From Candidatus Daviesbacteria bacterium (lineage in GTDB: Bacteria > Patescibacteriota > Microgenomatia > Daviesbacterales > UBA10151): 61,531 nucleotides of DNA. Where the stretch lies: contig JACQIX010000019.1 of assembly GCA_016198275.1 (NCBI GenBank), positions 1-61,531 on the forward strand, given 5' to 3'. Made by a program: the position numbers and the translations under genes. The notes below the pieces were generated by a model. It worked only from the letters and a program-made list of their open reading frames with translations, was not told the origin of the DNA and ran no database searches. Positions 1 through 61,531 of this stretch are shown here, one piece after another. Within the stretch, counting starts at the first letter, position 1, and each line of letters begins with the position of its first letter.

Positions 1-150
1 CAGGAGTTTAACCAAAGATTAACTGATTGGCTAATTGAATACAATTCTATTAGACCTCACAAGACTCTTGATTACAAATCACCACTGGAGTATCTTGATA
101 ATTACTACCAAAAAGTGTCACCGAGGTACTCATCCCTTACAAACTATTGA
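1..150 (+). CDS. 3' fragment of a DDE (rve/integrase-core type) IS transposase, truncated by the window edge
   Basis: Frame 1 is open from base 1 to TGA at 148-150 and reads QEFNQRLTDWLIEYNSIRPHKTLDYKSPLEYL... The YN-x2-RPH-x2-L...P signature is the conserved C-terminal end of integrase-core transposases. Confidence 0.55.
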   Translation, partial: QEFNQRLTDWLIEYNSIRPHKTLDYKSPLEYLDNYYQKVSPRYSSLTNY

Positions 151-201
151 CTTAGTAGAGCAGCTATTGTAAATTCTAAGTACTGCCTCGAAGTATTTTC
201 C

Positions 202-2208
202 ATGGATTTACTTATTAATAACCTAAGTTACTTAATGTGGGCCTCGGTTGGGGCAGGTCTTTTGTACGGATTTTGGTTGATAATTGATGTTTTGAAACAA
301 CCTGCCGGTGATGAAAAAATGCAGGAGATTGCCTCCGCGATTCAAGTTGGAGCCATGGCTTATCTGCAAAGGCAATATCAGGTGGTGGCAATAGTGGCTC
401 TTTTGATAGCCGGTTTGATTTATTATAGTTTGGGACAAAATGCAGCTATTGGATTTTTGGCGGGGGCAGTGCTTTCAGCTTTGGCAGGTTTTATTGGCAT
501 GAGTGTTGCTGTCAGGGCCAATGTCAGGGTATCGGAAATGGCTAAAAAGGGTTTAGCCCCGGCCTTTAGTTTGGCTTACAAAGGCGGGGCTGTGACCGGA
601 TTTCTGGTAGTAGGCTTGGCTTTGGGCGCAGTTTATGGGTTTTACACATACACTAATGGCGATTTAAAATCTTTGGTGGGATTAGGTTTTGGTGGATCTT
701 TAATCTCTGTTTTTGCCAGATTAGGCGGGGGGATATTTACCAAAGGCGCTGACGTGGGGGCAGATTTGGTGGGAAAATTGGAAGCAGGAATTCCGGAGGA
801 TGACCCCCGCAATCCGGCAGTGATTGCGGACAATGTAGGAGATAATGTGGGTGATGATGCCGGCATGGCAGCTGATATTTTTGAAACTCATGTGGTGACT
901 GCCATTGCTGCCATGATTTTAGGGCAATTGCTCATGCCCGGTTTTATCAATGCCGTACTTTACCCCCAGGTTTTAATGGCAGCTGCCATTTTGGCCTCTA
1001 TTTTTGGCTCTTTTTTTGCCCGTTTAAGCAATAAAAATATCATGGGCGCCCTGTATCGGGGGTTAATTTGGGCAGTGGTTTTTTCGGCCATTTTATTTTA
1101 CCCGTTGACATCAATATTAATGTCAGGCAATGGTAATTTTGAGGTAATTAATTTATATCTGGCAGCCTTAGTCGGCATATTTTTAACAGCTGCAATGATG
1201 GTAGTGACTGAATACTATACCGGCACCCAATATAAACCTGTGCAAAATATTGCCAATGCTTCTAGATTCGGTCATGGTACCAACATCATTGCCGGATTGG
1301 CTATCTCAATGCAATCAACTTTTGTGCCGATATTGTTGATTTCAGCTGCAGTCCTGATCAGTTTCTCCCTGGCCGGCCTTTATGGAATCGCCATAGCAGC
1401 TGTGGCTATGTTGTCACTAGCTGGAATTGTGGTAACCATTGATGCTTTTGGCCCCATTACCGATAATGCCGGCGGGATTGCCGAGATGGCACATTTGCCG
1501 GATAAAGTCAGGCGCGTCACAGATCTTTTAGACGCGGTTGGCAATACCACCAAGGCAGTAACCAAAGGTTATGCAATTGCTTCGGCCGGGCTTGCTGCTT
1601 TGGTTTTGTTTGCTGCTTATGCTCAAGAGTTTATATCTACTGGAAATGAATTGAATTTTTCACTGCTGGACCCCAGGGTGTTGATAGGACTTTTTATTGG
1701 AGGGTCTTTACCTTATCTTTTCGGAAGTTTAGCCATGGAAGCTGTGGGAAAAGCAAGTGGAGCTGTGGTGGTAGAGGTCAGGCGTCAATTTAAAACCATC
1801 AAAGGTATTATGGAGGGTAAAGCCAAGCCGGATTATGCCAAATGCGTGGAAATTGTCACAGCTGCTGCCCAAAAACAAATGCTTATACCTGCTTTAATTC
1901 CGGTTTTGGCTCCGGTTTTGGTAGGGTTTGTATTAGGACCGGTGGCACTGGGCGGGATGTTGGTAGGGTCAATAGTAACCGGAATCTTTGTGGCAGTCTC
2001 TATGACTACGGGTGGAGCTGCCTGGGATAATGCGAAAAAATATATTGAGTCAGGAAAGTTTGGCGGCAAAGGATCTGATGCTCATAAAGCTGCGGTAACC
2101 GGCGATACTGTTGGAGATCCATACAAAGATACAGCCGGGCCGGCCATTAACCCTATGATTAAAGTAGCCAATATCGTAGCTCTGTTGCTGGTGCCTTTTC
2201 TAAGATAG
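202..2208 (+). CDS. hppA: Membrane-bound proton/sodium-translocating inorganic pyrophosphatase
   Basis: 668 aa and highly hydrophobic. It carries the diagnostic motifs [26 protein letters not shown] and [18 protein letters not shown]. Confidence 0.95.
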
Positions 2209-2221
2209 CAACATGGTTTGA

Positions 2222-2626
2222 CTATGAGACTGGTGGAGGAGGCTGTCCCCCTGATAGAGCTGTTTTAACTTCATTTACTACCTGATTTGGGGTGTATGAA
2301 GCTTTAATTAAATATGCCTGCGCTCCCAATTCAAATCCTTCTTTAATTACAGCTTCCTGCCCCAAATTAGTTAGTAGTATGGTAATCATTTTAGAGTTGG
2401 GATTTTGGGTTTTGAATTCTCTTAAAACTTGCAAGCCGTTCATTCCCGGCAGCATAATATCCAAAAGCAGCAAATCAAACTGTTCTTTTTTGAGGGTCTC
2501 CAGTGCAGATTGACCGTCAATTGCGCTTTTAACCAAAAACCCGGCCTGGGTTAGTTGCCTCAAATATAACTCTCTTATAAAATCTTCGTCTTCAACCAGT
2601 AAAATTTTTTTACTTTGTGGATCCAT
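2222..2626 (-). CDS. Stand-alone response-regulator receiver protein (CheY-like)
   Basis: 134 aa. It has an acidic pocket (VEDEDF), a phospho-acceptor context (LLLLDIMLPGMNG) and a conserved Lys (YLIKA). There is no output domain. It lies directly downstream of a histidine kinase on the same strand. Confidence 0.85.
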   Translation of the reverse strand: MDPQSKKILLVEDEDFIRELYLRQLTQAGFLVKSAIDGQSALETLKKEQFDLLLLDIMLPGMNGLQVLREFKTQNPNSKMITILLTNLGQEAVIKEGFELGAQAYLIKASYTPNQVVNEVKTALSGGQPPPPVS

Positions 2627-2667
2627 TACATCATTCTAACTAAACACTACAATTCTTTCAACGGTCA

Positions 2668-2694
2668 ACTACAACTATGTAAACTAGTTGTAGT
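2668..2694 (-). other. Intercistronic stem-loop between the histidine kinase and receiver genes
   Basis: Perfect 10-bp inverted repeat ACTACAACTA (2668-2677) / TAGTTGTAGT (2685-2694) with a 7-nt loop. It touches the kinase stop codon. No U-tract follows on the transcribed strand. Confidence 0.3.
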
Positions 2695-4199
2695 CAATAA
2701 TTTAAGCTGCCGGCTTGAATTGATTGAGCGGCAAATTTATCAGAATTCAACATACCTCTGGTTTGGCTAAGCAGAGGTAAAGTAAAGTAAAATTTACTAC
2801 CCTTTCCTAACTCAGATTCAACCCAAATTTTGCCGTTTAATTTTTCTATAATTGATTTGGCAATATACAATCCCAAACCAGTTCCTTTGCCTCCTTTTTG
2901 GACTTGATTGGAAACTCTAAAGAATTTACTGAAAAGATGAGGTATCGCCTCTTTTGGTATGCCTAAACCAGTGTCAGAGACTACAGTGGTAATTTCATTT
3001 GGAGAAGTTTGGGTAAATACATCAACTTTTCCTCCCGGACTTGTGTAATTGATGGCATTGGCAAGGAGGTTGGTGATTACCTCGCCTGTCCTGATGGAGT
3101 CAGCTAGCACTTTTGGCAAGGGACTTTGAGGGGTAACTAAGGTAAGCAGAATATTTTTTTGGCTGGCCTGGGCTTTCAGATCTTCAACTGATTTAGAAAG
3201 AATATCCATATAATCAGTAGGCTCAGGGGAAACTGCTAATTGTTCCCTTTCTATTTTATTAACATTTAATAAATTCTGAATTAATGTTTGCAACTGTCTT
3301 GCAGCCACGAAGGCTTTGTCTAAAAGCTCTAATTCTTCTTTAGTTATTTTTTTCCTGTTTTCATTAAGAAATACAGAAAGATATCCAATGATACTGGTCA
3401 AAGGTGTTTTTAGCTCGTGGGATGCCATGGAAACAAAATCCAGCTTCATTCTTTCCAGCTCTTCTTCTTTGGAGAGATCATGTAAAATTAAAATACAACC
3501 TAAGTTAGTTTGAACCTGACCATCTACTGTGGTAGTCATTAAGTTAACTTTGGTTTGCCTGCCCATCTTGCCAACCAGATTGGCTGATTTATTAAAGCTG
3601 CCTTGACAATAGTTTTTAGGCAGTATTTCTTCTTGTTCCGCATACAGATGAACAATACTATCAATAGGTTTGCCAAAAACTTCCTCTTGGGTATAACCTG
3701 TAAGCTCCTGGGCGGCTTTATTTATCAGCATGATATTTTTATTAAAATCTACGGCAATAATCCCATCGATAATAGAAGAGAGAATTTCATTTATTTTATT
3801 TCTTTCTGAAATAGCTATCTCCCGATCACTTGCCAATTTGCTAAAGGTTTGGCTCAATTTTTGAGCCATTAAATTAAAGGCATTTCCAACTTCTTCAAAC
3901 TCATCACCTGATCTGATATCGATCCGGCGGTTAAGGTTGCCGTCGGAAAAGTCCCAGGTGCTTTTTATCAGTTTATCAAGCGGTTTAAATAGCCAAAATG
4001 ACAGGGTTATTCCCAAGAGAGTAACCCCCCCCCCTATTATAAAGCTAAGTATGGGGTTTAAGCTAAGATAAAAAGTAATCGCTAGCGGAGAGAGCACTGC
4101 TAAAAATATTAACAAAGATATTTTTAGATGAAGAGTTTTTTTGCGGAGCAGGTTTTGCATATTATAATCCAGCGTATCAGAAGACTGATTTGGGGTCAA
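2694..4199 (-). CDS. Sensor histidine kinase (TM - HAMP-like - PAS-like - HisKA - HATPase)
   Basis: 501 aa. It has N-terminal TM helices, a HAMP-like GDEFEEVGNAFNLM segment, H-box SHELKTPLTS, N-box NLLANAINYT, G1 DTGLGI and G2 GTGLGLYI. The ORF-track start is TTG; an in-frame ATG at 4160 (MQNLL...) is an alternative. Confidence 0.85.
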   Translation of the reverse strand: MTPNQSSDTLDYNMQNLLRKKTLHLKISLLIFLAVLSPLAITFYLSLNPILSFIIGGGVTLLGITLSFWLFKPLDKLIKSTWDFSDGNLNRRIDIRSGDEFEEVGNAFNLMAQKLSQTFSKLASDREIAISERNKINEILSSIIDGIIAVDFNKNIMLINKAAQELTGYTQEEVFGKPIDSIVHLYAEQEEILPKNYCQGSFNKSANLVGKMGRQTKVNLMTTTVDGQVQTNLGCILILHDLSKEEELERMKLDFVSMASHELKTPLTSIIGYLSVFLNENRKKITKEELELLDKAFVAARQLQTLIQNLLNVNKIEREQLAVSPEPTDYMDILSKSVEDLKAQASQKNILLTLVTPQSPLPKVLADSIRTGEVITNLLANAINYTSPGGKVDVFTQTSPNEITTVVSDTGLGIPKEAIPHLFSKFFRVSNQVQKGGKGTGLGLYIAKSIIEKLNGKIWVESELGKGSKFYFTLPLLSQTRGMLNSDKFAAQSIQAGSLNY

Positions 4200-4225
4200 G
4201 GAATCTGCTATAATTTCACTTGCTT

Positions 4226-4299
4226 GGCGCGTTCGTCTAGTGGCCTAGGACATCGGGTTCTCATCCCGAAAATCACGGGTTCAACTCCCGTACGCGCTA
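4226..4299 (+). tRNA. tRNA-Glu: tRNA-Glu (anticodon CUC)
   Basis: Hand-folded cloverleaf of 74 nt. The acceptor stem is GGCGCGT/ACGCGCT with a G1-U72 wobble, and the D arm is GTCT-AGTGGCCTA-GGAC. The anticodon stem TCGGG/CCCGA carries loop TTCTCAT (anticodon CTC). The T arm is ACGGG-TTCAACT-CCCGT, the discriminator is A, and no CCA is encoded. Confidence 0.8.
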
Positions 4300-4303
4300 C
4301 TAT

Positions 4304-4822
4304 ATGATTATTCCCTTACTGCTATTTTTTTTGCTGGTAACATTAATTCACGCTTTATTCCTTAGTTTGGCAAAGTTAAGCAAAACTGAGGATAAGTCAA
4401 AATTGTGGAAGATCCATTATTTTATCAATGGCATACTTTGGTTGATATTGTTATCTTGGATAATTGTAATTCAATTTAGTCCCCCCACTCTGAATTTCCC
4501 TTTGGGGATAAAGTTGCTTGGTTTTATCTTGTGTTTAGCAGGCTCTTATTTAACATTTTCATCTTTTAGAAAGATTAACTTAAAAGAGGCAATGGGACAC
4601 AGATTCTTTTCCCGCAGTCAAACAAAATGGGTTTCTTCAGGGGTGTATACTTATTTCCATAATCCCATGTATGACGGCTTTTTTTTAGTTTTTCTTGGCT
4701 TAGGATTTTTAGCAGGGATTGGCGCAGATTTTATCTTGGCTGGAGCCAGTTTTTTACTTTTAAATGTATTTCTTGCTTCCATAGAGAGCTTATCTTCTCA
4801 ATTGACTTGGCGGATAATTTAG
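4304..4822 (+). CDS. Polytopic membrane protein, isoprenylcysteine carboxyl / phospholipid methyltransferase-like (ICMT/PEMT family)
   Basis: 172 aa with 4-5 TM helices. The C-terminal motif FHNPMYDGFFLVFLGLGF resembles the RHPxY...G signature of the ICMT/PEMT family. Confidence 0.5.
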   Translation: MIIPLLLFFLLVTLIHALFLSLAKLSKTEDKSKLWKIHYFINGILWLILLSWIIVIQFSPPTLNFPLGIKLLGFILCLAGSYLTFSSFRKINLKEAMGHRFFSRSQTKWVSSGVYTYFHNPMYDGFFLVFLGLGFLAGIGADFILAGASFLLLNVFLASIESLSSQLTWRII

Positions 4823-4854
4823 CATAAGATTGGCCTGATTTGACCAACCTCTAA

Positions 4855-5346
4855 ATGACCACTAAACTTAATAAAAACACCAGAGCTGCAAAAAACGTCT
4901 ATCTAACCTCTCAAGGTTTATCTGATGCGAAGGAAGAATTGGAGTTTTTAAAAAAAACCAAGAGAACGCAGATTGCCGAAAGGATTCATCAGGCTCGCGA
5001 ATATGGTGATTTAGCGGAAAATTCAGAATATGATGCTGCTTTGGAGGAGCAATCACTGGCTGAAAATCGTATTGCGGAGCTGGAAAATATTCTCAAAGAC
5101 GCCAAAGTGATAGCTGATAAACATCAATGTGATTTTGTGGTGATTGGCTCAACAGTTAAAATTGAGATGGATGACGGAATTGAGGAATTTACCATTGTGG
5201 GAAGAGTTGAGGCAGATCCTTCCCAAAAAAGGATCTCTAATGAATCACCTTTAGGTTCGGCTTTGATTGGAGCTAAAAAAGGGGAAGAAGTGGAAGTGGC
5301 AACGCCAATTGTAAGGTATAAATGTAAAGTACTTGAAATTAAATAA
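4855..5346 (+). CDS. greA: Transcription elongation factor GreA
   Basis: 163 aa. It has the N-terminal coiled coil with REYGDLAENSEYDAA and the C-terminal FKBP-like domain ISNESPLGSALIGAKKGEEVEV. Confidence 0.9.
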   Translation: MTTKLNKNTRAAKNVYLTSQGLSDAKEELEFLKKTKRTQIAERIHQAREYGDLAENSEYDAALEEQSLAENRIAELENILKDAKVIADKHQCDFVVIGSTVKIEMDDGIEEFTIVGRVEADPSQKRISNESPLGSALIGAKKGEEVEVATPIVRYKCKVLEIK

Positions 5347-6629
5347 TGGAAAAACCTTTAATTAAATTTAATCCTAAGCTGCCTAAGCTGTCAAAAAATG
5401 AACAATCTGTATTAAAGTTACTAGTTGAAGCAGCAGAGTTAATTGCCCCAATTTACCAGCAGCAAGAAAAACAAATTCAAGTAAAAGTAAACAAAAAAGA
5501 GTTAGAAATTGCTGCTAAAAGAAATCCCAATTTACTTTCTCCTTATACCATTATTGAAAAATCAAACGGAAAACTGGTAGCTATTCCCTATCATATAAAA
5601 TATGCAAAATTATTAAAACCAGTGGTCGATAAATTAATTGAAGCAAGTAATTTTACTGAAAATAAAAATTTTGCTAACCTCTTGAAGATACAAGCCAAAG
5701 CTCTATTGGAAGGAACCCAAGAAGATGCAATTGCTACTTGGTTAAAAACGAAGCCTTATATTTTGGATATATCTATCGGGCCAGTTGAACATCATGATGA
5801 TCGTCTATTTCACGCTAAGGCCTCCTACCAAGCATGGGTGGGAGTATTGGACTTAGAAGCTACTAAAAGAGTGGAATATTATAAACAAATAGTTCTATCA
5901 GGTAGAAGAAAAGATTTACTGCCTGGTAGATTGGAAAATTATCATGAAGTTAGGACAAGAGTAGATAATGTAGTTATTTTTTCTGGACACATGGCCAGAA
6001 CTAAATTTGTAGGGGTAAATTTACCCATGAATCCTAAATTAGTAGAAAAGTACGGCTCTGAAATAACTTTATTTACTCAGGTTAATGATTTGAGATCAAA
6101 AGAGCAAATCTGGCCTATTTTTAATAAAAATTTTTCATTCGCACTCAGACAAGGTTTTAATTTTGAAGATTTAAGGAGGGGTAATTTTGATTATGTTACT
6201 CTTCATGAATTGGCCCATAATGATTTATACTATAAAAATGCTGCTAAGAACTTAGGAGATTTACTTTCTCCAATTTATGAATTAAGCGCTAATGTTTTAG
6301 GGCTCCGAATGGCAGGTACACTTCTTTTAAAAGATATTATTAAAGATAAGCAACTAGAGTCAATGATAATTGCCTTTATATGCAGAAGCTTTTATCTAAT
6401 TGAAAAAGGAAAGCGTAGTAAGTCTTGGATTAATTATGGAACAGGTGGAGTTATTTTTATTAACTTTATGCTCCAAAGCGGAGCATTAAAACAATTTAAA
6501 GAATTGATAATTCCTAATTTCACAAAAATTTTCTTATCCTTGCCTGATCTTTCTTATGCACTAGAATTTCTACTTTCCTCCGGCACCAGAAATGACGCAA
6601 AAGCCTTCATTAAAAAATACGGCATTTAA
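5346..6629 (+). CDS. Hypothetical zinc metallopeptidase-like protein (HExxH; tentatively DPP III/M49-like)
   Basis: 427 aa. It has HELAH at TLHELAHN followed about 25 residues later by YELSAN, which resembles the second (EExxA) metal-ligand motif of M49. The start overlaps the greA stop (TAATG). The family call is tentative. Confidence 0.35.
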   Translation: MEKPLIKFNPKLPKLSKNEQSVLKLLVEAAELIAPIYQQQEKQIQVKVNKKELEIAAKRNPNLLSPYTIIEKSNGKLVAIPYHIKYAKLLKPVVDKLIEASNFTENKNFANLLKIQAKALLEGTQEDAIATWLKTKPYILDISIGPVEHHDDRLFHAKASYQAWVGVLDLEATKRVEYYKQIVLSGRRKDLLPGRLENYHEVRTRVDNVVIFSGHMARTKFVGVNLPMNPKLVEKYGSEITLFTQVNDLRSKEQIWPIFNKNFSFALRQGFNFEDLRRGNFDYVTLHELAHNDLYYKNAAKNLGDLLSPIYELSANVLGLRMAGTLLLKDIIKDKQLESMIIAFICRSFYLIEKGKRSKSWINYGTGGVIFINFMLQSGALKQFKELIIPNFTKIFLSLPDLSYALEFLLSSGTRNDAKAFIKKYGI

Positions 6630-6715
6630 ATAAACTATCTTAAATTGCAATATCTTCCTAAAAATAATATAATCCGTTGAAAGTAGAAATCTGCTTTTTT
6701 AAATCAAAGTAAATT

Positions 6716-7618
6716 ATGTCATCAGTACATGGAGTAGAAGTGATTAGGAATGGGGAAAATGACCTTCCAGGTATGAATCCACATCCAAATCCAGAATCCC
6801 CTTTTAAGGGAGGGCCAGCTAGTATTTTTCAGGGCAGCACCAGACTTTACGAGATACAAACAATTAGAAGTGGATCTGAGCACGGTTTTGTCGAAAAGAC
6901 TAATATAGGCTATGAGGTAATTCCTGGACACGAGGCTCTAGTGAGTATAATTGATGGATTATATAGAGGGGTATACCCCAATAGGTCTAAAAGGAATCCT
7001 GAGCTAACCACAGAGAGAGTACTTAAGAGTTTAAGTTACCCTAGGACAATTTTACTACTGGCTTCATATCAGAGAGAACCAGTAGGCTTCGGAATATTCC
7101 CTAGGTTTTATATTGGTGATGAGCCAGTATTATATTCATCCAGAGCAATTTTACCGGAGCATGAACAGGAAGGCCTGGGAACGTTTTTTCTGAAAAGAGG
7201 GATAGAATTACATCAAATAGCATGCTTAAGGACCAAAAAGCCATTGTTAAATGGTGTGTTAATGACTCAAAGCGCCTATTCTGTATTATCGCTTGAAAAT
7301 TTACGACGTGATGGTATAATTGAAAAAATCCAGCCTTTTGAAGAACCTTATGATAAGGAAGGTAAGCGAATTCTTTACGGTGTACATGCTTTAGTTTTCG
7401 TATCTTCAGCAGCTATTGAAGATACAGGGGTTAGCAGGGGTGAGTTAATTGAAGTGGGTATTAATGAAGCGTTTACTACGCCGACAGAAGGAACTAGGGC
7501 TTGGAATCGTTATCTAACTATGGTGCTTCGTCCTCCTGCAGGAGTTGGGATGAGTCCACAAGCAGGTGATGTGGTATATACAAGATTTATTATTCCCAAA
7601 CGTCATTTTCTGGGATAA
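6716..7618 (+). CDS. Hypothetical protein (weak GNAT-like Q-x-x-G-x-G segment)
   Basis: 300-aa ORF in line with its flanking genes. Only a weak acyl-CoA N-acyltransferase-like segment (EQEGLGTFFLKRG) is visible, with no other recognisable motif. Confidence 0.3.
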   Translation: MSSVHGVEVIRNGENDLPGMNPHPNPESPFKGGPASIFQGSTRLYEIQTIRSGSEHGFVEKTNIGYEVIPGHEALVSIIDGLYRGVYPNRSKRNPELTTERVLKSLSYPRTILLLASYQREPVGFGIFPRFYIGDEPVLYSSRAILPEHEQEGLGTFFLKRGIELHQIACLRTKKPLLNGVLMTQSAYSVLSLENLRRDGIIEKIQPFEEPYDKEGKRILYGVHALVFVSSAAIEDTGVSRGELIEVGINEAFTTPTEGTRAWNRYLTMVLRPPAGVGMSPQAGDVVYTRFIIPKRHFLG

Positions 7619-7671
7619 CAATAATGACTGCCAAATAATAATTTCTTCTTTTAAAAATTTACAGCTTCAGT

Positions 7672-7677
7672 TATACT
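7672..7677 (+). promoter_or_regulatory. Candidate -10 hexamer of lysS (leaderless-type spacing)
   Basis: TATACT lies at 7672-7677, followed by 6 nt and then the lysS ATG at 7684. No Shine-Dalgarno sequence is present. Confidence 0.35.
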
Positions 7678-7683
7678 TTTGTC

Positions 7684-9141
7684 ATGGCTTTGCAGGATTT
7701 ACAAAAAGAAAGACTTAAGAAGTTAAGAAATATTCAAAAACTTGGGGTAAATCCGTATGTTTCCAAAAGTCAAAGAAAACATACTTCAGCCATAGCCCGT
7801 AAAATGATTGGTAAAAAAGTGGTTGTTGCCGGCAGGATTAGGTCTCTTAGGCCTCATGGTAAGATTACCTTTGCGGATTTGGAAGATTTTTCGGGAAAAA
7901 TCCAATTATTTTTTTCTCAGGAGGAATTAAGGGGAGAAAAGTATGAGTTTTTATCCAATTTAGATATCGGAGATTTTTTAGAAAGTTTTGGGGAAGTTTT
8001 TAAAACTCAAGCAGGAGAAATTACTGTCAGAGTTTCCGATTATAAATTATTAACCAAAAGTTTAAGGCCGCTGCCTTCTGCATGGCATGGGTTGGAAGAT
8101 GTAGAAGAAAGATATCGTCAAAGGCATATAGATTTGATTATCAACCCTGATGTTAAAAAAGTTTTTGAAGTCAGAAGCAAGGTGATCAGGTTTTTAAGAA
8201 AGTTCATGGAGGAAAAAGGATTTATGGAAGTTGAAACCCCAACTTTGCAGCCGATTTACGGAGGGGCTACAGCTAGACCTTTTGTAACTGCCCATAATGC
8301 CTTAGGCCTTAAATTATTTTTAAGAATTTCCGATGAGCTTTATTTAAAAAGATTAATTGTGGGGGGGTTTGAAAAGGTTTTTGAAATTTGCAAGGATTTT
8401 AGGAATGAAGGGATAGACCGTCAGCACAATCCTGAATTTACCATGATGGAATTTTACTTGGCTTATGCAGACTACGAAGATTTAATGAAATTAACAGAAG
8501 AAATGTTCTCAAAAGCAGTAAAACATATCCACAATAAATTAAAGATTGAGTTTGAAGGCGAAAAAATTGATTTTACCCCGCCTTTTGGGAAAATTACATT
8601 TAATCAACTGGTTAAAATAAACTCCGGAATTGATCTTGAGAAAATTAACACGGAGGAGGAATTAAGAAAGGTGATTTCTGAGAAAAAATTAAATCTTAAT
8701 ATGCAGGATATAGTAGGTTATGGTCCCTTAGTCGATGAATTATATAAAAGAGTTGGAAGGATAAAAGTTAAACAGCCAACCTTTGTCACAGACTATCCTT
8801 ACCAGATGAGGCCTTTGGCCAAAATTAAAGAAGGAAATCCCAGGGTGGTAGGAAGTTTTCAGCTTCTTTGCATGGGGTATGAAGTGGTTAATGCTTACAA
8901 TGAGTTAAATGATAGTCAAGAGCAGGAGATAAGATGGAAGGAGCAATTGTCTTTGGCAAAAAGAGGTCTGATTGAACACCAAGTTTTGGATGAGGATTAT
9001 ATCAGAGCTTTGGAATATGGCATGCCACCAACTGCCGGCTGGGGAATGGGAATAGATAGATTTGTTTCGCTTTTAACTAATATGCACTCTATAAAAGACG
9101 TGATTTTGTTTCCCACCCTTAGGCCGGAAAAGAAGAAATGA
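7684..9141 (+). CDS. lysS: Lysine--tRNA ligase, class II
   Basis: 485 aa. It has an N-terminal OB anticodon-binding domain and class II motifs FRNEGIDRQHNPEFTMMEFY and GWGMGIDRFV. Confidence 0.95.
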   Translation: MALQDLQKERLKKLRNIQKLGVNPYVSKSQRKHTSAIARKMIGKKVVVAGRIRSLRPHGKITFADLEDFSGKIQLFFSQEELRGEKYEFLSNLDIGDFLESFGEVFKTQAGEITVRVSDYKLLTKSLRPLPSAWHGLEDVEERYRQRHIDLIINPDVKKVFEVRSKVIRFLRKFMEEKGFMEVETPTLQPIYGGATARPFVTAHNALGLKLFLRISDELYLKRLIVGGFEKVFEICKDFRNEGIDRQHNPEFTMMEFYLAYADYEDLMKLTEEMFSKAVKHIHNKLKIEFEGEKIDFTPPFGKITFNQLVKINSGIDLEKINTEEELRKVISEKKLNLNMQDIVGYGPLVDELYKRVGRIKVKQPTFVTDYPYQMRPLAKIKEGNPRVVGSFQLLCMGYEVVNAYNELNDSQEQEIRWKEQLSLAKRGLIEHQVLDEDYIRALEYGMPPTAGWGMGIDRFVSLLTNMHSIKDVILFPTLRPEKKK

Positions 9142-9728
9142 AGATTAATGACCTAAAAAATATTTTAAAAGTTTTCTTAACTTTGCAGTGGACAAAGGAG
9201 TTGCCCAGACAGGGTTTTATTGCTTTGGGATTTAAAAGAAATGAAGCAGATTCTGTAGCTGCTCATTCTTTTACCACTGCACTTCTTTCTTATTTTTTGG
9301 CCAAACAATTACAAAAAGATGGTGCAGAAATAGACCCTGACAAAGTGCTAAAAATGGCTTTAGTGCATGACATTGGTGAGACTATTGTTGGAGACGTGGG
9401 TACTTTTGTCAAAGGAATGGCAGGAGGAGTTTTTAAAGATATAGAAGAAGAAGGAGTCAAAGCTTTGGTTGAAGGTTTAGACTCCAAAGAGGAGATTATC
9501 AAATTGGTGGAGGAGTATAATGATCGGACAAGTTTGGAAGCAAGAGTTGTCAAAGCTGCTGATAATTTGGATGCTTTAGCCCAGGCTAAAGGTGTACCTG
9601 CAGCCCAGGATGCGTTAAAATATTTTAAAAAGGTGTATCATATTACCAAATTTGATTGGCACAAAATGGGGGTTGATTTAATATTATCAGGCAGTATTGA
9701 ACCTGCCCGTGATTGGCAAAAGAAGTAA
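9138..9728 (+). CDS. HD-domain metal-dependent phosphohydrolase (YfbR-like 5'-nucleotidase family)
   Basis: 196 aa. It has AAHSF...LVHDIGETIVGD...D, i.e. the H...HD...D pattern. The start overlaps the lysS stop (ATGA). Confidence 0.75.
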   Translation: MKINDLKNILKVFLTLQWTKELPRQGFIALGFKRNEADSVAAHSFTTALLSYFLAKQLQKDGAEIDPDKVLKMALVHDIGETIVGDVGTFVKGMAGGVFKDIEEEGVKALVEGLDSKEEIIKLVEEYNDRTSLEARVVKAADNLDALAQAKGVPAAQDALKYFKKVYHITKFDWHKMGVDLILSGSIEPARDWQKK

Positions 9729-9743
9729 CCCGCCATCTATATT

Positions 9744-10976
9744 ATGTTAGACATAAATTATATACGGGAAAATTTAGATAAAGTTAAAAAATCAGTTGAA
9801 GCAAGAAAGACTGAGGTGGATGTGGACAAACTGATACAGTTTGATGATCAGAGAAGAAAATTGATTCAGACTGTTGATGAGTTACGGGCCAAAAGGAACG
9901 AAGCAGCAAAGAAAAAAGATATAAAGACTGGCAAAAAAATTAAAAATGATTTAGATGGGTTTGAGAAAGAATTGAATAATGTAGAGCAAGACTGGAATAA
10001 TTTAATGCTGCAAATACCAAACATACTGGGGGATGAGGTACCAATAGGGGATGCATCTGCCAATAAAGTCATCAGAAAATCAGGCGAGATTCCTCAGTTT
10101 AATTTTAAAGTCAGGGACCACATGGAACTGGGTAAAATTACGGATATTATTGATTTTGACAGGGGAGTAAAAGTTGGTGGGTTTAGAAGTTATTTTTTGA
10201 AAAATGAAGGGGTTAAACTTCACTTTGGGGTTTTAAATTTTGCCTTTGATCATTTAGTTCAAAAAGGGTTTGAGCCAATTGTGCCGCCAGTTATAAACAG
10301 AAGGTTTGCCCTGATCGGGGGAGGACAATTCCCCTGGGGCAAGGAAGATACATATTCAGTAGGGGAGCAAGAATTTTTGGTTGGTACTGCTGAAATTCCG
10401 CTAATGGCCATGCACGCTGATGAGACTTTAGATATTGGGGATTTACCTAAAAAATATATAGGAATTTCACCATGTTTCAGGACAGAAATTGGCTCTTATG
10501 GTAAAGATACCAAAGGTCTGTATAGAGTGCATGAGTTTTATAAAGTTGAGCAGGTTATTTTATGTGAGGCAGACGAAACTCAGTCTTTAGGATTTTTTGA
10601 GCAACTGCAGGATAATAGCGAGGAAATTTTACAAATGCTTGGTCTCCCCTATCAAGTGGTTTGTTTATCCTCCCAGGATATGGGTAAAAAGGCTGTCATT
10701 ACCTATGATATAGAAACCTGGATGAGTGCAAGAAGTGGATTTAGCGAAACTCATTCCAACTCTGTAGTTTTAGACTTTCAGACCAGGAGGTTAAAAATTA
10801 GGTACAAGGATAAAGATGGAAAAGTGAAATTTTGTTATGCTTTAAATAATACTGCCATTGCTTCCCCCAGAATTTTAATTCCCCTTTTGGAAAATTTTCA
10901 AACAGAGGATGGTTCGGTTAAAATTCCAGAGGTTATACAAAAATACACAGGGTTTTCTGTAATAAATCCAAAATAA
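9744..10976 (+). CDS. serS: Serine--tRNA ligase
   Basis: 410 aa. It has an N-terminal coiled-coil arm and class II core motifs GTAEIPL and CFRTEIGSYGKDTKGLYRVHEFYKVEQ. Confidence 0.95.
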   Translation: MLDINYIRENLDKVKKSVEARKTEVDVDKLIQFDDQRRKLIQTVDELRAKRNEAAKKKDIKTGKKIKNDLDGFEKELNNVEQDWNNLMLQIPNILGDEVPIGDASANKVIRKSGEIPQFNFKVRDHMELGKITDIIDFDRGVKVGGFRSYFLKNEGVKLHFGVLNFAFDHLVQKGFEPIVPPVINRRFALIGGGQFPWGKEDTYSVGEQEFLVGTAEIPLMAMHADETLDIGDLPKKYIGISPCFRTEIGSYGKDTKGLYRVHEFYKVEQVILCEADETQSLGFFEQLQDNSEEILQMLGLPYQVVCLSSQDMGKKAVITYDIETWMSARSGFSETHSNSVVLDFQTRRLKIRYKDKDGKVKFCYALNNTAIASPRILIPLLENFQTEDGSVKIPEVIQKYTGFSVINPK

Positions 10977-10978
10977 TT

Positions 10979-12160
10979 TTAACGAGTTTGTTGTCTTTGT
11001 TTAATTAAATCTGCAGCAGAGGTGGCGCTTTGTCCTACTCCTTCTAATTGCCCAAAATTGGTGGAGCCAGAATTATCAGGTGGCGGGGTTGGTTGGGAGG
11101 GTGTGGTAATTGGAGCAGGAGGTTTTACTTGAGGCAAAGTTGCTTTTGCAGTCTCGGCAGGAAGTGAAGTAGTTGTTTTAGGCGGTTGGCCTATTCCCAA
11201 AATAAAATAAGCAGTGGCTCCAGCCACTATAATCAATAGTCCTATACCTAAGCCGATTACCCACTTAGGTATACCTTTATGCCCTTCAGCTGGAAGAGCC
11301 GGCGCTTCCTGAGTAGGTGTTTGTGGTGGAACCACTAATGTTTCCGGTGCGATGGGAGTTTCCGGCAGAGAATTATTGGTGATTAGATGTGATAGGTCAG
11401 TAGGAGTAGAGTCTGGGGTAGATGGCAGCGTAGCCGAGGTACTTGCGCCAACGTTCATCCAGCTTGGTTGGATTGCGGGTTGTTGAGGAGCGGCAGGGGT
11501 AGTTGCAGATCCGTCAATAGTTGGAGGCTGCGTTGGTGCACCCCACGGGTTATCCAGAGGTGAAAGGATAGGGGTAGGACTTGGTGGTGCGTAAGCGGTA
11601 GCTAATGGTTCGTTTTGAATAGGATAAGTTTGGGTTGGTTCTTCGGATATTGATAAAGGTGTTGTTTGGAGTGGGATTGAAGCTGACTGGGGCTGGGTTG
11701 ATGTAATGTTGGCGGGGGGGGGTTCAATAGGTAAAGTTGGGGTAGAATAATCTGGGGAAGATGCAAAATTAGAAGGGAATGTTTGCGGTTGAGGTTCGAC
11801 AGAAGGTTGAGGAATAGTTGTTAAAGGAGAAGCTGATGTAGTAGGCAAAGGAGTTGATGGCCAAGTTGGCGCGGCATTAGCTGGTGGGGAAAAAGAAGGA
11901 GGAGCTGGGGAAAGAGTAGGTGGTGTAGTTGGCGGTTGATAAGTTCCGCTTAAGGGGTTGGTTGTTTGACTTTGTTGATTAAAGTTTGGTAAGGGAGTTG
12001 ATGGCCAAGTTGACTCTGGATTGTCTGGTGCGGCAGTTGGAGACGGTGAAGGATAAGATTGGATAGGGTTGCTTGGTGCCTGAGGGAGGTTAGGGTTAGG
12101 ATCCGGCCCGGTATTAGAGGGTAGAGGGTTGGGATAGTTTGGGTTGTTTGAATTGTCCAT
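10979..12160 (-). CDS. Pro/Thr/Ser/Gln-rich low-complexity protein with one TM helix near the C-terminus
   Basis: 393 aa. About 300 residues are P/T/S/Q-rich, and TWPSTPLP occurs twice, matching the DNA repeat GGAGTTGATGGCCAAGTTG near 11.86 and 12.00 kb. A TM helix ([24 protein letters not shown]) and a ~70-aa tail follow. Confidence 0.55.
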
Positions 12161-12221
12161 AAGGCAGCAAATTTACTATTGTTAGTGTAATCAATGAATA
12201 TACTTATTGTCAACCATTTTA

Positions 12222-12227
12222 TATAAT
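12222..12227 (+). promoter_or_regulatory. Candidate -10 hexamer of secA (leaderless-type spacing)
   Basis: TATAAT lies at 12222-12227, followed by 7 nt and then the secA ATG at 12235. There is no SD. Confidence 0.35.
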
Positions 12228-12234
12228 ATCAGGT

Positions 12235-14979
12235 ATGTTAGGGATATTAGGCAAGCTGCTTGATTCAAATGAGCGGGAAATCAATAAGCTTAAAAAAGTT
12301 GTTGAAAACATCAATGAGTTTGAAAAAAAAGTTTCCAAGCTGACTGACGTACAACTTAAAAATAAGTTTGCAGAATTTAAAAAAATTCATGAGTCAGGCG
12401 TTTCTTTGGATGATCTTTTGCCTGAAGTTTTTGCAACAGCGCGTGAGGCTGCTAAAAGAACTATCAAACAGCGCCATTTTGATGTGCAGATGATGGCGGC
12501 AATTGTTTTGCATCAGGGAAAAATTGCCGAGCAAAAAACAGGTGAGGGAAAAACATTATCAGCCACTCCGGCGCTTTTTTTAAATGCCATTGCCCAAAAA
12601 GGAGTTCATCTGGTCACTGTTAATGATTATTTGGCAATGAGAGATTGTGGTTGGATGGGACCAATTTTTAATGCTTTAGGGGCAACTTGCGCTACTATTA
12701 TTCATGATAAAGCTTTTATTTATGACCCAAAATATAAAAATATCGAACATGAAGATAAACGCTTGCGTAATTTACGCCCTATCAGCAGAAAAGAAGCTTA
12801 TCAGGCAGATATTACTTATGGAACTAATAATGAATTTGGCTTTGATTATTTACGGGATAATATGGTTTTTAGGCTGTCCGATCAGTCTCAAAGGGGTCAT
12901 TTTTTTGCCGTTGTTGATGAGGTAGATTCTATTTTAATTGATGAGGCAAGAACTCCTTTAATTATTTCCCAACCTGCGGATGAAGCTACGGAAAAGTATT
13001 ACCAGTTTTCCAAAATAATTGATTCCTTAAGCACTTCGGATTATGTAGTGGATGAAAAGCTTAAAACAGCTCATTTAACTGAAGGAGGGATTTTAAAAAT
13101 TGAAAAAATGTTAGGGGTTGATAATCTATATGAAAAAGATTTTTCTTCCTTGCATCATTTGGAAGAGGCTTTAAAAGCCAAAACCTTGTTTCATAAGGAT
13201 AAAGATTATGTGGTAAAAGAGGGAGAGGTAATTATTGTTGATGAGTTTACTGGCAGATTAATGTTGGGAAGAAGATACTCGGAAGGATTGCACCAGGCAA
13301 TTGAGGCCAAGGAGGGAATGCCTATTCAACAGGAGTCTCAGACATTGGCTACCATTTCTTTTCAAAATTACTTCAGGATGTATCAAAAACTTGCTGGCAT
13401 GACTGGAACTGCAGCCACAGAAGCAGAAGAATTTAACAAGATTTATAAATTAGAAGTAGTGGTAATACCCACTAATAACCTGATGATCCGTCAAGATCAT
13501 CCGGATACGATTTATAAAACTCAAGCTGCCAAATATACTGCTGTGGCAAATTTGGTAGAGGAATTACACAAAAAGGGCCAGCCGGTTTTGGTTGGAACTA
13601 CCGCTATTGACAAGAATGAATTTTTATCAGAACTGCTAAAAAGAAAAGGGATTTCTCATGCCCTGCTGAATGCTAAAAATCACGAAAAAGAAGCGGAGAT
13701 AATTGCCAAAGCCGGACAAAAAGGGTCAGTGACTGTGGCAACTAATATGGCAGGAAGAGGGGTGGACATAATTTTAGGCAAAGGGATAGCTAATTTAGGT
13801 GGGTTATACGTAATTGGAACTGAGAGGCATGAATCTAGAAGAATAGATAACCAGTTGCGGGGAAGAGGCGGGCGTCAGGGTGACCTCGGAGAAACCAGAT
13901 TTTTTGTTTCCTTGGAAGATGATTTAATGAGAATTTTTGGAGGCGAGCAAGTTTCTAAAGTGATGGATTTTCTGAAAATGCCCCCGGATATGCCAATTGA
14001 ACACGGTTTGGTTTCCAAAGCAATTGAGGGGGCACAGAAAAAAGTGGAAGGTCACAATTTTGATATCAGAAAACATACTGTTGAATATGATGATGTGATG
14101 AATCAGCAAAGGCAAATTATTTATGAAATCCGCAAAAAAGTATTGGAAGCTGCCAGTGAAGGAAAGAACCTATTTTTAAAAAAGGAAATATTGGAAAAAA
14201 TAGAGAGGGAGATTACAAATGTAGTAACAATTTATTCCGAAGAAGGCATGAACAGTAAAAAGATAGTGGAAGAATTTTCTGCTATTGTGCCTGTTGATGA
14301 AAATAGCCAAAAAGAAATTGCAAAACAAATTAGTTCTCTTTCCAACCCGACTGAGATTATTCGATTTCTAAATGAATTATCTGTCAATTTTTATAAGGAG
14401 AGAGAAAAACAAGTGGGTGAAGAGACTGCCCGTCAGATGGAGGTGTTTGTGTATCTAAATACCATTGATACTTTGTGGATTGAGCATTTGGATACTATGG
14501 ATGACCTTCGATCGGGGATAGGATTGCGGGGCTATGCTCAAAGAGATCCTTTGATTGAATACAAAAGGGAAGGATTTGATCTTTTTGAAAAATTGATGGT
14601 GGAGATTGACTATGAAATTGTCCGAAGAATTTACAAGGTAGCAGTTGCAGGACAAACTCCTCCGGAGTCAAGACCAGTAGTAATAGAAAAACACCCGGAA
14701 ATAGAAATAGGTGTGGAAACTGATCTCCCATTTGATGGCACAAAAGTAAGAATTGAAAGGAATGGAGTAGTATCCGAACAAGTTTATGGGGTACAAGGTC
14801 AACTAAATAATCCTCATGGAAAAATTGGCAGAAATGATCCATGCTATTGTGGTTCGGGTAAAAAGTATAAGAAGTGCCACCTAAATAGGGAACCGCAAGG
14901 AGGACAGGAGTTAGAAGCCTATAACTTATACTTCAATAATCAGGAAGAATGGCAAAGACGTTATGGTAAGAAAAGTTGA
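12235..14979 (+). CDS. secA: Preprotein translocase ATPase SecA, with an atypically long tail after the C-terminal zinc finger
   Basis: 914 aa. It has the DEAD-like motor motifs (MAAIVLHQGKIAEQKTGEGKT, DEVDSILIDEARTPLIIS, MAGRGVDI, GRGGRQGDLGE) and a C-terminal zinc motif CYCGSGKKYKKCH. Another 33 residues follow that motif. Confidence 0.95.
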   Translation: MLGILGKLLDSNEREINKLKKVVENINEFEKKVSKLTDVQLKNKFAEFKKIHESGVSLDDLLPEVFATAREAAKRTIKQRHFDVQMMAAIVLHQGKIAEQKTGEGKTLSATPALFLNAIAQKGVHLVTVNDYLAMRDCGWMGPIFNALGATCATIIHDKAFIYDPKYKNIEHEDKRLRNLRPISRKEAYQADITYGTNNEFGFDYLRDNMVFRLSDQSQRGHFFAVVDEVDSILIDEARTPLIISQPADEATEKYYQFSKIIDSLSTSDYVVDEKLKTAHLTEGGILKIEKMLGVDNLYEKDFSSLHHLEEALKAKTLFHKDKDYVVKEGEVIIVDEFTGRLMLGRRYSEGLHQAIEAKEGMPIQQESQTLATISFQNYFRMYQKLAGMTGTAATEAEEFNKIYKLEVVVIPTNNLMIRQDHPDTIYKTQAAKYTAVANLVEELHKKGQPVLVGTTAIDKNEFLSELLKRKGISHALLNAKNHEKEAEIIAKAGQKGSVTVATNMAGRGVDIILGKGIANLGGLYVIGTERHESRRIDNQLRGRGGRQGDLGETRFFVSLEDDLMRIFGGEQVSKVMDFLKMPPDMPIEHGLVSKAIEGAQKKVEGHNFDIRKHTVEYDDVMNQQRQIIYEIRKKVLEAASEGKNLFLKKEILEKIEREITNVVTIYSEEGMNSKKIVEEFSAIVPVDENSQKEIAKQISSLSNPTEIIRFLNELSVNFYKEREKQVGEETARQMEVFVYLNTIDTLWIEHLDTMDDLRSGIGLRGYAQRDPLIEYKREGFDLFEKLMVEIDYEIVRRIYKVAVAGQTPPESRPVVIEKHPEIEIGVETDLPFDGTKVRIERNGVVSEQVYGVQGQLNNPHGKIGRNDPCYCGSGKKYKKCHLNREPQGGQELEAYNLYFNNQEEWQRRYGKKS
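14878..14905. other. Putative attL (serine-integrase junction inside the secA 3' end)
   Basis: The sequence is CACCTAAATAGGGAACCGCAAGGAGGAC. The AACC core is shared with 50446-50449, and the half-site AAATAGG is mirrored by CCTATTT at the right junction. It lies 88 bp from the recombinase stop. Confidence 0.35.
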
Positions 14980-16548
14980 TTAGAAGCGAAAATCGATCTC
15001 TATTTTTCCATTACCCGTACGTATCTCTTTGATGATCATACGCAGAAAATGTTTTCTTTCTTCAAATTCTGCATTATCCCATAAGATATTGAAGTCTTCC
15101 AGGGATTTAGTGAATTTCTCCAGTTCCAGACGACGCTCGTTAATTTGTTGAAGCTTAATTTGATAATCATCGGCTACCACATGGTACTTGTTCTCTTCTT
15201 CCTCTAAGCGCTTTAAATTGCCTCCATAGACTTCTAACGAGTCGATCCCTGCTTCATAAGCTTCTTTGACCCGCTGTCTTCTTCTTTCAATGTCAGCTAG
15301 ATGTTTTGCAGCATATTTGTAGTCGTCTTCTAGGTTATCCGAGATAGCAATATTACGATCAAATATTAGTCTTTCTCTGGCGGTTGGATTATTAACCAGG
15401 TTTCGAATCTGGTTTAATACGAATTCTTCGAGTTTGGTGGCACTTATAACTCTTCTCTGACAGATACCGCTATATTTGTAACCCCCACAAAGGTACTCAT
15501 AGGTAGTTGTATTATTCCATCTAGGATTCTTTTTCTGCCTATTATGGTGACGAGTGAGATAAGTTACGCCAGATCCACAACGAATACATTTTGCGATTCC
15601 AGTTAACAAACCCCGACTCATCTTGGCCCTACCCTTTTGAGAATTACCTCTGACCTTTTTCTCTTTCTGAGCAAGAGCAAAAATAGCATCAGGAATAATT
15701 GGTTTATGCGTTCCAGGTTCGATAATACCTTTGTGTCCTCTTAACCTTCGTTGTTGATTCTTCTTGTATTCAGCGTGTCTCCAACCCCAAAGCACCTTGC
15801 CTGTATATGTTTGGTTTTGGAGCATATATTTAATCGCTTGTGCTCGCCAAAACTGACCTCGCGGGGGTTTTACTCCTTTTTCTGTCAGCGAGAACGCTAT
15901 GTTCAAAGCTCCTCTGCCCTGAATATATTCATCAAATATCCAGCGGACGATTTTTGCCTGCTCTTTATCTACTAGAACTTCCCTTTGTACTTTTCCTTTT
16001 TCATCTAGCCATCTGTGAATTTTGTAACCATATGGTACGTTGTTAGGGATCCTCCCCGATTTAGCCACAGCGACCTTACCCATCATCATTCTTCTGCGGA
16101 TTTTATTTCTTTCAATTTCAGACATCGTGTCACTATATCCTTCAACCATAATACCGAGGTCATCATCGGTGGGATCGTAGAGTTTTGGATCTTTTGGCTC
16201 TACGGGGGTATTAGTTGAGTAGGTCTGTATAAATAATTCCTTCAAAGCTTCCCTTGAGAGGGTGGCGCGTGCACGGTTTCTTGCAAAACGGTCAAAGTCA
16301 TAAACTAGCACCAAATCAAATATATGTTGCTCAGCGTCATCTAATAACTGTTGGAACGCTCTTCTTTCTTCAATGAGATGGCCACTTTCAGCATCAATGT
16401 AAGGTTCATGAACCAATTCCCAACCATGTTCTACGATGGTCTTTTTGCATTTGGCTATTTGATCAGGAAGAGAATATTTCCCTTCTGCTTGCTCTTTTGT
16501 GCTGACTCGGGCATATATTACCGCCCGGATATGAAATTTATTTTCCAT
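14980..16548 (-). CDS. Large serine recombinase (integrase)
   Basis: 522 aa. It has the resolvase catalytic domain AVIYARVSTKEQ (Ser nucleophile), a recombinase domain, a Cys-rich zinc ribbon (CIRCGSG...CGGYKYSGIC) and a long C-terminal coiled coil (EDDYKYAAKHLADIERRRQRVKEAYEAG...). Confidence 0.9.
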   Translation of the reverse strand: MENKFHIRAVIYARVSTKEQAEGKYSLPDQIAKCKKTIVEHGWELVHEPYIDAESGHLIEERRAFQQLLDDAEQHIFDLVLVYDFDRFARNRARATLSREALKELFIQTYSTNTPVEPKDPKLYDPTDDDLGIMVEGYSDTMSEIERNKIRRRMMMGKVAVAKSGRIPNNVPYGYKIHRWLDEKGKVQREVLVDKEQAKIVRWIFDEYIQGRGALNIAFSLTEKGVKPPRGQFWRAQAIKYMLQNQTYTGKVLWGWRHAEYKKNQQRRLRGHKGIIEPGTHKPIIPDAIFALAQKEKKVRGNSQKGRAKMSRGLLTGIAKCIRCGSGVTYLTRHHNRQKKNPRWNNTTTYEYLCGGYKYSGICQRRVISATKLEEFVLNQIRNLVNNPTARERLIFDRNIAISDNLEDDYKYAAKHLADIERRRQRVKEAYEAGIDSLEVYGGNLKRLEEEENKYHVVADDYQIKLQQINERRLELEKFTKSLEDFNILWDNAEFEERKHFLRMIIKEIRTGNGKIEIDFRF

Positions 16549-16571
16549 TTTTCATTTAGTTGAATAATGTA

Positions 16572-16793
16572 TTAACTCAATCCTTCTTTAAGGATTATCG
16601 AAATGTCTTCTTTTCTATATCGACGATCTTTTCTGTTTCCCACACGTATGGCTTTAAGTTTTCCTTGGTTATCCCATTGTCTCAATGTCCATGGGCTAAG
16701 ATTTAGTATTTGGGAAACTTGATTCAAAGTAAGCAATGGGGGCCAAGTTGATGAATTACTCGGAACAAACTCTATTGTTTTCTTCTTTGTCAT
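16572..16793 (-). CDS. Excisionase/MerR-type helix-turn-helix protein (candidate recombination directionality factor or regulator)
   Basis: 73 aa containing LTLNQVSQILNLSPWTLRQWDNQGKLKAIRVGNRKDRRY, an HTH of the excisionase family. It sits immediately upstream of the recombinase on the same strand. Confidence 0.6.
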   Translation of the reverse strand: MTKKKTIEFVPSNSSTWPPLLTLNQVSQILNLSPWTLRQWDNQGKLKAIRVGNRKDRRYRKEDISIILKEGLS

Positions 16794-16833
16794 AACTTAT
16801 ACTAAGTTAACATAGGTAAATGAAAGATGCAAT

Positions 16834-17664
16834 ATGGAAGAAAATGCAGTAATTTCAGATGCGCTTCGTTTAGCAAAAGCCATTCTTGGCTCACTGCTTC
16901 CCAAAGAACGGTGGGCAATTATAAATATTGCAAAAGATAAAAGAGAAAGTTTTGTTTTAGAGGGATACCCTTCAATACCTACATCATTTGGTTACACCTA
17001 TGATAAAACCCCACTATTATTGGAAAAATATATGGTAATTGAGGATAAAGTAGGTGGTTGGTGGTTTATGGGCATATCTGATATTGATTCCTATTGGGCG
17101 AGATATATTCGACAAAATCTAACCACTGTCAATGATATTGAATGGACAGCTCATGAAAAGGGCTACTTAGAGAAAACTAAACTTGTCGAATATTATTATG
17201 ACGATAAAGGTTCGACTGGTCCAAGAATGCATGGACAGGCCGCGGTGCTAATTAACAAACGTGCATTAGAAAAGTTTATAAATAAGTTTAGCAAGAATCG
17301 GGACATGCCTCTCCACCGGAGAGATCATGTATACGAGAATGGCGAATTACGCTTAAAATTACAAGATGGTTCTTACTGTACGCTTGATTTATCTAAAGCA
17401 GACGAATACAGACCAGTTTTTGAGAGTTTCTATTATCTATACAGGGATACTAACCGATATCTCTTTGACAGAGCTGAGCTTTTGGCAAAGTATAAGGAAT
17501 TAACGAGAAAGGAAGTTGATTGGAGATTTTTTATCAAGCAAAAGTCATCGATTGTCGGAAAAATGATTAACACCAAACCTTGTTTGAAGAATCGGATTAT
17601 TTGGGAATTCGATAAAGAAGAGAAAAAATACAGATTCGGAATTTTACCTCTGTCTGATAAATAA
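16834..17664 (+). CDS. Hypothetical protein (element backbone)
   Basis: 276-aa ORF divergent from the xis-int pair. No recognisable motif. Confidence 0.45.
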   Translation: MEENAVISDALRLAKAILGSLLPKERWAIINIAKDKRESFVLEGYPSIPTSFGYTYDKTPLLLEKYMVIEDKVGGWWFMGISDIDSYWARYIRQNLTTVNDIEWTAHEKGYLEKTKLVEYYYDDKGSTGPRMHGQAAVLINKRALEKFINKFSKNRDMPLHRRDHVYENGELRLKLQDGSYCTLDLSKADEYRPVFESFYYLYRDTNRYLFDRAELLAKYKELTRKEVDWRFFIKQKSSIVGKMINTKPCLKNRIIWEFDKEEKKYRFGILPLSDK

Positions 17665-17679
17665 ATCAGACAATCAGAC
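17652..17679 (+). repeat. Three copies of ATCAGAC (one inverted, two tandem) at the end of the 276-aa gene
   Basis: GTCTGAT (17652-17658) is the reverse complement of ATCAGAC (17665-17671), giving a 7-bp stem with a 6-nt loop across the TAA stop. AATCAGAC is then repeated in tandem (17664-17671 and 17672-17679). Confidence 0.4.
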
Positions 17680-17752
17680 AAGTCATTTCTCTCGGATTAG
17701 CCTCATTTTCTCCTATTGACAAATAAATGTCTTCCTGGGTTTGTGGTAGTTG

Positions 17753-17944
17753 ATGAATACTCAACTACCAAAACAGGTTTTTAAAGATCAAGAATTGTCT
17801 TCGAAGATTGCTGTAACCGTGGCCGATGCGGTGCTGCTTCTTTATAAGTCGGTCAAAGAGCGAAAACTTCGAGAGTTAATAAAAAACATGGAAGATGGAG
17901 GATCCATTAAATATGGAAAATTTACAAGAAACATCACTCTATAA
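17753..17944 (+). CDS. Hypothetical small protein
   Basis: 63 aa from the ATG at 17753 (the track start at 17750 is TTG). It overlaps the next ORF by about 30-50 nt. No motif. Confidence 0.3.
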   Translation: MNTQLPKQVFKDQELSSKIAVTVADAVLLLYKSVKERKLRELIKNMEDGGSIKYGKFTRNITL

Positions 17945-18167
17945 AAACCACGATTTTTACCTTTCGGCGATTTGTTTAGCCGCAGGACTGAGTTTGCTGC
18001 GGCTTGAACGAGGCCAAGGTAAGTTCGTCGTCTTTGTCTTCTCTGACCCCCAGCAGAAAGCCCAACAGATAATTTCTGACCATTGGAGTCACAAACTAAA
18101 AGTTCCCAGCAGAAGCATTATTGAAGCAATAAATGAATTAAAAACCAGATTGCATTCTGGAGTTTGA
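17895..18167 (+). CDS. Small phage-associated protein resembling the DUF5659 family
   Basis: 90 aa. The pattern DFYLSAICLAAGLSLLRLERGQGKFVVFVFSDPQQKAQQIISDHW...AINELKTRL matches my recollection of DUF5659 (a-a-L-x-G, then F-x-F-x-D, then a C-terminal l-K). The start may instead be the Met at 17913. Confidence 0.4.
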   Translation: MEDPLNMENLQETSLYKNHDFYLSAICLAAGLSLLRLERGQGKFVVFVFSDPQQKAQQIISDHWSHKLKVPSRSIIEAINELKTRLHSGV

Positions 18168-18397
18168 AGGAGGCTTTTATGAGCAATAAGAGATTTAAAA
18201 CAATTAAGCTTGGCGAAATTCAACAAAGAATTATCAAACATGCAATGGAATATTTACTTATAAATGCTGATAAAGAGTTGGTGTGTGAGTATTGCCAAAA
18301 AAGACTTATGCATCTGATAGATGGGTTTACAAAACGTACGGAAGGAATAACGCTAACAGAAAAAATAAACTTATCACGAACCAAGGGTAATGAATGA
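18164..18397 (+). CDS. Hypothetical small protein
   Basis: 77 aa. The start overlaps the previous stop (GTTTGAAGG / ATGA-type coupling). No motif. Confidence 0.35.
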   Translation: MKEAFMSNKRFKTIKLGEIQQRIIKHAMEYLLINADKELVCEYCQKRLMHLIDGFTKRTEGITLTEKINLSRTKGNE

Positions 18398-18435
18398 TAT
18401 GGCAATTGTGCTTAGAGTCGGGGAGCTAAAAGTAT

Positions 18436-21246
18436 ATGAACAACTTAAATTTTAAACAAATCGTAGAAGAAATAAAAGGTCGGGTCGATATAGTCGATGT
18501 GGTTAGTGAGTTCGTCGAGTTAAACCGAAACAATAAGGCACTATGCCCGTTTCATGATGAAAGACACCCGAGTTTTAGCGTTAACCCTAAGGGTCAATAT
18601 TATTATTGTTTTTCCTGCGGGGTTGGTGGAGATGTGATCGACTTTCTTAAGCGATTTAACACACAAAGTTTTTGGGAGGTGTTAAAGGAACTTGGTCGAA
18701 AAACTGGAGTTTCCATTGAATCGATATCGGATGAAGACAAAAAGCATATCGAAGACGTCTACACGATTGAAGAAATTCTTACTAAATCTGCTCATTATTA
18801 TCATTTGCGACTAACCAAAGAAGTCAAAAATTATCTAAATGAAAAACGGGCAATTAATGATGAGATGATTGAAAAGTTCCAAATTGGTTTTGCCGATGGG
18901 ACTCTGAGTAATTATTTATTAAATGAGTGCAAATACCCTCTGGATATATGTTTGAAATCAGGCGTTTTAAGGGGAGAACCCGCGAAAGACTATTTTTTTA
19001 ATCGTATCATGCTTCCAAATATCAGAAATGGCAGAGTAGTTTATTTGACAGGTAGGAGTTTAGACGACTCCGAACCGAAGTACATTCATATAGCTGGAGA
19101 ACAGCGATATTTATATAACGAGGAGGCATTAATAGAAGAAAATGTAATAGTTGTTGAGGGTTTCTTTGATTGTGTCTCGTTAGTACAGGCAGGGTTTAAC
19201 GCTGTAGCTTTGATGTCAACGAACCTAAAAGATGAATTCGTTCGTAAGTTTGATAAATGTAAAACAGTGTATATCTGTCTTGATGGCGATGAGGCTGGAA
19301 AGGTAGCTACCGAAAAACTTGGAGCAGCCCTAGTTCAAAAGACAAGAATCGTTCAGTTACCAGACAATTTAGACCCAGATGATTTCTTAAAGTCTTATTC
19401 TAGGGAAGATTTTGACGCACTGCTAAATTCCGCTCTTGATTTCATTCGTTACAAATTAAGCCAAATATCAACCGATACCGATAAAACCGAATTACCAAAG
19501 AAACTTGAGCCAATTCTTCTATTGCTTAACAGGTTAGATAGGGCTAACTCAGAGGCATTTTTATCTCACGTCATCAAAGATTATTTCAACCTGAAAAATA
19601 AAGACATTGATGCTTACAGGCAAACGATGAAAGAATTAGCCAAGAGAGAAAAAGAGAAAATTTCTACTTCGGGATTTGATCTTCCGGTTAAATATTCAGC
19701 CCATCTAAATGGTTTGGTTGATCTCGTTTTAGATAATGGCGAAACTGCATTTTTGATCAAAGAACTAGATAAATTGAAGATACGAGCTGAGATTGAGGAA
19801 GGATGGTGGTTGCTGTTGCCGCCTCCCAGAGAGCAGGTTCCTTGGTTATTGCCTAAGGGTGAAAACGTTATCAAGATATACGAACAAGAGGAATCTTTAG
19901 CACAAAAAACAGTCGATGGGCAACTTTATGATGATATTGTTAGCTATCTGAAGAACATATCAGAGTTACCCGGAGAGGCTTATTATGAATTACTTGCTGC
20001 TTGGGTTCTCCATACATATTGCATGGAAACACCCCAATATACGCCTATTATTTGTCTTTTTGCAGTTCCAGAAAGAGGGAAGAGCCGAACCGGAAAGGGA
20101 CTGATATATCTTGTATATCATGGCATCCATGTTGAAAGTTTGCGGGATCCATATCTGGTTCGAGTAGCAAATGATTTAGATGCTACTCTATTTTTTGACG
20201 TCAAAGATGTTTGGGAGAAGGCGGAAAAAGAGAAAAGTGAAGATATTTTGCTTCACAGGTTTGAAAAAGGTGCTAGAGTACCACGGGTTAATTATCCTGA
20301 GCGAGGACCGCATCAGGACATCGTTTACTATAAAATTTTTGGGCCTACGATTATCGCTACCAACGAGAGTGTCCACCAAATCCTTGAAACACGAGCGATT
20401 CAGATTAATATGCCCGAAACTAGTAAGCGGTTTGATAATTCCGTTACACCCGAACTAGCTATAGAGTTAAAAGAGCGTCTTATTGTTTTTCGAGCTCGTC
20501 ATTTTGAGGAACAATTTCCTGAAATTCCAAAACCTGCAAATGGAAGACTTGGAGATATACTACGACCCCTACTTCAAATCGTTCAGCTCGTTAAACCAGA
20601 ACGGGAAGAAGCATTTTTGCGGCTCATTAAGGAATTAGAAAAGGAGCGATTAATTGAGAAAGCGGATTCTCTAGAAGCCCAGATATTGCTTGTTATTATC
20701 GGACTGAAGGATCGAGTGGAGAGGGGTATGTTACCTGTCAAGGATATTACCGACAAATTAAATGAAAACAAGCCCGATGACCATAAATTTTCTTATCATC
20801 GAGTTGGAAGAAGACTTTCTGCTTTGGGTTTCCGTAAGGGAAAAACCGGAGATGGAAGCTCTGCGATTATATGGGACGACGATTTAACGGAACGAATGAA
20901 AGCAAAGTATGGTTTGAACGAATCATCAGAAATACCAGAAACACCAGAATCTTCGGATTTAAATACAGATAATACTGATGTTTCTGGTGATACTGGTGTT
21001 TCTCCAAAGATTAACAAGAATGGAATAAACCTAAATCACATGGGAGATAGTGAGTTAATGGACCAAGAAGACGCATTGAGGAATGCCCTAATATTTTTTG
21101 AAAAGAATACTCCCGAATATGAAGTCAAATATAAGGAATGGTTCTCTTATAGAGAAGAAGGTGTTCGACGTAAGCTTTTTGATACTTTTGTTCCAGCAAG
21201 CCAGCAAGAGCTGGGATTTAACGATGGAGGTGGTTCTAGTGCCTAA
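18436..21246 (+). CDS. DnaG-type primase (CHC2 zinc finger + Toprim) fused to a C-terminal P-loop NTPase-like domain
   Basis: 936 aa. It has a zinc finger (CPFHDERHPSFSVNPKGQYYYCFSCGVGGDVIDF), Toprim motifs (VVEGFFDCVS and CLDGDEAGKVA), a downstream Walker-A-like AVPERGKS, and a Walker-B-like LFFDVKD. Confidence 0.85.
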   Translation: MNNLNFKQIVEEIKGRVDIVDVVSEFVELNRNNKALCPFHDERHPSFSVNPKGQYYYCFSCGVGGDVIDFLKRFNTQSFWEVLKELGRKTGVSIESISDEDKKHIEDVYTIEEILTKSAHYYHLRLTKEVKNYLNEKRAINDEMIEKFQIGFADGTLSNYLLNECKYPLDICLKSGVLRGEPAKDYFFNRIMLPNIRNGRVVYLTGRSLDDSEPKYIHIAGEQRYLYNEEALIEENVIVVEGFFDCVSLVQAGFNAVALMSTNLKDEFVRKFDKCKTVYICLDGDEAGKVATEKLGAALVQKTRIVQLPDNLDPDDFLKSYSREDFDALLNSALDFIRYKLSQISTDTDKTELPKKLEPILLLLNRLDRANSEAFLSHVIKDYFNLKNKDIDAYRQTMKELAKREKEKISTSGFDLPVKYSAHLNGLVDLVLDNGETAFLIKELDKLKIRAEIEEGWWLLLPPPREQVPWLLPKGENVIKIYEQEESLAQKTVDGQLYDDIVSYLKNISELPGEAYYELLAAWVLHTYCMETPQYTPIICLFAVPERGKSRTGKGLIYLVYHGIHVESLRDPYLVRVANDLDATLFFDVKDVWEKAEKEKSEDILLHRFEKGARVPRVNYPERGPHQDIVYYKIFGPTIIATNESVHQILETRAIQINMPETSKRFDNSVTPELAIELKERLIVFRARHFEEQFPEIPKPANGRLGDILRPLLQIVQLVKPEREEAFLRLIKELEKERLIEKADSLEAQILLVIIGLKDRVERGMLPVKDITDKLNENKPDDHKFSYHRVGRRLSALGFRKGKTGDGSSAIIWDDDLTERMKAKYGLNESSEIPETPESSDLNTDNTDVSGDTGVSPKINKNGINLNHMGDSELMDQEDALRNALIFFEKNTPEYEVKYKEWFSYREEGVRRKLFDTFVPASQQELGFNDGGGSSA

Positions 21247-21472
21247 TTTTAGAGAAAAAGTACAAGACAAAGTTGCCTTGATCTTAATAGATTTTTTGCA
21301 TGATGTTAAAGCTGTTAATTGGACAGCAAGAAATGAAATAGATATTGATGAAAATAATTACGGAGAGCTGGCGAAAATGTACGCAAAGCAAATAGAGAGA
21401 TTTATCGTAAGGTCATTGACAAGCAAGAGTATTGATAAATCTACAAAGGAATCCGAAAAATATGAACGCTGA
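21224..21472 (+). CDS. Hypothetical small protein
   Basis: 82 aa from the ATG at 21224. The track ORF starts at 21098 but would overlap the primase by 149 nt. No motif. Confidence 0.3.
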   Translation: MEVVLVPNFREKVQDKVALILIDFLHDVKAVNWTARNEIDIDENNYGELAKMYAKQIERFIVRSLTSKSIDKSTKESEKYER

Positions 21473-21554
21473 CAGTAAGGTAAGATACGTCAGATATACC
21501 AGAAAGGCCTGTCGTTCAAGAATTTCTAATGAAAGAGCGAGGTGAATTACGAGC

Positions 21555-22040
21555 GTGAATAACCAACAAAATCAACAAAACCAACAGAATGTTAATTCTT
21601 ACGAAGCTTTAGATAAGCTAGGCAAAGAAATTGTAGTCTTAAAACTATCGGGGCTTTCATATCAAAGTATAGTGGAATATCTAGAAAAGATAGGAGAGAA
21701 GCGAGAGAACCAGACAGTTAGAGAATGGTTTATTAATGGTGGTAAGTATTATGAAGCTTATGAGTTTATGAAGGCTAAAAGGCATGAAGAAATCGAACCA
21801 GAATTTAAGGCAATCGAGGGGCAAATCAAAGAAGGAGCAATAGATGCAATCGGGGTTGTCAGGGATCAAGTTAAAAGGGGCAATCTGAAAGCAGCAATGT
21901 ATCTTCTTAAATTGGCTGGTTTTGAAGTGGAGCAAATCAAAAATATCAGTGACGAGTCTGAAGAAATGAAGCTTTTGAAGGAAATCATAGAAAGAAATGA
22001 ACAGCGATCTAGCACAACTCACCAAATTATTCAAAATTAA
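21555..22040 (+). CDS. Candidate terminase small subunit / HTH DNA-binding protein
   Basis: 161 aa with a GTG start. It has an N/Q-rich N-terminus and then an HTH-like segment (LKLSGLSYQSIVEYLEKIG). Its position immediately upstream of TerL, overlapping it, is the main argument. Confidence 0.4.
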   Translation: MNNQQNQQNQQNVNSYEALDKLGKEIVVLKLSGLSYQSIVEYLEKIGEKRENQTVREWFINGGKYYEAYEFMKAKRHEEIEPEFKAIEGQIKEGAIDAIGVVRDQVKRGNLKAAMYLLKLAGFEVEQIKNISDESEEMKLLKEIIERNEQRSSTTHQIIQN

Positions 22041-23352
22041 TGGTCAAGGTTTGGTTTTAACCCCAACCCAACAGAAAATTTTTGACCTGATAGTTACTAA
22101 CGCTCATCCAAGAAATCAAATTATTGCTCCTACCCAATATGGAAAGTCACTCACCGTAGCTTTATCTGTGTTATGTAGAAGTGTGGGTAAGGGTGAGAAG
22201 TTTATTATTTTAGCTCCTTCTGAGAAAAAAGCAGGGATTACCATGAATTACATTATTGACCACTGTTTTGATTCCAATCTTTTTCTCTCCCAACTAGAAC
22301 TTGAGCAATCATTTACTCTGGATAGACTTAGAAGAGAACGTTCCAGGAATCATCTAACCTTTAAAAATGGCGGTGGGATAATGACATTAACACTAGATGC
22401 CAGAAATTCTAAGAGATCTCTTGAAGCAGCAATGGGTTTTGGAGGTAATAGGTTAATTTTAGACGAAAGCAGTCTAATTGATGATCCCTTGTATGCAACA
22501 GTTAAAAGGATGTTAGGTGGTCATCCTTACAGCAATACCTTTCTTCTTGAGATTGGCAATCCTTTTTACAGAAATCATTTTTACCGAACTTGGAACACTG
22601 AACGATATAACAAATTATTTATTGACTATAAAGTTGGACTTGCGGAAGGTAGATATTCTGAGGAATTTATCGAAGAGATGAGAGATGAGGCATTTTTCAG
22701 TGTTTTTTATGAGTGTAAATTTCCAGAGGAAGATATAGTAGATGAATATGGTTATCGAGTCCTTCTTACCAATGAGGAATTAAATAATGCTTTTGTAAAC
22801 GAGCATCTACCTATGGAGAGAGAGCTATATTTAGGAGCTGATATAGCAGGAGGCGGTGATTACAATGTCTTTGTAATGCGGACAAAACAGTTTGCTTGGA
22901 TTGAAAGTAAAAATAGGTCTAATGACACAATGACAAATGTTTCTGAAATTCAAAGGATTTTAGAACAATATCCTAATCTTAAACCCCAAAATGTTTTTGT
23001 AGATGATATAGGGGTGGGAAGAGGGGTATCTGACAGATTAAGAGAATTAAATCTAGCAGTAAATGGGGTATCAGCTGGAGAAAAAGCTCTAAATGCTGCT
23101 AAACATAAGAATATTAAAGCTGAATGTTATTGGTTGGCTTCTCAATGGATTAAACAGGGAGGAAAACTTTTAAGAGATGATAATTTCAGACAACTCACTT
23201 GGATAAAGTACAAAGTTAATAGTGAGAGGGTTTTACAAATTGAGCCTAAAGAAGGGTTGAAACAAAGAACTGGTAGATCACCTGATTTTGCTGATGCTTT
23301 TATGCTGACTTTTGTTACCCCAAAACTAGAGCCTAAAATTTGGTGGATATGA
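21997..23352 (+). CDS. terL: Terminase large subunit
   Basis: 451 aa. It has Walker A APTQYGKS and Walker B LILDESSLI. The C-terminal RNaseH-like nuclease carries acidic motifs GADIAGGGDYNVFV, VDDIGVGRGVSD and SPDFADAFML. Confidence 0.85.
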   Translation: MNSDLAQLTKLFKINGQGLVLTPTQQKIFDLIVTNAHPRNQIIAPTQYGKSLTVALSVLCRSVGKGEKFIILAPSEKKAGITMNYIIDHCFDSNLFLSQLELEQSFTLDRLRRERSRNHLTFKNGGGIMTLTLDARNSKRSLEAAMGFGGNRLILDESSLIDDPLYATVKRMLGGHPYSNTFLLEIGNPFYRNHFYRTWNTERYNKLFIDYKVGLAEGRYSEEFIEEMRDEAFFSVFYECKFPEEDIVDEYGYRVLLTNEELNNAFVNEHLPMERELYLGADIAGGGDYNVFVMRTKQFAWIESKNRSNDTMTNVSEIQRILEQYPNLKPQNVFVDDIGVGRGVSDRLRELNLAVNGVSAGEKALNAAKHKNIKAECYWLASQWIKQGGKLLRDDNFRQLTWIKYKVNSERVLQIEPKEGLKQRTGRSPDFADAFMLTFVTPKLEPKIWWI

Positions 23353-23404
23353 CCGGCAAACACTTCCTCTAAACTGTACGTTCTTTAGTGGTAACTGAAT
23401 TCTA

Positions 23405-23442
23405 TTGAATTTGTTTTGATGATATTCTACACTATGTAGTAG
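23405..23442 (+). promoter_or_regulatory. Promoter plus palindromic operator upstream of the BlaI-like repressor gene
   Basis: -35 TTGAAT (23405-23410), a 17-nt spacer and -10 TACACT (23428-23433). The 16-mer CTACACTATGTAGTAG (23427-23442) contains the dyad CTACA-cta-TGTAG. It matches the 16-mer at 24901-24916 at 14 of 16 positions. Confidence 0.5.
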
Positions 23443-23444
23443 AT

Positions 23445-23810
23445 ATGAAGGCAAAAGCTTTGAGTGAACTTGAGCAGGAAGTAATGAATATTGTTTGGAA
23501 ATGCGGAGATTGCACTGTGCGTGACGTGCTTGAAAGAATAAATATGAAGAAAAAACTTGCGTATACGACCGTAATGACTATTATGGGGAGGCTTGTCGAT
23601 AAAGGAGTTTTGGCTAGAAAACCAGATGGCTTGAGTTACCTTTACTACCCAAGGATAAGCAAGAAAAATTTTGTAGCCAAGTCTGTTCACAATATTTTTA
23701 CTACTGCAGTAACTTCTCTGGGTCAGGAAGCAATCACTCATTTCGTAAAAGAAATTCAAAAGTTGAGTCCTAAAAAGAGGCGAGAACTTTTAAAAATACT
23801 GGATGAGTAA
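23445..23810 (+). CDS. BlaI/MecI/CopY-family winged-helix transcriptional repressor
   Basis: 121 aa. LSELEQEVMNIVWKCGDCTVRDVLERI...LAYTTVMTIMGRLVDKGVLAR is the family signature. It lacks the C-terminal CxCx4CxC of CopY and has an N-terminal CGDC instead. Confidence 0.85.
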   Translation: MKAKALSELEQEVMNIVWKCGDCTVRDVLERINMKKKLAYTTVMTIMGRLVDKGVLARKPDGLSYLYYPRISKKNFVAKSVHNIFTTAVTSLGQEAITHFVKEIQKLSPKKRRELLKILDE

Positions 23811-23816
23811 AATGAT

Positions 23817-24845
23817 ATGTCAAACAAAACAGGTATCAATCAAAGCTACATCATCCTAGTACTTTTAGGGTTGGTAGCTGGGGCAATTAGTATTGCTTTA
23901 CTGGCTAAGGTATATCCGTTATTTTCGGCAAAAGCACTTTACTTTTGCCAACAGTTTGTCGCAAATACTTTTTTTATGCTCCCTCACACTCTTCCTGGAG
24001 CTTTTGCCACTGCGGTGTGGGCTGTTTTATCGCTGGGTCTTATTTCCTTTCTCATCCAGTTGGCAAAAACATACGCGCTTCTTCGAAAGACTATTCCGAA
24101 GAAGATTCCCTTAACTCGTAAGCTTCAAGAGACAGTCAACTCGTTAGGTCTTGGAAACAGTACTCAATTAATTGAAGACAAAAATTTATACTCCTTTTGT
24201 ATCGGTTTTTTGAACCCCAAAATTATCATTACTTCAGGTCTTATTTCAGATTTAACACAGAAGGAGCTTGAAGCAGTGTTGCTTCACGAACAGATGCACT
24301 TAAAAAATAGGGACCCGCTGAAAATATTGATTGGGAAAACTGTATCTTCAACGTTTTTCTTTCTGCCAATATTCAGGGAACTTTATCGAAATATGGAAGC
24401 TACCAATGAACTGATAGCCGATTATTGGACCACTGAAATTCAAAAGGATACAAAATTTTTACGCAGTGCTCTGCGCAAAATTATTGCCCAGCCCCAAATT
24501 ACATTCGCAACGGTTCCCGCCATTTCCCATCCTGATCATATCGAAATCAGGGTGCGTCAACTCAAAAACACTGGAATTAAACATAAACTAACCCTTTCGT
24601 ATAGCAGTATTATCGGCAGCGCAATGTTTATCGTGGTTAGTTTGTTTGTGCTTCAAACCCCTGTTGACGCATTCCACACTGAAGACTCAAGTGAACCGTC
24701 TTATTTTGTATGTTCGGTTGATAATGTCTGTAGGCAAGAGTGTCATCACAATTCCAATATGTCTGTTCCCCGTCCTGATCATTTATTCACTCCCGTTAAT
24801 TCTTCTCCTACTTCTTCAAAATACGAAGCTCCATCATACAAATAA
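23817..24845 (+). CDS. BlaR1/MecR1-like M56 membrane zinc protease lacking a penicillin-binding sensor and ending in a short Cys/His-rich tail
   Basis: 342 aa. It has TM helices and HExxH in LLHEQMHLKNRDP. After a final TM helix, the ~60-aa tail contains CSVDNVCRQECHH. Confidence 0.8.
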   Translation: MSNKTGINQSYIILVLLGLVAGAISIALLAKVYPLFSAKALYFCQQFVANTFFMLPHTLPGAFATAVWAVLSLGLISFLIQLAKTYALLRKTIPKKIPLTRKLQETVNSLGLGNSTQLIEDKNLYSFCIGFLNPKIIITSGLISDLTQKELEAVLLHEQMHLKNRDPLKILIGKTVSSTFFFLPIFRELYRNMEATNELIADYWTTEIQKDTKFLRSALRKIIAQPQITFATVPAISHPDHIEIRVRQLKNTGIKHKLTLSYSSIIGSAMFIVVSLFVLQTPVDAFHTEDSSEPSYFVCSVDNVCRQECHHNSNMSVPRPDHLFTPVNSSPTSSKYEAPSYK

Positions 24846-24877
24846 GCAAAGCTTGTTACTTCGTAATAAAGATACTC

Positions 24878-24916
24878 TTGACAGAGAAGTGATCACCCTA
24901 CTACACTTAGTAGTAG
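24878..24916 (+). promoter_or_regulatory. Promoter plus palindromic operator of the thiol/CxxC operon
   Basis: -35 TTGACA (24878-24883), an 18-nt spacer and -10 TACACT (24902-24907). The 7-5-7 palindrome CTACTAC-ACTTA-GTAGTAG (24898-24916) overlaps the -10. The leader carries GGAGGTGA before the ATG at 24951. Confidence 0.5.
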
Positions 24917-24950
24917 TTTATTTTATTAAATATATGAAAGGAGGTGACAT

Positions 24951-25229
24951 ATGCCAGACAATACTTCTCTAAAATCAAGTGCGATACATCAGGTAGAAGA
25001 TGCACCAACTAATAATACCATGACGCTTCGTGTGCCCAAACCCAACATGCAGGTGGCGGTTTTGGGACTGGTAGCGTTTATTACTCTCTTTCAGACTGTT
25101 CAATTGGTGAGAATCGGTGCTAAAGCGGGATCAGCACCAGTCAAGGCCGCGCCAGCCGCTGCAACTACCAATACCGGCGGTTCCGGGAGCAATGCGGACG
25201 TTCCCCAATCAATGGTTGGCGGTTGTTAA
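24951..25229 (+). CDS. Small single-TM protein with an Ala/Pro/Thr/Gly-rich linker ending in ...MVGGC
   Basis: 92 aa with a strong SD (AAAGGAGGTGA, 5 nt before the ATG). The TM helix is VAVLGLVAFITLFQTVQLV, and the C-terminal residue is Cys. Confidence 0.5.
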   Translation: MPDNTSLKSSAIHQVEDAPTNNTMTLRVPKPNMQVAVLGLVAFITLFQTVQLVRIGAKAGSAPVKAAPAAATTNTGGSGSNADVPQSMVGGC

Positions 25230-25253
25230 ATAGTATTCGATTTAAAGCAAATT

Positions 25254-26471
25254 ATGCGTACTAAGACAAAACTCGTCTCTGACGAGAAGACTATTAATAT
25301 ATCAAAGACTAATGGCCAGGTAAAAGCAAAATCTCTCAATGTTCCTTGGCCAAAAGTTTTTCTGGTTGTGGCAGTGATTTCAACTGTTATCGGCGCCTTC
25401 GTTGCCACAAAAACGCTCGCACAAACAGAAAAGAAAATTGCTGAGGTAAAAGAGATGGCTCGACCTGCGAATGTGACTTTGACCAAGATTGCAGTTGAGA
25501 ACTGTGCAGACTGTTTCAATGTTGATGACGCGATAGCGACGTTTAAAAAGCAAAATGTTTCTGTCAGCGAAGAAAAAACTTTTCTTTCCACCTCAGCTGA
25601 AGCAAAGACTCTGATTACCGATTTGGGGATTAAACGGCTTCCTACTTATGTTGTTAAAGGAGAGATAACTAAGCAAAGTCTCGAAGGATTTGTTAAAGGA
25701 AACGGCGAGGTTAAAAATGACACCTTTATTTTTACAGGCGTTTCCCCTTTATTTGTAGATCCTCTGAGTAATAAAGAGATGGGTAAAGTTAGTGTGACAT
25801 ACCTCACCGATCCATCGTGTTCTTCTTGCATTAATCCAAAACTTACCATTGATGCGTATAAAAAAGCTGGGGTTAAAGTAACTGAGGAAAAAGAAGTATC
25901 TTGGAATTCTTTAGAGGGGCAAAAAATTATTAATCAGTATAAGATTGAAAAATTGCCAACTTTTGTACTCTCATCTGACGTTTCTTACTATTCGAGTATT
26001 AAGGATAACTGGCAAAAGATAGGGACTGTCGAACCAGACGGAGCATACGTGGCCAGACAGTTATTTCTTCCCTATCGTGATGTGACTAAGGGCCAGATTG
26101 TCGGACTGGTCGATGTTGTTTATCTTACCGATTCTAGTTGTACTGATTGCTACAAACCTCAGGAGGTTCATAAAAATATACTTACCCAAGGGTTTGGGGT
26201 AGGAATTCGGTCTGAACAAAGTGTCGATGCGAATTCACCGTATGGCAAGAGTCTTGTCTCAAAATACAAGATTACTCAAGTGCCAACCTTATTAATTTCA
26301 CCTGAAGTAGCGGAGTACTCAGGCATCAAACAAGTATGGCCTCAAGTAGGAACCACGGAACCAGATGGATGGTATGTGTTTCGCCAGGTCTCGCGTTTGG
26401 GCAGTGTTATTTATAAAGATTTTACAAGTAATCAAGTAGTTCGGCCGCAGCAACAACAAGCTGCACCGTAA
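25254..26471 (+). CDS. Membrane-anchored protein with three tandem thioredoxin/DsbA-like CxxC domains
   Basis: 405 aa with an N-terminal TM anchor. It has three ~110-aa repeats, each with a CxxC motif (CADC, CSSC, CTDC) and a downstream [KR]LPT / VPT cis-Pro-type motif (IKRLPTYV, IEKLPTFV, ITQVPTLL). Confidence 0.6.
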   Translation: MRTKTKLVSDEKTINISKTNGQVKAKSLNVPWPKVFLVVAVISTVIGAFVATKTLAQTEKKIAEVKEMARPANVTLTKIAVENCADCFNVDDAIATFKKQNVSVSEEKTFLSTSAEAKTLITDLGIKRLPTYVVKGEITKQSLEGFVKGNGEVKNDTFIFTGVSPLFVDPLSNKEMGKVSVTYLTDPSCSSCINPKLTIDAYKKAGVKVTEEKEVSWNSLEGQKIINQYKIEKLPTFVLSSDVSYYSSIKDNWQKIGTVEPDGAYVARQLFLPYRDVTKGQIVGLVDVVYLTDSSCTDCYKPQEVHKNILTQGFGVGIRSEQSVDANSPYGKSLVSKYKITQVPTLLISPEVAEYSGIKQVWPQVGTTEPDGWYVFRQVSRLGSVIYKDFTSNQVVRPQQQQAAP

Positions 26472-26483
26472 CAGTAATAAAAT

Positions 26484-27746
26484 ATGTTTAAAAAAACTAT
26501 CAGCGGAATAAAGACTGTCTTTGGCGACAGTTCATCATGGAAAGTTGCCGTAGTTGCAGGCGCAATTCTCTCTTATCTCTATTACTGGCTTCTTTCCCAA
26601 GTTACAACTATACCTCAATTTTTCTCCATGGCTCAAAATGGCGAATTTGGCCAGCATAGCATTCTTTATGCATTTCTTTATTGGACAACAACCTTAACTA
26701 CAATCGTTTTTTTTGGAATATCAGTGGCAGTCCTCGCATGGCTCTGGCGCCATTCAAAGCTACAACGGCTCGCCGTAGGTGGGTCAAATGCACTGGGTGT
26801 ATTTGCCGGAGCACTCGGATCATCCTGTCCGGTATGTGGAGCGTTCCTCCTAAATGCAATTGGAGTTACGGGCGGAGTCGCTACGATGCCCTTTCAAGGA
26901 TTGGAACTCAAGTTTGCTAGCTTGGGGCTCATGGTAGGGTCTACATTCTTTGCTTCCCGAAAAGTAAACGAGGCAGAAGAATGTGTGGAATGCGAGGATA
27001 TTTCTGAACACAAAGTTTCCGATAGTAAGTCATATAAGAAAGTTATTGTTCTTCCGCTCGAGAAAGTTTTTGTCTCAATCCTTATTGGCTTGTTTATTGT
27101 TAATCAAATTCTAATAAGCCAAGTGGCGGCGATCACTGGCTTGCCATCTGGAGGAATCGGGAGATTACTCGGTATTAGAACGGCATCAGCTATGACCATT
27201 ATTGCTCCCAAACTCAATCCAGATGGGAGAACCACTACTCTTGTTGAACAACCAACCATTACCGAGGTTTCTGCTAATCCTAACACCGGGGACGCCCTGG
27301 CTGATGCTAAGGTGGTCATGATTGCCACTGGTAAACCCTTTTATGCCCCCGATGACGTCTCTTTTGATGATCCGATTAACGCGCAAAAAAAATGGGGCGC
27401 ATTTGAGCAGTCAATTAAACTTTCGGGAGCCGAGGAAACACGGTATCAAAAACTCATAAGTACCATGGTTTGCAGTTACTGCTGTGGTGGTCCAACAAGT
27501 GTTACGCTCAATAAAAATTGCGGGTGCGCCCATGCTAAAGCAGTGCGGGGTTTTTACAAGTATATGATCCAAAATTACGGCGATCAGTATTCCGATGATC
27601 AACTTATCGGTGAATCTCACCGTTGGTATGCCATCTGGTATCCCAAGGGGATGCTGGAAGACTATTTATTAGCCACAGGTAAATCTGACGCACTTCCTCA
27701 TCAGACTCACGGAGGGGCGGGGGCTGATGGAAGGCATGGATTATGA
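26484..27746 (+). CDS. Cys-rich membrane protein: 4-TM module with an intramembrane CPVC plus a soluble domain carrying a CSYCCGG...CGCAH cluster (PCYCGC-like)
   Basis: 420 aa. GALGSSCPVCGAFLL lies in a TM segment, and the C-terminal domain has MVCSYCCGGPTSVTLNKNCGCAHA. Resemblance to the PCYCGC-motif family is from memory only. Confidence 0.5.
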   Translation: MFKKTISGIKTVFGDSSSWKVAVVAGAILSYLYYWLLSQVTTIPQFFSMAQNGEFGQHSILYAFLYWTTTLTTIVFFGISVAVLAWLWRHSKLQRLAVGGSNALGVFAGALGSSCPVCGAFLLNAIGVTGGVATMPFQGLELKFASLGLMVGSTFFASRKVNEAEECVECEDISEHKVSDSKSYKKVIVLPLEKVFVSILIGLFIVNQILISQVAAITGLPSGGIGRLLGIRTASAMTIIAPKLNPDGRTTTLVEQPTITEVSANPNTGDALADAKVVMIATGKPFYAPDDVSFDDPINAQKKWGAFEQSIKLSGAEETRYQKLISTMVCSYCCGGPTSVTLNKNCGCAHAKAVRGFYKYMIQNYGDQYSDDQLIGESHRWYAIWYPKGMLEDYLLATGKSDALPHQTHGGAGADGRHGL

Positions 27747-28180
27747 GCTTATTATCAGGTACGAAAACACGGATAGGCAGCCTTGTAAGTTCTTTGACGT
27801 CCGTACTTGGGATTGGCAGTAGCAGCACTTCAGTCGTGTGTCAAACAACCTGCTCAACATCTTCGAGTGTTTTGCCGTTTTTGGGTTTATCCTTAGCCGC
27901 TACGCCATTTGCCTTCATCCAAGACTATCAGCTATATATTTGGTGGTTGGCATTTTCTCTTTTTGTTTTGACTCTATGGGTTTCTTCAAAGAGAAATTTT
28001 TCTTCAAAATTTGAACAAGGACTTCTTTTTGTAAATGCAGGGCTTTTGGCAATAGGGTTGCCTTATCTGCGTAATTCGCAAGCGTTTGTTCTTATTGTCG
28101 GGTTGGGAATTGTTCTTTTAGTATTAGGGATATTTCAAGCGATTAGAGCTAAAAAGTTTGTTCTTGAATTTACGAAGTAA
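27743..28180 (+). CDS. Small polytopic membrane protein with a CxxxC pair
   Basis: 145 aa. The start overlaps the previous stop (ATGA). VVCQTTCSTSSSVLPFLGLS is followed by QDYQLYIWW, a pattern shared with 26484 and 43223. Confidence 0.45.
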   Translation: MSLLSGTKTRIGSLVSSLTSVLGIGSSSTSVVCQTTCSTSSSVLPFLGLSLAATPFAFIQDYQLYIWWLAFSLFVLTLWVSSKRNFSSKFEQGLLFVNAGLLAIGLPYLRNSQAFVLIVGLGIVLLVLGIFQAIRAKKFVLEFTK

Positions 28181-28181
28181 T

Positions 28182-28895
28182 ATGAAACAGAGTAAACGAT
28201 CAGAGTTAAAGATTTCAGCATGGGATTTTACAATTCCCGGCTTTGTTGTGCATCCGGCGTTCCACTTGCCTAAATATTCACTTGCCACATATCTGTTTAT
28301 TATTATCATCGCAGGATTTCTTATTAACCAAACTCTCCTCATGAAAGTTAATTCAAATGCCGTAAATCAGAAAAGTCAGGTGGAACTTACAGCTTCTCCC
28401 CCCCCATCGCTTTCAGCATTTGATCAAAATATCATAGCTAAATTGAAAAATGAAGGTAAACCTTATCCAATATTAGGTACAGCTCATAACCATGCCGATA
28501 TGAAAGTCTTTATGAATGGACAACCGTTTAATTTTGCAAAGCCAGAGTATTACATGAAGAGCAGGCTTCTTCATGTAGATAATAATCAAAACCTCGAGGA
28601 TGCAGGCTCGGTCCTGCACATGCATGCCAAAGATGTACCGATGTGGTTGTTCTTTGAAAGTCTGGGTATGAAGCTAGGGAAAGACAGTTTGACACTCGCC
28701 GATGGCCAGATTTTAAGGAACGAGAATGGTAATACCTTGAAGTTTTTCCTCAACGGGAAAAAGGTTGGCGAGTTGGAAAACTATGTTTTTCAGCCACTGG
28801 ATAAATTACTTATCAGTTTTGGTCCGGAGAATGATCCGGATATTCAAAAGCAAACAGATTCTGTACCAAATTTTGCAAAGGGTCACCAGAAGTAA
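28182..28895 (+). CDS. Membrane-anchored hypothetical protein with His-rich patches
   Basis: 237 aa from the ATG at 28182. The track TTG start at 28158 overlaps the upstream gene. It has a TM anchor, then GTAHNHADMKVF... and VLHMHAKD. Confidence 0.45.
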   Translation: MKQSKRSELKISAWDFTIPGFVVHPAFHLPKYSLATYLFIIIIAGFLINQTLLMKVNSNAVNQKSQVELTASPPPSLSAFDQNIIAKLKNEGKPYPILGTAHNHADMKVFMNGQPFNFAKPEYYMKSRLLHVDNNQNLEDAGSVLHMHAKDVPMWLFFESLGMKLGKDSLTLADGQILRNENGNTLKFFLNGKKVGELENYVFQPLDKLLISFGPENDPDIQKQTDSVPNFAKGHQK

Positions 28896-28896
28896 T

Positions 28897-29457
28897 ATGA
28901 GCAAACATAATGTTGTTATTGATGTTTCGACTGAACGGAAAGTCTTTATCGGCATTGGACTACTAACATTACTGATTTTAGTAGGAGGGGTATGGTTGAT
29001 GAGCGCTTCAGGTAAAAAACAACAAGAAAAGTTAAGTAAGCCGCTCATGGGAGAAGAAATTACCAGTCAAGGAGAGCCTCATGTTAAAAGAGGAGAATCG
29101 CATCCTTCATATAACTCCAATCCTCCGACCTCCGGTTGGCATTGGGGCGATGGCACTGCCGGACCAGGGATTAAAGACCAGCCGGTTCCCGATGAACTGG
29201 TACTCCATAGTATGGAGCATGGTGCAGCAGTCATCTGGTATAAATCTGACATGTCAAAGGAAGATGTAGAAAAGATTACCAAAGCATTTAATGATGCTTC
29301 CGGTAAGAAAATCATGGTACCGCGTCAGAATTTGGATACACCGATTGCGTTAACATCTTGGGGGCGTTTACTTAAGCTTCAATCAATTGATGAGGGAAAA
29401 ATTAAGGAGTTTATTTCAACCAATGAAGATCGGGGGCCTGAAAAGGCCGCAATATGA
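28897..29457 (+). CDS. Membrane-anchored DUF3105-like protein
   Basis: 186 aa from the ATG at 28897, 1 nt after the previous stop. NSNPPTSGWHW...LVLHSMEHGAAVIWY...LTSWGRLL fits the DUF3105 pattern as I recall it. Confidence 0.5.
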   Translation: MSKHNVVIDVSTERKVFIGIGLLTLLILVGGVWLMSASGKKQQEKLSKPLMGEEITSQGEPHVKRGESHPSYNSNPPTSGWHWGDGTAGPGIKDQPVPDELVLHSMEHGAAVIWYKSDMSKEDVEKITKAFNDASGKKIMVPRQNLDTPIALTSWGRLLKLQSIDEGKIKEFISTNEDRGPEKAAI

Positions 29458-29460
29458 TTT

Positions 29461-30138
29461 ATGAATCAAATATTAATGTCTTTTGCTTTTCTAGCTGGAC
29501 TGCAGGCATTTTTTGCGCCATGTAGCATTGCTTTAATTCCGGCGTACGTCGGATACTATGTCCGTGAACGTGCTGATAGTCACAGTAAGCTGCAAGAGTT
29601 ATTTTTTGGACTAAAAGCAGGAATTTTTTCAAGTCTGGGTCTTTTAAGCGTATATTCCGTTTTCGGAATACTCTTTGCACTTTTAGGGAAAGTTTTAGCT
29701 CCTTTCATGTCCTGGATTGAGCTTACAACCGGTGGTATTCTCTTGTTCTTGGGTGCATCGACGCTTTTGGGGTATGAGTTTGCTATCCGGCCTCCTGTTG
29801 TTATTCAGGTCAAGTCGGATGGAGTGAGAAGGTTTTATTTTTTTGGTCTAGCATATGCTTTGGGGGCGATAGGCTGTACCCTTCCTATTTTTCTGCTGGT
29901 TATATTTCAAGCACTTGCTCAAACAGGGTTTATGGGAGGTATAGCCACTTTTTTGATTTATAGCCTTGCCATGGTTCTTCTGATGCTTGCTTTTTCCCTT
30001 GTGGCTGCTGTTTCCAAAACAGCCATCTCTCGTTTTATGAATCGCTATATTAATGCTATCCAAAAGAGTGCGGGAATGCTGATTCTCTTCGCTGGAATAT
30101 ATTTAGTTTATCTAAGTTTAAAAATAATAACCATATGA
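29461..30138 (+). CDS. CcdA/DsbD-family transmembrane thiol:disulfide electron transporter
   Basis: 225 aa with 6 TM helices. The conserved Cys lies in FFAPCSIALIPAYVGY, with a second Cys in GAIGCTLPIF. Confidence 0.8.
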   Translation: MNQILMSFAFLAGLQAFFAPCSIALIPAYVGYYVRERADSHSKLQELFFGLKAGIFSSLGLLSVYSVFGILFALLGKVLAPFMSWIELTTGGILLFLGASTLLGYEFAIRPPVVIQVKSDGVRRFYFFGLAYALGAIGCTLPIFLLVIFQALAQTGFMGGIATFLIYSLAMVLLMLAFSLVAAVSKTAISRFMNRYINAIQKSAGMLILFAGIYLVYLSLKIITI

Positions 30139-30764
30139 AGCGACCTGTGATTGTTTGGCACGATCAGCCACTATTTAAAAAAACACCTTTTGCACTCGTT
30201 GTTGTAGTTGTTTTATTTGTCGGTTTTAATGTCTACCTTAATCTAAAGATTAAAAATACAAATGAAGAACTGAAGCAAATTGAGTCTGCAGCTTCCGCTC
30301 CGAGGAGCGTACCAGCAGAGTTTACCAAACGGATTGAACTTGGAGAAAAAGGCTGTCCTATGGCGAAAGCGGGTAATCCTAACGCTCCTGTAAAGTTTAA
30401 ACTCTTCGAATCTCCAACGTGTCCCTTTTGTATTGCTCAGGATAAGGTTATCTCTGAAATATTACCTCAGTATGGAGATCTGTTTTATGGAGAGTGGTAT
30501 CAGGTTACAGACTGCGTTAAAGAATCAGAGCAATATGGTATATCTGGTGTACCAACGTTTGTCTTTAGTGCCAAGGGTTCTGAAAAGGCACCAGCATACG
30601 GATTTTTAGATAAACAACAACTCATCGATTATATATGCCGAGTTTCAGGTGAATGCACGTCACCTAAAGAATCTCAGACAAAAACTTTATCACCTGTCCT
30701 TGCAACCTCCCAATTTGTATGTAAACCAAGAGAGACTTATACGTATGAACTAACTAAAAAGTGA
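30135..30764 (+). CDS. Membrane-anchored thioredoxin-fold (DsbA/TlpA-like) oxidoreductase
   Basis: 209 aa. It has a TM anchor, CxxC in ESPTCPFCIAQD, and a GVPTFVF cis-Pro loop. The start overlaps the CcdA stop (ATGA). Confidence 0.7.
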   Translation: MKRPVIVWHDQPLFKKTPFALVVVVVLFVGFNVYLNLKIKNTNEELKQIESAASAPRSVPAEFTKRIELGEKGCPMAKAGNPNAPVKFKLFESPTCPFCIAQDKVISEILPQYGDLFYGEWYQVTDCVKESEQYGISGVPTFVFSAKGSEKAPAYGFLDKQQLIDYICRVSGECTSPKESQTKTLSPVLATSQFVCKPRETYTYELTKK

Positions 30765-30774
30765 ATATGAGTTA

Positions 30775-30813
30775 AAATTCTTAATGAAATCCTCATGAAT
30801 AATCGGTTAAAAT
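30775..30813 (+). promoter_or_regulatory. Promoter A with tandem 11-bp response-regulator boxes (multicopper oxidase operon)
   Basis: AAATTCTTAAT and GAAATCCTCAT (30775-30796), an 11-nt gap, -10 TAAAAT (30808-30813), then 8 nt to the GTG at 30822. Confidence 0.5.
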
Positions 30814-30821
30814 GAAAATCT

Positions 30822-32408
30822 GTGAATAAAACGTACTTAATAATATTGCTTGTAGTTGTAGTTCTCAGTGGAGTTTTTCTTTTTTCAAGACAACAATCAA
30901 ACACACCTCAAAAAGGAGAATTCTCTACTGCAGTTAATCAGGCAAGTAGCCCGAAACAACAAGAAACTGTGAATCTTAAAGATGGTGATACATATAACTT
31001 AACCGCCAGTGTAGTTAAAAAATCCATCAATGGCCAAGAGATGAAAATGCTTGCCTACAACGGCTCAATCCCTGGTCCCCTCATCAAAGTTCCTCAAGGA
31101 GCACAAATCACTCTCAAGTTTACAAACAATGCTGATGTTGACTCAACCATCCATTCGCATGGAGTCAGAGTCGATAACAAATTTGACGGGGTTCCTGATA
31201 TAACTCAGGATCCGGTAAAGCCGGGCCAATCATTCACCTATACTCTTAAATTCCCTGATGCCGGTGTGTATTGGTATCACCCACATATTCGAGAAGATTA
31301 TGCTCAAGAATTGGGATTATACGGAAATTTTTTGGTCACACCGAGCACTCCTGATTATTGGGCTGAGGTCGATCGCGAAGAAGCACTTTTTTTGGATGAC
31401 ATCCTTATTGAAAATGGGCAAATCGCCAAATTTGACAAGTCAGTTGTGGATCACACACTTATGGGGCGGTTTGGCAACACAATGTTGGTTAACGGAGATG
31501 ATAAATATAAGTTATCGGTCAAGCAAGGAGAGAGAGTGCGATTTTATGTTACAAACGCTGCTAATACAAGAACATTTAATTTTGCTATTCCTAATACTCG
31601 TATGAAGCTGGTTGGCAGTGACAACGGAAAATATGAGCAAGAGGAATGGATTGGTTCGGTTACCATTGGTCCATCAGAGCGGCAGATCATAGAAATTTGG
31701 TTTGACAAAAATGGACAGTATCAGATTGTCAACCAAACTTCTGATAAAACATACACTTTAGGAACTATTGCAGTACAGCAAAATCCCGTTACTACCTCAT
31801 ATTTTTTAGTCCCGCGTGTAAATCAGGATTACATTGATTCTCTTGCCAGCTTGCGGCCACAATTTGATAAACCGGTAGATAAAAGCCTAAAGCTTACATT
31901 ACAAATGGGACCATCAAATACTAGTACAAATAACAACAGCTCAATGGGTGGGCACATGATGGGTAATGATCAAATGATGGAAAATACTCAAATGACTATG
32001 GGAGATATCCAAAAAATAGAATGGGAAGACGATATGGGGATGATGAATGCCCAGTCAACCAAAGATTCACTTAAGTGGAAGCTGGTTGATATAGCAACCA
32101 ATAAAGAGAATATGGACATCGGCTGGCAGTTCAAAAAAGGTGATGTCGTTAAGATGAAGATTTTCAACGACGATAAATCCATGCATCCCATGCAACACCC
32201 GATCCATATTCATGGGCAAAGGTTTTTAGTGCTTTCGACCAATGGTGTTAAAAACAATAACCTTGTCTGGAAAGATACTACTCTCATTCAAACCGGAGAT
32301 ACAGTAGAACTCCTGGTACAAATGGATAATCCAGGAGACTGGGTAATTCACTGCCACATTCCGGAGCACATGGAAGCCGGAATGATGAGCGAATTCAAGG
32401 TAATTTAA
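30822..32408 (+). CDS. Multicopper oxidase (CueO/CopA-like) with a Met-rich insert
   Basis: 528 aa with a signal/TM anchor. The copper ligand motifs are HSHG, WYHPH, HPIHIHG and HCHIPEHMEAGMM. The Met-rich segment is MGGHMMGNDQMMENTQMTMG...DMGMM. Confidence 0.9.
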   Translation: MNKTYLIILLVVVVLSGVFLFSRQQSNTPQKGEFSTAVNQASSPKQQETVNLKDGDTYNLTASVVKKSINGQEMKMLAYNGSIPGPLIKVPQGAQITLKFTNNADVDSTIHSHGVRVDNKFDGVPDITQDPVKPGQSFTYTLKFPDAGVYWYHPHIREDYAQELGLYGNFLVTPSTPDYWAEVDREEALFLDDILIENGQIAKFDKSVVDHTLMGRFGNTMLVNGDDKYKLSVKQGERVRFYVTNAANTRTFNFAIPNTRMKLVGSDNGKYEQEEWIGSVTIGPSERQIIEIWFDKNGQYQIVNQTSDKTYTLGTIAVQQNPVTTSYFLVPRVNQDYIDSLASLRPQFDKPVDKSLKLTLQMGPSNTSTNNNSSMGGHMMGNDQMMENTQMTMGDIQKIEWEDDMGMMNAQSTKDSLKWKLVDIATNKENMDIGWQFKKGDVVKMKIFNDDKSMHPMQHPIHIHGQRFLVLSTNGVKNNNLVWKDTTLIQTGDTVELLVQMDNPGDWVIHCHIPEHMEAGMMSEFKVI

Positions 32409-32411
32409 TGA

Positions 32412-33377
32412 ATGAAAAAGCATGCCAAAACATTACTTCTTTTATGTGTTATAGGGATAATTGTTGTGGCTGTCTTCTTGCAATGCACAAAACCCAATAA
32501 CAATAGTACTTCTCCAAACACAGCTCCAACAAATATTCAGGGGGAAAATAATAGTTCATCCTTCATCGAGAGTTTACGCAGTAGAGACTATGAACCGAGC
32601 CAAATCACTATTGAAAGTACTCTTTCTAATAATGGAGCCTATACGGGCTATCTGATTTCCTATATTTCAGACGGTCTGAAAATTTACGGCAGGATGAATG
32701 TGCCAACTAGAAATGGACTATTCCCTGTCATTATTCTCAACCATGGATACTTTAATCAATCATCTTTCACCAGTGGTGATGGTACGCAGACCATGGCTGA
32801 TATTTTAGCTAGAAATGGCTATCTGACTCTGGCTTCGGACTATCGAGGGTTTGGTAAATCAGAAATTGATACCCAAGGATCACGCGGGCATAATCCTAAT
32901 TATGCTATTGATATTTTAAATCTAATTGCTTCTGTTACTAGCTTGGATAAGGCGGACCTAAATAGAATCGGTATGTGGGGGCATAGTATGGGTGGTGAAG
33001 TGGCCATCCGAACAGCTGAGGCAACAGACAAAATAAAAGCAGTTGTTTTGTGGGCACCAACAAGTACGAAAGCATCGGAAAACGCTGCGTTTTATGGAAG
33101 AGGCAGACGTACTTCACCTTTACCCAGTCAAGGTACTGAAAGCGCTTACTCGAATAATGACATCGGCTATATAACTGCTCCCATAAGTCTGCATCAAGGG
33201 CTGTCTGATACTGAAGTCGATCCAGAGTGGTCAAAAGATTTGGATGAAGCCTTACAAAAGGAAGGTAAATCTGTTGAGTATTTCGAATACCCAGGTCAAG
33301 ATCATAACTTCAGGAATCTTGGCTGGGAGGTTATATCAAAAAGAACTATTGAATTTTTCGATAAGTATTTGAAATAA
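32412..33377 (+). CDS. Secreted/anchored alpha/beta hydrolase (S9 / dienelactone-hydrolase-like)
   Basis: 321 aa. It has a nucleophile elbow GMWGHSMGG and C-terminal D...H (GLSDTEV, GQDHNF). Confidence 0.7.
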   Translation: MKKHAKTLLLLCVIGIIVVAVFLQCTKPNNNSTSPNTAPTNIQGENNSSSFIESLRSRDYEPSQITIESTLSNNGAYTGYLISYISDGLKIYGRMNVPTRNGLFPVIILNHGYFNQSSFTSGDGTQTMADILARNGYLTLASDYRGFGKSEIDTQGSRGHNPNYAIDILNLIASVTSLDKADLNRIGMWGHSMGGEVAIRTAEATDKIKAVVLWAPTSTKASENAAFYGRGRRTSPLPSQGTESAYSNNDIGYITAPISLHQGLSDTEVDPEWSKDLDEALQKEGKSVEYFEYPGQDHNFRNLGWEVISKRTIEFFDKYLK

Positions 33378-33401
33378 ACAAAGAAAAGAGGTGATGAAAT
33401 T

Positions 33402-33524
33402 ATGGAGGAAAAGAAACAAAAATACACATGTCCTATGCACCCCGAAGTAAAGTCTGACAAGCCGGGAAGTTGTCCAAAGTGTGGAATGGATTTAGTGCTA
33501 GAAGAAAATAAAGATGAGAAATAG
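33402..33524 (+). CDS. Unlisted 40-aa stand-alone heavy-metal-binding zinc-ribbon (HMBD-type) mini-protein
   Basis: It reads MEEKKQKYTCPMHPEVKSDKPGSCPKCGMDLVLEENKDEK and has an SD (AGAGGTGA) 7 nt upstream. The same YTCPMHPEV...KPGSCPKCGM motif forms the N-terminus of the P1B ATPase at 40980. Confidence 0.6.
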   Translation: MEEKKQKYTCPMHPEVKSDKPGSCPKCGMDLVLEENKDEK

Positions 33525-33535
33525 GTGTACAAAAT

Positions 33536-33573
33536 AAAATCTTAATAAAATCCTCATCTTTTTAAGTTATAAT
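33536..33573 (+). promoter_or_regulatory. Promoter B with tandem 11-bp boxes (autoregulated two-component operon)
   Basis: AAAATCTTAAT and AAAATCCTCAT (33536-33557), a 10-nt gap, -10 TATAAT (33568-33573), then 6 nt to the ATG at 33580. Confidence 0.55.
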
Positions 33574-33579
33574 ACGGGT

Positions 33580-34254
33580 ATGAGAATATTGCTGATTGAG
33601 GATGAACGTCGTCTTTCTAGTGTCGTTAAAAAGGGACTTACGGAGGAAGGGTTTGCCGTAGACACGGCCTTTGATGGTGAGGAAGGTCAATATCTGGCTG
33701 AATCTGAGAACTACGACCTCATAATCCTTGACATCATGCTTCCCAAGGTTGACGGACTGACTGTTTGTAAAGAACTTCGCGCCAAAAACATTAAAACCCC
33801 AATTCTTATGCTTACAGCTAAAACGACGGTTGAAGACAAGGCAGCGGGTTTAGATAGCGGTGCTGACGATTATCTGGCTAAACCATTTGCTTTTCTGGAG
33901 CTGAGATCACGCATTCACGCTCTTATTAGAAGAAGCAAACAAGATCCCTCTCCAACTCTCACCATTGCCGATTTAGTGCTCGACCCGATTAGACATAAAG
34001 TCACTCGTGATGGAAAAGACATTAGTCTTACTCCAAAAGAATTTTCGGTGCTGGAAATCCTGCTTCGTCATAAAGATGAGGTTGTCACGAGAACCATGAT
34101 TATCGAGCATGTTTGGGATTATAACTTTGATAGTATGAGCAATGTTGTTGATGTGTTTATTGCCCAACTCCGGCGAAAAGTTGACAAGGGAGCGAAGATT
34201 CAACTCATTCATACTCTGCATGGAGTGGGATATAGGGTAAGTAAGGGAATATGA
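33580..34254 (+). CDS. OmpR/PhoB-family response regulator (CopR/CusR-like)
   Basis: 224 aa. The receiver has DLIILDIMLPKVDG, and the winged-helix output has LTPKEFSVLEILL...VDVFIAQLRRKV...IHTLHGVGYRV. Confidence 0.9.
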   Translation: MRILLIEDERRLSSVVKKGLTEEGFAVDTAFDGEEGQYLAESENYDLIILDIMLPKVDGLTVCKELRAKNIKTPILMLTAKTTVEDKAAGLDSGADDYLAKPFAFLELRSRIHALIRRSKQDPSPTLTIADLVLDPIRHKVTRDGKDISLTPKEFSVLEILLRHKDEVVTRTMIIEHVWDYNFDSMSNVVDVFIAQLRRKVDKGAKIQLIHTLHGVGYRVSKGI

Positions 34255-35648
34255 AGACTAAAAGCATTCGCTTCCGCCTGACGTTCTGGTACACGATTTC
34301 TCTGGTTCTGGCAATCATTGTCATTTTTGCCAGCTTTTATTTTATAACCAGACAGGTACTCCATGACCAAACTGACAGCTCACTTAAAGTTCACAGTAAT
34401 AAGATTGTAGAGATTATCACAAGTCAGAACACTGGTATGCACGATGCGATTGCCAGGGAAGCTTTTGTGGAAGAATTTAGTAATATTCCGGGAATGCTGG
34501 TTGTGGTTATGAACAGTTCTGGGATGATCGTTTCAAGTTCTCAAACCGTTAGCCCAACAGATAGCGTAATCCGCGACCTCTTTGCAGAAGCCAACCAATC
34601 CCAGAAGCCTTTTTTTACTGATCGGCGCATTGGCACCTCGGAGCTCCGTTTCCTAGTCAATCCAATTGCGCAAAATAATTCACTGCTGGGAGTGGTTATC
34701 ATGGGACACCCAATTGATGTTATCAAGAATGCTCTCAATAGTTTGATTACCATGCTAGGGGTAGTCTTTGCCATCTTTCTTGTTCCGGCTGTTCTGGGCG
34801 GATATTTCAATGCACGCGCTGCGGTTTCACCCATCTCAGATATTTCTAAAAAATTAAAGCTTATTAACTCCGGAAATCTGAGTGAGCGTATTCGTAATCC
34901 AAATACGGGGGATGAGATTGAGGAATTGTCTGTAACTTTCAACAGCCTGCTTGACAGGCTTGGAGGTGCATTTCAAAGAGAACGACAGTTTATAGGGGAC
35001 GTTGCCCATGAAGTTAAAACCCCTCTCTCAGCCCAGCGAACGAATATCGAAGTTGCACTGGCAAGGGATCGGTCAAAGGAAGACTATCAGCAAGCTTTGG
35101 AGGAGTCGCTGGTTGATAATAATAGGCTTTCAACTACACTTAAAAATGTTCTAGATTTAGCATGGTCAGAGGCAGATGCAGCCCGTACTCAGTTTGAAAA
35201 CTTTGACCTTTCTGAACTGGTGCAAGAAATGATGGATTTAGGTACAAAAATGGCGGTCAAGAAGCAGATTTCGGTTGACGGAAGTATTGAACAACATCTT
35301 CTTATTTCGGGCAAAAAAGACAAACTTGAACGGGCACTTATTAATTTAGTTGATAATGCCATCAAATATACTCCAGACAAAGGGACGGTTACTATTTCCT
35401 TACAGAAAAAGAGGGACCAAGCCCAATTTAAGGTTAAAGATACAGGAAGGGGTATTTCCGTGAGGGACTTGCCGCATGTTTTTGAACGTTTCTACCGTGG
35501 TTCAAGGACTGATAAAACATTTGGTTCGGGATTAGGTTTGTCTATAACCTCCGCAATTGTAAGTGCTCATCGCGGGGAGATACGAGCGAAAAGTCAGATT
35601 GGTAAAGGCAGTGAGTTCATCGTTTTATTACCCCTCTCATCCTCATAA
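34251..35648 (+). CDS. Sensor histidine kinase (CopS/CusS-like)
   Basis: 465 aa. It has two TM helices flanking an extracytoplasmic domain, HAMP, H-box AHEVKTPLS, N-box LVDNAIKYTP, G1 DTGRGI and G2 GSGLGLSI. It has an ATGA overlap with the regulator gene. Confidence 0.9.
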   Translation: MKTKSIRFRLTFWYTISLVLAIIVIFASFYFITRQVLHDQTDSSLKVHSNKIVEIITSQNTGMHDAIAREAFVEEFSNIPGMLVVVMNSSGMIVSSSQTVSPTDSVIRDLFAEANQSQKPFFTDRRIGTSELRFLVNPIAQNNSLLGVVIMGHPIDVIKNALNSLITMLGVVFAIFLVPAVLGGYFNARAAVSPISDISKKLKLINSGNLSERIRNPNTGDEIEELSVTFNSLLDRLGGAFQRERQFIGDVAHEVKTPLSAQRTNIEVALARDRSKEDYQQALEESLVDNNRLSTTLKNVLDLAWSEADAARTQFENFDLSELVQEMMDLGTKMAVKKQISVDGSIEQHLLISGKKDKLERALINLVDNAIKYTPDKGTVTISLQKKRDQAQFKVKDTGRGISVRDLPHVFERFYRGSRTDKTFGSGLGLSITSAIVSAHRGEIRAKSQIGKGSEFIVLLPLSSS

Positions 35649-35674
35649 TTTCCTAATCCTTCAAAGTCTACCAT
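35636..35674 (+). promoter_or_regulatory. Promoter C with tandem 11-bp boxes (second CcdA + redoxin pair)
   Basis: CTCATCCTCAT and AATTTCCTAAT (35636-35657, overlapping the kinase stop), an 11-nt gap, -10 TACCAT (35669-35674), then 6 nt to the ATG at 35681. Confidence 0.45.
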
Positions 35675-35680
35675 AAGAGA

Positions 35681-36565
35681 ATGGACTTACTTGTCAGTGC
35701 GTCGTTAATCGCTGCATTCTTAGCCGGAATAGCAGCTTTATTTGCGCCTTGCTGTATTACGGTTTTACTCCCAACATATTTTGCCTCAATCTTTAAAGAA
35801 AAGAGCAAGGTATTTTTCATGACTTTTATATACTTTTTAGGACTACTTGCGGTTTTTATTCCCATCGGTTTGGGATTTACTGCTCTCACTCAACTCTTTC
35901 GGGAATTTCATAATGTCATATTTATCGGCGGAGGGATTTTTCTCTTAATATTAGGTTTTGCTTTGACTATTGGGTACAAATTTTCCCTGCCCATGCTTGT
36001 TCACCCGGAACTGAAAGAGCATGATATTCTCTCAGTCTTTGGATTGGGAATTTTTTCAGCAATTGCTACTACTTGCTGCGCTCCGGTGCTTGCAGGTGTC
36101 CTGGCGTTATCCAGCCTTTCAGGGTCCTATTTTCTGGGAGCTATTTACACACTTACTTATGTATTGGGCATGGTGACACCTCTATTTATACTGGCAGCCT
36201 TTTTGGATAAGGCAAATTTCACGAAAAAGTTTATGGGTTTCAGAAGGCCGGTAACTTTTGCAATATTAAACTTCAAGATTACCAATACAATCGCCAATCT
36301 CTTTTCCGGACTCATGTTTTTAGCCATTGGAGTAGTTATCACTTATTTAGGTCTGACTAATCAGTTGTCCATGCAAAATTCGTATCAGCTGAATACCAAT
36401 CTCATAATTTTCGATATAACAAAGCGAATCGGTCAGTACAGTGCAGTTTTACCTGAGTCGGTTTGGGCAATCATTTTCTTAAGCATCTTTGGACTGATTG
36501 TGGCAGTTGCAGTCAAACAATTCATTACTCAAAGTCGAAAGCAGGAAGGAGGTGGATCTTTATGA
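35681..36565 (+). CDS. CcdA/DsbD-like transmembrane thiol:disulfide transporter (second copy, longer)
   Basis: 294 aa. It has LFAPCCITVLLPTYF and a second Cys pair in ATTCCAPVLAGV. Confidence 0.7.
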   Translation: MDLLVSASLIAAFLAGIAALFAPCCITVLLPTYFASIFKEKSKVFFMTFIYFLGLLAVFIPIGLGFTALTQLFREFHNVIFIGGGIFLLILGFALTIGYKFSLPMLVHPELKEHDILSVFGLGIFSAIATTCCAPVLAGVLALSSLSGSYFLGAIYTLTYVLGMVTPLFILAAFLDKANFTKKFMGFRRPVTFAILNFKITNTIANLFSGLMFLAIGVVITYLGLTNQLSMQNSYQLNTNLIIFDITKRIGQYSAVLPESVWAIIFLSIFGLIVAVAVKQFITQSRKQEGGGSL

Positions 36566-37212
36566 ACTCATCACAGAAACACATAGCTATTATTGCGACA
36601 GAAGTAATTATCGCCATGGTTATTCTCGTCTCGATTTTTGTGAAGGCTACAAGCCAATCACCTGCAACCCAATCATCTCAAGCGAATACATCAGGTGATT
36701 CAATGGCAGATCACCACAAACCAAAGCCCGCAGATTCAGCAGTTTTTGACGGACTCATGGGCAAATCAGCTCCGGATTTTACCTTACCCAGCTATGATGG
36801 CAAACAAGTAAGTCTAAAGGATTTTCGGGGCAAAAACGTAATTCTCTTTTTCAATGAAGGCTTGATGTGCTATCCAGCTTGTTGGAATCAAATTGTCGCC
36901 TTTGGGAAAGATACTGCCTTTAAGGATAAAAATACAGTTGTAATTAATATTACAGTGGATTCCAAAGATGACTGGAAAAAAGCAATTGATAAAATGCCGG
37001 AACTGGCGGGAAACACGGTTCTTTTAGATCCAAACAGAGAAGTTTCAGGTCTGTATGGGGTTTTGGCGCTCAATTCTTCTATGCATCGGGGACAATTTCC
37101 GGGGCATACCTATGTTCTGATTGGCAAAGATGGCATTGTCCGATTTGAAAAAGATGATGCTCAAATGGCAGTCCGAAACCAAGAGTTATTATCTGAAGTA
37201 GCCAAGCTCTAA
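36562..37212 (+). CDS. Membrane-anchored thioredoxin-fold redoxin (AhpC/TSA / TlpA-ResA-like)
   Basis: 216 aa from the ATG at 36562, with an ATGA overlap and GGAGGTG 7 nt upstream. It has GKSAPDFTLPSYDGKQVSLKDFRGKNVILFF and a CYPAC redox motif. Confidence 0.7.
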   Translation: MNSSQKHIAIIATEVIIAMVILVSIFVKATSQSPATQSSQANTSGDSMADHHKPKPADSAVFDGLMGKSAPDFTLPSYDGKQVSLKDFRGKNVILFFNEGLMCYPACWNQIVAFGKDTAFKDKNTVVINITVDSKDDWKKAIDKMPELAGNTVLLDPNREVSGLYGVLALNSSMHRGQFPGHTYVLIGKDGIVRFEKDDAQMAVRNQELLSEVAKL

Positions 37213-37214
37213 GT

Positions 37215-37253
37215 ACTATACTCATGAAATCCTAACACCCCATTTTCTATACT
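37215..37253 (+). promoter_or_regulatory. Promoter D with 11-bp boxes (DUF2933-like gene)
   Basis: ACTATACTCAT and GAAATCCTAAC (37215-37236), an 11-nt gap, -10 TATACT (37248-37253), then 6 nt to the ATG at 37260. Confidence 0.45.
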
Positions 37254-37259
37254 GGGGTC

Positions 37260-37499
37260 ATGAGGCAGGTGAACAACATGAACACTATAAGTACAGTTAA
37301 ACCCGTCCATGAACATGCAGAAAACAATAGCTTTTTGTCGGGAAAGACTTTGAGTATTTGTCTTGGGCTCATTGCTTTGGCGGTCGTTGCGCTCACTGTG
37401 TTTAAAGTCTCGGTCGGGACTCTGTTCTTTGCCGGAGTTTTACTGTTGTGCCCGCTTTTACATGTCTGGATGATGAAGGATGGTGGGCATAAACATTAA
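37260..37499 (+). CDS. Small membrane protein, DUF2933-like (C-terminal CPLLHVWMM...GGHKH)
   Basis: 79 aa with one or two TM segments. The C-terminus LLLCPLLHVWMMKDGGHKH resembles the Cys/His/Met tail of DUF2933 proteins seen in metal-resistance loci (from memory). Confidence 0.45.
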   Translation: MRQVNNMNTISTVKPVHEHAENNSFLSGKTLSICLGLIALAVVALTVFKVSVGTLFFAGVLLLCPLLHVWMMKDGGHKH

Positions 37500-37510
37500 G
37501 AAACTCTCAT

Positions 37511-37549
37511 CTCTCGCTCACCCTGTCCTAATTGGTGATCCGCTACACT
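37511..37549 (+). promoter_or_regulatory. Promoter G with 11-bp boxes (His-rich secreted protein)
   Basis: CTCTCGCTCAC and CCTGTCCTAAT (37511-37532), an 11-nt gap and -10 TACACT (37544-37549). A 38-nt leader with AAGGAGGTGA precedes the ATG at 37588. Confidence 0.4.
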
Positions 37550-37587
37550 TGATATAAGTTAATAACCATCAAGGAGGTGAAAGGAAA

Positions 37588-37896
37588 ATGACTAAACAAA
37601 ATATCTTTAAAACATTCGGACTTCTTACTTTATCAGCGTTTGCAGTTGGAATTCTTTTCCTTTCAGTCAGAGCCAATCAGGTTGAAGCAAAAGATTTTGT
37701 AAATAGTCGTTATCAAATGATGGGGTATATGAATAATTCAGACTATTCATACCCTAATCACACCAAATTAACTTCTGAAGAGAAGCAGAAAATGATCGAC
37801 TTGATGAAAAAACACCATGGCGACAACTGGCAAAATCATCATCAACAAATGCATGGTTCCGATAACGGAATCCAAGAGAAAGGAGGAAGCTTATGA
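37588..37896 (+). CDS. Small secreted/anchored His-rich protein
   Basis: 102 aa. It has a signal-anchor (LLTLSAFAVGILFLSV) and a C-terminal HHGDNWQNHHQQMHGSDNG. Confidence 0.5.
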   Translation: MTKQNIFKTFGLLTLSAFAVGILFLSVRANQVEAKDFVNSRYQMMGYMNNSDYSYPNHTKLTSEEKQKMIDLMKKHHGDNWQNHHQQMHGSDNGIQEKGGSL

Positions 37897-37940
37897 GCTG
37901 CTGCATGAGCCCATGTCGAAGCCCTACGATTAAGAAGTAA
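37893..37940 (+). CDS. Unlisted 15-aa Cys/Met-rich micro-ORF (MSCCMSPCRSPTIKK), translationally coupled
   Basis: The ATG at 37893 overlaps the upstream TGA (ATGA). AGGAGG lies at 37881-37886, 6 nt upstream. The TAA stop is at 37938-37940, and an intrinsic terminator follows. Confidence 0.35.
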   Translation: MSCCMSPCRSPTIKK

Positions 37941-37964
37941 GGACACGAATAGTAAAACCAGAAA

Positions 37965-37999
37965 ATCACCCCTCAATATCCCCGGGGGGTGATTTTTTT
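37965..37999 (+). terminator. Rho-independent terminator
   Basis: Stem ATCACCCC (37965-37972) / GGGGTGAT (37986-37993), with extra C:G pairs in the loop region, followed by a run of T to 37999. Confidence 0.7.
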
Positions 38000-38033
38000 A
38001 CTCACAATTTCCTAATCCTAAGATTGTTACACT
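37995..38033 (+). promoter_or_regulatory. Promoter E with 11-bp boxes (ICMT-like operon)
   Basis: TTTTTACTCAC and AATTTCCTAAT (37995-38016), an 11-nt gap, -10 TACACT (38028-38033), then 8 nt to the ATG at 38042. Confidence 0.45.
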
Positions 38034-38041
38034 ACAAGCAT

Positions 38042-38761
38042 ATGGAATACGATTACGGAAATTGGCTACTCGTTTTATTTAATATTGTTCTGTTTTTGTA
38101 CTTTATCAAAAGTGCGTTTAAGCCACGGACAAAGACAGACTGGACAACTTTCCGCTATTTTGGCGCCTTCATTGTGGCACTATTCGCCGAGATGTATGGA
38201 TTTCCTCTGACTATTTATCTTTTAACTTCATTCTTTGGTAACAAACTAGGATTGGATTTTACTCACAACAATGGCCACATTCTCAATACCTTGTTTGGTT
38301 TAAAAGGTGATCCACATTTTAATATCCTGCACATCGCTAGCTACGCGCTGATTATTGGCGGACTTGTCCTTCTGGGTAGGGCTTGGGAAGTGCTCTATAA
38401 AGCGGTTAAACAAAACAAACTTGCAACAGACAGTGTTTACAAATACATCCGCCATCCTCAATATCTGGCGTTTATACTTATTATTTTAGGATTCCTTGTT
38501 CAATGGCCGACTCTAATTACTCTTATCATGGCCCCAATTCTTATCTTCCGGTATATTAAGCTTGCAAGAACAGAGGAAAAAGAGATGCTTAAAAAATTTG
38601 GGTCTGCATACCAAGTGTATAAAAATGAGGTCCCGGGTTTCTTTCCGTCTATAAAACATCTTTTAGGCGATGTTATTCAAAAAATTACAATCTCAAAAGA
38701 TCTTAAGGCAGGAGAACATTATGAAAAACAGAGTCACATTGTACCGCACAGTCAAAACTGA
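38042..38761 (+). CDS. Isoprenylcysteine carboxyl methyltransferase (ICMT/PEMT)-family membrane protein
   Basis: 239 aa from the ATG at 38042. The track TTG start at 38024 lies inside the predicted promoter. The family signature YKYIRHPQYLAFILIILGFLV is present. Confidence 0.6.
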   Translation: MEYDYGNWLLVLFNIVLFLYFIKSAFKPRTKTDWTTFRYFGAFIVALFAEMYGFPLTIYLLTSFFGNKLGLDFTHNNGHILNTLFGLKGDPHFNILHIASYALIIGGLVLLGRAWEVLYKAVKQNKLATDSVYKYIRHPQYLAFILIILGFLVQWPTLITLIMAPILIFRYIKLARTEEKEMLKKFGSAYQVYKNEVPGFFPSIKHLLGDVIQKITISKDLKAGEHYEKQSHIVPHSQN

Positions 38762-39284
38762 TGATCAAGAGGAGGCAAATTCAGATCCCCGTGATTCAAT
38801 TACCGAGCCGATTCGGGAAAGCGTTGTTTTGTTTGTTATAAAAATTGCAACAATTCTTATCATCACCGATCTGGTTTATGCTGTGGTTAATTTTGTTCTG
38901 TTGCGAGCCTTCTTTTTAAACCACGAATTGCCATTTAATATCCACGACCTGACTGCGTATATTCTGACCCTTCTGCATATAGCAAAAACAGCGCTCCAAG
39001 TTTGGGGAATCTCATCAATCGTATTTCGTTGGGTGGGAAACTCATACTTCATCACGCAAAAACATCTGGTACGACACGAGGGAATCATTAACTGTATTGA
39101 AAAGATATATGACCTGGATATTATTCGTTCAATATCAATCCAACAATCATGGTTGGGAAAAATTTTCAGGTACGGTTCAGTAAATATAGAGATAAGCGCT
39201 TCTGGTGGGTATACCGATCAAGTTACCTTAAACGGAGTAACAAATCCTCAGCAATACGAAAAGATGCTGCGCCGACACTTCTGA
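38721..39284 (+). CDS. Membrane protein with a bacterial PH (YdbS/YdbT-like, bPH_2) domain
   Basis: 187 aa from the ATG at 38721, with AGGAG 6 nt upstream. Two TM helices are followed by VRHEGIINCIEKIYDLDIIRSISIQQSWLGKIFRYGSVNIE. Confidence 0.5.
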   Translation: MKNRVTLYRTVKTDDQEEANSDPRDSITEPIRESVVLFVIKIATILIITDLVYAVVNFVLLRAFFLNHELPFNIHDLTAYILTLLHIAKTALQVWGISSIVFRWVGNSYFITQKHLVRHEGIINCIEKIYDLDIIRSISIQQSWLGKIFRYGSVNIEISASGGYTDQVTLNGVTNPQQYEKMLRRHF

Positions 39285-39379
39285 ACTACATAAAATTCTT
39301 CCCCCTCAATGGTAATTTCTGTTACTATAAAATGTAGTAGGGAAAATTATCAAAACATAAGCTTAAGGAGGTGATACTA

Positions 39380-39721
39380 ATGGCAAAACCAAATAACAAT
39401 AATTCAATAATTATGTGGGTAGTCGGTGCACTTATTGTTGGCGGAGTCTTGGGCTACCTGATTTCCCAATCAAGAACCCCATCAGCTGCGTATATGAGCG
39501 GAACTGCTTCCATGATGAAAGACAGTGGTTCTACAATGATGCAAATGGGCAAAATGATGATGCAAAGTGGCTCCATGATGCAACAGAAAGGTCAAAAATA
39601 TGGTGACCAGGAAATGATGCAACAGGGCAAGACCCTTGAAGAAAACGGCACCATGATGGAACAAAAAGGAACCACCTTGACGGAACGAGGCAACGGTATG
39701 ATGCAAATGATGGGTCAATAA
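39380..39721 (+). CDS. Membrane-anchored Met-rich protein (candidate Cu(I) binder)
   Basis: 113 aa from the ATG at 39380, with AAGGAGGTGA 6 nt upstream. A TM anchor is followed by repeated MMxxG/MMQ motifs (SMMKDSGSTMMQMGKMMMQSGSMMQQKG...GNGMMQMMGQ). Confidence 0.6.
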   Translation: MAKPNNNNSIIMWVVGALIVGGVLGYLISQSRTPSAAYMSGTASMMKDSGSTMMQMGKMMMQSGSMMQQKGQKYGDQEMMQQGKTLEENGTMMEQKGTTLTERGNGMMQMMGQ

Positions 39722-39725
39722 GTAT

Positions 39726-40421
39726 ATGGATTTTACCTATGCCTATTTAATAGCCAGTATCTTACTGCTGTTTGTTTGGCTTGTTTTGTATTGGCTAAAA
39801 CCACAGTCACGCAAGAAAATGCTTCTTATTAGTCTTCTTACTATGCCGCTTGGGTTGACTGAGCCGCTTTTTGTTCCTTCATATTGGTTTCCTTTTACTC
39901 TTTTTGATCTGGCCCGACAAACAAGATTTGACTTGGAAAGCCTTCTTTTTTCATTTGCCGTCGGAGGAATTACTGCCATTCTATACGAATCACTCTGGGG
40001 CAAATTGAGAAAACCCATAGGTGTTCACGAAATGCACCAAGGCAAACATCGACTTCATCGTTTAGCCTTGCTATCACCACTAATATCGTTCGGAGCTTTG
40101 TACTTCTTCACCCCCCTTAATCCTATTTACACGACTATTCTTGCCATGACCATTGGCGCAATTGCCACTTGGCTGTGCCGTCCCGATCTTGCTCGCGCCA
40201 TGCTTACAGGAAGTCTTTTATTTCTAATTCTTTATTTCGTAGTTTTTCTTATTGGATTTGTGTGGCTTTTCCCAGGATATGTTGAGGCTGTTTGGAACTT
40301 ACCTGCCATATCCGGTGTTTTACTTGCCGGAGTTCCTATCGAAGAACTACTGTTTGCAGCCTCTTTAGGCGCTATGTGGAGTAGCGTTTATGAACATTTT
40401 ACTTGGTACAAGTTCTCGTAA
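39726..40421 (+). CDS. Polytopic membrane protein (weak lycopene-cyclase-domain-like PxEE motif)
   Basis: 231 aa with about 6 TM helices. GVPIEELLFAASLG resembles the hPxEE motif of lycopene cyclase domain proteins. The call is tentative. Confidence 0.35.
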   Translation: MDFTYAYLIASILLLFVWLVLYWLKPQSRKKMLLISLLTMPLGLTEPLFVPSYWFPFTLFDLARQTRFDLESLLFSFAVGGITAILYESLWGKLRKPIGVHEMHQGKHRLHRLALLSPLISFGALYFFTPLNPIYTTILAMTIGAIATWLCRPDLARAMLTGSLLFLILYFVVFLIGFVWLFPGYVEAVWNLPAISGVLLAGVPIEELLFAASLGAMWSSVYEHFTWYKFS

Positions 40422-40423
40422 AT

Positions 40424-40461
40424 GAAATCCTAATAAAATCCTAATGAAGATTGAGTATCAT
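40424..40461 (+). promoter_or_regulatory. Promoter F with the best tandem 11-bp boxes (P-type ATPase operon)
   Basis: GAAATCCTAAT and AAAATCCTAAT (40424-40445), a 10-nt gap, -10 TATCAT (40456-40461), then 6 nt to the ATG at 40468. Confidence 0.55.
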
Positions 40462-40467
40462 AAAACA

Positions 40468-40983
40468 ATGCAGGAACCAAAAATCAGAACAATCTTACTT
40501 GTAAGTATTTTTGCGATCGCTTTTGCGTTTGTTGAGGCTTCAGTGGTTGTGTATCTACGACATCTATTGGGTGCCAGTTTTAACCCGCCGCAAGTCAGCC
40601 GGGAGCAAGTCTTATTATTAGTCCCAGGAATAGCTTTTCTTGACCCAAAAACAACTCTGGCCGTAATGAAGGATTCACAGATTTTGAAGGTTGAGCAATT
40701 TCGGGAGGCAGCGACCATAATTATGCTTGCCAGTGTTGCATTTTTAGCTGCCAAGGAAGCTCGCGAGAAATTAGCTTACTTTCTTCTCGCGTTTGGTGTT
40801 TGGGATATCTTTTATTACGTCTTTTTGCGGCTGGTTATTGGTTGGCCGAAGTCTCTTTTTGATTCAGATATTTTTTTTCTGTTACCAGTTCCATGGGTAG
40901 GACCGGTGATTACACCTTTAATTATCTCAAGCGTTTTAATCTTTGCAGCTTTATTGCTTTTAAAAAGAAAAGTTGAATTATGA
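40468..40983 (+). CDS. Polytopic membrane protein of unknown function, first gene of the ATPase operon
   Basis: 171 aa from the ATG at 40468. The track start at 40444 lies inside the predicted operator. It has about 5 TM helices and an ATGA overlap with the ATPase gene. Confidence 0.4.
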   Translation: MQEPKIRTILLVSIFAIAFAFVEASVVVYLRHLLGASFNPPQVSREQVLLLVPGIAFLDPKTTLAVMKDSQILKVEQFREAATIIMLASVAFLAAKEAREKLAYFLLAFGVWDIFYYVFLRLVIGWPKSLFDSDIFFLLPVPWVGPVITPLIISSVLIFAALLLLKRKVEL

Positions 40984-43226
40984 AAAATCAAGTCGCTGAA
41001 AAGAGTGTTTATACCTGTCCGATGCATCCAGAAGTGCAGATGGACAAGCCTGGCTCATGCCCAAAATGCGGGATGAAACTAGTGGAAAGCAAAATGAAGA
41101 TGAACCATGAGGGAATGGATCATGGTGCCATGGGTCACGGTGATCATGTAATGAAACCAGTGTCTCAAATGTCATGGTGGGAAAAATTCAAAATGAGCAT
41201 GACCATGGCTATGGGTATGGAGCATGGAGGCCTGGCAGGACGTGAGATGGCCAAACTTATGGAAGAGGATATTCGCAATAAGTTTTTTGTGGCGTTGATT
41301 CTGACCTTGCCGATTATCGCGTATTCACCTCTAGGAACAAACATCTTGGGGTTAAGACTCCCTGAGCCGATTCCTGCCAGCTGGACAATGTTTTTGTTGG
41401 CTACTCCTGTTTATTTTTACTCCGGCTGGATATTTCTCTACTCCACATACAAAGCATTAAAAGCAAAAACGCTTAACATGGCTGTGCTCATTGCTGTTGG
41501 TATCACCGCAGCATATGCATTTAGTGTGGTTCTAACGCTTCTCGGTAGCAAAGAATCTTTTTATGAAGCCGCTGCAATGCTAACCACATTCGTTCTCTTT
41601 GGTCATTGGATGGAGATGAAAAGTAGGCGTGGGACTACTGATGCGCTTCAAGCACTTTTTGACCTTGTCCCCCCTCAAGCGCGAGTAATACGAAATGGCA
41701 AAGAAGAGTTGATTCCTACAGCGCAAGTGCGATTGGGTGATGTTATTGTCTTAAAACCTGGAGATAAGGTGCCCGTTGACGGTGAAATAATAGAAGGTGA
41801 AACTGCCATTGATGAATCTTTAGTGACTGGTGAGTCTTTACCTGTTGTTAAAACAGTTGGTGATAAGGTGATCGGCGGCTCAATCAATACTTCGGGGTCA
41901 GTCCAATTTAAAGCAACTAAAATTGGTGAAGATACCGCTCTTGCTCAAATAGTCAAAATGGTTGAAACTGCCCAGAACTCCAAAGCTCCGGGGCAGAAAA
42001 TCGCTGATCGCTTTGCCAGATATTTAGTAGTTGTCGCTGTTGGCGGTGGACTTTTGACCTTCGCCGTCTGGTTTTTCATCCTCGGCCAGCCGATTCTCTT
42101 TGCACTTACTTTTGCCATCTCTACTGTCGTTATTGCCTGCCCTGATGCACTTGGACTGGCTACACCAACAGCTGTAGCAGTAGGTACTGGTTTGGGCGCA
42201 AAACATAATATTTTGATTAAAGATGCTCCTACTCTTGAGCAAGTTTCAAAAATACAATCTGTTGTTCTGGACAAAACAGGAACCCTCACTGAGGGTAAAC
42301 CTAAAATTACCGATGTGGTTGCTTCAAAAGGATTCACCGAGAACGATATTATTACACTTGATGCTGCAGCCGAAGCAAGATCTTCTCATCCTTTGAGTCT
42401 GGCGGTTTTAGAAGAAGCCAAACAAAGAAAACTTAGCATTCCTACTCAGGTGGAAAAATTTAAGAATCTAGCAGGTCATGGGGTTGAAGCAGTTGTTGAT
42501 GGTAAGCATGTGCTTGTCGGAACCGTAAAACTCATGAACGACTCGAGGGTTGATATTTCACCACTTCAAAAAGATATTGACAGACTACTCTCTGAAGGCA
42601 AAACCATCATGGTATTGGCTTTAGATAACAAAATTGCGGGCGTTGCAGCTGCTTCTGATCCGGTGAAGGAAAACGCTAAGCAAGCGATTACTCGTATGAA
42701 AGAGCTTGGGTTAGAGGTTGCGATGATTACCGGAGACAACAAAAAAACCGCTGAAGCCATTGGGAAACAGTTAAACATTGATAGAATCTTTTCCGAAGTA
42801 CTTCCGGGAGACAAAGCCTCCTACGTCAAGAAACTGCAACAGGAAGGCAAATTTACTGCCATGGTTGGTGATGGAGTCAATGATGCTCCGGCACTGGCTC
42901 AAGCTGATATCGGTATTGCCATTGGGGCCGGAACCGACGTAGCTATTGAAACAGCCAAAGTCGTACTGATGAAATCCGATCCTGCGGACGTTCTCAGAGC
43001 CATCAAGCTCTCTAAAGCGACTGTTCGTAAAATGAAACAGAATCTCTTCTGGGCTTCGATTTACAACCTATTGGCCATACCTGTTGCAGCCGGTGTTTTA
43101 TATCCCGCCTACAACATTTCATTACGTCCTGAAATCTCGGCACTTCTGATGAGCATTTCTTCCATTATTGTCGCAACTAATGCAGTCTTACTTAACCGAG
43201 CAGAAAAGGATCTTATAACCGTATGA
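40980..43226 (+). CDS. Copper-type P1B heavy-metal-translocating ATPase with an HMBD zinc-ribbon + His/Met-rich N-terminus and a non-canonical CPD transmembrane motif
   Basis: 748 aa. It has TGES (VTGESLPV), DKTGTLT, GDGVNDAP, TM7 YNLLAIP and TM8 MSISS. TM6 reads IACPDALGLATP (codons tgc cct gat). The N-terminus is YTCPMHPEVQMDKPGSCPKCGM followed by HEGMDHGAMGHGDHVM. There is no ferredoxin-like CxxC HMA domain. Confidence 0.92.
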   Translation: MKNQVAEKSVYTCPMHPEVQMDKPGSCPKCGMKLVESKMKMNHEGMDHGAMGHGDHVMKPVSQMSWWEKFKMSMTMAMGMEHGGLAGREMAKLMEEDIRNKFFVALILTLPIIAYSPLGTNILGLRLPEPIPASWTMFLLATPVYFYSGWIFLYSTYKALKAKTLNMAVLIAVGITAAYAFSVVLTLLGSKESFYEAAAMLTTFVLFGHWMEMKSRRGTTDALQALFDLVPPQARVIRNGKEELIPTAQVRLGDVIVLKPGDKVPVDGEIIEGETAIDESLVTGESLPVVKTVGDKVIGGSINTSGSVQFKATKIGEDTALAQIVKMVETAQNSKAPGQKIADRFARYLVVVAVGGGLLTFAVWFFILGQPILFALTFAISTVVIACPDALGLATPTAVAVGTGLGAKHNILIKDAPTLEQVSKIQSVVLDKTGTLTEGKPKITDVVASKGFTENDIITLDAAAEARSSHPLSLAVLEEAKQRKLSIPTQVEKFKNLAGHGVEAVVDGKHVLVGTVKLMNDSRVDISPLQKDIDRLLSEGKTIMVLALDNKIAGVAAASDPVKENAKQAITRMKELGLEVAMITGDNKKTAEAIGKQLNIDRIFSEVLPGDKASYVKKLQQEGKFTAMVGDGVNDAPALAQADIGIAIGAGTDVAIETAKVVLMKSDPADVLRAIKLSKATVRKMKQNLFWASIYNLLAIPVAAGVLYPAYNISLRPEISALLMSISSIIVATNAVLLNRAEKDLITV

Positions 43227-43648
43227 ACAGTGCAATAGCAAAAGGAACTCTGGCTTCACTGGTACTCCTTATAGTGTATTTCACCGTTGTCTCTTTGGTT
43301 TCCGGTTGGAGTTTTGCTCAGGATCAGTTTCGTCAATTCTGGTACTTCGTTGTTACTTTGGCAATAGGATTTGGTGTTCAGATAGGGCTGTATAGTTATC
43401 TTAAAAGTTCAATCAAAGGCGCGGTTAGTCCGAGAATTGTAACCACTACCGGAGCCACTTCCACTGCAGCGATGATTTCCTGCTGCGCCCATTACCTTGT
43501 GAACTTATTGCCCATCCTAGGCGCTGTTGGAATCATCACCGTTATCTCTCAGTACCAAGTGCAATTATTTTGGGTAGGTCTAGCGTTTAACTTTGCAGGA
43601 ATCGCTTATATGGCAAATAAAGTCTATAAATTCTCAAAACATATATGA
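43223..43648 (+). CDS. Small 4-TM membrane protein with an intramembrane Cys pair (SCCAHY)
   Basis: 141 aa with an ATGA overlap with the ATPase gene. MISCCAHYLVNLLPILG...SQYQVQLFWV is the same pattern as in 26484 and 27743. Confidence 0.45.
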   Translation: MNSAIAKGTLASLVLLIVYFTVVSLVSGWSFAQDQFRQFWYFVVTLAIGFGVQIGLYSYLKSSIKGAVSPRIVTTTGATSTAAMISCCAHYLVNLLPILGAVGIITVISQYQVQLFWVGLAFNFAGIAYMANKVYKFSKHI

Positions 43649-44106
43649 AAAACCAAAAGGTCATCATAATTGGTCTGGCAATTGTTATTATCGGAGCCGC
43701 TTTTTATTATGTGATCTTCAACCGTACAAACTCGTCAAGCACACAACCAGTTGGACCTGAACAATCAGAACAAAGTACTCTTTCAACCCAAACACTAACG
43801 GATGGAACTGTAACTTATAAAGTAACACCCAAAAATTTGACTTCTAGTGTCTCTACTTGGGATTTTGATATCAGCCTGGATACACATACCGGAAGCTTAG
43901 ATCAGGATCTAGTAGAAATCGTTCATCTGGTTGACGACAAAGGCAATGAATATAAAGCCACAACATGGGAGGGTGCCCCAGCTGGAGGTCATCATCGCGA
44001 AGGTATTCTTAGGTTCTCTCCAGTTACTCCACGCCCTGATTTCTTTGAATTGAAAATACAAACTACAAGTAGCACAGAAAATAATAGTTTGCGCTGGAAT
44101 ATATGA
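43645..44106 (+). CDS. Membrane-anchored extracytoplasmic protein of unknown function
   Basis: 153 aa with an ATGA overlap. A TM anchor is followed by a beta-rich-looking domain with a GGHHREG patch. Confidence 0.4.
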   Translation: MKNQKVIIIGLAIVIIGAAFYYVIFNRTNSSSTQPVGPEQSEQSTLSTQTLTDGTVTYKVTPKNLTSSVSTWDFDISLDTHTGSLDQDLVEIVHLVDDKGNEYKATTWEGAPAGGHHREGILRFSPVTPRPDFFELKIQTTSSTENNSLRWNI

Positions 44107-44588
44107 ACAAAACATTACGACATTATGAAGAAAGCGTGCTTATTCCCGCCTCTCCCCATGATTTGTTTAATTATGTAGATGACCATAAGAACTTTTCTTC
44201 CCATATGAGTAAGGCATCGCCGATGTTGGGTGGAGGAAAAATGGAAGTATCAGTTGACGAAGGAGATGGTCGGAAGGTTGGTTCACACATCCGGTTAAAG
44301 GGAACTGCCTTTGGAATCAAATTGTCTTTGGATGAAGTGGTCACACGTTATGAACCGCCATTATTAAAAACTTGGGAAACGGTTGGAATTCCAAAACTTT
44401 TGGTAATCGGTCAGTACCGCATGGGGGTTGAGATAAAACCGCAAAATACTAATTCCCTCCTTCGAGTTTTTATTGATTACGACTTACCAACTACAAATAC
44501 CTGGTTAGGACAGTTGTTTAGTGGTTTTTATGCAAAATGGTGCGTCCGGCAAATGCTTAAAGGGGCAAGTGTTCATTTTACTAAATAG
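44103..44588 (+). CDS. SRPBCC (START/polyketide-cyclase-like) superfamily protein
   Basis: 161 aa with an ATGA overlap. The N-terminus (ESVLIPASPHDLFNYVDDHKNFSSHM) and the length fit the SRPBCC fold. The call is tentative. Confidence 0.45.
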   Translation: MNKTLRHYEESVLIPASPHDLFNYVDDHKNFSSHMSKASPMLGGGKMEVSVDEGDGRKVGSHIRLKGTAFGIKLSLDEVVTRYEPPLLKTWETVGIPKLLVIGQYRMGVEIKPQNTNSLLRVFIDYDLPTTNTWLGQLFSGFYAKWCVRQMLKGASVHFTK

Positions 44589-44603
44589 AAAGAGGTGATT
44601 TAT

Positions 44604-44801
44604 ATGGGAATTGCAGATATTTTCAAAAAAGCGGCCAAGAAATTGGATGAAGGCAAAGATCCAATTTGTGGCATGAAGGTAGACTTGGAAACTACCAAAT
44701 TCAAAAGTACTTATCAGGGCAAAGTATATGGATTTTGTTCAGAGGAATGTAAAAAGACTTTTAACAAAAATCCATTTCAGTACGCAGATGCAAACTGCTA
44801 A
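44604..44801 (+). CDS. YHS (TRASH-type) metal-binding domain protein
   Basis: 65 aa from the ATG at 44604, with AGAGGTGA upstream. DPICGMKVDLETTKFKSTYQGKVYGFCSEECKKTFNKNP is a typical YHS domain. Confidence 0.7.
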   Translation: MGIADIFKKAAKKLDEGKDPICGMKVDLETTKFKSTYQGKVYGFCSEECKKTFNKNPFQYADANC

Positions 44802-44828
44802 TAATTTATTGAGAGGAGGTGAGAAGTT

Positions 44829-45050
44829 ATGAAACCATCAAAATTAATGCATATCGCTAGTATTATTGTCGGGTTTGTTGGCATTATTTCATTCGCAAGT
44901 GCTATTTTGGGTGGATCGGATAATCTCGTATTCGGGATTACGAAGACGGACGCACTACTGTGCTCTGCCATTCTTATTCTTATCGCCATCTGGACTCAGA
45001 TAGCGACAATCCATCACATAATGCTTGAGAAGAAGGGAGAAATTGTTTAA
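44829..45050 (+). CDS. Small two-TM membrane protein
   Basis: 73 aa. GGAGGTGA lies 6 nt upstream of the ATG. Hydrophobic, no motif. Confidence 0.4.
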   Translation: MKPSKLMHIASIIVGFVGIISFASAILGGSDNLVFGITKTDALLCSAILILIAIWTQIATIHHIMLEKKGEIV

Positions 45051-45096
45051 TCAATAATTCTATTATGGAAGTATTAATGAATGGAGGTGAGAAATT

Positions 45097-45363
45097 ATGA
45101 AACATGAACCAAATGCTACTGCCAATGCAGCTGCAGTTACCGTTGCAGCGCTCTATGTTGTTTGCCGAATAGCTATCGCGCTATTTCCTGATTTAGCAAT
45201 GTCTGTTGCCCAGTCGTGGTTCCATGGCTTGGAGCTTAGTAAAGTTTCCGGATGGAATCTATCGATGGGCCCATTCATTTTGGGGCTTATGACATCTGCC
45301 GGAGGAGCGTGGTTAGTAGGTTACGTTTTTGCGACTGCTTATAACTATTTTGCCAAGAAATAA
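45097..45363 (+). CDS. Small two-TM membrane protein
   Basis: 88 aa. GGAGGTGA lies 6 nt upstream of the ATG. Hydrophobic, no motif. Confidence 0.4.
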   Translation: MKHEPNATANAAAVTVAALYVVCRIAIALFPDLAMSVAQSWFHGLELSKVSGWNLSMGPFILGLMTSAGGAWLVGYVFATAYNYFAKK

Positions 45364-45376
45364 CTTGTGGACTTGT

Positions 45377-45637
45377 TTAAACGTTAGTAAGATCGTTCAT
45401 CGAGACACCAAGAGCTTTAGCAATCTTCCACATAACATAAACTGTTGGGTGGTATTTCCCAAGCTCCAAATGACCCACATAAGTGAGATGCAGTCCAGCT
45501 TTTTCTGCCAGTTCTTGCTGGGTTAGTTTCTTGTTTTTTCTCGCCTCCTTCAGTCTTTCACTTAATCTTTTTGTGAACTCCCTTCTGAGTCTAGAATTTT
45601 CTGCCTCCGTTGAGGGAGTTTGAAATGATAATCCCAT
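45377..45637 (-). CDS. XRE-family helix-turn-helix transcriptional regulator
   Basis: 86 aa containing LTQQELAEKAGLHLTYVGHLELGKYHPTVYVMWKIAKALGVSMNDL. Confidence 0.8.
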   Translation of the reverse strand: MGLSFQTPSTEAENSRLRREFTKRLSERLKEARKNKKLTQQELAEKAGLHLTYVGHLELGKYHPTVYVMWKIAKALGVSMNDLTNV

Positions 45638-45654
45638 CTATCATATTGTCTAGA

Positions 45655-45702
45655 GTACTCATAGGATTTTATATAGCGTACTCATCTAACTTTTGATATA
45701 AT
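45655..45702 (+). promoter_or_regulatory. Divergent control region: two GTACTCAT repeats and an extended -10
   Basis: GTACTCAT occurs at 45655-45662 and 45678-45685, 23 bp apart. TGaTATAAT lies at 45694-45702, upstream of the GTG at 45739. Confidence 0.4.
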
Positions 45703-45738
45703 CCTTGATAAATAAGGCAAAGATTGGAGGTGATAAAA

Positions 45739-46266
45739 GTGAAGAAATGTAAATCTTGTAAGGCTGAGATACCATCAGACGCTAAAAAGTGTTCACATTG
45801 TGGAACCGACCAAAGGGGTTGGCTCAGACGGCACCCGATACTTACTGGCCTTTTGGTATTATTCGTAATAGGTTTTATCGGAATAGCCGCCAGCGGAGGC
45901 GAAAGTACAAGCACAAGTCAGCCTACCGCCCAGACAACAGGTGCTGAGACCAGATCAGCAGAGCCGATGAAGATAACCGCCAAGGAGCTTGCGGATGCTT
46001 TTGATGAAAACCAAGTAAGTGCTGAAAAAACATGGGGCGGGAAGTATGTTGAGTTTTCCGCTATCGTGTCAAACATCACGGACTCCGGACTTTCATTCAG
46101 CAGTGTTGCCTCGAAAGAGTTTTCTTTGGCACAGATCAGCTGTCGAGTGAAGGACAAAAACCAACTGCTTTCATTGAAAAACGGCCAGAGTGTTACTGTG
46201 AGGGGTATTGTGGGGAGTCAAACCATTGGAGTGATTGATGTTGATGACTGTGAAGTGGTCAAATAA
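45739..46266 (+). CDS. Zinc-ribbon - TM - OB-fold (tRNA_anti-like) protein
   Basis: 175 aa from the GTG at 45739, with GGAGGTGA 5 nt upstream. CKSCKAEIPSDAKKCSHCG is followed by a TM helix and then AKELADAFDENQVSAEKTWGGKYVEFSAIV...VTVRGIV, typical of tRNA_anti-like OB domains. Confidence 0.5.
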   Translation: MKKCKSCKAEIPSDAKKCSHCGTDQRGWLRRHPILTGLLVLFVIGFIGIAASGGESTSTSQPTAQTTGAETRSAEPMKITAKELADAFDENQVSAEKTWGGKYVEFSAIVSNITDSGLSFSSVASKEFSLAQISCRVKDKNQLLSLKNGQSVTVRGIVGSQTIGVIDVDDCEVVK

Positions 46267-46286
46267 TAAAATCTTCAGTACGCGGA

Positions 46287-46315
46287 TTTAAGCCGGTTGC
46301 CCCTCCCGGCTTAAA
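46287..46315 (+). terminator. Stem-loop downstream of the OB-fold gene (possible terminator, no clear U-tract)
   Basis: 10-bp stem TTTAAGCCGG (46287-46296) / CCGGCTTAAA (46306-46315) with a 9-nt loop. Confidence 0.35.
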
Positions 46316-46369
46316 ATGTTGGCCTAAGTATTTAGGTTCCAATTATTGTAAAATATACATGCTGCCCGA

Positions 46370-49300
46370 ATGGGCATTTTTTATGGAAGAAATATGGAAG
46401 ACAGAATAGAACCTCTAGAGGCGGAACAAGCTAGGCAAGCGACAGATGCTATTAAAGGATATATTTATCAAATTTGGCAAAGTTTATATAAATGGATTCA
46501 TTTAGCAGATGAAGAAATTTTATATTTGGAAGGTGCCGAAGACTTCGATGTTTTATCGCCTGATAAATCTGTAACCACTCAAGTCAAGGATTTATCTAAA
46601 ACATTAACTCTGCGTTCGCCCGAGATAACCGAAGCAATCTCCAATTTTTGGAAATTAAGACAAAGAGAGAAACGAAATGTGATTTTTCAGTTTCTTACGA
46701 CTGCCGAAAAAGGGCAGGAGCAAGGGAATCCATTTAATGGATTTACAGGGTTAAATTATTGGGAGCAATGTAAAAATGGCGGCAATACATCTCACATAAA
46801 GAAATTTTTACTTCGATTGAAGGGTTTGCCGCCGGAATTGACTAAATTTATAAAGACGAGTTCTAACGCAGAATTTCTTAAGGAGCTAATAATTCCGATT
46901 GAATGGAACACAGGCGAGGGGAATCTTGAGGAGGTAAGAAAACAAGTTGAAAACGACCTAATCGTTTATGGTGAAAAGCATAAATATTCGGCCTCCGATT
47001 CAAAAAGAGCTGCTGCAATTTTGTACGATAAAGTATGTACAATTCTGTGTATAAAGGATCTCCGACAGCGCTGTCTCACCAAGGCTAGCTTTATCGAAGC
47101 TTTTGAAGATGCCTTAAGTGAAAAAGTTTCAAAGAGCGAATTGATTCTTTTGCGTAAAACCCAAAGTCAGTTTACAGAGATAATTCAAGATCTTAGTAAT
47201 TTTCTGGGCATGGGAGCGTCTGGCAAGACAGTAAATTTTCAGGTAACAAATCCATATATTGTTAATAAAAATTTGTTTATAACAAGGGGTAAACTGGTTG
47301 CACAAGTTCATCAAAAACTATCAAAGACCGACTTTCTACTCATAAGAGGTTCAACTGGTATGGGAAAGTCTTTGTTGTCGTTGGATGCTGTAGATCATGA
47401 TCGAGATAATTGGCGCTGGATTAGCTTCAGAAAACTGAGTGGGATCCAAATAAATGAGGTTTTACATGGATTATATGATGTTGTTTCGGGAGATATCCTT
47501 AACTATATTCTGGATGATATAAATTTCGATAGCGATTATTCCTTATATGAACAGAGTTTTGAGCGATTTGTTAATCTACTGAGAAATAGTGATAAAAAAA
47601 TTATTGTTACCTCCCAAAAGAAAATACCATCTCGTCTAGGATTAAAGCTTGGCCTGTCGAATGTAAATGAAATAATCGTTAACAACTTTGATACTGATGA
47701 AGTAACAAGCTTGTTAAGGTTAAACTCCTGTCCCGGGACAGATTTAAACTTATGGGTCAAGGATATTCAAATTACCACCAGATCGCATCCTCAGTTAGCC
47801 CATGCGCGAGCCAGAAGGTTATCACAAGAGCATTGGGATAAATCCAAAGCTATTTTGCGGACAGAGGAACTAACAGAGGTTAGGCGTGAAGTGGTTGGGA
47901 ATTTAATGTCGGAACTGCCATCCACCGAATCAAGAGATTTACTATTGCGACTGAGTATTTTAACTGGTTCATTTAAGCTAAAAAATGCGTTGATTCTTGC
48001 CAAATATCCAACGCTTATTAAAACTCCTGGAGTATTCTTTAACCAACTCATTGGACCTTATGTAGAACAGGTTGCTGAGGATAGTTATCGATTAAGCCCT
48101 CTTCTAGATAATGCCTTTCAAAGTAATTTTTCTCCAGATGAAATTAGAACGCTGCATGCAGTAGCGGGCGAATCTTATCTATCAAAAACTCTTAACCCGG
48201 ACGACTTCTCTAACATTCTCCTGCATGGAGTTACGAGTGAGTCTGGTAGATTACTTACTTTTGCTTTTTCGGCATTCTTATCAATCAAAGGACCTTACAA
48301 GAAGTTAATTTACCCCCATATTGATTGGATAACAATGGTCCACATAGGCACTGGCAGGTTGGCATTCCCGCAGGATGAGATTATGAATCTCATGTTTAGA
48401 TATATTCAATTCAGTGTAGCGGTAGAAACAAGTAACGCAAAGTTTGCACTGGCAGTAGCGGATGTTTGGTTTGAAGAGATCAATAAATTCACCGGTAAGG
48501 GACCACTTCAAAAGTTGGACAAACATATAAATTTGTTTCCTTTTATGTTTTATCTTTCAGTATTTCGTTATAACGATTTGGCTATTCCAATTAGTAAATG
48601 TGTGGAATGGTTAATCTCAGCCTTGGGTTTTATAGAAAAAAATCCTGAAATAAATACGATTTTTAAACCCCGCTGGAAGGAAGAGAATTTATCTTGGATA
48701 GAGTTAACGCTTGAGGTTGCTTTAACCAAAAGAATAAACAGTTCAAATATAGATGAATTTATGTCCGCAATCGCTAACCAAAAAAATGGAGACAGATTAC
48801 TAAAACTTATTGATGACCACGACACATTGCCCAAAAGGATAGTCGATAACGTCTGGTTGGATCAGATAGATTCAAAAACCCCAGATTGGCAAAAAGCCCT
48901 AGCGCAGCTTGAAAAAATAAGGGAATTCACATTAAGAAACAAAGCGGTTAACATTTCCGCTATTGCGGTCAGGTCAATTGCACTTATAAAGAACGAGTAT
49001 CTTCAAGACAAGAAAGGGGCTGTAAAAGCAATCGCTGATGGGATCAAAGCACTGGACAAACATCCAGAACTAATAAATTATGAGGCAAAAATTGCTTTTA
49101 TAGATCGGGATTATATTACTGCTCTGAAAATTTGGAATCGAGTACTACCGGATTTAGCAAAACATGGAGATTTGACAGCCGCTTTTGCCTATAGGGACGC
49201 AGCTGTTGCAGCAGCACAAACGAACGATTGGGTAACCGCCGCAAAGTACTTTAAATCGGCATCAAGTTACACCGGTAAACAAAACGAAAAGATATTCAGA

Positions 49301-50434
49301 ACACAATGTATAGCAGATTACGGTTTTGCCTTGTGGAAATTGAAGAAATATCCAGAATGCCTAGATACTTTTGCTGAGGTGATTGATTTATTCGATCAAT
49401 TACCAGATCCAAGACAAAATTTACGAGTCTTAGGTTTACTAAAAATGACCTCAAATGCTCTTATCTACTTTCAAAAAACCGTTAACCCGGAGTTTAGAAA
49501 TATTGGAATTCCATATACAGAGCCTTTTTCCGGCTCCTTTAGCCAACTGGAATTTAGTGAAAAACTTCGTGCGCTACCGATACCACCGCATATTTCTCTT
49601 TGGACATTTCTTGCTGAGATTGAGTATGAGCTGGGTATAGGAAACAAAATATACGATAAATTAATGAGCGTTTATTCACGATTGCCTGTTCTCTTTCAAG
49701 CAGAAGCTAAAAAATTGGCCGTTTTAAAATTGTTGAGGGTTGGTAATCTAACAGGTCTTCTTTCAGATCTGGTGGACTTTTTTACTCTTACAAACATATC
49801 CGTAGTTACCGAGAATAGGCATGAGTTAATTAAAAAACTTACAGACGAAGATTATGAACGAGCAATCGAGCGTCATGGTCCAGCCATTGTGAATGTTATT
49901 GCTTTTTCAACACTTAGCTTTATATCAGATAATCCTTATGAAAAGCTTCCTAACGAAGAATGGCAGCTGCAAGCAAAAAAACTGGGATTGGATGAATGTG
50001 TGGAATGGCCAGAATATATAAATGCTATTCCCAAAATGACTTCTACTGAAGCTCACAGAATTATAAAAGATAGATCCGCAAATGTTGCACTAAGAGTGTT
50101 GGCCTCAGTTTATATTCTGACTCATGATGATGACCGCGATTACTCACTTTACGCTAGCGCTTTACTTACAGCCTCTATTAAAGACTATACTTTATTCTCT
50201 GGTGAACTTGGGAAATACTTGTCAGCATTGGTTTCTAGGAGGTGGAAAGATATTGCGACAAATTTAAATAGAATTTGGCATGATGAAGAATCAAAGCGGG
50301 TTTTAGTTGCCTGTGCTGATAAGGAAAGTCGTGGTCTAAAAAAAGCAGCAAAGATAGCATTAGTTGCAAGTGACATTTCGTTCTTAAAGATAGATAATAT
50401 TAAAGGGAAGCTTAAAGAAATCGCTGACAATTGA
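46370..50434 (+). CDS. Single-gene STAND-like candidate antiphage protein: Cap4/DUF4297-type PD-(D/E)xK nuclease + P-loop NTPase + long helical TPR-like C-terminal region (Avs/bNACHT-like)
   Basis: 1354 aa (alternative ATG at 46394). The N-terminus has AIKGYIYQ...LYLEGAEDFDV...TQVKD, the GxxYQ / E-x-x-ED / QxK pattern of Cap4-type nucleases. Walker A is IRGSTGMGKSLLS (47348-47371) and Walker B is NYILDDINFD. About 800 residues of helical repeats follow, e.g. AAFAYRDAAVAAAQTNDWVTAAKYFKSAS. Confidence 0.65.
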   Translation: MGIFYGRNMEDRIEPLEAEQARQATDAIKGYIYQIWQSLYKWIHLADEEILYLEGAEDFDVLSPDKSVTTQVKDLSKTLTLRSPEITEAISNFWKLRQREKRNVIFQFLTTAEKGQEQGNPFNGFTGLNYWEQCKNGGNTSHIKKFLLRLKGLPPELTKFIKTSSNAEFLKELIIPIEWNTGEGNLEEVRKQVENDLIVYGEKHKYSASDSKRAAAILYDKVCTILCIKDLRQRCLTKASFIEAFEDALSEKVSKSELILLRKTQSQFTEIIQDLSNFLGMGASGKTVNFQVTNPYIVNKNLFITRGKLVAQVHQKLSKTDFLLIRGSTGMGKSLLSLDAVDHDRDNWRWISFRKLSGIQINEVLHGLYDVVSGDILNYILDDINFDSDYSLYEQSFERFVNLLRNSDKKIIVTSQKKIPSRLGLKLGLSNVNEIIVNNFDTDEVTSLLRLNSCPGTDLNLWVKDIQITTRSHPQLAHARARRLSQEHWDKSKAILRTEELTEVRREVVGNLMSELPSTESRDLLLRLSILTGSFKLKNALILAKYPTLIKTPGVFFNQLIGPYVEQVAEDSYRLSPLLDNAFQSNFSPDEIRTLHAVAGESYLSKTLNPDDFSNILLHGVTSESGRLLTFAFSAFLSIKGPYKKLIYPHIDWITMVHIGTGRLAFPQDEIMNLMFRYIQFSVAVETSNAKFALAVADVWFEEINKFTGKGPLQKLDKHINLFPFMFYLSVFRYNDLAIPISKCVEWLISALGFIEKNPEINTIFKPRWKEENLSWIELTLEVALTKRINSSNIDEFMSAIANQKNGDRLLKLIDDHDTLPKRIVDNVWLDQIDSKTPDWQKALAQLEKIREFTLRNKAVNISAIAVRSIALIKNEYLQDKKGAVKAIADGIKALDKHPELINYEAKIAFIDRDYITALKIWNRVLPDLAKHGDLTAAFAYRDAAVAAAQTNDWVTAAKYFKSASSYTGKQNEKIFRTQCIADYGFALWKLKKYPECLDTFAEVIDLFDQLPDPRQNLRVLGLLKMTSNALIYFQKTVNPEFRNIGIPYTEPFSGSFSQLEFSEKLRALPIPPHISLWTFLAEIEYELGIGNKIYDKLMSVYSRLPVLFQAEAKKLAVLKLLRVGNLTGLLSDLVDFFTLTNISVVTENRHELIKKLTDEDYERAIERHGPAIVNVIAFSTLSFISDNPYEKLPNEEWQLQAKKLGLDECVEWPEYINAIPKMTSTEAHRIIKDRSANVALRVLASVYILTHDDDRDYSLYASALLTASIKDYTLFSGELGKYLSALVSRRWKDIATNLNRIWHDEESKRVLVACADKESRGLKKAAKIALVASDISFLKIDNIKGKLKEIADN

Positions 50435-50435
50435 G

Positions 50436-50460
50436 GCTATATGGTAACCTATTTGAACAG
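50436..50460. other. Putative attR
   Basis: The sequence is GCTATATGGTAACCTATTTGAACAG. It shares AACC (50446-50449) with attL, and CCTATTT mirrors AAATAGG at attL. It lies 12 bp after the stop of the STAND-like gene. Confidence 0.35.
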
Positions 50461-50518
50461 CATTTCAAACGTTGTCATTACCCAAATTAAGAAATTTGGG
50501 TCCCACTATCCCAATTGA

Positions 50519-51958
50519 TTAATTTATGGTGTGTAAAATTAAAATCTTATCCCGATCTTTTTTCAGTATTTGGTAATTTTTTTCTAAAAGATTAAAGTTT
50601 TCTACTCTCCAATTATTTGTAATTAACAAAAACTCATCCTTACTATTTAAGAGAGCAATAAATTCTTCTTGTTTGATTGGTGCTTTATCTACTCTGTCTT
50701 TTTCAGAATAAAATAATGCAGCTGGCGCAAAGTCGCCATCTACCAAAAGTTGTTGAGGGTACTTGCCTGCCTCTTTTGAAAGAATTGCTTCATCCGAGAC
50801 AAAAGCTGGAATATCAATAAATTGATACCAAATCATTTTAACCTGGCTGAAATAAATTAAAGAACTAAACAGTAACACAATTGCATATAGATAATATCTT
50901 AACTTATGGAAATATTTTTCTAAAATTATATAAGTTAATCCAAAATAAGATAAAAATAAAATAGGGAAAAGTGGAATTAAATACCAAATTTGTACTTTGG
51001 GAGAAAAAATTGTTGGTAGAATAAAAGAAATAAAAAATACCATTAAGATAAAAAATCTTTTTTGTCTGAAAATAGTTGATAATATCAATGATAAGATTGA
51101 AGGCCAAAACCATCGTCCAATGCCATAATATAGATAATCTTTGGTAAGCTTAAAATTGGCCAAATAAGTAGATTGTAAGTTTACTTCTTTAAGTCCTATA
51201 CTGAAATAATGTTGGATATAACCAGGATTCTGAATTATTTGAATAATAAACCAACCTAAACCAGTTATTGAAAATATTAAAATTGGTATCATTAAATCTT
51301 TCCACAGAAAGGTATTTTTTTTGTAAAAAATTATGATTAAAGTGGGAATAATTGCTAAAGGTACCATTGTCTTTGTCAAGAGAAGTAAAGCTAAACTTAT
51401 TGCTAAAAACAGAAGATATTTTTTCTTTTCAGATGCCATAAGTCCTAAAAGTATGCTTAGAAGAAAAAACATGGTTAAAATGATGTCAAGATTGCCTGTA
51501 CGGGATCTGAAAATAAACCAAGTTGCAGATGTCAAAGAGATGGCCGATGATAGACCAACTAAGGGATTAAACAGCTTTTTACCCAGTAAGTATAGTAAAG
51601 CAATACTGATAATGCCAGCTAGAGCTGATGGAAATCTAGTCCAAAATTCATTTATCCCAAATATCTTATATGTTAAAGCCATTAGCCAATAACCCGCTGG
51701 AGGATGATCGAAATAGGGATGTCCATTCCAAGTTAAGTTAATGTAATCTTCTGATTTGACAATGTTTCTGGCAACCGTAGCATACCATGCTTCATCCCAA
51801 CTGATCAGCGATGTCTGTCCTAATTTATAGAAAAATAGGGGAAGAAATAGTGGGACTATTATAAAAAATAAAAAAAAGCTCTTCATCAAAGTTAGTATAT
51901 CATCATATAATGGAACTATGGTTAAATCACTTCTTTTAATTTTGATTGCCTTTAACAT
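50519..51958 (-). CDS. GT-C glycosyltransferase, ArnT/PMT (family 39/83)-like
   Basis: 479 aa and polytopic. SWDEAWYATVARNIVKSEDY...YFDHPPAGYWLMALTYKIFGINEFWTRFPSALAG is the typical first-loop region of ArnT/PMT_2 enzymes. The start may be the Met at 51886. Confidence 0.75.
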   Translation of the reverse strand: MLKAIKIKRSDLTIVPLYDDILTLMKSFFLFFIIVPLFLPLFFYKLGQTSLISWDEAWYATVARNIVKSEDYINLTWNGHPYFDHPPAGYWLMALTYKIFGINEFWTRFPSALAGIISIALLYLLGKKLFNPLVGLSSAISLTSATWFIFRSRTGNLDIILTMFFLLSILLGLMASEKKKYLLFLAISLALLLLTKTMVPLAIIPTLIIIFYKKNTFLWKDLMIPILIFSITGLGWFIIQIIQNPGYIQHYFSIGLKEVNLQSTYLANFKLTKDYLYYGIGRWFWPSILSLILSTIFRQKRFFILMVFFISFILPTIFSPKVQIWYLIPLFPILFLSYFGLTYIILEKYFHKLRYYLYAIVLLFSSLIYFSQVKMIWYQFIDIPAFVSDEAILSKEAGKYPQQLLVDGDFAPAALFYSEKDRVDKAPIKQEEFIALLNSKDEFLLITNNWRVENFNLLEKNYQILKKDRDKILILHTIN

Positions 51959-53435
51959 AATTTTAAACGCTTATTGGTTGTTACTAGGTGATATTCATTA
52001 CGATATAGATGTTTCAAGGGATTTTTTAGTTATTGACGATATCATCAGAAATAATCATCTAACATTATTAGGTCCCAGATCAGGAGCAATACCTGGGGTT
52101 TTCCATGGTCCGTTATGGTTTTACGTTAACCTGCCAGCTTTTTTATTTGGCGGGGGAAATCCATTAATAGTTGGTTGGTTTTGGTTTTTATTATCAGCCA
52201 TTTTTTTATTAGTGGTATTTTGGGTGGCAAAAAAATTATTTGGTTTTGAAATAGGATTGCTTTCTGCTCTTCTTCTTTCTGTTAACTCCATAGTAAATCC
52301 CACAATTGGCTTGAAAAACTTTTATAACCCATATGGGGCAGTATTCTTATCGCCTATATTTTTCTTTTCTTTTTATAAATACATTATTACTTATAAGTTT
52401 AAATATCTAATTTACAGTCTTTTTATATTGGGACTGATTATTCAATTCCAGATGGCTTTTGGGGTGCCGATATTTTTTGCCATAACTCCATTGATTATTT
52501 ACCTATTATATAAAAAGAAAAGAATATGGCATTTATTGTCTTACTTTATTCTACTGATTCCCCTGTCTTCTTTTATCATATTCGATCTTAAGCACAACGG
52601 ATTACAGTTTAAAGCTTTGATTCGTTACCTAAATGAAACAAGTGAAGTTATCAATCTTTTGGATATTTTTAAACTTAGGATAAATGAGTTTACTTTTAAT
52701 TTTTTCGATTTTCTCTCTCCTGGAAAAAATATTCTGACTGCTTTTTATGCAATCAATTTTTTAATATTATTTCCATATAGTTTAAGAAAAAGCAACAGAC
52801 AGCAGAAAACAGCGTACTTCATATTTGGCTATTTATTTTTAGGATTTTGGGTCATAACTTTATTTTTTCCTGGGGGAGTGGGCAATTATTTCTGGCCGCT
52901 TTTACCTTTAACAATCATTATATTTTGTTCATTTTACAATTTTATAAAGAAGGAAATCTTTATACTATTTTTCCTGATACTTTATTTGGTAAATTTTTAT
53001 GAGGGAATTTTGGCAATTTTAGAATTTAAGACAGATGTTAATCAAAGAGGTCCTCATAGTTGGGCATTTAATTTGCAAGTTGCTAAAAAAATATATGATG
53101 ATGCCAAAGATGATTTTGGATATTTTAATTTTTCACCAGACAGATTTGCCTATCAACAAAGGTATGCCATGATTTATACAAAAAAGTTTTTTCCAAATAT
53201 TTATTCTTTTTCCTCAATCAAAAAACCTCTTACGTATTTAGTTGAGGTAGACCCGCCTAAAGACAGATCATATCTAAATGGTACTAACTGGAGAATTGCT
53301 GATGTGAAGATTGATAGAGAACCGGATCAGGTGTTTAGATTGGATTTTATTAAAATAGAAAAATATTGGCTAAGTGATGATGAAATCAAAAAACCATCAA
53401 ACCCTTATTTGCAAGACTCGCTGTTTCTTCAATAA
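51918..53435 (+). CDS. Polytopic membrane protein, probable GT-C-fold glycosyltransferase paralogue
   Basis: 505 aa. The N-terminal loop DIDVSRDFLVIDDI...LLGPRSGAIPGVFHGPLWFY parallels the 55831 and 59675 proteins. Confidence 0.45.
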   Translation: MVKSLLLILIAFNIILNAYWLLLGDIHYDIDVSRDFLVIDDIIRNNHLTLLGPRSGAIPGVFHGPLWFYVNLPAFLFGGGNPLIVGWFWFLLSAIFLLVVFWVAKKLFGFEIGLLSALLLSVNSIVNPTIGLKNFYNPYGAVFLSPIFFFSFYKYIITYKFKYLIYSLFILGLIIQFQMAFGVPIFFAITPLIIYLLYKKKRIWHLLSYFILLIPLSSFIIFDLKHNGLQFKALIRYLNETSEVINLLDIFKLRINEFTFNFFDFLSPGKNILTAFYAINFLILFPYSLRKSNRQQKTAYFIFGYLFLGFWVITLFFPGGVGNYFWPLLPLTIIIFCSFYNFIKKEIFILFFLILYLVNFYEGILAILEFKTDVNQRGPHSWAFNLQVAKKIYDDAKDDFGYFNFSPDRFAYQQRYAMIYTKKFFPNIYSFSSIKKPLTYLVEVDPPKDRSYLNGTNWRIADVKIDREPDQVFRLDFIKIEKYWLSDDEIKKPSNPYLQDSLFLQ

Positions 53436-55790
53436 TATAATAATTATTATTACCAGAGAAACAGCACTGATTATTGCTCCGTATTTTAAAGATTTCGGAG
53501 CATATTTGAATTCAACAGTGTGGTTGCCTTTTGGTAAAAAAATACCTCTAAAATTATAATTTGTTCTATGGATAGCAGTTTCCTTGCCGTCAATCATTGC
53601 TTTCCATCCAGGATAGAAGGAATCAAGGACTACCAGAAAAGCGTCAATATTTGAAGTGGTTTTGATTTGAACATGAGAATTAGTTAAAGGAGTATAGATT
53701 AAGTTAGCTTCTAGATCTTGGGGAGAGGTATTGTCAAATTTAAAGTCTTGGGTGATTGAGGTTGTTTCAATAGGGAAATCCTTATCTATTAAAAGTTTTA
53801 AAGTTTCTAATTCCGATGCTTTAATTACTCTTTTTGTTAAATACGCTCTTGGCAGGCTTTGGCTGTTTTCCAAAATTGCTATTCCTTTGTCTTCAAAAAC
53901 CTCTTTGTATTTTGGCGGGATAGTAACAGACACTTGCCCGCTACTGCTAACCCTGCCTTGATCACCTATTTTTAGAGCCACCAGAAAACGGGTATTAGTC
54001 ATGTCTAATATTTTGGAATTAAAATTTCCCACAAGGCCCCATCTAGGTTTAGGAGCCGTTTCAATGTTAGAAGAATCCACCACAGCCAATAATTTAGCTA
54101 TGTTTAAAGGATAAATCCCGTCATATCCTTGTATGGAAGAAATTTTAAAAGTAATCCACATATTGGCAGGAAAAACATCTCTTTCGGCAATCACTCTATC
54201 GTTAGGAAATTTTTCCAAAAACTTTGAAATAGGGGTTTGAGGATAAATGAAATCAGCACTGGAAAAGGTATTGAACTTAAGCCCAAAACGAAATAATTCG
54301 ACAGTCAGAATAAAGATAAAAATTAACTGGCCAATCAAAATAAAAAACCCAGACTTATTTAAAAACTTATTTAGGATTAAAATAACAAAAAAAACAGTTA
54401 CTATAATTAAAAGAGGCAAAAAAAGATTTCTTAAACTAATGTTAATATTTTTTAATAGAACATCAATATCACTTATTGAAACTTGTAATAAACTGATGGT
54501 ATTGATTAAAAGATATTTGCATATTAACAGGCCAATCAATACTCCTAAAATGATTGATAAAATTGCTAAAGCAGGTTTTAAACTTAATTTGTAATTTTTA
54601 CTCACTTGAGATACTCCATATGCTCCCAAAATAGATAAGGATAAATTTATTAAAAAATTTGCCCGGTTCATGGTAATTGATTGACCACCCCAAAGACCCA
54701 ACTTATATAAAAAGATACTTAAGGGGTTTGAGATAGAAAAAATTAGAGTTACAATTAATAAGCAAAGAGCAAATTTTATTTCGGTTTTACCGAAAAATTT
54801 CTTTAATCCTAATAAAGAAAATATCAATGTTGTTACTCCTGCATAGATGGTTGTGTCCATATTATCTCCCCTGCCCCAAAAATTACCGGTTGCCGGATTA
54901 CCAAAAAAATCAGGTGCCGCTAGATTGATAAGATTTTCAGGTGCAAAAAAAGGCACATTTTCATCTATAGTTTCAACTATTCTTTGAGAAACTTGAATAA
55001 GCTCGGCAACAGGGAGTAAAAAGACAGCGCTTAGGGAAATACCTAATATAATAAAAAAAAGGATGGTTACATCTGATAGGTATTTTTTAGATCTGAATAG
55101 AAACCAAAGTGCCATCCCCAAAAAAGTAAAAGGAATAACAGGCAGGTAGCCTGCCAATATTTGTAAGAAAATAAAGATACTAAGAATTGCACCCCACTTA
55201 ATCTTTCTTGTAATTAGATATTTATCTTCCAATAAAATTAAGATGGGAAAAAAAAGACTGGTGGTGGCCTGGGTATTCCATTGGATCCATAAAATCGTAG
55301 AACCGCCAAACCCGTAAGCAACCGCACCAAACACTGAAGGAAATTTGCCTAAATTTAAATGCCTTAAAAGCAAATACATAAAGAATGCAGCCAGAATAGG
55401 TTGTGACATGACCTGAAGAGTCCAGGCAATATGTGAAGATAAAAAGAGATAGAAAATCATTGTCGGAAAAAGTACCCCGACTTGAACGTTTGCAAATAAT
55501 GGATATCCGCCAAACATATAAGGATTCCATAAAGGCAGTTCTCCTTTTTTAGCAAAATCCGCTACCAATGATTTGAAAGGATAATAGAGCGATACTGCAT
55601 CAGAAAGTTTGGAGTTTTGGACAGGTACACCAACCGTATAATTTCCCCATTTATAGTTTAGCCAAGGATAATAGGCTCCTACAATTAAATCAGTAGGCAA
55701 AGGAATCAACCCTAAAAAAATTTTATAAAAAAATATTAAGGTAATTAATGTAAAAAAAACTAAAGCCAAAATTGCTTCTTTTAAACTCAT
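53397..55790 (-). CDS. YfhO-family membrane protein (GT-C-type glycosyltransferase)
   Basis: About 797 aa from the ATG at 55790. The track start at 55847 would overlap the divergent gene. YYPWLNYKWG...SDAVSLYYPFKSLVADFAKKGELPLWNPYMFGGYPLFANVQ is typical of YfhO. Confidence 0.7.
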   Translation of the reverse strand: MSLKEAILALVFFTLITLIFFYKIFLGLIPLPTDLIVGAYYPWLNYKWGNYTVGVPVQNSKLSDAVSLYYPFKSLVADFAKKGELPLWNPYMFGGYPLFANVQVGVLFPTMIFYLFLSSHIAWTLQVMSQPILAAFFMYLLLRHLNLGKFPSVFGAVAYGFGGSTILWIQWNTQATTSLFFPILILLEDKYLITRKIKWGAILSIFIFLQILAGYLPVIPFTFLGMALWFLFRSKKYLSDVTILFFIILGISLSAVFLLPVAELIQVSQRIVETIDENVPFFAPENLINLAAPDFFGNPATGNFWGRGDNMDTTIYAGVTTLIFSLLGLKKFFGKTEIKFALCLLIVTLIFSISNPLSIFLYKLGLWGGQSITMNRANFLINLSLSILGAYGVSQVSKNYKLSLKPALAILSIILGVLIGLLICKYLLINTISLLQVSISDIDVLLKNINISLRNLFLPLLIIVTVFFVILILNKFLNKSGFFILIGQLIFIFILTVELFRFGLKFNTFSSADFIYPQTPISKFLEKFPNDRVIAERDVFPANMWITFKISSIQGYDGIYPLNIAKLLAVVDSSNIETAPKPRWGLVGNFNSKILDMTNTRFLVALKIGDQGRVSSSGQVSVTIPPKYKEVFEDKGIAILENSQSLPRAYLTKRVIKASELETLKLLIDKDFPIETTSITQDFKFDNTSPQDLEANLIYTPLTNSHVQIKTTSNIDAFLVVLDSFYPGWKAMIDGKETAIHRTNYNFRGIFLPKGNHTVEFKYAPKSLKYGAIISAVSLVIIIIILLKKQRVLQIRV

Positions 55791-55830
55791 ATTATGAGTA
55801 TACTTATACTTAATAAAAAAATATACAGTA

Positions 55831-57309
55831 ATGAAGAAAACATACATTATTTTGTTGCTGATACTACTTTTAGGTTTATTTTTTAGGATTTATAAATTAG
55901 AAATTTTTTATTCCTGGGGTCATGACCAAGATCTTTTTGCCTGGATTGCAAAAGATATTTTAGTTGATTATCATCCCAGACTTATTGGCCAAGAAACTAG
56001 TATTACAGGAGTATTTATAGGCCCTTTGTTCTATTATCTGATTGCTTTAAGCTTTGCTGTTTTTAAAATGAATCCTTTAAGCGCTGCCATTGTAACAACC
56101 ACTATTAGCCTTTTTACAATTTTAAGTATTTATTGGGTTTTTAACAAATTTTTTGGACTAAGTGCTGGGCTTATTGGATCTTTTTTATATGCTGTCTCGC
56201 CAGGGGTAGTTTTCGGAGATCGTTGGGTAGTGCCGACTCAACCAACACCTCTTTGGACAATATGGTATTTTTACGTTCTTTTTTCAATCTTGAATGGGAA
56301 TCTAAAAGTTTTGATACCTTTAAGTATTTTAGTTGGTTTAATCTGGCATGTTCATATTGCTTTTATACCCCTATTGATATTGCTGCCGGTAGCCTTTTTG
56401 TTGTCAGAAAAAAGAGATAAGTTAAGATTTAGTTTAAAAAGTATTACAATTTCGTTGTTAATATTTTTTGTGCTCATCTCACCTTTTTTTGCTTTTGAAT
56501 TCAGACATAATTTCCAGCAGACCAAAAGTTTAATCGGGGCAACCTATCAAGATAGAGGAGATTTAACCGGACTTGAGAGATTAATTAAGGTGCTAAGTTC
56601 TGGCGGAAGAGCTTTAGTCGGTACATTTGTTTTAAGTAATACTGCCATTGAATTGGAACAATCTTTTACAGTAACTATGCCATTCATACTAATATTGATA
56701 ACACTCTATTTACGGTTTACTCGAATCTTAAACAAAAACCAGGTAAAACTTCTTTTAGTTTGGTATCTAATCGTTTTTTTGGGCCAGTTTTTATCAAAAA
56801 GAATAATAACAGAATACTATTTTAGTAATCTTATTGTCATATTTATTTTAATATTATCTCTTTTTTTAAATAGAATTAATATTTTTTTGAGAAAATTTCC
56901 ACTTTCAATTATTGTTTTATCAATTTATTTAATAGTAGTTACAGTTTGGTTTATTAACAAACCTGATGATCTGGGAGGGTATTTATATAAAAGACAGGCA
57001 ATAGAATATATTAAAAATGATGTAAGCAGCAAAGGGTATCGTTGTATTGCCATAAATCATATTGAAAACCAAAAAGGAGGTGCGACTGGTTTTAGATATT
57101 TATTCTGGCTTAATAAATTATTAGTAGTCACATCAGGCAATGACGTACCTGTCTACAGTATAGTAAATCCTTGGTTGATTTCTGAAAAAGAAATTAAAGC
57201 CAAATTCGGTAATATTGGAGTTATCATTCCAGCGGGGAATAAGATCGATCCGGAAATTTGTTATCAACAATATCGCCAATTACTGCCTTTATGGGGATTT
57301 AATAATTAA
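55831..57309 (+). CDS. Polytopic membrane protein, probable GT-C-fold glycosyltransferase (paralogue of 59675..61180)
   Basis: 492 aa. Long blocks are shared with the 59675 protein, e.g. RWVVPTQPTPLWTIWYFYV / RWVVPTVTTSLWSIWYFYT, GLIWHVHIAF / GLIWHIHIAL and GFRYLFWL / GFRYLFYL. Confidence 0.5.
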   Translation: MKKTYIILLLILLLGLFFRIYKLEIFYSWGHDQDLFAWIAKDILVDYHPRLIGQETSITGVFIGPLFYYLIALSFAVFKMNPLSAAIVTTTISLFTILSIYWVFNKFFGLSAGLIGSFLYAVSPGVVFGDRWVVPTQPTPLWTIWYFYVLFSILNGNLKVLIPLSILVGLIWHVHIAFIPLLILLPVAFLLSEKRDKLRFSLKSITISLLIFFVLISPFFAFEFRHNFQQTKSLIGATYQDRGDLTGLERLIKVLSSGGRALVGTFVLSNTAIELEQSFTVTMPFILILITLYLRFTRILNKNQVKLLLVWYLIVFLGQFLSKRIITEYYFSNLIVIFILILSLFLNRINIFLRKFPLSIIVLSIYLIVVTVWFINKPDDLGGYLYKRQAIEYIKNDVSSKGYRCIAINHIENQKGGATGFRYLFWLNKLLVVTSGNDVPVYSIVNPWLISEKEIKAKFGNIGVIIPAGNKIDPEICYQQYRQLLPLWGFNN

Positions 57310-57317
57310 ATCTAAAA

Positions 57318-58151
57318 ATGATGAGGAAGTTAGATAAAAATTCTATACGAACACTGATTCCTAAGAGATCAATAGATGCCAATAAAGGAACTTTTGGTAA
57401 GGTTTTGGTGATTGGCGGGTCCAAAAATTATCCAGGGGCAGCGTACTTTGTTTGTGCTGCTGCTTATCGGGTTGGGGCAGGGTTAGTTACTTTGGCAACA
57501 GAGGATATTGTTAAGATTATTGTTTCAAAAAAATTACCGGAGGTTACCTTTTTATCTTCAAATGAAGTTTTTGAAAAAATCGACAATTATGATGTTTTAT
57601 GTGTAGGTCCTGGTTTAGGTACAAACACTGCGGCTGCCAAATTAGTAAAACAACTTTTAATTAAAAAGTTACCCCCAAAAGTGATTGATGGGGATGGGTT
57701 AAATTTACTTTCCAAAATGGAAGTTTGGTGGGAAAAGTTAGATGGGGAAGTAGTTTTAACACCTCATCCAGGAGAATTTTCCAGATTAACAGGATTAAGT
57801 ATAGAAAGGATTCAATCTGATCGGGAGAATGTTGCTCTACAATTTGCCAAAAAATGGGGGAAAACTGTTGTTTTAAAAGGAGCAAATACTATAGTGGCCT
57901 TCCCTGGTGGCGGGGTAGTAATCAGTCCGTTTGCTAATCCCCTGCTTGCTACTGCTGGTACCGGTGATATATTAGCGGGGGTAATTAGCGGATTTTTAGC
58001 CCAAGGATTAAATAGTTTTGAGGCTGCAATTTGTGCTACTTATATTCACGGATTGGCAGGTGAGAAATTAAAAGTTTTATTTGGTAAAGCAGGAGCTTTA
58101 GCAAGTGATTTATTACCACTTTTACCACAAATTATTAAAGAATTAGTATAA
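57318..58151 (+). CDS. nnrD: ADP/ATP-dependent NAD(P)H-hydrate dehydratase (YjeF C-terminal domain)
   Basis: 277 aa with GTFGKVLVIGGSKNYPGAAYF, VVLKGANT and ATAGTGDILAGVISGFLAQG. Confidence 0.85.
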   Translation: MMRKLDKNSIRTLIPKRSIDANKGTFGKVLVIGGSKNYPGAAYFVCAAAYRVGAGLVTLATEDIVKIIVSKKLPEVTFLSSNEVFEKIDNYDVLCVGPGLGTNTAAAKLVKQLLIKKLPPKVIDGDGLNLLSKMEVWWEKLDGEVVLTPHPGEFSRLTGLSIERIQSDRENVALQFAKKWGKTVVLKGANTIVAFPGGGVVISPFANPLLATAGTGDILAGVISGFLAQGLNSFEAAICATYIHGLAGEKLKVLFGKAGALASDLLPLLPQIIKELV

Positions 58152-58230
58152 ATATATATATTTTTAAAATTACTACCTTGACATTTAAATTAAATCTTGT
58201 TAATTATTATATTAATTATCACTTTAAATC

Positions 58231-59670
58231 ATGCAGAATAATGACTCTTCATTAAAAAACTTCCTGGAAATTCCTTATGATAGGCTGGAAGAGATGAATT
58301 TGAAGGCTAAAGAAAGGCAGCAGACAAATGACCCTAAAATTTTAGAAGAAGAGTATCGTATTTATCTTAAGAGAGAGAAAAGAATTAAAGCAGTAACATT
58401 GTGTTTTACTGATATTGAAGGCAGATTTCACATGTTGGATTATGACAAAAAATATCTTTTGGAATCTGCTTCCAATTTAACCTTTGATGGTTCGTCTATC
58501 AGGGGGTTTACGGCCCAGCATGAATCAGATTTAAGATTGGAAGTTGATTGGCCAAGTTTTATTTGGTTGCCATCCGATATATTTGGTTCAGGTAAAGTAG
58601 TCATGTTTGCAGATGTATTAAGTAGAGATCGGACTCCTTATAATTCAGATTTTAGGCTTCAGCTAAAAATCTATACTAAAAAACTTAAAGAAAAAGAGGG
58701 TATTGTTGCCTATGCTGCCACGGAAACAGAAGGTTTTTTAGTGGAGAGTGTAGGAGCAGAGCAAAGCTTTGATGAAGATTCAGGTTTTAAATTAATTTCC
58801 ACAGGTGGTTATTATCACTCACTTCCTTTGGATAAATTGCGCCGATTTATTGATGCATCAGCCGAATCGCAAAGGTCAATGGGATTTAAGAATGAAAAAG
58901 ATCATCCGGAAGTAGCACCCTCGCAATTTGAGTTAAATTTTGGATATACGGAAGTTATTAGAGCCTGTGACCAAATTCAACTTTATAAATTGGTTTGTCG
59001 GCAGGTAGCCAATAATATGGGTTTGACAGCCACATTTTTACCAAAACCAATTGCTAATGTTAACGGGTCAGGTATGCATACCAATTTTTCACTGAGTAAA
59101 AACAATAAAAATCTTTTTTTTCAAAAAGATGGCCAAGATGGATTATCGCAATATGCCTGGGATTTTATCTTAAGGATATTAAATCATGCTCCTGAAACTT
59201 CTTTAGTATTTAGTTCATCAGTTAATGCTTACAGAAGATTGGATCCACACTTTGAAGCCCCTAATCAAATTAGGGTCTCACCAATTGATAGGGGTTCCAT
59301 GATCAGGATCCCTGCTGGTAATGAAAAAACAGCCCGGATTGAATTAAGGGCTGTTGCGCCTGATGCTAATCCGTATCTGGTGCTTTATACTATGTTAAGA
59401 ATCGGCTTGGAAGGAAAAAAATTAGTCCAACCGAAAAATAGACGGGACAGAGCGAGATTTCTTCCTGGTACCATTCATGATGCGATTAGACTTTTTAAAG
59501 CAAATGATTTTATTGGCCGTTTTTTAGGAGAAGAGAATAAGAAAAAATATTTAATTTTCAAAGAATTTGTAGCAGACAGAAGCCCCCGGGAACTTGGTAA
59601 AAAGGTCAAAACATCGGAAATTATTTACCATCATGAAGTAACAAATCAGGTGTTATGGAATACTTTTTAA
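58231..59670 (+). CDS. glnA: Glutamine synthetase family protein
   Basis: 479 aa. It has the beta-grasp FTDIEGRFHMLDY and catalytic motifs KDHPEVAPSQFELNF, GSGMHTNFSL, NAYRRL and RIELR. Confidence 0.8.
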   Translation: MQNNDSSLKNFLEIPYDRLEEMNLKAKERQQTNDPKILEEEYRIYLKREKRIKAVTLCFTDIEGRFHMLDYDKKYLLESASNLTFDGSSIRGFTAQHESDLRLEVDWPSFIWLPSDIFGSGKVVMFADVLSRDRTPYNSDFRLQLKIYTKKLKEKEGIVAYAATETEGFLVESVGAEQSFDEDSGFKLISTGGYYHSLPLDKLRRFIDASAESQRSMGFKNEKDHPEVAPSQFELNFGYTEVIRACDQIQLYKLVCRQVANNMGLTATFLPKPIANVNGSGMHTNFSLSKNNKNLFFQKDGQDGLSQYAWDFILRILNHAPETSLVFSSSVNAYRRLDPHFEAPNQIRVSPIDRGSMIRIPAGNEKTARIELRAVAPDANPYLVLYTMLRIGLEGKKLVQPKNRRDRARFLPGTIHDAIRLFKANDFIGRFLGEENKKKYLIFKEFVADRSPRELGKKVKTSEIIYHHEVTNQVLWNTF

Positions 59671-59674
59671 GTCT

Positions 59675-61180
59675 CTATTCAACATACAAAGGCATAGGAT
59701 CTTCTAAATTAGTATTAGGAGTTTGACAACCTTTTTCAATAGTATCTTTTGGCGGGATCTGAGAAGGAAGGATAAGACCAATATGCCCAAATTTAACTTT
59801 AACTTCTTTTGATAATTCTTCCGGGATCACAATATTGTAAACAGGGACATTAAGCGATGGGTGAGTTAGATAAACATTTTTCAAATAAAATAAATACCTG
59901 AAACCAACATTTTCTCCCGGGTTAGTAATATAGTTTATACCAACACAGGGATAACCCAATTCCTTAGAATTTTTTTTTATATATTCCACCACTGATTTTT
60001 TTTCAACATAGCCCTTATGATAAAAATCTTGAGTGATTAAAAAAAATGTATTCTTAATAAGAATAAAAGCTAAAATTACCAGAGTTATTAATTTGCCCCA
60101 GAAAGAAAACTTAAATAATAAGTAAAGTAAAAAACTTACAATCACAATAAATATTACTGTTATATTGGCAAAATAATATTCAGAAATAGTGGAAGACGAT
60201 AACGTGAAGAAAATAATAACCCCTAAAGCCCAGAAGTATTGCGGAATTAATTCTTTTGGGGATATTAGTTTCTTTTTAATAGGAAGCAAGGCAGAAAGGA
60301 AAATTAGTAAAACAAAGAAGATGTTATTTGTTACTTTAAATGATTGTGGAGAAAATAATAGAGAATTTACGTTTTTTGTTATCATTTCTAAAACTAATTG
60401 AAATTTATAAAAACTGGCAAAACTTTCCCGGGAATTAGTAAAGTTGTTTATTAAACTGAAACTTTGTCCGAAATTGTGCCTTAATTCAAAAATAATTAAA
60501 GGTGCTGAGGTAATTAAAAGAGATGCTGTAAAAAATAAAGTCTGTTTTAAACTAGGTATTCTTTTAGATATAAGGATTGCAATCGGTATGGCAATAAGGG
60601 TGGGAATTAAAGCAATATGGATATGCCATATTAGTCCAATTAAAATTCCCACTAACCACAGCGCGGAAAAATTGCCGCGAGAAAGCAAGATGAGCGTATA
60701 AAAATACCAAATTGACCAAAGTGACGTTGTCACAGTCGGTACTACCCAGCGGTCGGCATTTACTGTAACAGTTAAAACGGCATATAAGAAAGCTGCAATG
60801 AATCCGATCTCTTTTTTAAATAAATTAGCTAAAACAAAATAGTAACTAAATATGGTAAAAAGTCCCAGCAAAGTTATTGGAATAAGCACCCCGATCGGAT
60901 CCATGTTGGATAATATAAAAAAGGGAGTAATCAGATAATAATATGCTGGACCAATAAAAATACCCGGAGCAGTGGTTTGTTGTCCTATCAGACGCAAGTG
61001 CCCATTTACCAAAATATCTTTAATAATCCAAGAATATAAATCTCCGTCATGAGCAAATTCAAATCTGTCTATTATTTTGTAAGTTCTAAAAAATAATCCG
61101 AGTATTAATATTATTCCCAATATTAAAGTAGGAAGAAGACGCATCTTCCCGATAGTAACAGCTGCAATTTGAATACGCAA
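59675..61180 (-). CDS. Polytopic membrane protein, probable GT-C-fold glycosyltransferase (paralogue of 55831..57309)
   Basis: 501 aa. See the shared blocks listed for 55831..57309. Confidence 0.5.
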   Translation of the reverse strand: MRIQIAAVTIGKMRLLPTLILGIILILGLFFRTYKIIDRFEFAHDGDLYSWIIKDILVNGHLRLIGQQTTAPGIFIGPAYYYLITPFFILSNMDPIGVLIPITLLGLFTIFSYYFVLANLFKKEIGFIAAFLYAVLTVTVNADRWVVPTVTTSLWSIWYFYTLILLSRGNFSALWLVGILIGLIWHIHIALIPTLIAIPIAILISKRIPSLKQTLFFTASLLITSAPLIIFELRHNFGQSFSLINNFTNSRESFASFYKFQLVLEMITKNVNSLLFSPQSFKVTNNIFFVLLIFLSALLPIKKKLISPKELIPQYFWALGVIIFFTLSSSTISEYYFANITVIFIVIVSFLLYLLFKFSFWGKLITLVILAFILIKNTFFLITQDFYHKGYVEKKSVVEYIKKNSKELGYPCVGINYITNPGENVGFRYLFYLKNVYLTHPSLNVPVYNIVIPEELSKEVKVKFGHIGLILPSQIPPKDTIEKGCQTPNTNLEDPMPLYVE

Positions 61181-61206
61181 TTATACAATGTTAAACTATT
61201 GCTCTG

Positions 61207-61531
61207 ATGATCGTCAATGCAATTAAAACCCGTAAATTTTTACCACCGAAAGATAATCTCTGGGACCTTTTAAAAGCCATTAGATCACTTAAGGAAAATT
61301 CGGTAGTTGCTGTTACTTCAAAGGTGGTATCAATTGGGGAAGGTAGATGTGTCCTGATAGAGAAATTTCCTGATAAAGACAAGTTAGTGATAATGGAAAC
61401 AGATAAATATTTGCCAAGAGAGACAGTTCCTCATGGGTTAGTTATGCATACTATAAAAAACAATATGTTTATAGCTTCAGCAGGGATTGATGAAAGTAAT
61501 GGGGCAGGCCATTACATTTTATGGCCAAAAG
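61207..61531 (+). CDS. 5' part of a CofE-like gamma-glutamyl ligase family gene (runs off the window)
   Basis: This ORF is not in the track because it has no stop in the window. From the ATG at 61207 it reads MIVNAIKTRKFLPPKDNLWDLL...VAVTSKVVSIGEGR...ASAGIDESNGAGHYILWPK, typical of the F420-0:gamma-glutamyl ligase-like fold. Confidence 0.55.
   Translation, partial: MIVNAIKTRKFLPPKDNLWDLLKAIRSLKENSVVAVTSKVVSIGEGRCVLIEKFPDKDKLVIMETDKYLPRETVPHGLVMHTIKNNMFIASAGIDESNGAGHYILWPK

Follow-up and report, generated by a model that had tools for sequence, protein, structure and literature searches.

What function unites the genes for Cys-motif envelope proteins which, in a contig of Candidatus Daviesbacteria analysed over a stretch of 61,531 nucleotides (the window), are packed behind a BlaI-type palindromic operator? 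Eight genes, all on the + strand, occupy positions 24951-30764 at intergenic distances of 24, 12, -4, 1, 1, 3 and -4 nt in order, with the genes of a BlaI-family repressor and an M56 protease just upstream (Table 1), and a terminator scan of the + strand found nothing convincing inside the eight-gene operon. The first-pass annotation had counted ten genes, a number reached when blaI and the M56 gene are included, the interval itself holding eight; the genes that it listed all exist on the + strand. The best reading of the locus is that of a copper-induced envelope cysteine relay, for Cu(I) capture, for keeping thiols of the surface reduced, or for both.

Table 1. Coordinates of the switch, the operon and the second CcdA pair, with the basis of each assignment.
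Feature	Position	Strand	Basis
BlaI-type operator 1, TCTACACTATGTAGTAGA, immediately before blaI	23426..23443	+	sequence reading and palindrome scan
BlaI/MecI/CopY-family repressor, 121 aa	23445..23810	+	PF03965, E 8e-31
M56/M48 BlaR1-like membrane protease, 342 aa	23817..24845	+	PF05569, 44.8 bits; PF01435, 51.1 bits
Operon promoter and operator 2	24878..24916	+	best promoter match in region, 10/12
p92, membrane-tethered peptide, 92 aa	24951..25229	+	alignment of homologues
Trx3, triple thioredoxin-like, N-terminal anchor	25254..26471	+	Pfam and alignment
p420	26484..27746	+	own alignment of homologues
p145, small membrane protein	27743..28180	+	homologue alignment
His-patch protein	28182..28895	+	alignment of 11 homologues
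DUF3105 protein	28897..29457	+	PF11303, E 2.5e-27
CcdA-like membrane thiol-disulfide transporter (CcdA1)	29461..30138	+	TM/Cys layout
Anchored CPFC thioredoxin (MJ0307-type)	30135..30764	+	Thioredoxin_4, 28.2 bits, over cut-off
Second CcdA/DsbD_TM protein (CcdA2)	35681..36565	+	PF02683, 39.7 bits
Anchored redoxin, CYPAC (CxxxC, Sco/TlpA-like)	36562..37212 (likely)	+	AhpC-TSA, E 1.9e-21

The repressor scores 68.7 bits against TIGR02698 (CopY_TcrY), under the 122-bit cut-off, and the C-terminal CxCx4CxC of CopY is absent from it, while the M56 protease possesses HEQMH, is devoid of a penicillin-binding domain and carries C-x5-C-x3-C-H in its outer C-terminal tail, the Cys of which are conserved in an alignment of 23 homologues; M56 homologues of Parcubacteria and Uhrbacteria have Cys-rich tails too. 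The promoter, TTGACA-18-TACACT (24878-24907), is overlapped at its -10 box by the palindrome CTACTACACTTAGTAGTAG (24898-24916), and of 23 distinct loci, at least 19 keep the operator palindrome CTACTACAnnnnGTAGTAG between the M56 gene and p92. BlaI would sit on these palindromes overlapping the -10 box, and the outward Cys3His tail of the M56 protease would serve as surface sensor for copper or thiol stress, upon which the protease would, by analogy to PetP and PetR, cleave BlaI. The signal may also be other than copper, such as disulfide or oxidant stress. The initial description of an operon of extracytoplasmic Cys-proteins behind a BlaI/BlaR1-type switch is supported.

The first three genes encode the most distinctive proteins. 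p92 has one transmembrane helix and a sole Cys as its last residue (...PQSMVGGC), and its homologues share a conserved LRVPKPNxQ motif, the transmembrane helix, a low-complexity linker and an invariant (V/A)PxSMVGGC-COOH, with MVGGC terminating 33 of 33 aligned sequences; Pfam and NCBIfam searches retrieved no family, and the charge bias of the p92 in this window is ambiguous for topology. Trx3 has CxxC at C84/87, C189/192 and C296/299, with a cis-Pro-type (R/K)(L/V)PT after each, so that every domain combines Cx(D/E/x)C with a cis-Pro motif, and 34 homologues keep all three CxxC and PT motifs. Its thioredoxin matches in Pfam are sub-threshold (E 1.5e-4 to 2.7e-3), and it is weakly similar to the MJ0307 thioredoxin 1fo5.

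p420 (420 aa) combines an N-module of four transmembrane helices, with an intramembrane CPVC (115-118) and a cytoplasmic C167/C170 pair (CVEC, 167-170), a fifth transmembrane helix and an outer Cys5His domain (C330, C333, C334, C346, C348 and H350 of CSYCCGG...CGCAH, 330-350), after which an invariant His-rich tail (H406, H409, H418) replaces an arm of its own. The CCCCCH sites are invariant in 333/335 and CPxC in 184/185 sequences of the family. This topology is a heuristic prediction, as is the outward orientation of the Cys motifs in general, which is predicted from hydropathy and positive-inside reasoning. Searches of Pfam, NCBIfam and PDB with p420 gave no family or match; the predicted model of the Cys5His domain is confident and has no fold match in PDB and no Pfam family, and 72,556 plasmids contained no match to its family. 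The publicly called gene product (P0001, 372 aa) apparently misses 48 N-terminal residues that homologues conserve. Stand-alone C-domain proteins provide a link to p92, as (M/Q)VGGC, the p92 terminus, ends 59 of 83 representatives, and in the AlphaFold model of one such protein the tail reaches a pLDDT of ~80 compared to <50 for another linker. The five domain Cys of p420 and the arm Cys could, on the other hand, be just three structural disulfides. Stand-alone N-modules have only three conserved Cys and adjoin P1B ATPases or a multicopper oxidase, and split or divergent p420 modules likewise neighbour a P1B ATPase or a multicopper oxidase.

The possibility, raised at the outset, that the gene set is syntenic in no other genome does not hold. 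Among 34 species-representative Patescibacteria loci retrieved with p420, p92 is present in 32 and Trx3 in 33, the order p92-Trx3-p420 is contiguous in 30 and BlaI-M56 lies directly upstream in 22; synteny thus applies to these three genes plus the switch, while the other five are variable accessories (9-14/34 loci). Recurring neighbours are BlaI/M56, DUF3105, CcdA with thioredoxin, P1B ATPase and other copper genes. In Uhrbacteria, BlaI-M56-p92-Trx3-p420 stands alone amid housekeeping genes, with neither a copper gene nor a CcdA near the cassette. Full-length p420 is rare (~3 of 401 sampled Patescibacteria genomes, with any p420 module in 36). The host is an ultra-small groundwater bacterium, and the sequence is present only in DNA runs of groundwater metagenomes.

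Among the accessory proteins, p145 carries C33-x3-C37 (CQTTC) followed by LPxLG and YQ motifs and is related to p141 (43223-43648; hhalign probability 83%, E 9e-6), with no relation detectable to the p420 N-module. The His-patch protein has an N-terminal anchor, a conserved HxHAD...HxD...LHxHA and no Cys, and matched nothing in Pfam or PDB; its likely start within the open reading frame 28158-28895 was set from the homologue alignment and the p145 stop. The DUF3105 protein (open reading frame 28765-29457, start likely as tabulated) is equally anchored, conserves NPPTSG.H and HSMEHG and has homologues on Rhodococcus plasmids, within clusters of metal and thiol genes. CcdA1, with Cys in TM1 (APCS) and TM4 (GCTLP), reaches 21.4 bits (E 2.5e-4) against Pfam DsbD_2, below the cut-off of 24.9, and always occurs together with the CPFC thioredoxin (TIGR00411 E 5e-11; PDB 1fo5 E 1.5e-7), in 13-14 of the 34 loci; for this pair the CcdA-ResA, DsbD and Scs systems named earlier are fitting comparisons. 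A second pair of CcdA, with CC pairs in TM1 and TM4, and redoxin (also Redoxin E 5.7e-16 and a weak SCO1-SenC match) is confirmed at 35681-37212.

Linkage to copper genes extends over many genomes: of the 34 loci, 14 have a P1B ATPase within 10 kb, 16-17 have p141/p153, 16 CcdA2, 12 the redoxin and only two a multicopper oxidase, and YHS, cupredoxin and CsoR genes were found at other loci. In this window, a multicopper oxidase gene downstream, a CusRS-like two-component system and a P1B ATPase accompany the operon, along with a Met-rich protein and HMBD domains. The genome also encodes VKOR, so that surface disulfides are made, which copper could scramble.

On this basis, the operon is read, with a probability of roughly 55%, as a Patescibacteria system for copper-linked envelope defence that is here the cargo of a mobile element, its Cys relay capturing surface Cu(I) and keeping cysteines reduced. 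p92 would be a flexible tether, and the free Cys of its C-terminal MVGGC would cooperate with the outer Cys5His domain of p420, under which the N-module would align the intramembrane CPxC and the cytoplasmic Cys pair, with the three CxxC domains of Trx3 probably on the same membrane face as arm and domain. Cu(I) would be captured at the surface, where cysteines would stay reduced and metal-free, electrons from the cytoplasm would be supplied by CcdA1 and the CPFC thioredoxin, and the His-patch and DUF3105 proteins are candidate accessory metal binders. Of the copper-damage repair proposed originally, the copper link stands and repair is one candidate role among several; copper capture or transfer, or cuproprotein maturation, fit equally well.

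Whether electrons or metal move along the cysteines is the point at which the explanations diverge. If the pathway serves reduction or isomerisation alone, p420 would be a DsbD/CcdA analogue sending electrons outward, from the cytoplasmic Cys pair via the intramembrane CPxC, the outer CxxC/CxC domain and the arm Cys to Trx3 and its substrates, so that disulfides at the surface are repaired or isomerised during oxidative or disulfide stress, with copper as one trigger of several or a neighbour by co-selection. Cys groups of p420 on either side of the membrane and inside it, the classical redox motifs CxxC and CxC, an obligate partner Trx3 with several CxxC domains and cis-Pro motifs, an Uhrbacteria cassette without a nearby CcdA to reduce Trx3 and a housekeeping VKOR oxidising pathway all suit it, but it would make the regular CcdA-thioredoxin pair of the operon redundant, and the arm with a single Cys, the three-Cys stand-alone N-module beside P1B ATPases or a multicopper oxidase and the His-rich tail, which fits metal ligation better than disulfide exchange, make it a tentative alternative at most. 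Somewhat more doubtful is cuproprotein maturation, in which BlaI/M56 would turn on Cu(I) chaperones (arm, Cys5His domain, Trx3 and Sco-like redoxin) when copper is available, serving Sec-exported apo-cuproproteins such as multicopper oxidase and cupredoxins outside a periplasm-less cell; Sco/TlpA/PCuAC systems and the activation of plastocyanin by PetRP are the analogues. PetRP indeed induces a cupredoxin in response to copper, BlaI/M56-headed Parcubacteria clusters end at cupredoxin genes, a divergent p420-like gene abuts a multicopper oxidase (L041) and an N-module precedes one (L017), one follows the operon here and the redoxin has a Sco-like CxxxC; yet a cuproprotein gene lies within 10 kb at only a minority of loci, and the gene cluster in the window is a resistance-type island with efflux ATPase, Met-rich protein and CusRS-like system on a mobile element.

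MerP/MerT combine an outer CxxC carrier with a transmembrane and a cytoplasmic Cys pair, a layout paralleled by the operon, and one of 29 p420 family members has a weak MerT match in Pfam (E 0.014). Soft-metal uptake (Hg, Ag, Cd or Cu) from outer thiols via CPxC to the cytoplasmic Cys pair, for detoxification or efflux, is nevertheless very unlikely, as PF02411 is unmatched by the p420 of this window and 28 of the 29 relatives, merA and merR were not seen among the window proteins scanned and copper import is counter-intuitive for a resistance island. Least probable are CcdA/ResA-type cytochrome c maturation, of which CcdA and thioredoxin would be the System II reducing arm, and a RiPP or bacteriocin locus with p92 as precursor peptide, suggested by its small size, the Gly-Gly-Cys end and a faint PedC-like match in Trx3 homologues. 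The loci are without modifying enzyme or peptidase-ABC exporter, and the conserved transmembrane helix and length-variable low-complexity linker of p92 resemble a tether, not leader and core. The haem assignment, named as a counter-possibility in the first-pass annotation, is effectively refuted by the lack of haem-handling genes: the genome search found no CcsA/CcmC/CcmF-family gene, no CcmH and no ResB-like match.

A BlaI/BlaR pair that controls copper-related genes is known from PetR/PetP of Synechocystis sp. PCC 6803, where PetP degrades PetR only with copper (bioRxiv 10.1101/2020.07.31.226407; commentary PMC7896320). Both switches pair a BlaI/CopY-family repressor without the metal Cys of CopY with an adjacent HExxH M48/M56 membrane protease without penicillin-binding sensor; they differ in the sensor, thought to be two Met in a loop of PetP and here a candidate outer Cys3His tail, and in the regulon, petE/petJ compared to putatively copper-dependent envelope Cys-protein genes. 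ScsABCD, the suppressor of copper sensitivity of Salmonella, Proteus and Caulobacter, is likewise a copper-linked envelope system with a DsbD-type electron transporter feeding Cu(I)-binding, disulfide-repairing thioredoxin-fold proteins, ScsC combining Cu(I) binding with disulfide isomerisation (PMC10907172, PMC8900818, PMC5524982). The operon proteins are, however, not sequence members of Scs: a short CcdA takes the place of ScsB, Trx3 consists of three minimal thioredoxin units while ScsC is DsbA/DsbG-like, arm, Cys5His domain and CPxC N-module are without Scs counterpart, and the host is a monoderm-type CPR cell. With DsbD/CcdA and MerT/MerP, p420 shares conserved Cys inside, within and outside the membrane and a soluble or tethered CxxC carrier as partner, but no detectable homology, the transmembrane fold and Cys spacing being different and the outer acceptor being a helical Cys5His domain with a single-Cys arm. 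The same outer gene mix occurs on actinobacterial metal-resistance plasmids such as Rhodococcus qingshengii pLP337 (NZ_CP092103.1), with a BlaI/MecI/CopY regulator and M56 peptidase, two TlpA, CcdA and DUF3105, besides DsbA/VKOR, CopC/CopD, multicopper oxidase and P-type ATPase; the Rhodococcus plasmids are without p92, Trx3 and p420 and have ResB and DUF305, absent here. The early impression of an undescribed system consequently fails for control and outer gene mix and persists for the core, as descriptions of the two core protein families and the tethered terminal-cysteine arm were found nowhere. The periphery (BlaI/M56, CcdA with thioredoxin, DUF3105 and multicopper oxidase) is ordinary metal-island logic, while the core is not ordinary, bringing together an MVGGC-COOH tethered peptide, a triple CxxC thioredoxin and a membrane protein with CPxC and a Cys5His domain.

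Behind blaI and M56, the latter coding for a BlaR1-like membrane protease, follow eight genes spaced by 24, 12, -4, 1, 1, 3 and -4 nt, and no convincing terminator was found on the + strand within the operon block. The first-pass annotation had listed these products correctly, all eight being found on the + strand by profiles, alignments and the layout of transmembrane (TM) segments and cysteines, and its second CcdA and redoxin pair proved real in the profile scan; its count of ten genes holds if the two regulator genes are included, but the block after the spacer holds eight. The region's best sigma-70-like promoter is located in the spacer between M56 and the gene of p92, a tethered terminal-Cys peptide, and its -10 box is contained in a perfect 7-5-7 palindrome of 19 bp, while a second, related site stops one base short of the blaI start codon (23445). 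As at least 19 of 23 distinct loci have the palindrome CTACTACAnnnnGTAGTAG between M56 and p92, conservation of the operator provides phylogenetic support for control by BlaI. A search for transcript support retrieved the sequence in groundwater-metagenome DNA runs only and in no RNA run.

Features of the operon and its surroundings, with their occurrence among 34 p420 loci
Feature	Position	Strand	Characteristics	Loci (of 34)
Primase fusion and terminase-like gene	18436-23352
Second operator site	23426-23443		TCTACACTATGTAGTAGA
Whole block	23.4-30.8 kb	+	BlaI-family repressor, M56/M48 membrane protease, 105-nt spacer, eight genes, in this order
blaI	23445-23810	+	repressor	22 (BlaI-M56 directly upstream)
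M56	23817-24845	+	membrane protease
Promoter	24878-24907		TTGACA-18-TACACT
Operator palindrome	24898-24916		CTACTACACTTAGTAGTAG
p92		+	one TM helix, low-complexity linker, sole Cys is last residue (...PQSMVGGC)	32
Trx3		+	N-terminal anchor, three thioredoxin-like units, each with CxxC and cis-Pro-type PT motif	33
p420	26484-27746	+	420-aa membrane protein
p145		+	CQTTC membrane protein	9
His-patch protein	likely start 28182	+		10
DUF3105 protein	28897-29457 (likely start 28897)	+	PF11303, E 2.5e-27, 95.9 bits (cut-off 25)	14
CcdA1		+	CcdA-like, six TM, Cys21 in TM1, Cys139 in TM4, Pro nearby	13-14
Trx209		+	CPFC thioredoxin, MJ0307 type; Thioredoxin_4 above cut-off; PDB 1fo5, E 1.5e-7	13-14
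CcdA2 and redoxin	35681-37212 (redoxin likely start 36562)			16 and 12
ICMT-family gene	38024-38761		downstream of operon	8
Met-rich protein	39371-39721		downstream
p141	43223-43648		TM protein with CC, LLPILG and QYQ motifs; downstream	16-17, also in Parcubacteria clusters
p153	43645-44106		anchored, GGHH motif, weak DUF5643 match; downstream	16-17, also in Parcubacteria clusters
Multicopper oxidase			downstream	2
P1B ATPase			with HMBD; downstream	14
HMBD peptide			40 aa; downstream
CusRS-like two-component system			downstream
DUF2933			downstream
VKOR homologue (source genome)	C29:12855-13223		82.6 bits

The repressor is a winged-helix protein of the Penicillinase_R family (PF03965, 107 bits, E 8e-31), and M56, which begins 6 nt after blaI, encodes a polytopic M56/M48 zinc protease (PF05569, 44.8 bits; PF01435, 51.1 bits) with the HExxH motif present as HEQMH. 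As it has no penicillin-binding sensor domain, the protease, with 342 aa versus about 585 for BlaR1 and a match to NF000326 confined to the protease part (29 bits versus a 400-bit cut-off), is PetP-like and not a BlaR1/MecR1 protein proper. Assignment of the repressor to the copper repressor CopY was equally rejected, the C-terminal CxCx4CxC being absent (the protein ends ...KRRELLKILDE) and TIGR02698 being matched with 68.7 bits versus a cut-off of 122 bits. A copper-responsive BlaI/BlaR pair is already established with PetR/PetP, in which the M48/M56 protease PetP, itself devoid of a sensor domain, breaks down the BlaI/CopY-type repressor PetR only with copper, and PetRP turns on a cupredoxin (bioRxiv 10.1101/2020.07.31.226407).

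The membrane protein p420 has hundreds of close relatives in Daviesbacteria, Uhrbacteria, WWE3 and other Patescibacteria, all annotated as hypothetical and without Pfam domains. An alignment of 29 relatives (56-84% identity) displays five hydrophobic segments, and by positive-inside reasoning the N-terminus is predicted inside, CPVC (C115, C118) in the middle of TM3, C167 and C170 in a cytoplasmic loop following TM4, and the C-terminal domain of 200 residues outside the cell. This outer half, the C-domain, as opposed to the CPxC membrane part or N-module, holds C330, C333, C334, C346, C348 and H350 as invariant residues of the alignment, which constitute the Cys5His motif CxxCC-x11-13-CxCxH, and the protein ends His-rich (H406, H409, H418). 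The public gene call (P0001, 372 aa) appears to begin 48 codons too late; the 48 N-terminal residues, including the first TM helix, are kept in homologues. Modules of p420 were matched in 36 of 401 sampled Patescibacteria genomes, about three at full length; mostly, the N-module (about 190 aa) and a self-anchored C-domain (about 250 aa) are encoded by separate genes or occur as divergent fusions of 500-620 aa, and these adjoin genes for a P1B ATPase, a multicopper oxidase, the triple thioredoxin Trx3, BlaI/M56, DUF3105, the His-patch protein or p141/p153. Divergent proteins of this size in two loci (L039 and L041, genomes G101 and G058) fuse the CPxC N-module to another outer domain (YRPCCGNS...DCNHG) and terminate in Cys-containing, Gly-rich tails (GGGGCGV, GGRGCGI); the gene of one lies immediately next to that of a multicopper oxidase, and one carries an N-terminal cytoplasmic zinc-ribbon. 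An exhaustive HMMER search yielded 1,303 clusters at 50% identity. Among 395 sequences aligned to the p420 profile, CPxC is kept in 184/185, and CCCCCH is found at the six C-domain sites in 333 of the 335 sequences that include the domain, with no informative swap of Cys to His/Asp or to Ser at these sites.

No family was assigned to p92, p420, the CxxxC membrane protein p145 or the His-patch protein by scans of Pfam and NCBIfam, which took in all operon proteins, the 29 p420 relatives, 10 distant module-only relatives and 8 divergent forms. The best family match among the 29 relatives was to MerT in a single one (E 0.014), and a MerT identity was dismissed, as PF02411 was unmatched by the window's p420 (0/1). 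Among PDB sequences, neither p420 and Trx3 nor the His-patch protein and DUF3105 had a significant match. The full-length p420 model was mediocre (pLDDT 66), its best Foldseek match to the PDB having E 1.3 and a TM of 0.21 or lower. For a naturally tailed C-domain protein, the model reached a mean pLDDT of 87.5, with >92 in the domain and about 80 in the last 14 residues versus <50 for another linker, and its best match among 350,542 PDB chains had E 0.94. The C-domain is thus modelled as an all-alpha fold which could not so far be related to Erv/ALR, Mia40, CcmH or copper-storage (Csp-type) bundles, none of these being supported because Foldseek against the PDB gave no significant match; a CcmH-like identity of the Cys5His domain is equally disfavoured by the missing PF03918 match in the genome.

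The terminal-cysteine arm, the C-terminal MVGGC tail, recurs as (M/Q)VGGC at the end of 59/83 stand-alone C-domain representatives, the same C-terminus being invariant in all 33 of 33 p92 homologues, and a Met neighbours its Cys in about three quarters of the tails. One tailed family member is annotated as from an Aenigmarchaeota (DPANN) archaeon. Parcubacteria loci are ordered BlaI-M56-Cdomain-p92-Trx(x2), followed further along by the N-module, a His-patch-like protein, p153/p141 homologues and then a cupredoxin or CsoR gene; because a tailed C-domain coexists in them with a distinct p92-like peptide that is also tailed, a strict Rosetta-stone reading, by which the arm is either fused or separate, is rejected. 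Trx3, with its motifs conserved three times over, is thioredoxin-like by motif and weak profile only, Pfam thioredoxin matches being sub-threshold and a match to the DSBA family absent. The ICMT-family gene, whose product resembles isoprenylcysteine carboxyl methyltransferase, stands beside proteins with a free C-terminal Cys. Eukaryotic ICMT methylates C-terminal Cys carboxylates, which makes this an intriguing coincidence, against which counts the predicted location of the arm outside the cell.

Among the other products, p145 is related to p141 (hhalign 83%), and the proposal of a single module present in triplicate, as p145, p141 and the N-module of p420, proved only partly right, as the N-module has no detectable relation to the other two. 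His-patch homologues of two loci (L011, L020) carry an inserted Cys-rich segment (MDKNNDGICDxCGMxxQQCIDxGQxDCNMG) ahead of HxHAD, which suggests an added metal site. The most conserved motif of the DUF3105 protein, HSMEHG, has an HxxEH arrangement resembling the inverted zinc-binding motif of M16 peptidases, and judged from this sequence the protein might work as a small metalloenzyme instead of only binding passively. CcdA1 matches DsbD_2 with 21.4 bits, below the 24.9 cut-off, and its thioredoxin neighbour Trx209 has a weak DSBA match (13.7 bits). CcdA2 matches PF02683 above cut-off (39.7 bits), and its TM1 and TM4 each bear a vicinal CC pair in place of a single Cys; its redoxin partner contains CYPAC (CxxxC, Sco-like) and probably starts with an overlap of 4 nt with the CcdA stop. 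The anchored Met-rich protein (116 aa, MMQMGKMMMQSGSMMQQ...MMQMMGQ) belongs to no Pfam family; extreme Met richness is commonly seen in proteins that bind Cu(I)/Ag(I), for example the PcoE/SilE-like ones, and in Met-rich multicopper oxidase inserts.

For synteny, one genome per species was scanned and the resulting 34 p420 loci were searched with all window proteins. The gene set is syntenic well beyond this genome, with p92, Trx3 and p420 adjacent in 30/34 loci; many loci without BlaI-M56 are cut by contig ends, and the full eight-gene order is repeated in two loci (L017, L037). In Uhrbacteria, BlaI-M56-p92-Trx3-p420 stand alone among gyrase, NusB and RNase III genes, which together with the locus counts identifies a five-gene cassette as the conserved unit; the window operon's remaining five genes are accessories that recur often. 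Directly upstream of blaI lie a DnaG-type primase fusion (936 aa) and a terminase-large-subunit-like gene, which mark the operon block here as cargo of a mobile element, whereas the cassette is chromosomal among housekeeping genes in Uhrbacteria and WWE3. IMG/VR contigs contained no relative of p420 or the C-domain, nor did the C-domain family match any of the 72,556 plasmids of PLSDB.

Whereas gene content, synteny and the conservation of motifs and operator are shown, we infer the functional steps of a stress-sensing switch that induces an outer thiolate relay linked to the cytoplasm, an overall mechanism which we consider somewhat better than an even bet (about 0.55). Copper or thiol stress at the surface would be read by the M56 protease through its conserved outer Cys3His tail (C299, C305, C309), upon which BlaI would be cleaved and the promoter freed; once induced, the p92 arm, Trx3 and the Cys5His domain of p420 would form a thiolate relay on the outer face, capturing Cu(I) and/or resolving copper-induced disulfides, which CcdA1 and the CPFC thioredoxin, possibly also the p420 N-module, would tie to the cytoplasm. 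Copper could scramble the products of housekeeping disulfide formation, which, with a VKOR homologue present and DsbB absent from the 788-kb, 84%-complete assembly, is probably VKOR-based, although CPR bacteria are generally considered to be without quinone biosynthesis.

What passes along the relay may be metal, as the CxxCC and CxC motifs accompanied by His are metallothionein-like, Met stands beside most arm cysteines, three invariant His take the place of an arm in p420's own tail, N-modules adjoin P1B ATPases and a multicopper oxidase, and a copper neighbourhood is constant around the loci. Alternatively, electrons may be transferred, in favour of which speak the CxxC thioredoxin as an obligate partner, the arrangement of cysteines at inner, intramembrane and outer positions and the classically redox spacing of CxxC and CxC; because the C-domain sites do not vary, sequence comparison does not separate metal ligation from electron transfer. 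A serious third option is cuproprotein maturation, given that PetRP induces a cupredoxin and cupredoxin genes end the Parcubacteria clusters. The initial interpretation as a candidate thiol and copper-damage repair system is partly supported: the operon belongs to a copper/thiol envelope-defence theme, but metal capture or cuproprotein maturation would explain it no less well than repair.

Less likely than not in our view is that the LPx(M/Q)VGGC-COOH tail acts as a protein-borne swinging-arm cysteine which serves a new extracytoplasmic Cys5His domain and a new CPxC membrane conduit, and that all of these make up with multi-thioredoxin partners an envelope carrier-cysteine relay of a new class, which would move Cu(I) or reducing equivalents, would be confined to ultra-small CPR bacteria and DPANN archaea and would replace the periplasmic chaperones or small-molecule thiols these cells lack. 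If the arm were such a carrier, a new design would join the few known transmembrane thiol/metal relays (DsbD/CcdA, DsbB/VKOR, MerT), and BlaR-type proteases would acquire a defined element for sensing something other than antibiotics. Much of microbial diversity belongs to CPR bacteria and DPANN archaea, and the operon is a conserved, regulated candidate for protecting or metallating surface proteins in cells that have no periplasm, quinones or glutathione-type buffers; its core consists of two protein families with near-invariant Cys constellations and no known fold or annotation, and the five genes of Uhrbacteria offer a compact, testable set.

Compared with known systems, the operon contains neither ScsB, a DsbD-like protein with periplasmic domains, nor a DsbA/DsbG-like ScsC, and its CcdA is short, so that its relation to Scs is one of functional resemblance and not membership. 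Cytochrome c maturation by System I or II was likewise rejected: no haem-handling partners were found, PF01578 (CcsA/CcmC/CcmF family) and PF03918 (CcmH) being without match in the assembly, and the only CcsB match was at chance level (E 0.059). DUF3105 is common on actinobacterial, Deinococcus and haloarchaeal plasmids; Rhodococcus pLP337 combines it with two TlpA, CcdA, ResB, DUF305, CopC/CopD and DsbA/VKOR, and likewise has a BlaI-family regulator with M56 peptidase, a multicopper oxidase and a P-type ATPase. Such islands indicate that the outer logic, CcdA feeding thioredoxin-fold proteins together with DUF3105, copper genes and BlaI/M56, recurs in metal islands, if as yet unstudied. The first-pass view that this is not a described system stands for the core families, of which no description was found in Pfam, NCBIfam, the PDB or the searchable literature, but not for control of copper-related genes by a BlaI/BlaR pair, which has a precedent in PetR/PetP, or for the outer gene mix, which also occurs on Rhodococcus plasmids. 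As a whole, the operon is a variation on a known theme of copper/thiol envelope defence, and its novelty lies in the core protein families.

Follow-up and report, generated by a model that had tools for sequence, protein, structure and literature searches.

Seven transcription units in one gene cluster of an uncultivated Microgenomates bacterium (CPR/Patescibacteria) are preceded by short tandem repeats, which raises the question of what binds there and in response to which signal. In the window, i.e. the complete analysed stretch of 61,531 nt, the repeats form seven 22-bp dimers on the + strand with starts at 30775, 33536, 35636, 37215, 37511, 37995 and 40424. All seven are on the coding strand, immediately ahead of a start codon, with a spacer of 10–11 nt and then a TAnnnT hexamer after the dimer at seven of seven promoters. 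An earlier note on this DNA had reported these dimers, and its coordinates and start codons are correct throughout. A box consists of two tandem units of 11 bp, each comprising a 7-bp core (TCYTMAT) and a 4-bp A/T stretch; the half-site consensus, repeated in 11-bp phase, is AAATCYTMA. The reported invariance of T at position 8 and A at position 10 was reproduced for 14 of 14 half-sites. No -35 consensus was found at the seven promoters and, together with the length and spacing of the repeats, this bears out the description of the architecture as pho-box-like.

Box pair 1 (30775–30796, AAATTCTTAAT GAAATCCTCAT) is separated by 11 nt from a -10 hexamer TAAAAT (30808–30813), with a GTG at 30822 after another 8 nt. 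It precedes genes for a multicopper oxidase, an alpha/beta hydrolase and a 40-aa HMBD protein (30822–33524, Pfam). The GTG would be unusual as a start codon if the mRNA is near-leaderless. Box pair 2 (33536–33557, AAAATCTTAAT AAAATCCTCAT; spacer 10 nt, TATAAT at 33568–33573, ATG 33580 after 6 nt) is the predicted autoregulatory promoter of an operon encoding a response regulator and a sensor kinase. The final codons of the kinase gene overlap box pair 3 (35636–35657, CTCATCCTCAT AATTTCCTAAT; spacer 11 nt, TACCAT at 35669–35674, ATG 35681 after 6 nt), which is followed by genes for a DsbD/CcdA-like protein and an AhpC/redoxin (35681–37212, Pfam). Downstream of box pair 4 (37215–37236, ACTATACTCAT GAAATCCTAAC; spacer 11 nt, TATACT at 37248–37253, ATG 37260 after 6 nt) lies the gene (37260–37499) for a small membrane protein that weakly matches DUF2933.

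The fifth site had been described as a dimer at 37511. As a box promoter it stands, refined to a triple box (37500–37532, GAAACTCTCAT CTCTCGCTCAC CCTGTCCTAAT) with phased repeats at 37500, 37511 and 37522 that are individually weak. After a spacer of 11 nt and a TACACT hexamer (37544–37549) it has a leader of ~31 nt with an AGGAGG ribosome-binding site, followed by the ATG at 37588 of a gene for a His-rich secreted protein (37588–37896). The distal box of pair 6 (37995–38016, TTTTTACTCAC AATTTCCTAAT) overlaps the T-tract of a terminator at 37977–37998; an 11-nt spacer, TACACT at 38028–38033 and, 8 nt further on, the ATG at 38042 lead into genes for an ICMT-like methyltransferase and a bPH_2 protein (38042–39284). 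Box pair 7 (40424–40445, GAAATCCTAAT AAAATCCTAAT; spacer 10 nt, TATCAT at 40456–40461, ATG 40468 after 6 nt) precedes genes for a membrane protein, a Cu-type P1B ATPase that passes TIGR01511 and TIGR01525 (NCBIfam), and small proteins including YHS and DUF5676 proteins (40468 to ~45363). Except at the triple box, 6–8 nt separate the -10 hexamer from the start codon, so that the mRNAs of these six promoters are probably leaderless or nearly so; those of pairs 2, 3, 4 and 7 appear to be leaderless.

To rank the boxes we scored a half-site position weight matrix (PWM) as a dimer on both strands (~123,000 positions) and used 200 dinucleotide-preserving shuffles of the window as the null model. The seven sites are the top seven of all positions. 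The earlier note had proposed a check of specificity, and within the window the motif is indeed far above random: six dimers reach at least 18 bits (0.07 expected in the shuffles) and five at least 22 bits (0.005 expected), while a simple regular expression for the boxes gives 8 matches with 0.77 expected. In a leave-one-out analysis five sites remain at 20–26 bits (22.6, 23.3, 22.9 and 19.9 bits for pairs 1 to 4, and 26.0 bits, the best of the window, for pair 7). Site 37995 falls to a borderline 12.5 bits and dimer 37511 to -1.4 bits, and by score alone the latter is therefore indistinguishable from background. We nevertheless accept it because the triple box is conserved in two related loci (L003 and L007). 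The PWM scan of both strands found no boxes of comparable score elsewhere in the 61.5 kb; the next-best matches (44135 and 29411, both on the - strand) are antisense within coding sequence and look like chance. That the whole set is a chance similarity in A/T-rich sequence, or a series of promoter copies that arose by duplication, is hardly conceivable. Leave-one-out scores are weak for two of the seven sites, but the excess of six sites over 0.07 expected, the unrelated spacers and flanks of the individual sites and their conservation in orthologous loci of different lineages speak against it. When metagenomes were scanned without bias for a 21-nt box pattern, most matches fell in unrelated DNA; the dimer sequence alone is therefore not diagnostic outside these genomes.

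The boxes could also be a lineage-specific core-promoter element, such as an unusual -35 or UP element or the -35 of an alternative sigma factor. They sit in the -35 region, promoters of CPR bacteria are poorly characterised, and a clear TTGACA is also missing at other promoters of the window. However, at least six other strong and apparently leaderless promoters of the window (7684, 12235 and 51918 on the + strand; 55790, 51886 and 2626 on the - strand) carry no boxes, and a sigma-70 consensus scan showed no enrichment in the cluster (35 found, 37.4 expected), so that the boxes are not a general promoter feature. The 11-bp phase of the boxes, which are tandem and at one promoter triple, is characteristic of winged-helix regulators rather than sigma elements. 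The boxes are moreover confined to the cluster and co-vary with a recognition-helix residue of its regulator (see below), and no sigma-factor gene was noticed among the Pfam matches of the cluster. We regard a core-promoter element as very unlikely.

The cluster encodes a candidate for the binding protein. The gene at 33580–34254 (+ strand) specifies an OmpR/PhoB-family response regulator of 224 amino acids (Pfam REC and Trans_reg_C) with the phospho-acceptor Asp51 and the recognition helix NVVDVFIAQLRRK, in which Gln196 occupies the position of PhoB Arg201. As the earlier note had pointed out, this protein has boxes at its own promoter (33536–33557); it is the only regulator with REC and winged-helix domains in the window. 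Over its full length the regulator shares 49% identity with E. coli CusR, and the best PDB match of its DNA-binding domain is PcoR (2JZY, E = 4e-23). The adjacent gene (34251–35648, + strand) encodes a sensor histidine kinase of 465 amino acids with two transmembrane segments, HAMP, HisKA and HATPase_c domains (Pfam). The best NCBIfam matches are TIGR01387 for the regulator (263.7 bits, below the cut-off of 279.2) and, over the full length, TIGR01386 cztS_silS_copS for the kinase (259.2 bits, below the cut-off of 292.55). Both proteins thus lie just under the curated cut-offs of these heavy-metal subfamilies. The sensor domain of the kinase has no relative among solved structures and no recognisable metal-binding relative. 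Judged by these matches, the pair appears to be a CusRS/CopRS-like two-component system with a regulator close to CusR and PcoR.

For comparison we used about ten other Microgenomates loci (L001, L003, L004, L006–L008, L054, L129–L132 and L249), whose regulators are 72–95% identical to that of the window. In these the genes for the regulator, DsbD, ICMT, the ATPase and small proteins are again preceded by conserved boxes and -10 hexamers, whereas the flanking DNA is not conserved. An alignment of six orthologous regulator promoters (A2) shows conservation only in the boxes, the -10 hexamer and the ATG. Box pair 3 is conserved in L003, L007, L129 and L131, pair 4 in L001 (13707) and L003 (13661), pair 6 in L003 (14443), L004 (17220), L006 (17847), L008 (14029) and L131 (15150), and pair 7 in L001 (15913), L003 (17815), L008 (15966) and L131 (17210). 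All three phased boxes and the -10 hexamer of triple box 5 are kept in L003 and L007 (alignment A1). The promoter of box pair 1 also occurs in L003 (6299) and L131 (8101), where it precedes different genes.

PhoB Arg201 makes a base contact (PMC3973317). The aligned residue of the homologs is Gln, Ala or Ser, and position 7 of the proximal box varies with it: C and T occur 16 and 2 times in Gln genomes, 3 and 10 times in Ala genomes and 1 and 15 times in Ser genomes (Fisher p = 4e-7, without correction for phylogeny, the counts not being phylogenetically independent). L131 has the same synteny as the window and a regulator that is 88% identical, with Ala at this position; four of its orthologous promoters carry T in place of the C of the window. 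L130, a Gln genome, has T in two of three proximal boxes, against the trend. Confinement of the boxes to the cluster, orthologous conservation, this co-variation, kinship to CusR and PcoR and likeness to a CopR box (see below) all support the earlier proposal of one regulon under the cluster's own regulator. The boxes are almost certainly bound by this CusR/CopR-like protein.

A further candidate is the BlaI/CopY-like repressor encoded at 23445–23810; in related loci ArsR- or CsoR-type proteins could play this part. Regulators of the BlaI/CopY and ArsR/CsoR types do co-occur with the cluster in several genomes, but the cluster of the window lacks ArsR and CsoR homologs, which are variably present elsewhere, and the BlaI/CopY-like repressor has a different operator of its own, a conserved inverted repeat (TACTACAnnnTGTAGTA) that lies at three places away from the boxes. 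This pattern matches the window at 23425–23441, 24899–24915 and 39323–39339 (0.15 matches expected). The first two sites adjoin the repressor gene, whose Penicillinase_R product is encoded together with an M56 peptidase (23445–24845). The third (TACTATAAAATGTAGTA, + strand, outside the box regulon) overlaps a TACTAT -10-like hexamer upstream of a Met-rich gene (39380–39721), which is followed by a gene with a lycopene-cyclase domain (39726–40421). The operator is conserved in L001, L003, L004 and L006. The repressor circuit is interleaved with the box regulon and probably controls the Met-rich gene. The earlier assignment of the ICMT-like operon to the regulon holds through box pair 6, with its extent refined: the operon probably ends at 39284, and the Met-rich and lycopene-cyclase-domain genes (39380–40421) have a promoter of their own, which the operator at 39323–39339 overlaps. 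The second circuit follows the logic of CopY/BlaI-type repressors with TACAnnTGTA-like operators; these are inverted repeats, whereas the regulon boxes are direct repeats at different promoters. Direct repeats in 11-bp phase fit OmpR/PhoB-type dimers, and box sets always include the promoter of the response regulator itself. Binding of the boxes by one of the other regulators is thus marginally less likely still than a core-promoter element.

With the response regulator as the binding protein, we propose the following mechanism. The kinase (34251–35648) would sense a signal from outside the cytoplasm, with copper or silver the likeliest, and phosphorylate the regulator (33580–34254) at Asp51. 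As a head-to-tail dimer, the phosphorylated regulator would occupy both 11-bp repeats, each made up of the 4-bp A/T stretch and TCYTMAT. The repeats cover roughly -44 to -23, the usual place of a -35 element, and from there the regulator would recruit RNA polymerase in a PhoB-like class II activation. Co-induction would extend to the multicopper oxidase/hydrolase/HMBD genes, the DsbD-redoxin pair, the small membrane protein, the His-rich protein, the ICMT-bPH genes and the P1B-ATPase operon. The regulator-kinase operon would be among the seven induced units, which amounts to positive autoregulation. Binding, activation rather than repression, and the transcription start sites are inferred here; copper as the signal is suggested by the gene content (multicopper oxidase, Cu-type P1B ATPase, HMBD, YHS, His- and Met-rich proteins).

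It is rather improbable, though the most serious of the alternatives, that the regulator binds the boxes but responds to another signal (another metal, silver, envelope thiol or redox stress) or represses. The sensor domain lacks a recognisable metal site or solved relative, and the DsbD/redoxin, ICMT and bPH genes are not metal-specific; yet the best family matches are copper, silver and heavy-metal two-component subfamilies, CusR and PcoR, and the regulon includes the multicopper oxidase, Cu-type P1B ATPase, HMBD and YHS proteins. A protein bound over the -35 region could occlude RNA polymerase, and the -10 hexamer matches the consensus at some promoters, such as TATAAT at that of the regulator, but the promoters lack a -35 element and their geometry is that of PhoB-activated promoters. 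We therefore consider it highly probable that the seven promoters form a metal-stress regulon, in which the cluster's response regulator is predicted to bind the boxes in class II activation and copper or silver is the most likely signal. With the boxes as predicted sites of this regulator, the regulon is well supported but conventional.

The E. coli pho box lies 10 bp from the -10 hexamer. The boxes of the window resemble it in the 22-bp span, the replacement of the -35 element and a proximal core that ends 10–11 nt before the -10 hexamer; as with PhoB, the regulator's own promoter carries a site. The pho box likewise has two 11-bp tandem units, each with a 7-bp core and a 4-bp A/T stretch (PMC4447250). 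The core is TCYTMAT here and CTGTCAT in E. coli, and the base-contacting Arg201 of PhoB is replaced by Gln, Ala or Ser. The target mRNAs are mostly leaderless, as far as start-codon positions indicate, and the regulon concerns metal stress and not phosphate.

The closest proteins by sequence are E. coli CusRS and plasmid PcoRS (TIGR01387/TIGR01386), although the window's proteins score slightly under the cut-offs. The operon order, regulator before kinase, and copper detoxification genes as targets are shared with these systems. The recognition helix has A-Q in the window regulator, K-R in CusR and R-R in PcoR. In E. coli K-12 the palindrome AAAATGACAAttTTGTCATTTT, reported as the CusR box (Yamamoto & Ishihama 2005), lies between cusR and cusC. 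Loose matches to this palindrome number 5 in the window (5.09 expected), none of them in the cluster.

The boxes very nearly match the CopR box of Corynebacterium glutamicum, TGAAGATTTgaTGAAGATTT, which was defined by EMSA and mutagenesis (PMC3140484). There CopRS responds to copper, controls its own expression and switches on a multicopper oxidase and a P-type ATPase (PMC3140484). The box TGAAGATTTnnTGAAGATTT repeats perfectly in direct orientation (PMC3140484), and its 11-bp period is that of the window boxes. Its reverse complement, AAATCTTCA-nn-AAATCTTCA, deviates from the window consensus by one base in each half-site (AAATCTTCA against AAATCCTCA in the window) and recurs without mismatch in boxes of L008 and L054. 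When 185,579 species genomes were scanned for the exact C. glutamicum box, 31 of the 120 loci returned had an OmpR-family regulator within 8 kb; in about two thirds of these 31 the box either precedes the start codon of the regulator by no more than ~125 nt or lies at the 3' end of one of the two-component genes (regulator or kinase). C. glutamicum has one genomic CopR site, the window seven promoters. In Corynebacterium-type loci the box is oriented oppositely relative to copR and lies further upstream (-59 to -78 from the start codon and 266–285 bp from the divergent transcription start), and C. glutamicum-type CopR is ~37% identical to the window regulator. Because of this low identity, the opposite orientation and the greater distance, the likeness could be convergent. 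Compared by sequence, the box differs from the E. coli CusR box, as the earlier note had stated, but it is not a new box type.

We scored both strands of the 61,531-bp window with a half-site matrix that was applied twice, offset by 11 bp, to give dimer scores. The seven highest of these belong to 22-bp dimers starting at 30775, 33536, 35636, 37215, 37511, 37995 and 40424, all on the + strand, and each is followed by a spacer of 10–11 nt, a TAnnnT hexamer and the start codon of a plausible gene. An earlier note, made from the sequence alone, had placed seven dimers at these coordinates, and its observation that T8 and A10 are invariant holds in 14/14 half-sites. The information of the half-site is concentrated in positions 5–11 (T-C-C/T-T-A/C-A-T), positions 1–4 being A/T-rich. 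The same note had proposed a check of motif specificity; across the window, six dimers reach at least 18 bits against 0.07 expected from 200 dinucleotide-preserving shuffles, and five reach at least 22 bits against 0.005 expected. Under leave-one-out scoring five sites hold 20–26 bits, site 37995 drops to 12.5 bits and the 37511 dimer, unconvincing taken alone, to −1.4 bits. The promoter of the latter contains three phased boxes (37500, 37511 and 37522), and in two other genomes the orthologous promoters retain all three as well as the -10 (alignment A1, region 37500–37532). The next-best matches in the window, 44135 (−) and 29411 (−), were rejected as additional sites. Both lie antisense within coding sequence, which accounts for their conservation in L001 and L003, two related loci from other assemblies, and we regard them as chance matches.

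Gene identities were obtained from Pfam and NCBIfam searches, which confirmed the earlier gene calls. The dimer at 30775 precedes a multicopper oxidase (30822–32408), followed by an alpha/beta hydrolase (32412–33377) and a 40-residue HMBD protein (33402–33524). Downstream of the dimer at 33536 are the OmpR/PhoB-type response regulator (33580–34254) and a HAMP histidine kinase (34251–35648), and downstream of that at 35636 a DsbD/CcdA-like membrane protein (35681–36565) and an AhpC/redoxin protein (36562–37212). The dimers at 37215 and 37511 precede a small protein with a weak DUF2933 match (37260–37499) and a His-rich protein (37588–37896), respectively. A terminator (37977–37998) lies between the His-rich unit and the next promoter, where its T-tract is part of the distal box. 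This promoter serves an ICMT-family methyltransferase (38042–38761) and a bPH_2 protein (38721–39284). The ICMT-like operon had been proposed as one unit of the regulon; it does carry the boxes, but its extent has to be redrawn, since it probably ends at 39284, ahead of a Met-rich protein (39380–39721) and a lycopene-cyclase-domain protein (39726–40421). The dimer at 40424 is followed by a membrane protein (40468–40983), a copper-type P1B ATPase with an HMBD (40980–43226) and, downstream of 43226, small proteins including YHS and DUF5676 proteins.

The architecture of the seven promoters is pho-box-like. In place of the -35 element stand two direct repeats of 11-bp period, each composed of a 7-bp core and a 4-bp A/T-rich stretch, and the end of the proximal one is approximately 10 nt upstream of the -10. 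The spacer measures 10–11 nt at 7/7 sites, so that the geometry put forward in the earlier note was found at every one of them. A generic sigma-70 -35/-10 consensus scan of the cluster gave no enrichment (35 found, 37.4 expected). Of the seven promoters it listed just two, at 30784 and 37224, each at the minimum of 9/12 and with the first hexamer, ATGAAA, inside the boxes. This poor detection fits promoters without a -35 element.

The distance from the -10 to the start codon is 6 nt at 33580, 35681, 37260 and 40468 and 8 nt at 30822 and 38042, which leaves no room for a Shine-Dalgarno sequence. Because of this short distance, we expect no leader, or almost none, on the six transcripts. Among the seven, a leader bearing AGGAGG is present only at 37588, in front of the His-rich gene. 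Outside the cluster, TATAAT or TATACT is located 6–7 nt before the ATG at 7684, 12235, 51918, 55790 (−), 51886 (−) and 2626 (−). The boxes are absent from all six of these promoters and are not a general promoter feature of the window. With TAGAAT included, strong hexamers 5–7 nt before an ATG that lacks a Shine-Dalgarno sequence were observed at 7684, 12235 and 51918 (+) and at 55790, 51886, 2626, 16793 and 61144 (−). The many outside genes with such a hexamer suggest that mRNAs of this Microgenomates genome are commonly leaderless. We found no literature on leaderless promoters in CPR bacteria.

The regulator comprises a receiver with a phospho-acceptor Asp (PF00072, 1.1e-28) and a winged-helix Trans_reg_C domain (PF00486, 3.6e-26), the domain composition of the OmpR/PhoB family. 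Its DLIILDIMLP motif, which includes Asp51, aligns with E. coli CusR. No other protein of the window combines a receiver with a winged helix, in agreement with the single cluster-encoded OmpR-type regulator that had been postulated. The best NCBIfam models are TIGR01387 cztR_silR_copR for the regulator (263.7 bits, just below the cut-off of 279.2) and TIGR01386 cztS_silS_copS for the kinase (259.2 bits, just below 292.55). As these are the best models, yet score below their curated cut-offs, the pair ranks as nearest relatives of the heavy-metal two-component subfamily and not as certified members. The regulator is closely related to characterised copper regulators: it shares 49% identity with E. 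coli CusR (E=1e-74), and the best PDB match of its DNA-binding domain is the PcoR effector domain (2JZY, E=4e-23).

The sensor domain of the kinase (residues ~35–165) contains scattered His and Met residues. A comparison with the PDB, made to look for a CusS-like sensor, revealed no relative of this domain in any solved structure; only the cytoplasmic part of the kinase was matched. In two related loci, L001 (10682–11686) and L006 (10682–11680), the kinase consists of only ~332–334 residues compared with 465 in the window. The domains called in these proteins are limited to HAMP, HisKA and HATPase, and an extracytoplasmic sensor domain seems to be missing; the boxes are still present in both loci despite the shorter kinases. 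A second two-component pair of the window (2222–4199, −) was considered as a binder of the boxes and rejected because it contains no DNA-binding domain. It is made up of a histidine kinase (2694–4199, −) and a receiver-only protein of 134 residues without an output domain (2222–2626, −). The gene of the latter also seems to be leaderless, with TAGAAT 6 nt ahead of the ATG.

DNA around regulator homologs was fetched from other assemblies (loci L001–L008 and L129–L132), and the pattern scans described below contributed L054 and L249. Homologs with 75–95% identity were found in Microgenomates-group CPR bacteria, e.g. Roizmanbacteria and Gottesmanbacteria, and the listed samples include groundwater metagenomes. 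In the related loci the box pair, a spacer of 9–12 nt and TAnnnT recur before the genes of the regulator, the DsbD-like, small, His-rich and ICMT proteins and the ATPase operon. When six regulator promoters are aligned (A2), conservation is limited to the boxes, the -10 and the ATG. The multicopper-oxidase promoter is conserved in L003 and L131, but ahead of other genes (a SHOCT protein; a DUF302 protein plus a hydrolase). All 37 retained cross-genome sites have a spacer of 9–12 nt, the range required by the scan. Their pooled half-site consensus is (A)(A)(W)(W)TCYTMAT; because the matrix itself served to select this set, the invariance figures are inflated. Flanking genes and gene complement differ between the region 23400–45400 of the window and L001, L003, L004, L006, L007 and L131, and the GC content of the cluster (0.41) is slightly above that of its flanks (0.38 and 0.34). 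Taken with the high regulator identity across lineages, these differences are suggestive of a lateral spread of the module among Microgenomates lineages.

A metagenome-wide scan with the 21-nt pattern AAATCYTMATNAAATCCTMAT failed as a specificity test, as the 120 loci listed (L133–L252) were mostly unrelated DNA. L249 was the only orthologous cluster among them, and only 11 of ~145 matches, distributed over 9 loci, were accompanied by a -10 at the right distance, roughly what chance would give. The scan shows that the box dimer alone is not diagnostic outside these genomes and is silent on specificity within a genome. Apart from L249, the matched sequences are unrelated to the regulon. Their contig names often share the sample prefixes Ga0126339, Ga0126342 and Ga0126343, and many loci carry multiple matches, on some contigs ~75–80 bp apart or adjacent at 11 bp (e.g. 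L136, L173, L227; L139, L153, L204).

The recognition helix of the regulator has the sequence NVVDVFIAQLRRK. Gln196 is aligned with PhoB Arg201 through the conserved V-[H/F]-[I/V]-x-x-[L/I]-R pattern; in the PhoB-DNA crystal structure this arginine makes the base-specific hydrogen bond (PMC3973317). Of the 120 closest homologs listed, 29 have Gln as residue 196, ~56 have Ala (in 50 of them as part of the frequent Ala-Ala pair) and ~31 have Ser. To relate this residue to the operator, position 7 was neutralised in the matrix and read in the promoter-proximal box. The resulting C:T counts are 16:2 for Gln196 (window, L003, L007, L129 and L130), 3:10 for Ala196 (L001, L004 and L131) and 1:15 for Ser196 (L006, L008, L054 and L132), with a Fisher p of 4e-7, a statistic that ignores shared ancestry. 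The clearest contrast is provided by L131, where the gene order is that of the window and the regulator is 88% identical with Ala at 196; four promoters (regulator, DsbD, ICMT and ATPase) have T in place of the C of the window. The Gln locus L130 is a partial exception. A concerted change of several operators and one helix residue is what would be expected of a regulator that reads these boxes.

The intergenic region upstream of the Met-rich gene (39380) contains no box. An inverted repeat, TACTATAAAATGTAGTA (39323–39339), overlaps a TACTAT hexamer there, and copies at 23425–23441 and 24899–24915 adjoin the genes (23445–24845) of a Penicillinase_R (BlaI/CopY-like) repressor (23445–23810) and an M56 (BlaR1-like) peptidase (23817–24845). 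With at most one mismatch, TACTACAnnnTGTAGTA occurs three times in the window against 0.15 expected. The repeat is also located upstream of a thioredoxin-like/DUF3105/DsbD_2 operon and is conserved in L001, L003, L004 and L006. Given a BlaI-type repeat instead of a box before the Met-rich gene, and copies of it beside the repressor, the cluster appears to be composed of two interleaved circuits, one acting through the boxes and one through a BlaI/CopY-type operator.

At pho boxes, PhoB occupies two 11-bp tandem units spanning 22 bp, and a contact with sigma recruits the polymerase (PMC4447250). The window promoters share this geometry, with the proximal core ending 10–11 nt from the -10, and on this basis we propose class II activation of all seven, including the regulator's own promoter (positive autoregulation). 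The phosphorylated regulator would bind the boxes as a head-to-tail dimer. With transcription starting ~7 nt past the -10, the boxes would be positioned at roughly -44 to -23. From the content of the regulon and the family affinities we infer that copper or silver is the signal; the sensor domain of the kinase gave no direct hint of it.

Box statistics, conservation, co-variation and regulator family together support the seven-promoter regulon of the earlier note, which we predict to be CusRS/CopRS-like, with pho-box-like promoters, in a lineage that has been little studied. A more far-reaching reading, for and against which we see the balance as even, makes it the first clearly defined regulator-operator system of a CPR (Microgenomates) lineage. 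It would be self-contained and possibly laterally spread, with a CusR-like regulator whose re-tooled helix (Gln/Ala/Ser) acts on seven mostly leaderless class II promoters, a concerted change (Gln/TCCT, Ala or Ser/TCTT) and an interleaved CopY/BlaI-type circuit. If this is true, Gln/TCCT versus Ala or Ser/TCTT represents a natural series of specificity switches. Transcriptional control in CPR/Patescibacteria has hardly been explored, and we found no literature on CPR copper regulons or on this regulon. The cluster offers a compact candidate regulator-operator pair, for which seven natural target promoters and numerous orthologous versions are available, and an apparent residue-to-base specificity change is visible in it and its relatives. 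It also provides sequence evidence that activator-dependent promoters of this lineage may start transcription at the start codon, and would link several functionally uncharacterised proteins, among them the DUF2933-like, His-rich, ICMT-like, bPH_2 and DUF5676 proteins, to a metal-stress response.

The cusR-cusC spacer of the E. coli genome carries the palindrome AAAATGACAAttTTGTCATTTT, which we take to be the CusR box. A search of the window for the CusR-type palindrome AAAATGACAAnnTTGTCATTTT yielded only loose matches at chance level, none within the cluster; the earlier remark that the box differs from that of CusR was thus correct. This is in line with the recognition helices, which have K-R in CusR, R-R in PcoR and A-Q in the window regulator.

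A much closer counterpart is the box of Corynebacterium glutamicum CopR, a perfect direct repeat, TGAAGATTTgaTGAAGATTT, characterized by EMSA and mutagenesis (PMC3140484). Its reverse complement reads AAATCTTCA-tc-AAATCTTCA, with the 11-bp period of the window. The half-site AAATCTTCA (= TGAAGATTT) with its 2-bp linker has a single mismatch to the window half-site AAATCCTCA, and the window consensus AAATCYTMA-nn-AAATCCTMA is 8/9 identical per half-site. Exact copies of the CopR box occur in Ser-class CPR loci, e.g. L008 (15966) and L054 (3985). The window shares neither the orientation and position of the C. glutamicum-type box nor an orthologous regulator. That box has the opposite orientation relative to copR and lies farther upstream, at -59 to -78 from the published start (PMC3140484) or ~-120 from a provisional MLVVDDE start, and Corynebacterium-type regulators are only ~37% identical to the window regulator. 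The likeness of the boxes is a strong lead, not proof, for common descent of the regulator-box pair.

A scan for the exact box TGAAGATTTnnTGAAGATTT with one genome per species (loci L009–L128) placed an OmpR-family regulator within 8 kb in 31/120 loci among the matches listed, including Corynebacterium, Rothia, Desulfosporosinus, Clostridium and Sulfurimonas. In about two-thirds of these 31 the box precedes the start codon of the regulator by at most ~125 nt or is located at the 3' end of a regulator or kinase gene. In distant phyla (e.g. Desulfosporosinus, Clostridium, Lachnospiraceae, Sulfurimonas) it immediately precedes or closely follows OmpR-family regulator genes. No copper ATPase or oxidase was matched within 8 kb of these distant loci, and several of their regulators have Asn at the position of PhoB Arg201. 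The CopR-type box may serve a wider group of regulators. The mechanism proposed here is the one expected for a CusRS/CopRS-type system and would extend known biology to a new lineage without changing it; of most interest are the number of predicted co-regulated leaderless promoters, the co-variation, the interleaved second circuit and the near-identity with the actinobacterial CopR box.

Follow-up and report, generated by a model that had tools for sequence, protein, structure and literature searches.

The locus

The window analyzed here is the whole stretch of 61,531 nucleotides from a Candidatus Daviesbacteria genome (GenBank contig JACQIX010000019.1), in which a serine-recombinase element is inserted between secA and glnA (Table 1). 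The host had been described as CPR-like in a first-pass annotation, and Candidatus Daviesbacteria was confirmed because the SecA of the window is 80-86% identical to that of Candidatus Daviesbacteria. Neither CPR hosts nor their phages have been cultured. The gene under study, a STAND gene, is a real, intact, single-gene ORF that was found exactly as that annotation had called it, and it runs uninterrupted over 4 kb. It closes the high-GC part of the element. Its location at the element edge is supported by a drop in GC at ~50.5 kb and by where related elements carry the gene. The attR predicted beside it stays putative: the only sequences common to the left junction and the stretch immediately past the STAND gene are two 8-mers, which is chance level. 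Synteny with a related genome places the right end of the insertion at or before 58230, and no finer.

Table 1. Features of the element and of the STAND gene within the window
Feature	Coordinates	Strand	Comment
Large serine recombinase	14980..16548	-	Left end of element; begins directly after secA stop codon
XRE/HTH_3 regulator	45377..45637	-	Upstream of STAND gene
Zinc-ribbon + tRNA_anti-like (OB) protein	45724..46266	+	Upstream neighbor; genomic context
Hairpin aagccgg-(9 nt)-ccggctt	46289..46313	+	3' of upstream gene's stop codon; read directly from sequence
Whole STAND ORF	46370..50434	+	1354 aa from ATG 46370; 1346 aa from likelier ATG 46394
N-terminal effector, aa 9-262	46394..47155	+	DUF4297/Cap4-type (predicted); PD-(D/E)xK core aa ~20-120, then helical subdomain
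Catalytic motif block E-G-A-E-D-F-D ... Q-V-K, aa 54-73	46529..46588	+	From family alignment
Linker, aa 263-294	47156..47251	+	Poorly conserved; low model confidence aa 273-289
Nucleotide-binding domain (NBD), aa 295-440	47252..47689	+	STAND (predicted); includes invariant R306 upstream of P-loop
Walker A GSTGMGKS, aa 327-334	47348..47371	+	G332 and K333 invariant
Walker B YILDDI, aa 379-384	47504..47521	+	D382 invariant; D383 in 35/36
Helical domain (HD) + winged-helix domain (WHD), aa 441-640	47690..48289	+	Alignment, model and Foldseek
H596, helix after WHD wing	48155..48157	+	H in 33/36
C-terminal sensor, aa 641-1354	48290..50431	+	All-alpha TPR-like solenoid (predicted); least conserved part

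Translation likely starts at ATG 46394 (M9), since the public gene call P0001 begins there, the alignments of relatives to the protein begin only at residue ~9-22, and GGAAG lies 5 nt upstream. The gene had also been credited with its own promoter, but sigma-70-like matches in the region were no commoner than in shuffled sequence. The hairpin at 46289-46313 is a likely terminator that would split the zinc-ribbon gene and the STAND gene into two transcription units, and together with the ~100-125 bp spacer upstream of the STAND gene it fits a separate unit for the latter.

Nuclease domain

The motifs quoted in the first-pass annotation, GYIYQ (aa 30-34), EGAEDFDV (aa 54-61), QVK (aa 71-73), GSTGMGKS and YILDDI, were all located by script where it had put them. 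They are not chance occurrences, because they are invariant or nearly so in an alignment of 36 full-length family sequences that are 17-57% identical to the window protein. Residues E54, E57, D58, D60 and Q71 are invariant, and residue 73 is lysine in 32 of the 36 and arginine in four. The window protein matched the DUF4297 model of PADLOC (E 1.2e-8), as did 30/36 family members, and the NCBIfam model DUF4297_antiphage (E 5e-9); at E<=1 PADLOC returned DUF4297 and, weakly, DndB, and no other model, hence no AVAST/Avs match. The PADLOC LmuA model matched 25/36 members (best E 3e-16), while the Pfam Cap4_nuclease model matched just two of the 36 and did not match the window protein.

When a nuclease-only family profile was compared with the PDB, the matches were HerA-associated DUF4297 nucleases only (8xav, 2.7e-9; 9c1m, 8.6e-7; 8ziq, 1.1e-5). 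The alignment to solved DUF4297 spans G-Y-x-Y-Q, E-x-x-E-D-x-D and Q-x-K, and the catalytic block of the window protein aligns to IECIEDVDV...QCK of 8xav. An AlphaFold2 model of the N-terminal half matched DUF4297, LmuA and HamA structures in Foldseek. Profiles, alignment and predicted structure agree in supporting the placement of residues 9-262 with the DUF4297/Cap4-type PD-(D/E)xK nucleases that the first-pass annotation had proposed. DUF4297 itself is an experimentally demonstrated PD-(D/E)xK dsDNA nuclease, is activated by induced dimerization, and superimposes on the Cap4 domain of Avs3 (PMC11291478).

STAND module and sensor

An AlphaFold2 model covering the nuclease and the STAND module (pLDDT 85.8) gave Apaf-1, CED-4, MalT, Avs4, ZAR1 and other resistosomes as its best Foldseek matches (E 8e-9 to 2e-7), and the family profile matched Apaf-1 (E 8e-5). 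The sequence of the NTPase, taken by itself, is only weakly STAND-specific; 21/36 members have a Pfam nSTAND3 match, the best at E 5.7e-7, the window protein scored E ~0.02 against nSTAND models, which is under the Pfam cut-offs, and generic AAA+/ABC P-loops scored about as well as STAND in the NTPase profile comparison. Sequence and model together support a STAND NBD-HD-WHD fold for residues 295-640, in which the motif T-x-(G/S)-H-P-Q-L-x-H-A spans aa 470-479, H473 and L476 being invariant, and the WHD has its beta-hairpin wing at aa 565-575. STAND proteins usually carry an arginine at the sensor-I position. At what appears from motif spacing to be this position the family has T414-S-Q416, with Gln in 27/36, and therefore ATP hydrolysis by the window protein may differ from that of canonical STANDs. 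H596 may be the 'MHD'-type histidine of STAND proteins, the one in contact with ADP, and can be compared with His545 of SeAvs7 (PMC13581612).

The model of the sensor is all-alpha (pLDDT 90.9, pTM 0.84), and TPR matches came both from profile searches and from a structure search with the model, which retrieved generic TPR solenoids only and no solved Avs sensor. We are confident, on the strength of the model, that residues 641-1354 form a TPR-like solenoid, in keeping with the helical, TPR-like sensor first described. Sensor identity in distant relatives is 15-25%, versus 36% for the nuclease. Profile and structure checks left all three parts standing, and the original three-part interpretation is well supported.

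Family distribution and proposed function

The family has hundreds of members, patchily distributed over many phyla. The STAND gene stands alone in all ten inspected contexts while its neighbors change, and the setting is an integrative element or a defense island in every one of them. The closest relatives lie within serine-recombinase elements; relatives in Klebsiella, Enterobacter and Salmonella lie in integrase islands with AlpA/DUF5906 or CbtA; in another neighborhood a methyltransferase and an HNH protein accompany a Type ISP/MmeI-like R-M system, and a further one has a TIR protein and an AAA_15/21 ATPase. In a few relatives, an N-terminal module of another kind, ~370 aa long, is joined to the same NTPase and sensor.

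We consider it likely that the gene encodes a stand-alone Avs-type STAND pattern-recognition protein carried as cargo of the serine-recombinase integrative element. The three domain identities, the conserved catalytic and nucleotide-binding residues, the single-gene organization and the mobile or defense-island context come from the computation; autoinhibition, trigger binding, oligomerization, dsDNA cleavage and abortive infection are proposed by analogy with Avs3/Avs4, SeAvs7 and DUF4297-HerA, and antiphage activity and a trigger are likewise predicted. At rest it would be an autoinhibited, ADP-bound monomer. During infection the C-terminal solenoid (aa 641-1354) would bind a conserved phage protein and so open the NBD-HD-WHD module (aa 295-640), upon which ATP binding at K333 and D382/D383 would drive oligomerization. 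The oligomer would join the DUF4297/Cap4-type domains (aa 9-262; E54, E57, D58, D60, Q71, K73) into an active dsDNA nuclease, and degradation of phage and host DNA would abort the infection. SeAvs7, with the same Cap4-STAND-TPR layout, works by this mechanism (PMC13581612).

The same machine could instead guard the element against competitors such as plasmids, other integrative elements or satellites, with a conserved protein of theirs as the trigger. This would suit a gene that is integrative-element cargo both here and among its nearest relatives, that occurs on large plasmids in 17 relatives, and that had no relative among the 50,697 phage records searched. Such a target is nevertheless very unlikely, as mobile elements often bear antiphage cargo, several relatives lie beside classical antiphage genes (R-M, TIR), and a phage protein is what is sensed in every characterized Avs family whose trigger is known (PMC13581612).

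A multi-gene system, in which the XRE regulator and the zinc-ribbon/OB protein would serve the STAND protein as co-sensor, antitoxin-like brake or regulator, is very unlikely. The pair lies directly upstream in the window (45377-46266), an unrelated marine bacterium also has such a pair directly upstream (HTH_31 and DUF2321/DZR), and in 4/5 of the closest elements an XRE homologue lies no more than ~2 kb from the STAND gene, with 81% identity in one (L089). However, the other eight contexts have no zinc-ribbon gene, the terminator-like hairpin separates that gene from the STAND gene, and the XRE gene, upstream in the window, is elsewhere downstream on either strand and 7 kb off in one case (L003); it looks like a backbone gene and is probably the element's own regulator.

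A non-immune STAND protein, such as a signaling or DNA-repair/regulatory ATPase with a nuclease-like domain by chance, is highly improbable. Its NTPase sequence matches are generic and many STAND clades are non-defense and interspersed with defense clades (PMC13581612), but the protein lacks a DNA-binding output domain and carries a defense-type nuclease effector with intact catalytic residues, and the family is patchily spread on mobile elements in variable neighborhoods. That this is a decaying or inactive copy in a reduced genome is scarcely credible, for although streamlining is a feature of CPR genomes and several models score the window protein under their curated cut-offs, the 4-kb ORF is unbroken, all invariant family residues are present, four independently assembled contigs carry the identical protein, and relatives at 53-58% identity keep the full length.

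Comparison with known systems

The Avs-type reading places the protein within a well-known design. PADLOC Avs/AVAST models (2023 set) matched none of the 36 family members, and a 2026 survey catalogues at least 90 Avs families (PMC13581612). The family may be one of these, or it may be an undescribed clade, as the first-pass annotation suggested. The best structural matches to its NBD-HD-WHD module, Apaf-1, CED-4, plant NLR resistosomes and MalT, have the same switch logic but other effector and sensor domains, and are remote in sequence (E 8e-5 at best). LmuA, the Cap4-nuclease effector of Lamassu (PDB 9nxx), matches in fold (E 1.7e-5), but the resemblance is confined to the nuclease domain and the LmuB (SMC-like) and LmuC partners are absent here. 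The nearest solved nuclease relative by sequence is DUF4297 of DUF4297-HerA (8xav, 8ziq, 9c1m; E 2.7e-9; PMC11291478), with which the three nuclease motifs are common, but there the nuclease is a protein on its own that a HerA hexamer activates, whereas here it is fused to STAND and sensor; no HerA gene was found near the STAND gene in the window or in the inspected neighborhoods of relatives.

Avs3 and Avs4 (AVAST types 3 and 4) share the nuclease-STAND-TPR architecture. EcAvs4 (PDB 8dgf) was among the top structural matches of the N-terminal half (E 5.8e-8), and the Avs4 NTPase was weakly matched by the family NTPase profile (E 4.8e-3). Avs3 senses the large terminase subunit and Avs4 the portal protein. 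Both are longer than the window protein, the PADLOC AVAST models match no family member, and the Avs4 sensor was not retrieved by the sensor model.

The same order of Cap4-type nuclease, STAND and TPR-like sensor is found in Salmonella enterica Avs7 (SeAvs7; Lee et al., Nature 2026, PMC13581612), also a single gene, whose STAND NTPase likewise has the Walker A Lys, the Walker B Asp and the WHD His. It differs in length (1523 aa versus ~1346 aa), and its EF-Tu co-factor cannot be assumed for the window protein. The Avs7 sensor is common to Dsr1, whereas the Dsr1 model of PADLOC 2.0 was not among the PADLOC matches of the 36 members. By analogy with SeAvs7, the window protein would be expected to bind a phage protein, tetramerize in an ATP-dependent manner and cleave dsDNA.

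Gene structure and residue conservation

The window contains an uninterrupted open reading frame on the + strand (46370-50434, 1354 aa, whose numbering is used throughout) which the first-pass annotation had described as a nuclease joined to a P-loop NTPase and a helical-repeat region, and as an antiphage candidate of the Avs (antiviral STAND) type. Judged from predicted domains, conservation and genomic context, that reading appears to be essentially right. The motifs quoted in its support lie where they had been placed, namely GYIYQ at residues 30-34, EGAEDFDV at 54-61, QVK at 71-73, GSTGMGKS at 327-334 and YILDDI at 379-384. The frame is present as described and its length probably needs revision: the public gene call of an identical protein (P0001), which occurs on four contigs assembled independently, places the start eight codons downstream at ATG 46394, relatives align to the window protein only from about residue 9-22, and GGAAG lies 5 nt 5' of this ATG. 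For these reasons we take ATG 46394 as the likely start, giving a protein of 1346 aa. The gene had also been credited with a promoter of its own, a claim that a promoter scan did not support, its matches in the region being no better than those from shuffled sequence.

A full-length alignment of 36 family members was used to examine conservation. Residues E54, E57, D58, D60 and Q71 are invariant in the nuclease block, and position 73 is lysine in 32 members and arginine in the other four. Within the NTPase, R306, the Walker A residues G332 and K333, and D382 of the Walker B motif are invariant and D383 is nearly so; H473 and L476, which lie in a T-x-G-H-P-Q-L-x-H-A motif, show no variation either, nor do a few other columns. 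Since these motifs are conserved across the 36 sequences, they are selected features and not chance strings.

The amino-terminal nuclease domain

The first domain (residues 9-262) is of the DUF4297/Cap4 PD-(D/E)xK type, an assignment that rests on E values, motifs and fold. The PADLOC DUF4297 model PDLC02187 matched the window protein with an E value of 1.2e-8, and the NCBIfam model NF042945 ('DUF4297 family anti-phage-associated protein') with an E value of 5e-9 over model positions 1-70; the score of 35.6 bits falls far short of the required 300, as this full-length model has 400 positions and the match is confined to the first 70. PADLOC DUF4297 was matched by 30/36 members and LmuA by 25/36 (best E value 3e-16). 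Pfam PF14130 (Cap4_nuclease) did not match the window protein at full length (E<=1) or over residues 1-300 (E<=0.1), which marks the domain as a divergent representative of its type; just two of the 36 members matched that model.

A phmmer search of PDB sequences with the full window protein returned nothing meaningful, and family profiles were needed. A nuclease-only profile built from 40 sequences matched exactly three PDB sequences, 8xav (2.7e-9), 9c1m (8.6e-7) and 8ziq (1.1e-5), all of them DUF4297 subunits of DUF4297-HerA systems. The alignment to these subunits spans G-Y-x-Y-Q, E-x-x-E-D-x-D and Q-x-K, and the conserved acidic residues and Q71/K73 of the family align with the same motifs in 8xav. 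The DUF4297 protein of DUF4297-HerA has been demonstrated experimentally to be a PD-(D/E)xK dsDNA nuclease that dimerisation turns on, and its DUF4297 domain superimposes on the Cap4 domain of Avs3 (PMC11291478). An AlphaFold2 model predicts a restriction-endonuclease-like alpha/beta fold, with a helix, four strands and a helix before the last strand at residues 28-110 (pLDDT about 90), and Foldseek matched the N-terminal domain to 9c1m_G (4.1e-8), HamA 8zue (2.8e-6) and LmuA 9nxx (1.7e-5). Profiles, conserved catalytic motifs and predicted fold thus agree with the nuclease type recognized at first pass.

The central NTPase domain

The second domain (residues 295-640) carries both a Walker A motif (GxxxxGK[ST], residues 327-334) and a Walker B motif (hhhhDD, residues 379-384). 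Searched alone, the window protein gave hits to nSTAND3, nSTAND1 and nSTAND6 that were below Pfam cut-offs (E values of 0.017-0.024); nSTAND3 was matched by 21/36 members at E<=0.01, with a best value of 5.7e-7. The full-length family profile matched Apaf-1 (E value 8e-5), and an NTPase-only profile matched mostly generic P-loop proteins, which scored similarly to the STAND hits it also gave, Apaf-1 (1.6e-3) and Avs4 (4.8e-3).

The predicted structure is the more decisive STAND evidence. In an AlphaFold2 model of residues 1-660 built on the family alignment (mean pLDDT 85.8), a Rossmann-like nucleotide-binding domain (NBD) is followed by a helical domain at residues 442-515 that contains the GHPQL motif and then by a winged helix, in which a beta-hairpin at residues 565-575 precedes a helix bearing H596. 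The best Foldseek matches in the PDB were Apaf-1, CED-4, MalT, Avs4, ZAR1 and other resistosomes, with E values of 8e-9 to 2e-7 and alignments to STAND structures spanning 410-670 columns. Both this NBD-helical-winged-helix order and the top matches support the predicted STAND identity of the domain.

Many STAND NTPases have an arginine at the sensor-I position. The strand after Walker B ends in T414-S-Q416 (window 47609-47617), and glutamine is found at residue 416 in 27/36 members; the sensor-I position, placed by motif spacing and not by superposition, thus appears to hold Gln416 rather than arginine, which could mean altered ATP hydrolysis. Residue 596 is histidine in 33/36 members and, placed in the same manner, is a candidate for the STAND 'MHD'-type histidine that contacts ADP, for which His545 of SeAvs7 is the comparison residue (PMC13581612). 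R306 probably corresponds to an arginine that many STANDs conserve ahead of the P-loop.

The carboxyl-terminal sensor and effector exchange

The remainder of the protein (residues 641-1354) had been described as helical with TPR-like segments, and the model bears this out: it is all helical, with 37 helices (pLDDT 90.9, pTM 0.84), and Pfam and PDB profiles gave TPR repeat matches around residues 880-1020. Foldseek matched this model solely to generic TPR solenoids (Ctr9, IFIT1/5, Ski3 and OGT) with E values of about 1e-3 or weaker and to no Avs sensor, so the fold gives no hint of what the trigger might be. Conservation is lowest in the sensor, where distant relatives share 15-25% identity; the corresponding values are 36% in the nuclease and 26-32% in the NTPase.

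Exchange of the effector is typical of Avs families. Among the matches listed in a sensor-only search, only four proteins, of about 1420-1450 aa (P0267, P0280, P0293 and P0333), have kept the NTPase and sensor and carry another N-terminal module, of about 370 aa, in place of the DUF4297 nuclease. This module has no Pfam match and begins with a hydrophobic helix; it may be a membrane-acting effector.

Distribution of the family

When 5.8 billion proteins were searched by a word index, 49 relatives emerged, mostly full length at about 1330-1440 aa and 22-58% identical to the window protein. The sensor-only search, which queried 1.84 billion representative proteins in order to find sensor sharing with other systems, yielded 539 clusters at E<=1e-3, of which 266 were at E<=1e-10, and nearly all of the matches had the same architecture; in the best 150 of the 539 clusters, nearly all proteins were 1330-1450 aa with the sensor beginning near residue 640. 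Among GTDB species genomes there were 92 relatives, many of them from Poribacteria, with others in Acidobacteriota, Latescibacterota, Verrucomicrobiota and Alpha-, Beta-, Gamma- and Deltaproteobacteria. This patchy spread is of the kind produced by horizontal transfer. Relatives were also found on 17 large plasmids, and none in the phage collection searched. Some enterobacterial members are listed under NCBI accessions, and those of Salmonella, Klebsiella, Enterobacter and Citrobacter share the whole architecture.

The element and host in the window

The SecA encoded in the window is 80-86% identical to SecA of Candidatus Daviesbacteria, which identifies the host as a CPR bacterium, as had been suggested. 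On a related Daviesbacteria contig (L095) glnA directly follows secA at a distance of 66 bp, and the window, which is collinear with that contig on both sides, has 43.25 kb between the two genes. Of this insert, about 35.5 kb (GC ~0.40) is a serine-recombinase element and 7.7 kb is a low-GC block in which genes for PMT-type glycosyltransferases lie. The final ~100 nt of secA found no alignment in the related contig; integration may have replaced the 3' end of secA. Along with the copper genes of the table, the copper/heavy-metal cluster contains DsbD and redoxin genes, and CPR genomes do not usually carry such cargo. The order of the XRE, zinc-ribbon/OB and STAND genes is as reported at first pass.

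Features of the insert and its flanks in the window
Feature	Position	Strand	Remark
Collinear with L095, left	5271-14879		
secA	12235-14979		
Insert	14980-58230		
Large serine recombinase	14980-16548	-	Start of insert
HTH_17-like gene, then DnaG-type primase			Near recombinase end of insert
Copper/heavy-metal cluster	28000-45400		
Multicopper oxidase	30822-32408		Copper cargo
HMBD heavy-metal P-type ATPase	40980-43226		Copper cargo
YHS protein	44595-44801		Copper cargo
XRE gene, then zinc-ribbon/OB gene	45377-46266		Followed by STAND gene
STAND gene	46370-50434	+	Likely start 46394
PMT/PMT_2-like membrane proteins	50519-57309, 59675-61180		Several paralogs
492-aa protein	55831-57309		Clearly related to 501-aa protein
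501-aa protein	59675-61180		
Collinear with L095, right	58253 to end		

The STAND gene had been placed at the element edge beside a predicted attR. GC content drops from ~0.38-0.40 to ~0.31 directly after the gene, with PMT-type glycosyltransferase genes beyond the drop, which puts the gene last in the high-GC part of the insert; an element reaching as far as 58.2 kb is also compatible with the synteny. The search for an att repeat gave nothing convincing: comparison of the left junction with two candidate right junctions gave only 8-9-mers, which is chance level. One such 8-mer, TATGGTAA, occurs at 14962-14969 in the last secA codons and at 50440-50447, 6 nt past the STAND stop codon; chance alone would be expected to produce so short a match, which gives no evidence for an att core. 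The paralogous large membrane proteins to the right of the STAND gene are glycosyltransferase family 39-like.

Gene neighborhoods of relatives

All ten contexts that were inspected, a sample and not a statistical enrichment test, were defense islands or mobile elements. In each of them the STAND gene was alone, and no neighbor was conserved across the family. The closest relatives (44-56% identity; contigs L003, L005, L008, L088 and L089) have the gene on smaller elements. Three of these contigs (L005, L088 and L089) contain a large serine recombinase together with DUF5659 and/or an AAA_25 or Prim-Pol replication gene, and an XRE gene within ~2 kb of the STAND gene. The STAND gene and the recombinase occupy opposite ends, roughly 9-12 kb apart. 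They look like a CPR integrative-element family with the STAND gene as cargo. The host of L089 (Logan SRR22387933), the closest related element, is also a Daviesbacteria member (70-78% identity in YchF); its element lies beside ychF and not secA, and its XRE protein is 81% identical to that of the window.

L008 (CAZBVY010000001.1), the closest GTDB relative at 53% identity, is labelled 'uncultured Pseudomonadales' and has a GC content of 0.35; it may be a mis-binned contig. It has homologues of the HTH_17-like and XRE genes of the window element.

Elsewhere, one neighborhood contained a Type ISP/MmeI-like R-M system, a methyltransferase, an HNH protein and a resolvase, and another a TIR protein and an AAA_15/21 ATPase. 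The Klebsiella relative lies in an AlpA-DUF5906-integrase island, the Enterobacter relative has an integrase nearby, the Salmonella relative is in an integrase/AlpA/CbtA island adjoining mutS (396 blocks in the index of the collection), and the relative in an unrelated marine bacterium (SCSIO 12827) is in an integrase island. In this bacterium, as in the window, an XRE gene and then a zinc-ribbon gene (HTH_31 and DUF2321/DZR; contig L091, 7022-7955) lie directly 5' of the STAND gene; none of the other eight contexts has the pair, and its sharing may be coincidence.

Proposed mechanism and significance

The anatomy of the protein, set beside characterised systems, makes the mechanism of Avs proteins the most likely one; what the analysis shows is the domain identities, residue conservation and context, and the steps that follow are proposed. 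The sensor would bind a phage protein, the STAND module would then oligomerise in an ATP-dependent manner, the nuclease domains would thereby assemble into an active form, and degradation of dsDNA would abort the infection. The nearest worked example is SeAvs7, which has the same Cap4-STAND-TPR domain order and forms a tetramer on binding of the major capsid protein (PMC13581612); in DUF4297-HerA the same nuclease type is activated by induced dimerisation (PMC11291478).

Full-size Avs-type pattern-recognition immunity, encoded by a gene of ~4 kb, appears to circulate in Candidatus Daviesbacteria as cargo of integrative elements. This CPR lineage has a very small genome and lacks a cultured phage-host system. 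It is tempting, if rather unlikely to prove correct, to speculate that the family is an untried Avs lineage with a sensor fold that resembles none yet solved, and that its Daviesbacteria subclade (44-57% identical to the window protein in the cases measured) is spread among CPR by serine-recombinase elements and recognizes a protein of CPR-specific phages or of a competing element. If true, this would provide a handle for identifying what infects uncultured, ultra-small episymbiotic CPR cells, and costly abortive-infection immunity would have been retained in a genome of roughly 1 Mb. Since the enterobacterial relatives share the whole architecture, the family is directly testable in E. coli, and a trigger obtained from them could guide the search for a matching protein in CPR phage metagenomes.

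Comparison with known systems

Defense systems of CPR genomes have been surveyed computationally before (PMC12259885). A 2026 survey (Lee et al.) reported 589 STAND clades, 198 of them defense-associated, and 684 sensor clusters, and its named families run to Avs24. BLAST hits of Cap4 effectors were among the seeds of the survey, and its experiments favored Enterobacteriaceae homologues (PMC13581612). Given its enterobacterial members with NCBI accessions, our family is very probably in that catalogue and may be one of its named families. Accessions and lengths of Avs11-24 are not stated in the main text of the survey, and the accessions of the enterobacterial relatives were not found in searchable literature. 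The Avs11 representative, CkAvs11 from C. koseri, is a portal sensor (PMC13581612), and the C. koseri member of our family (HEJ0180756.1) is only a lead toward Avs11.

Membership in Avs7 was rejected because the length differs and no sensor match of the Dsr1 type was obtained: SeAvs7 has 1523 aa compared to 1330-1450 aa for this family, and the Dsr1 model was not matched in PADLOC scans of the window protein or the 36 members. The Avs7 representative is described as about 1,520 aa with a sensor homologous to that of Dsr1 (PMC13581612). The SeAvs7 structures 9N00, 9N01 and 9YIX appeared in neither PDB search, and the copies searched may not include them. Membership in Avs1-5 was likewise rejected, as the AVAST models of PADLOC-DB 2.0 matched neither the window protein (E<=1) nor any of the 36 members (E<=0.01). 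The family is not DUF4297-HerA or Lamassu because the partner genes are missing, with no HerA/FtsK-type ATPase gene in any inspected neighborhood and no adjacent LmuB (SMC-like) gene in the window or in relatives.

For the field, this is one further family on a long list and no new principle. On architectural and contextual grounds the window protein probably works like an Avs in the broad sense, likewise combining effector, STAND module and repeat sensor in one polypeptide, with the sensor the fastest-evolving part.
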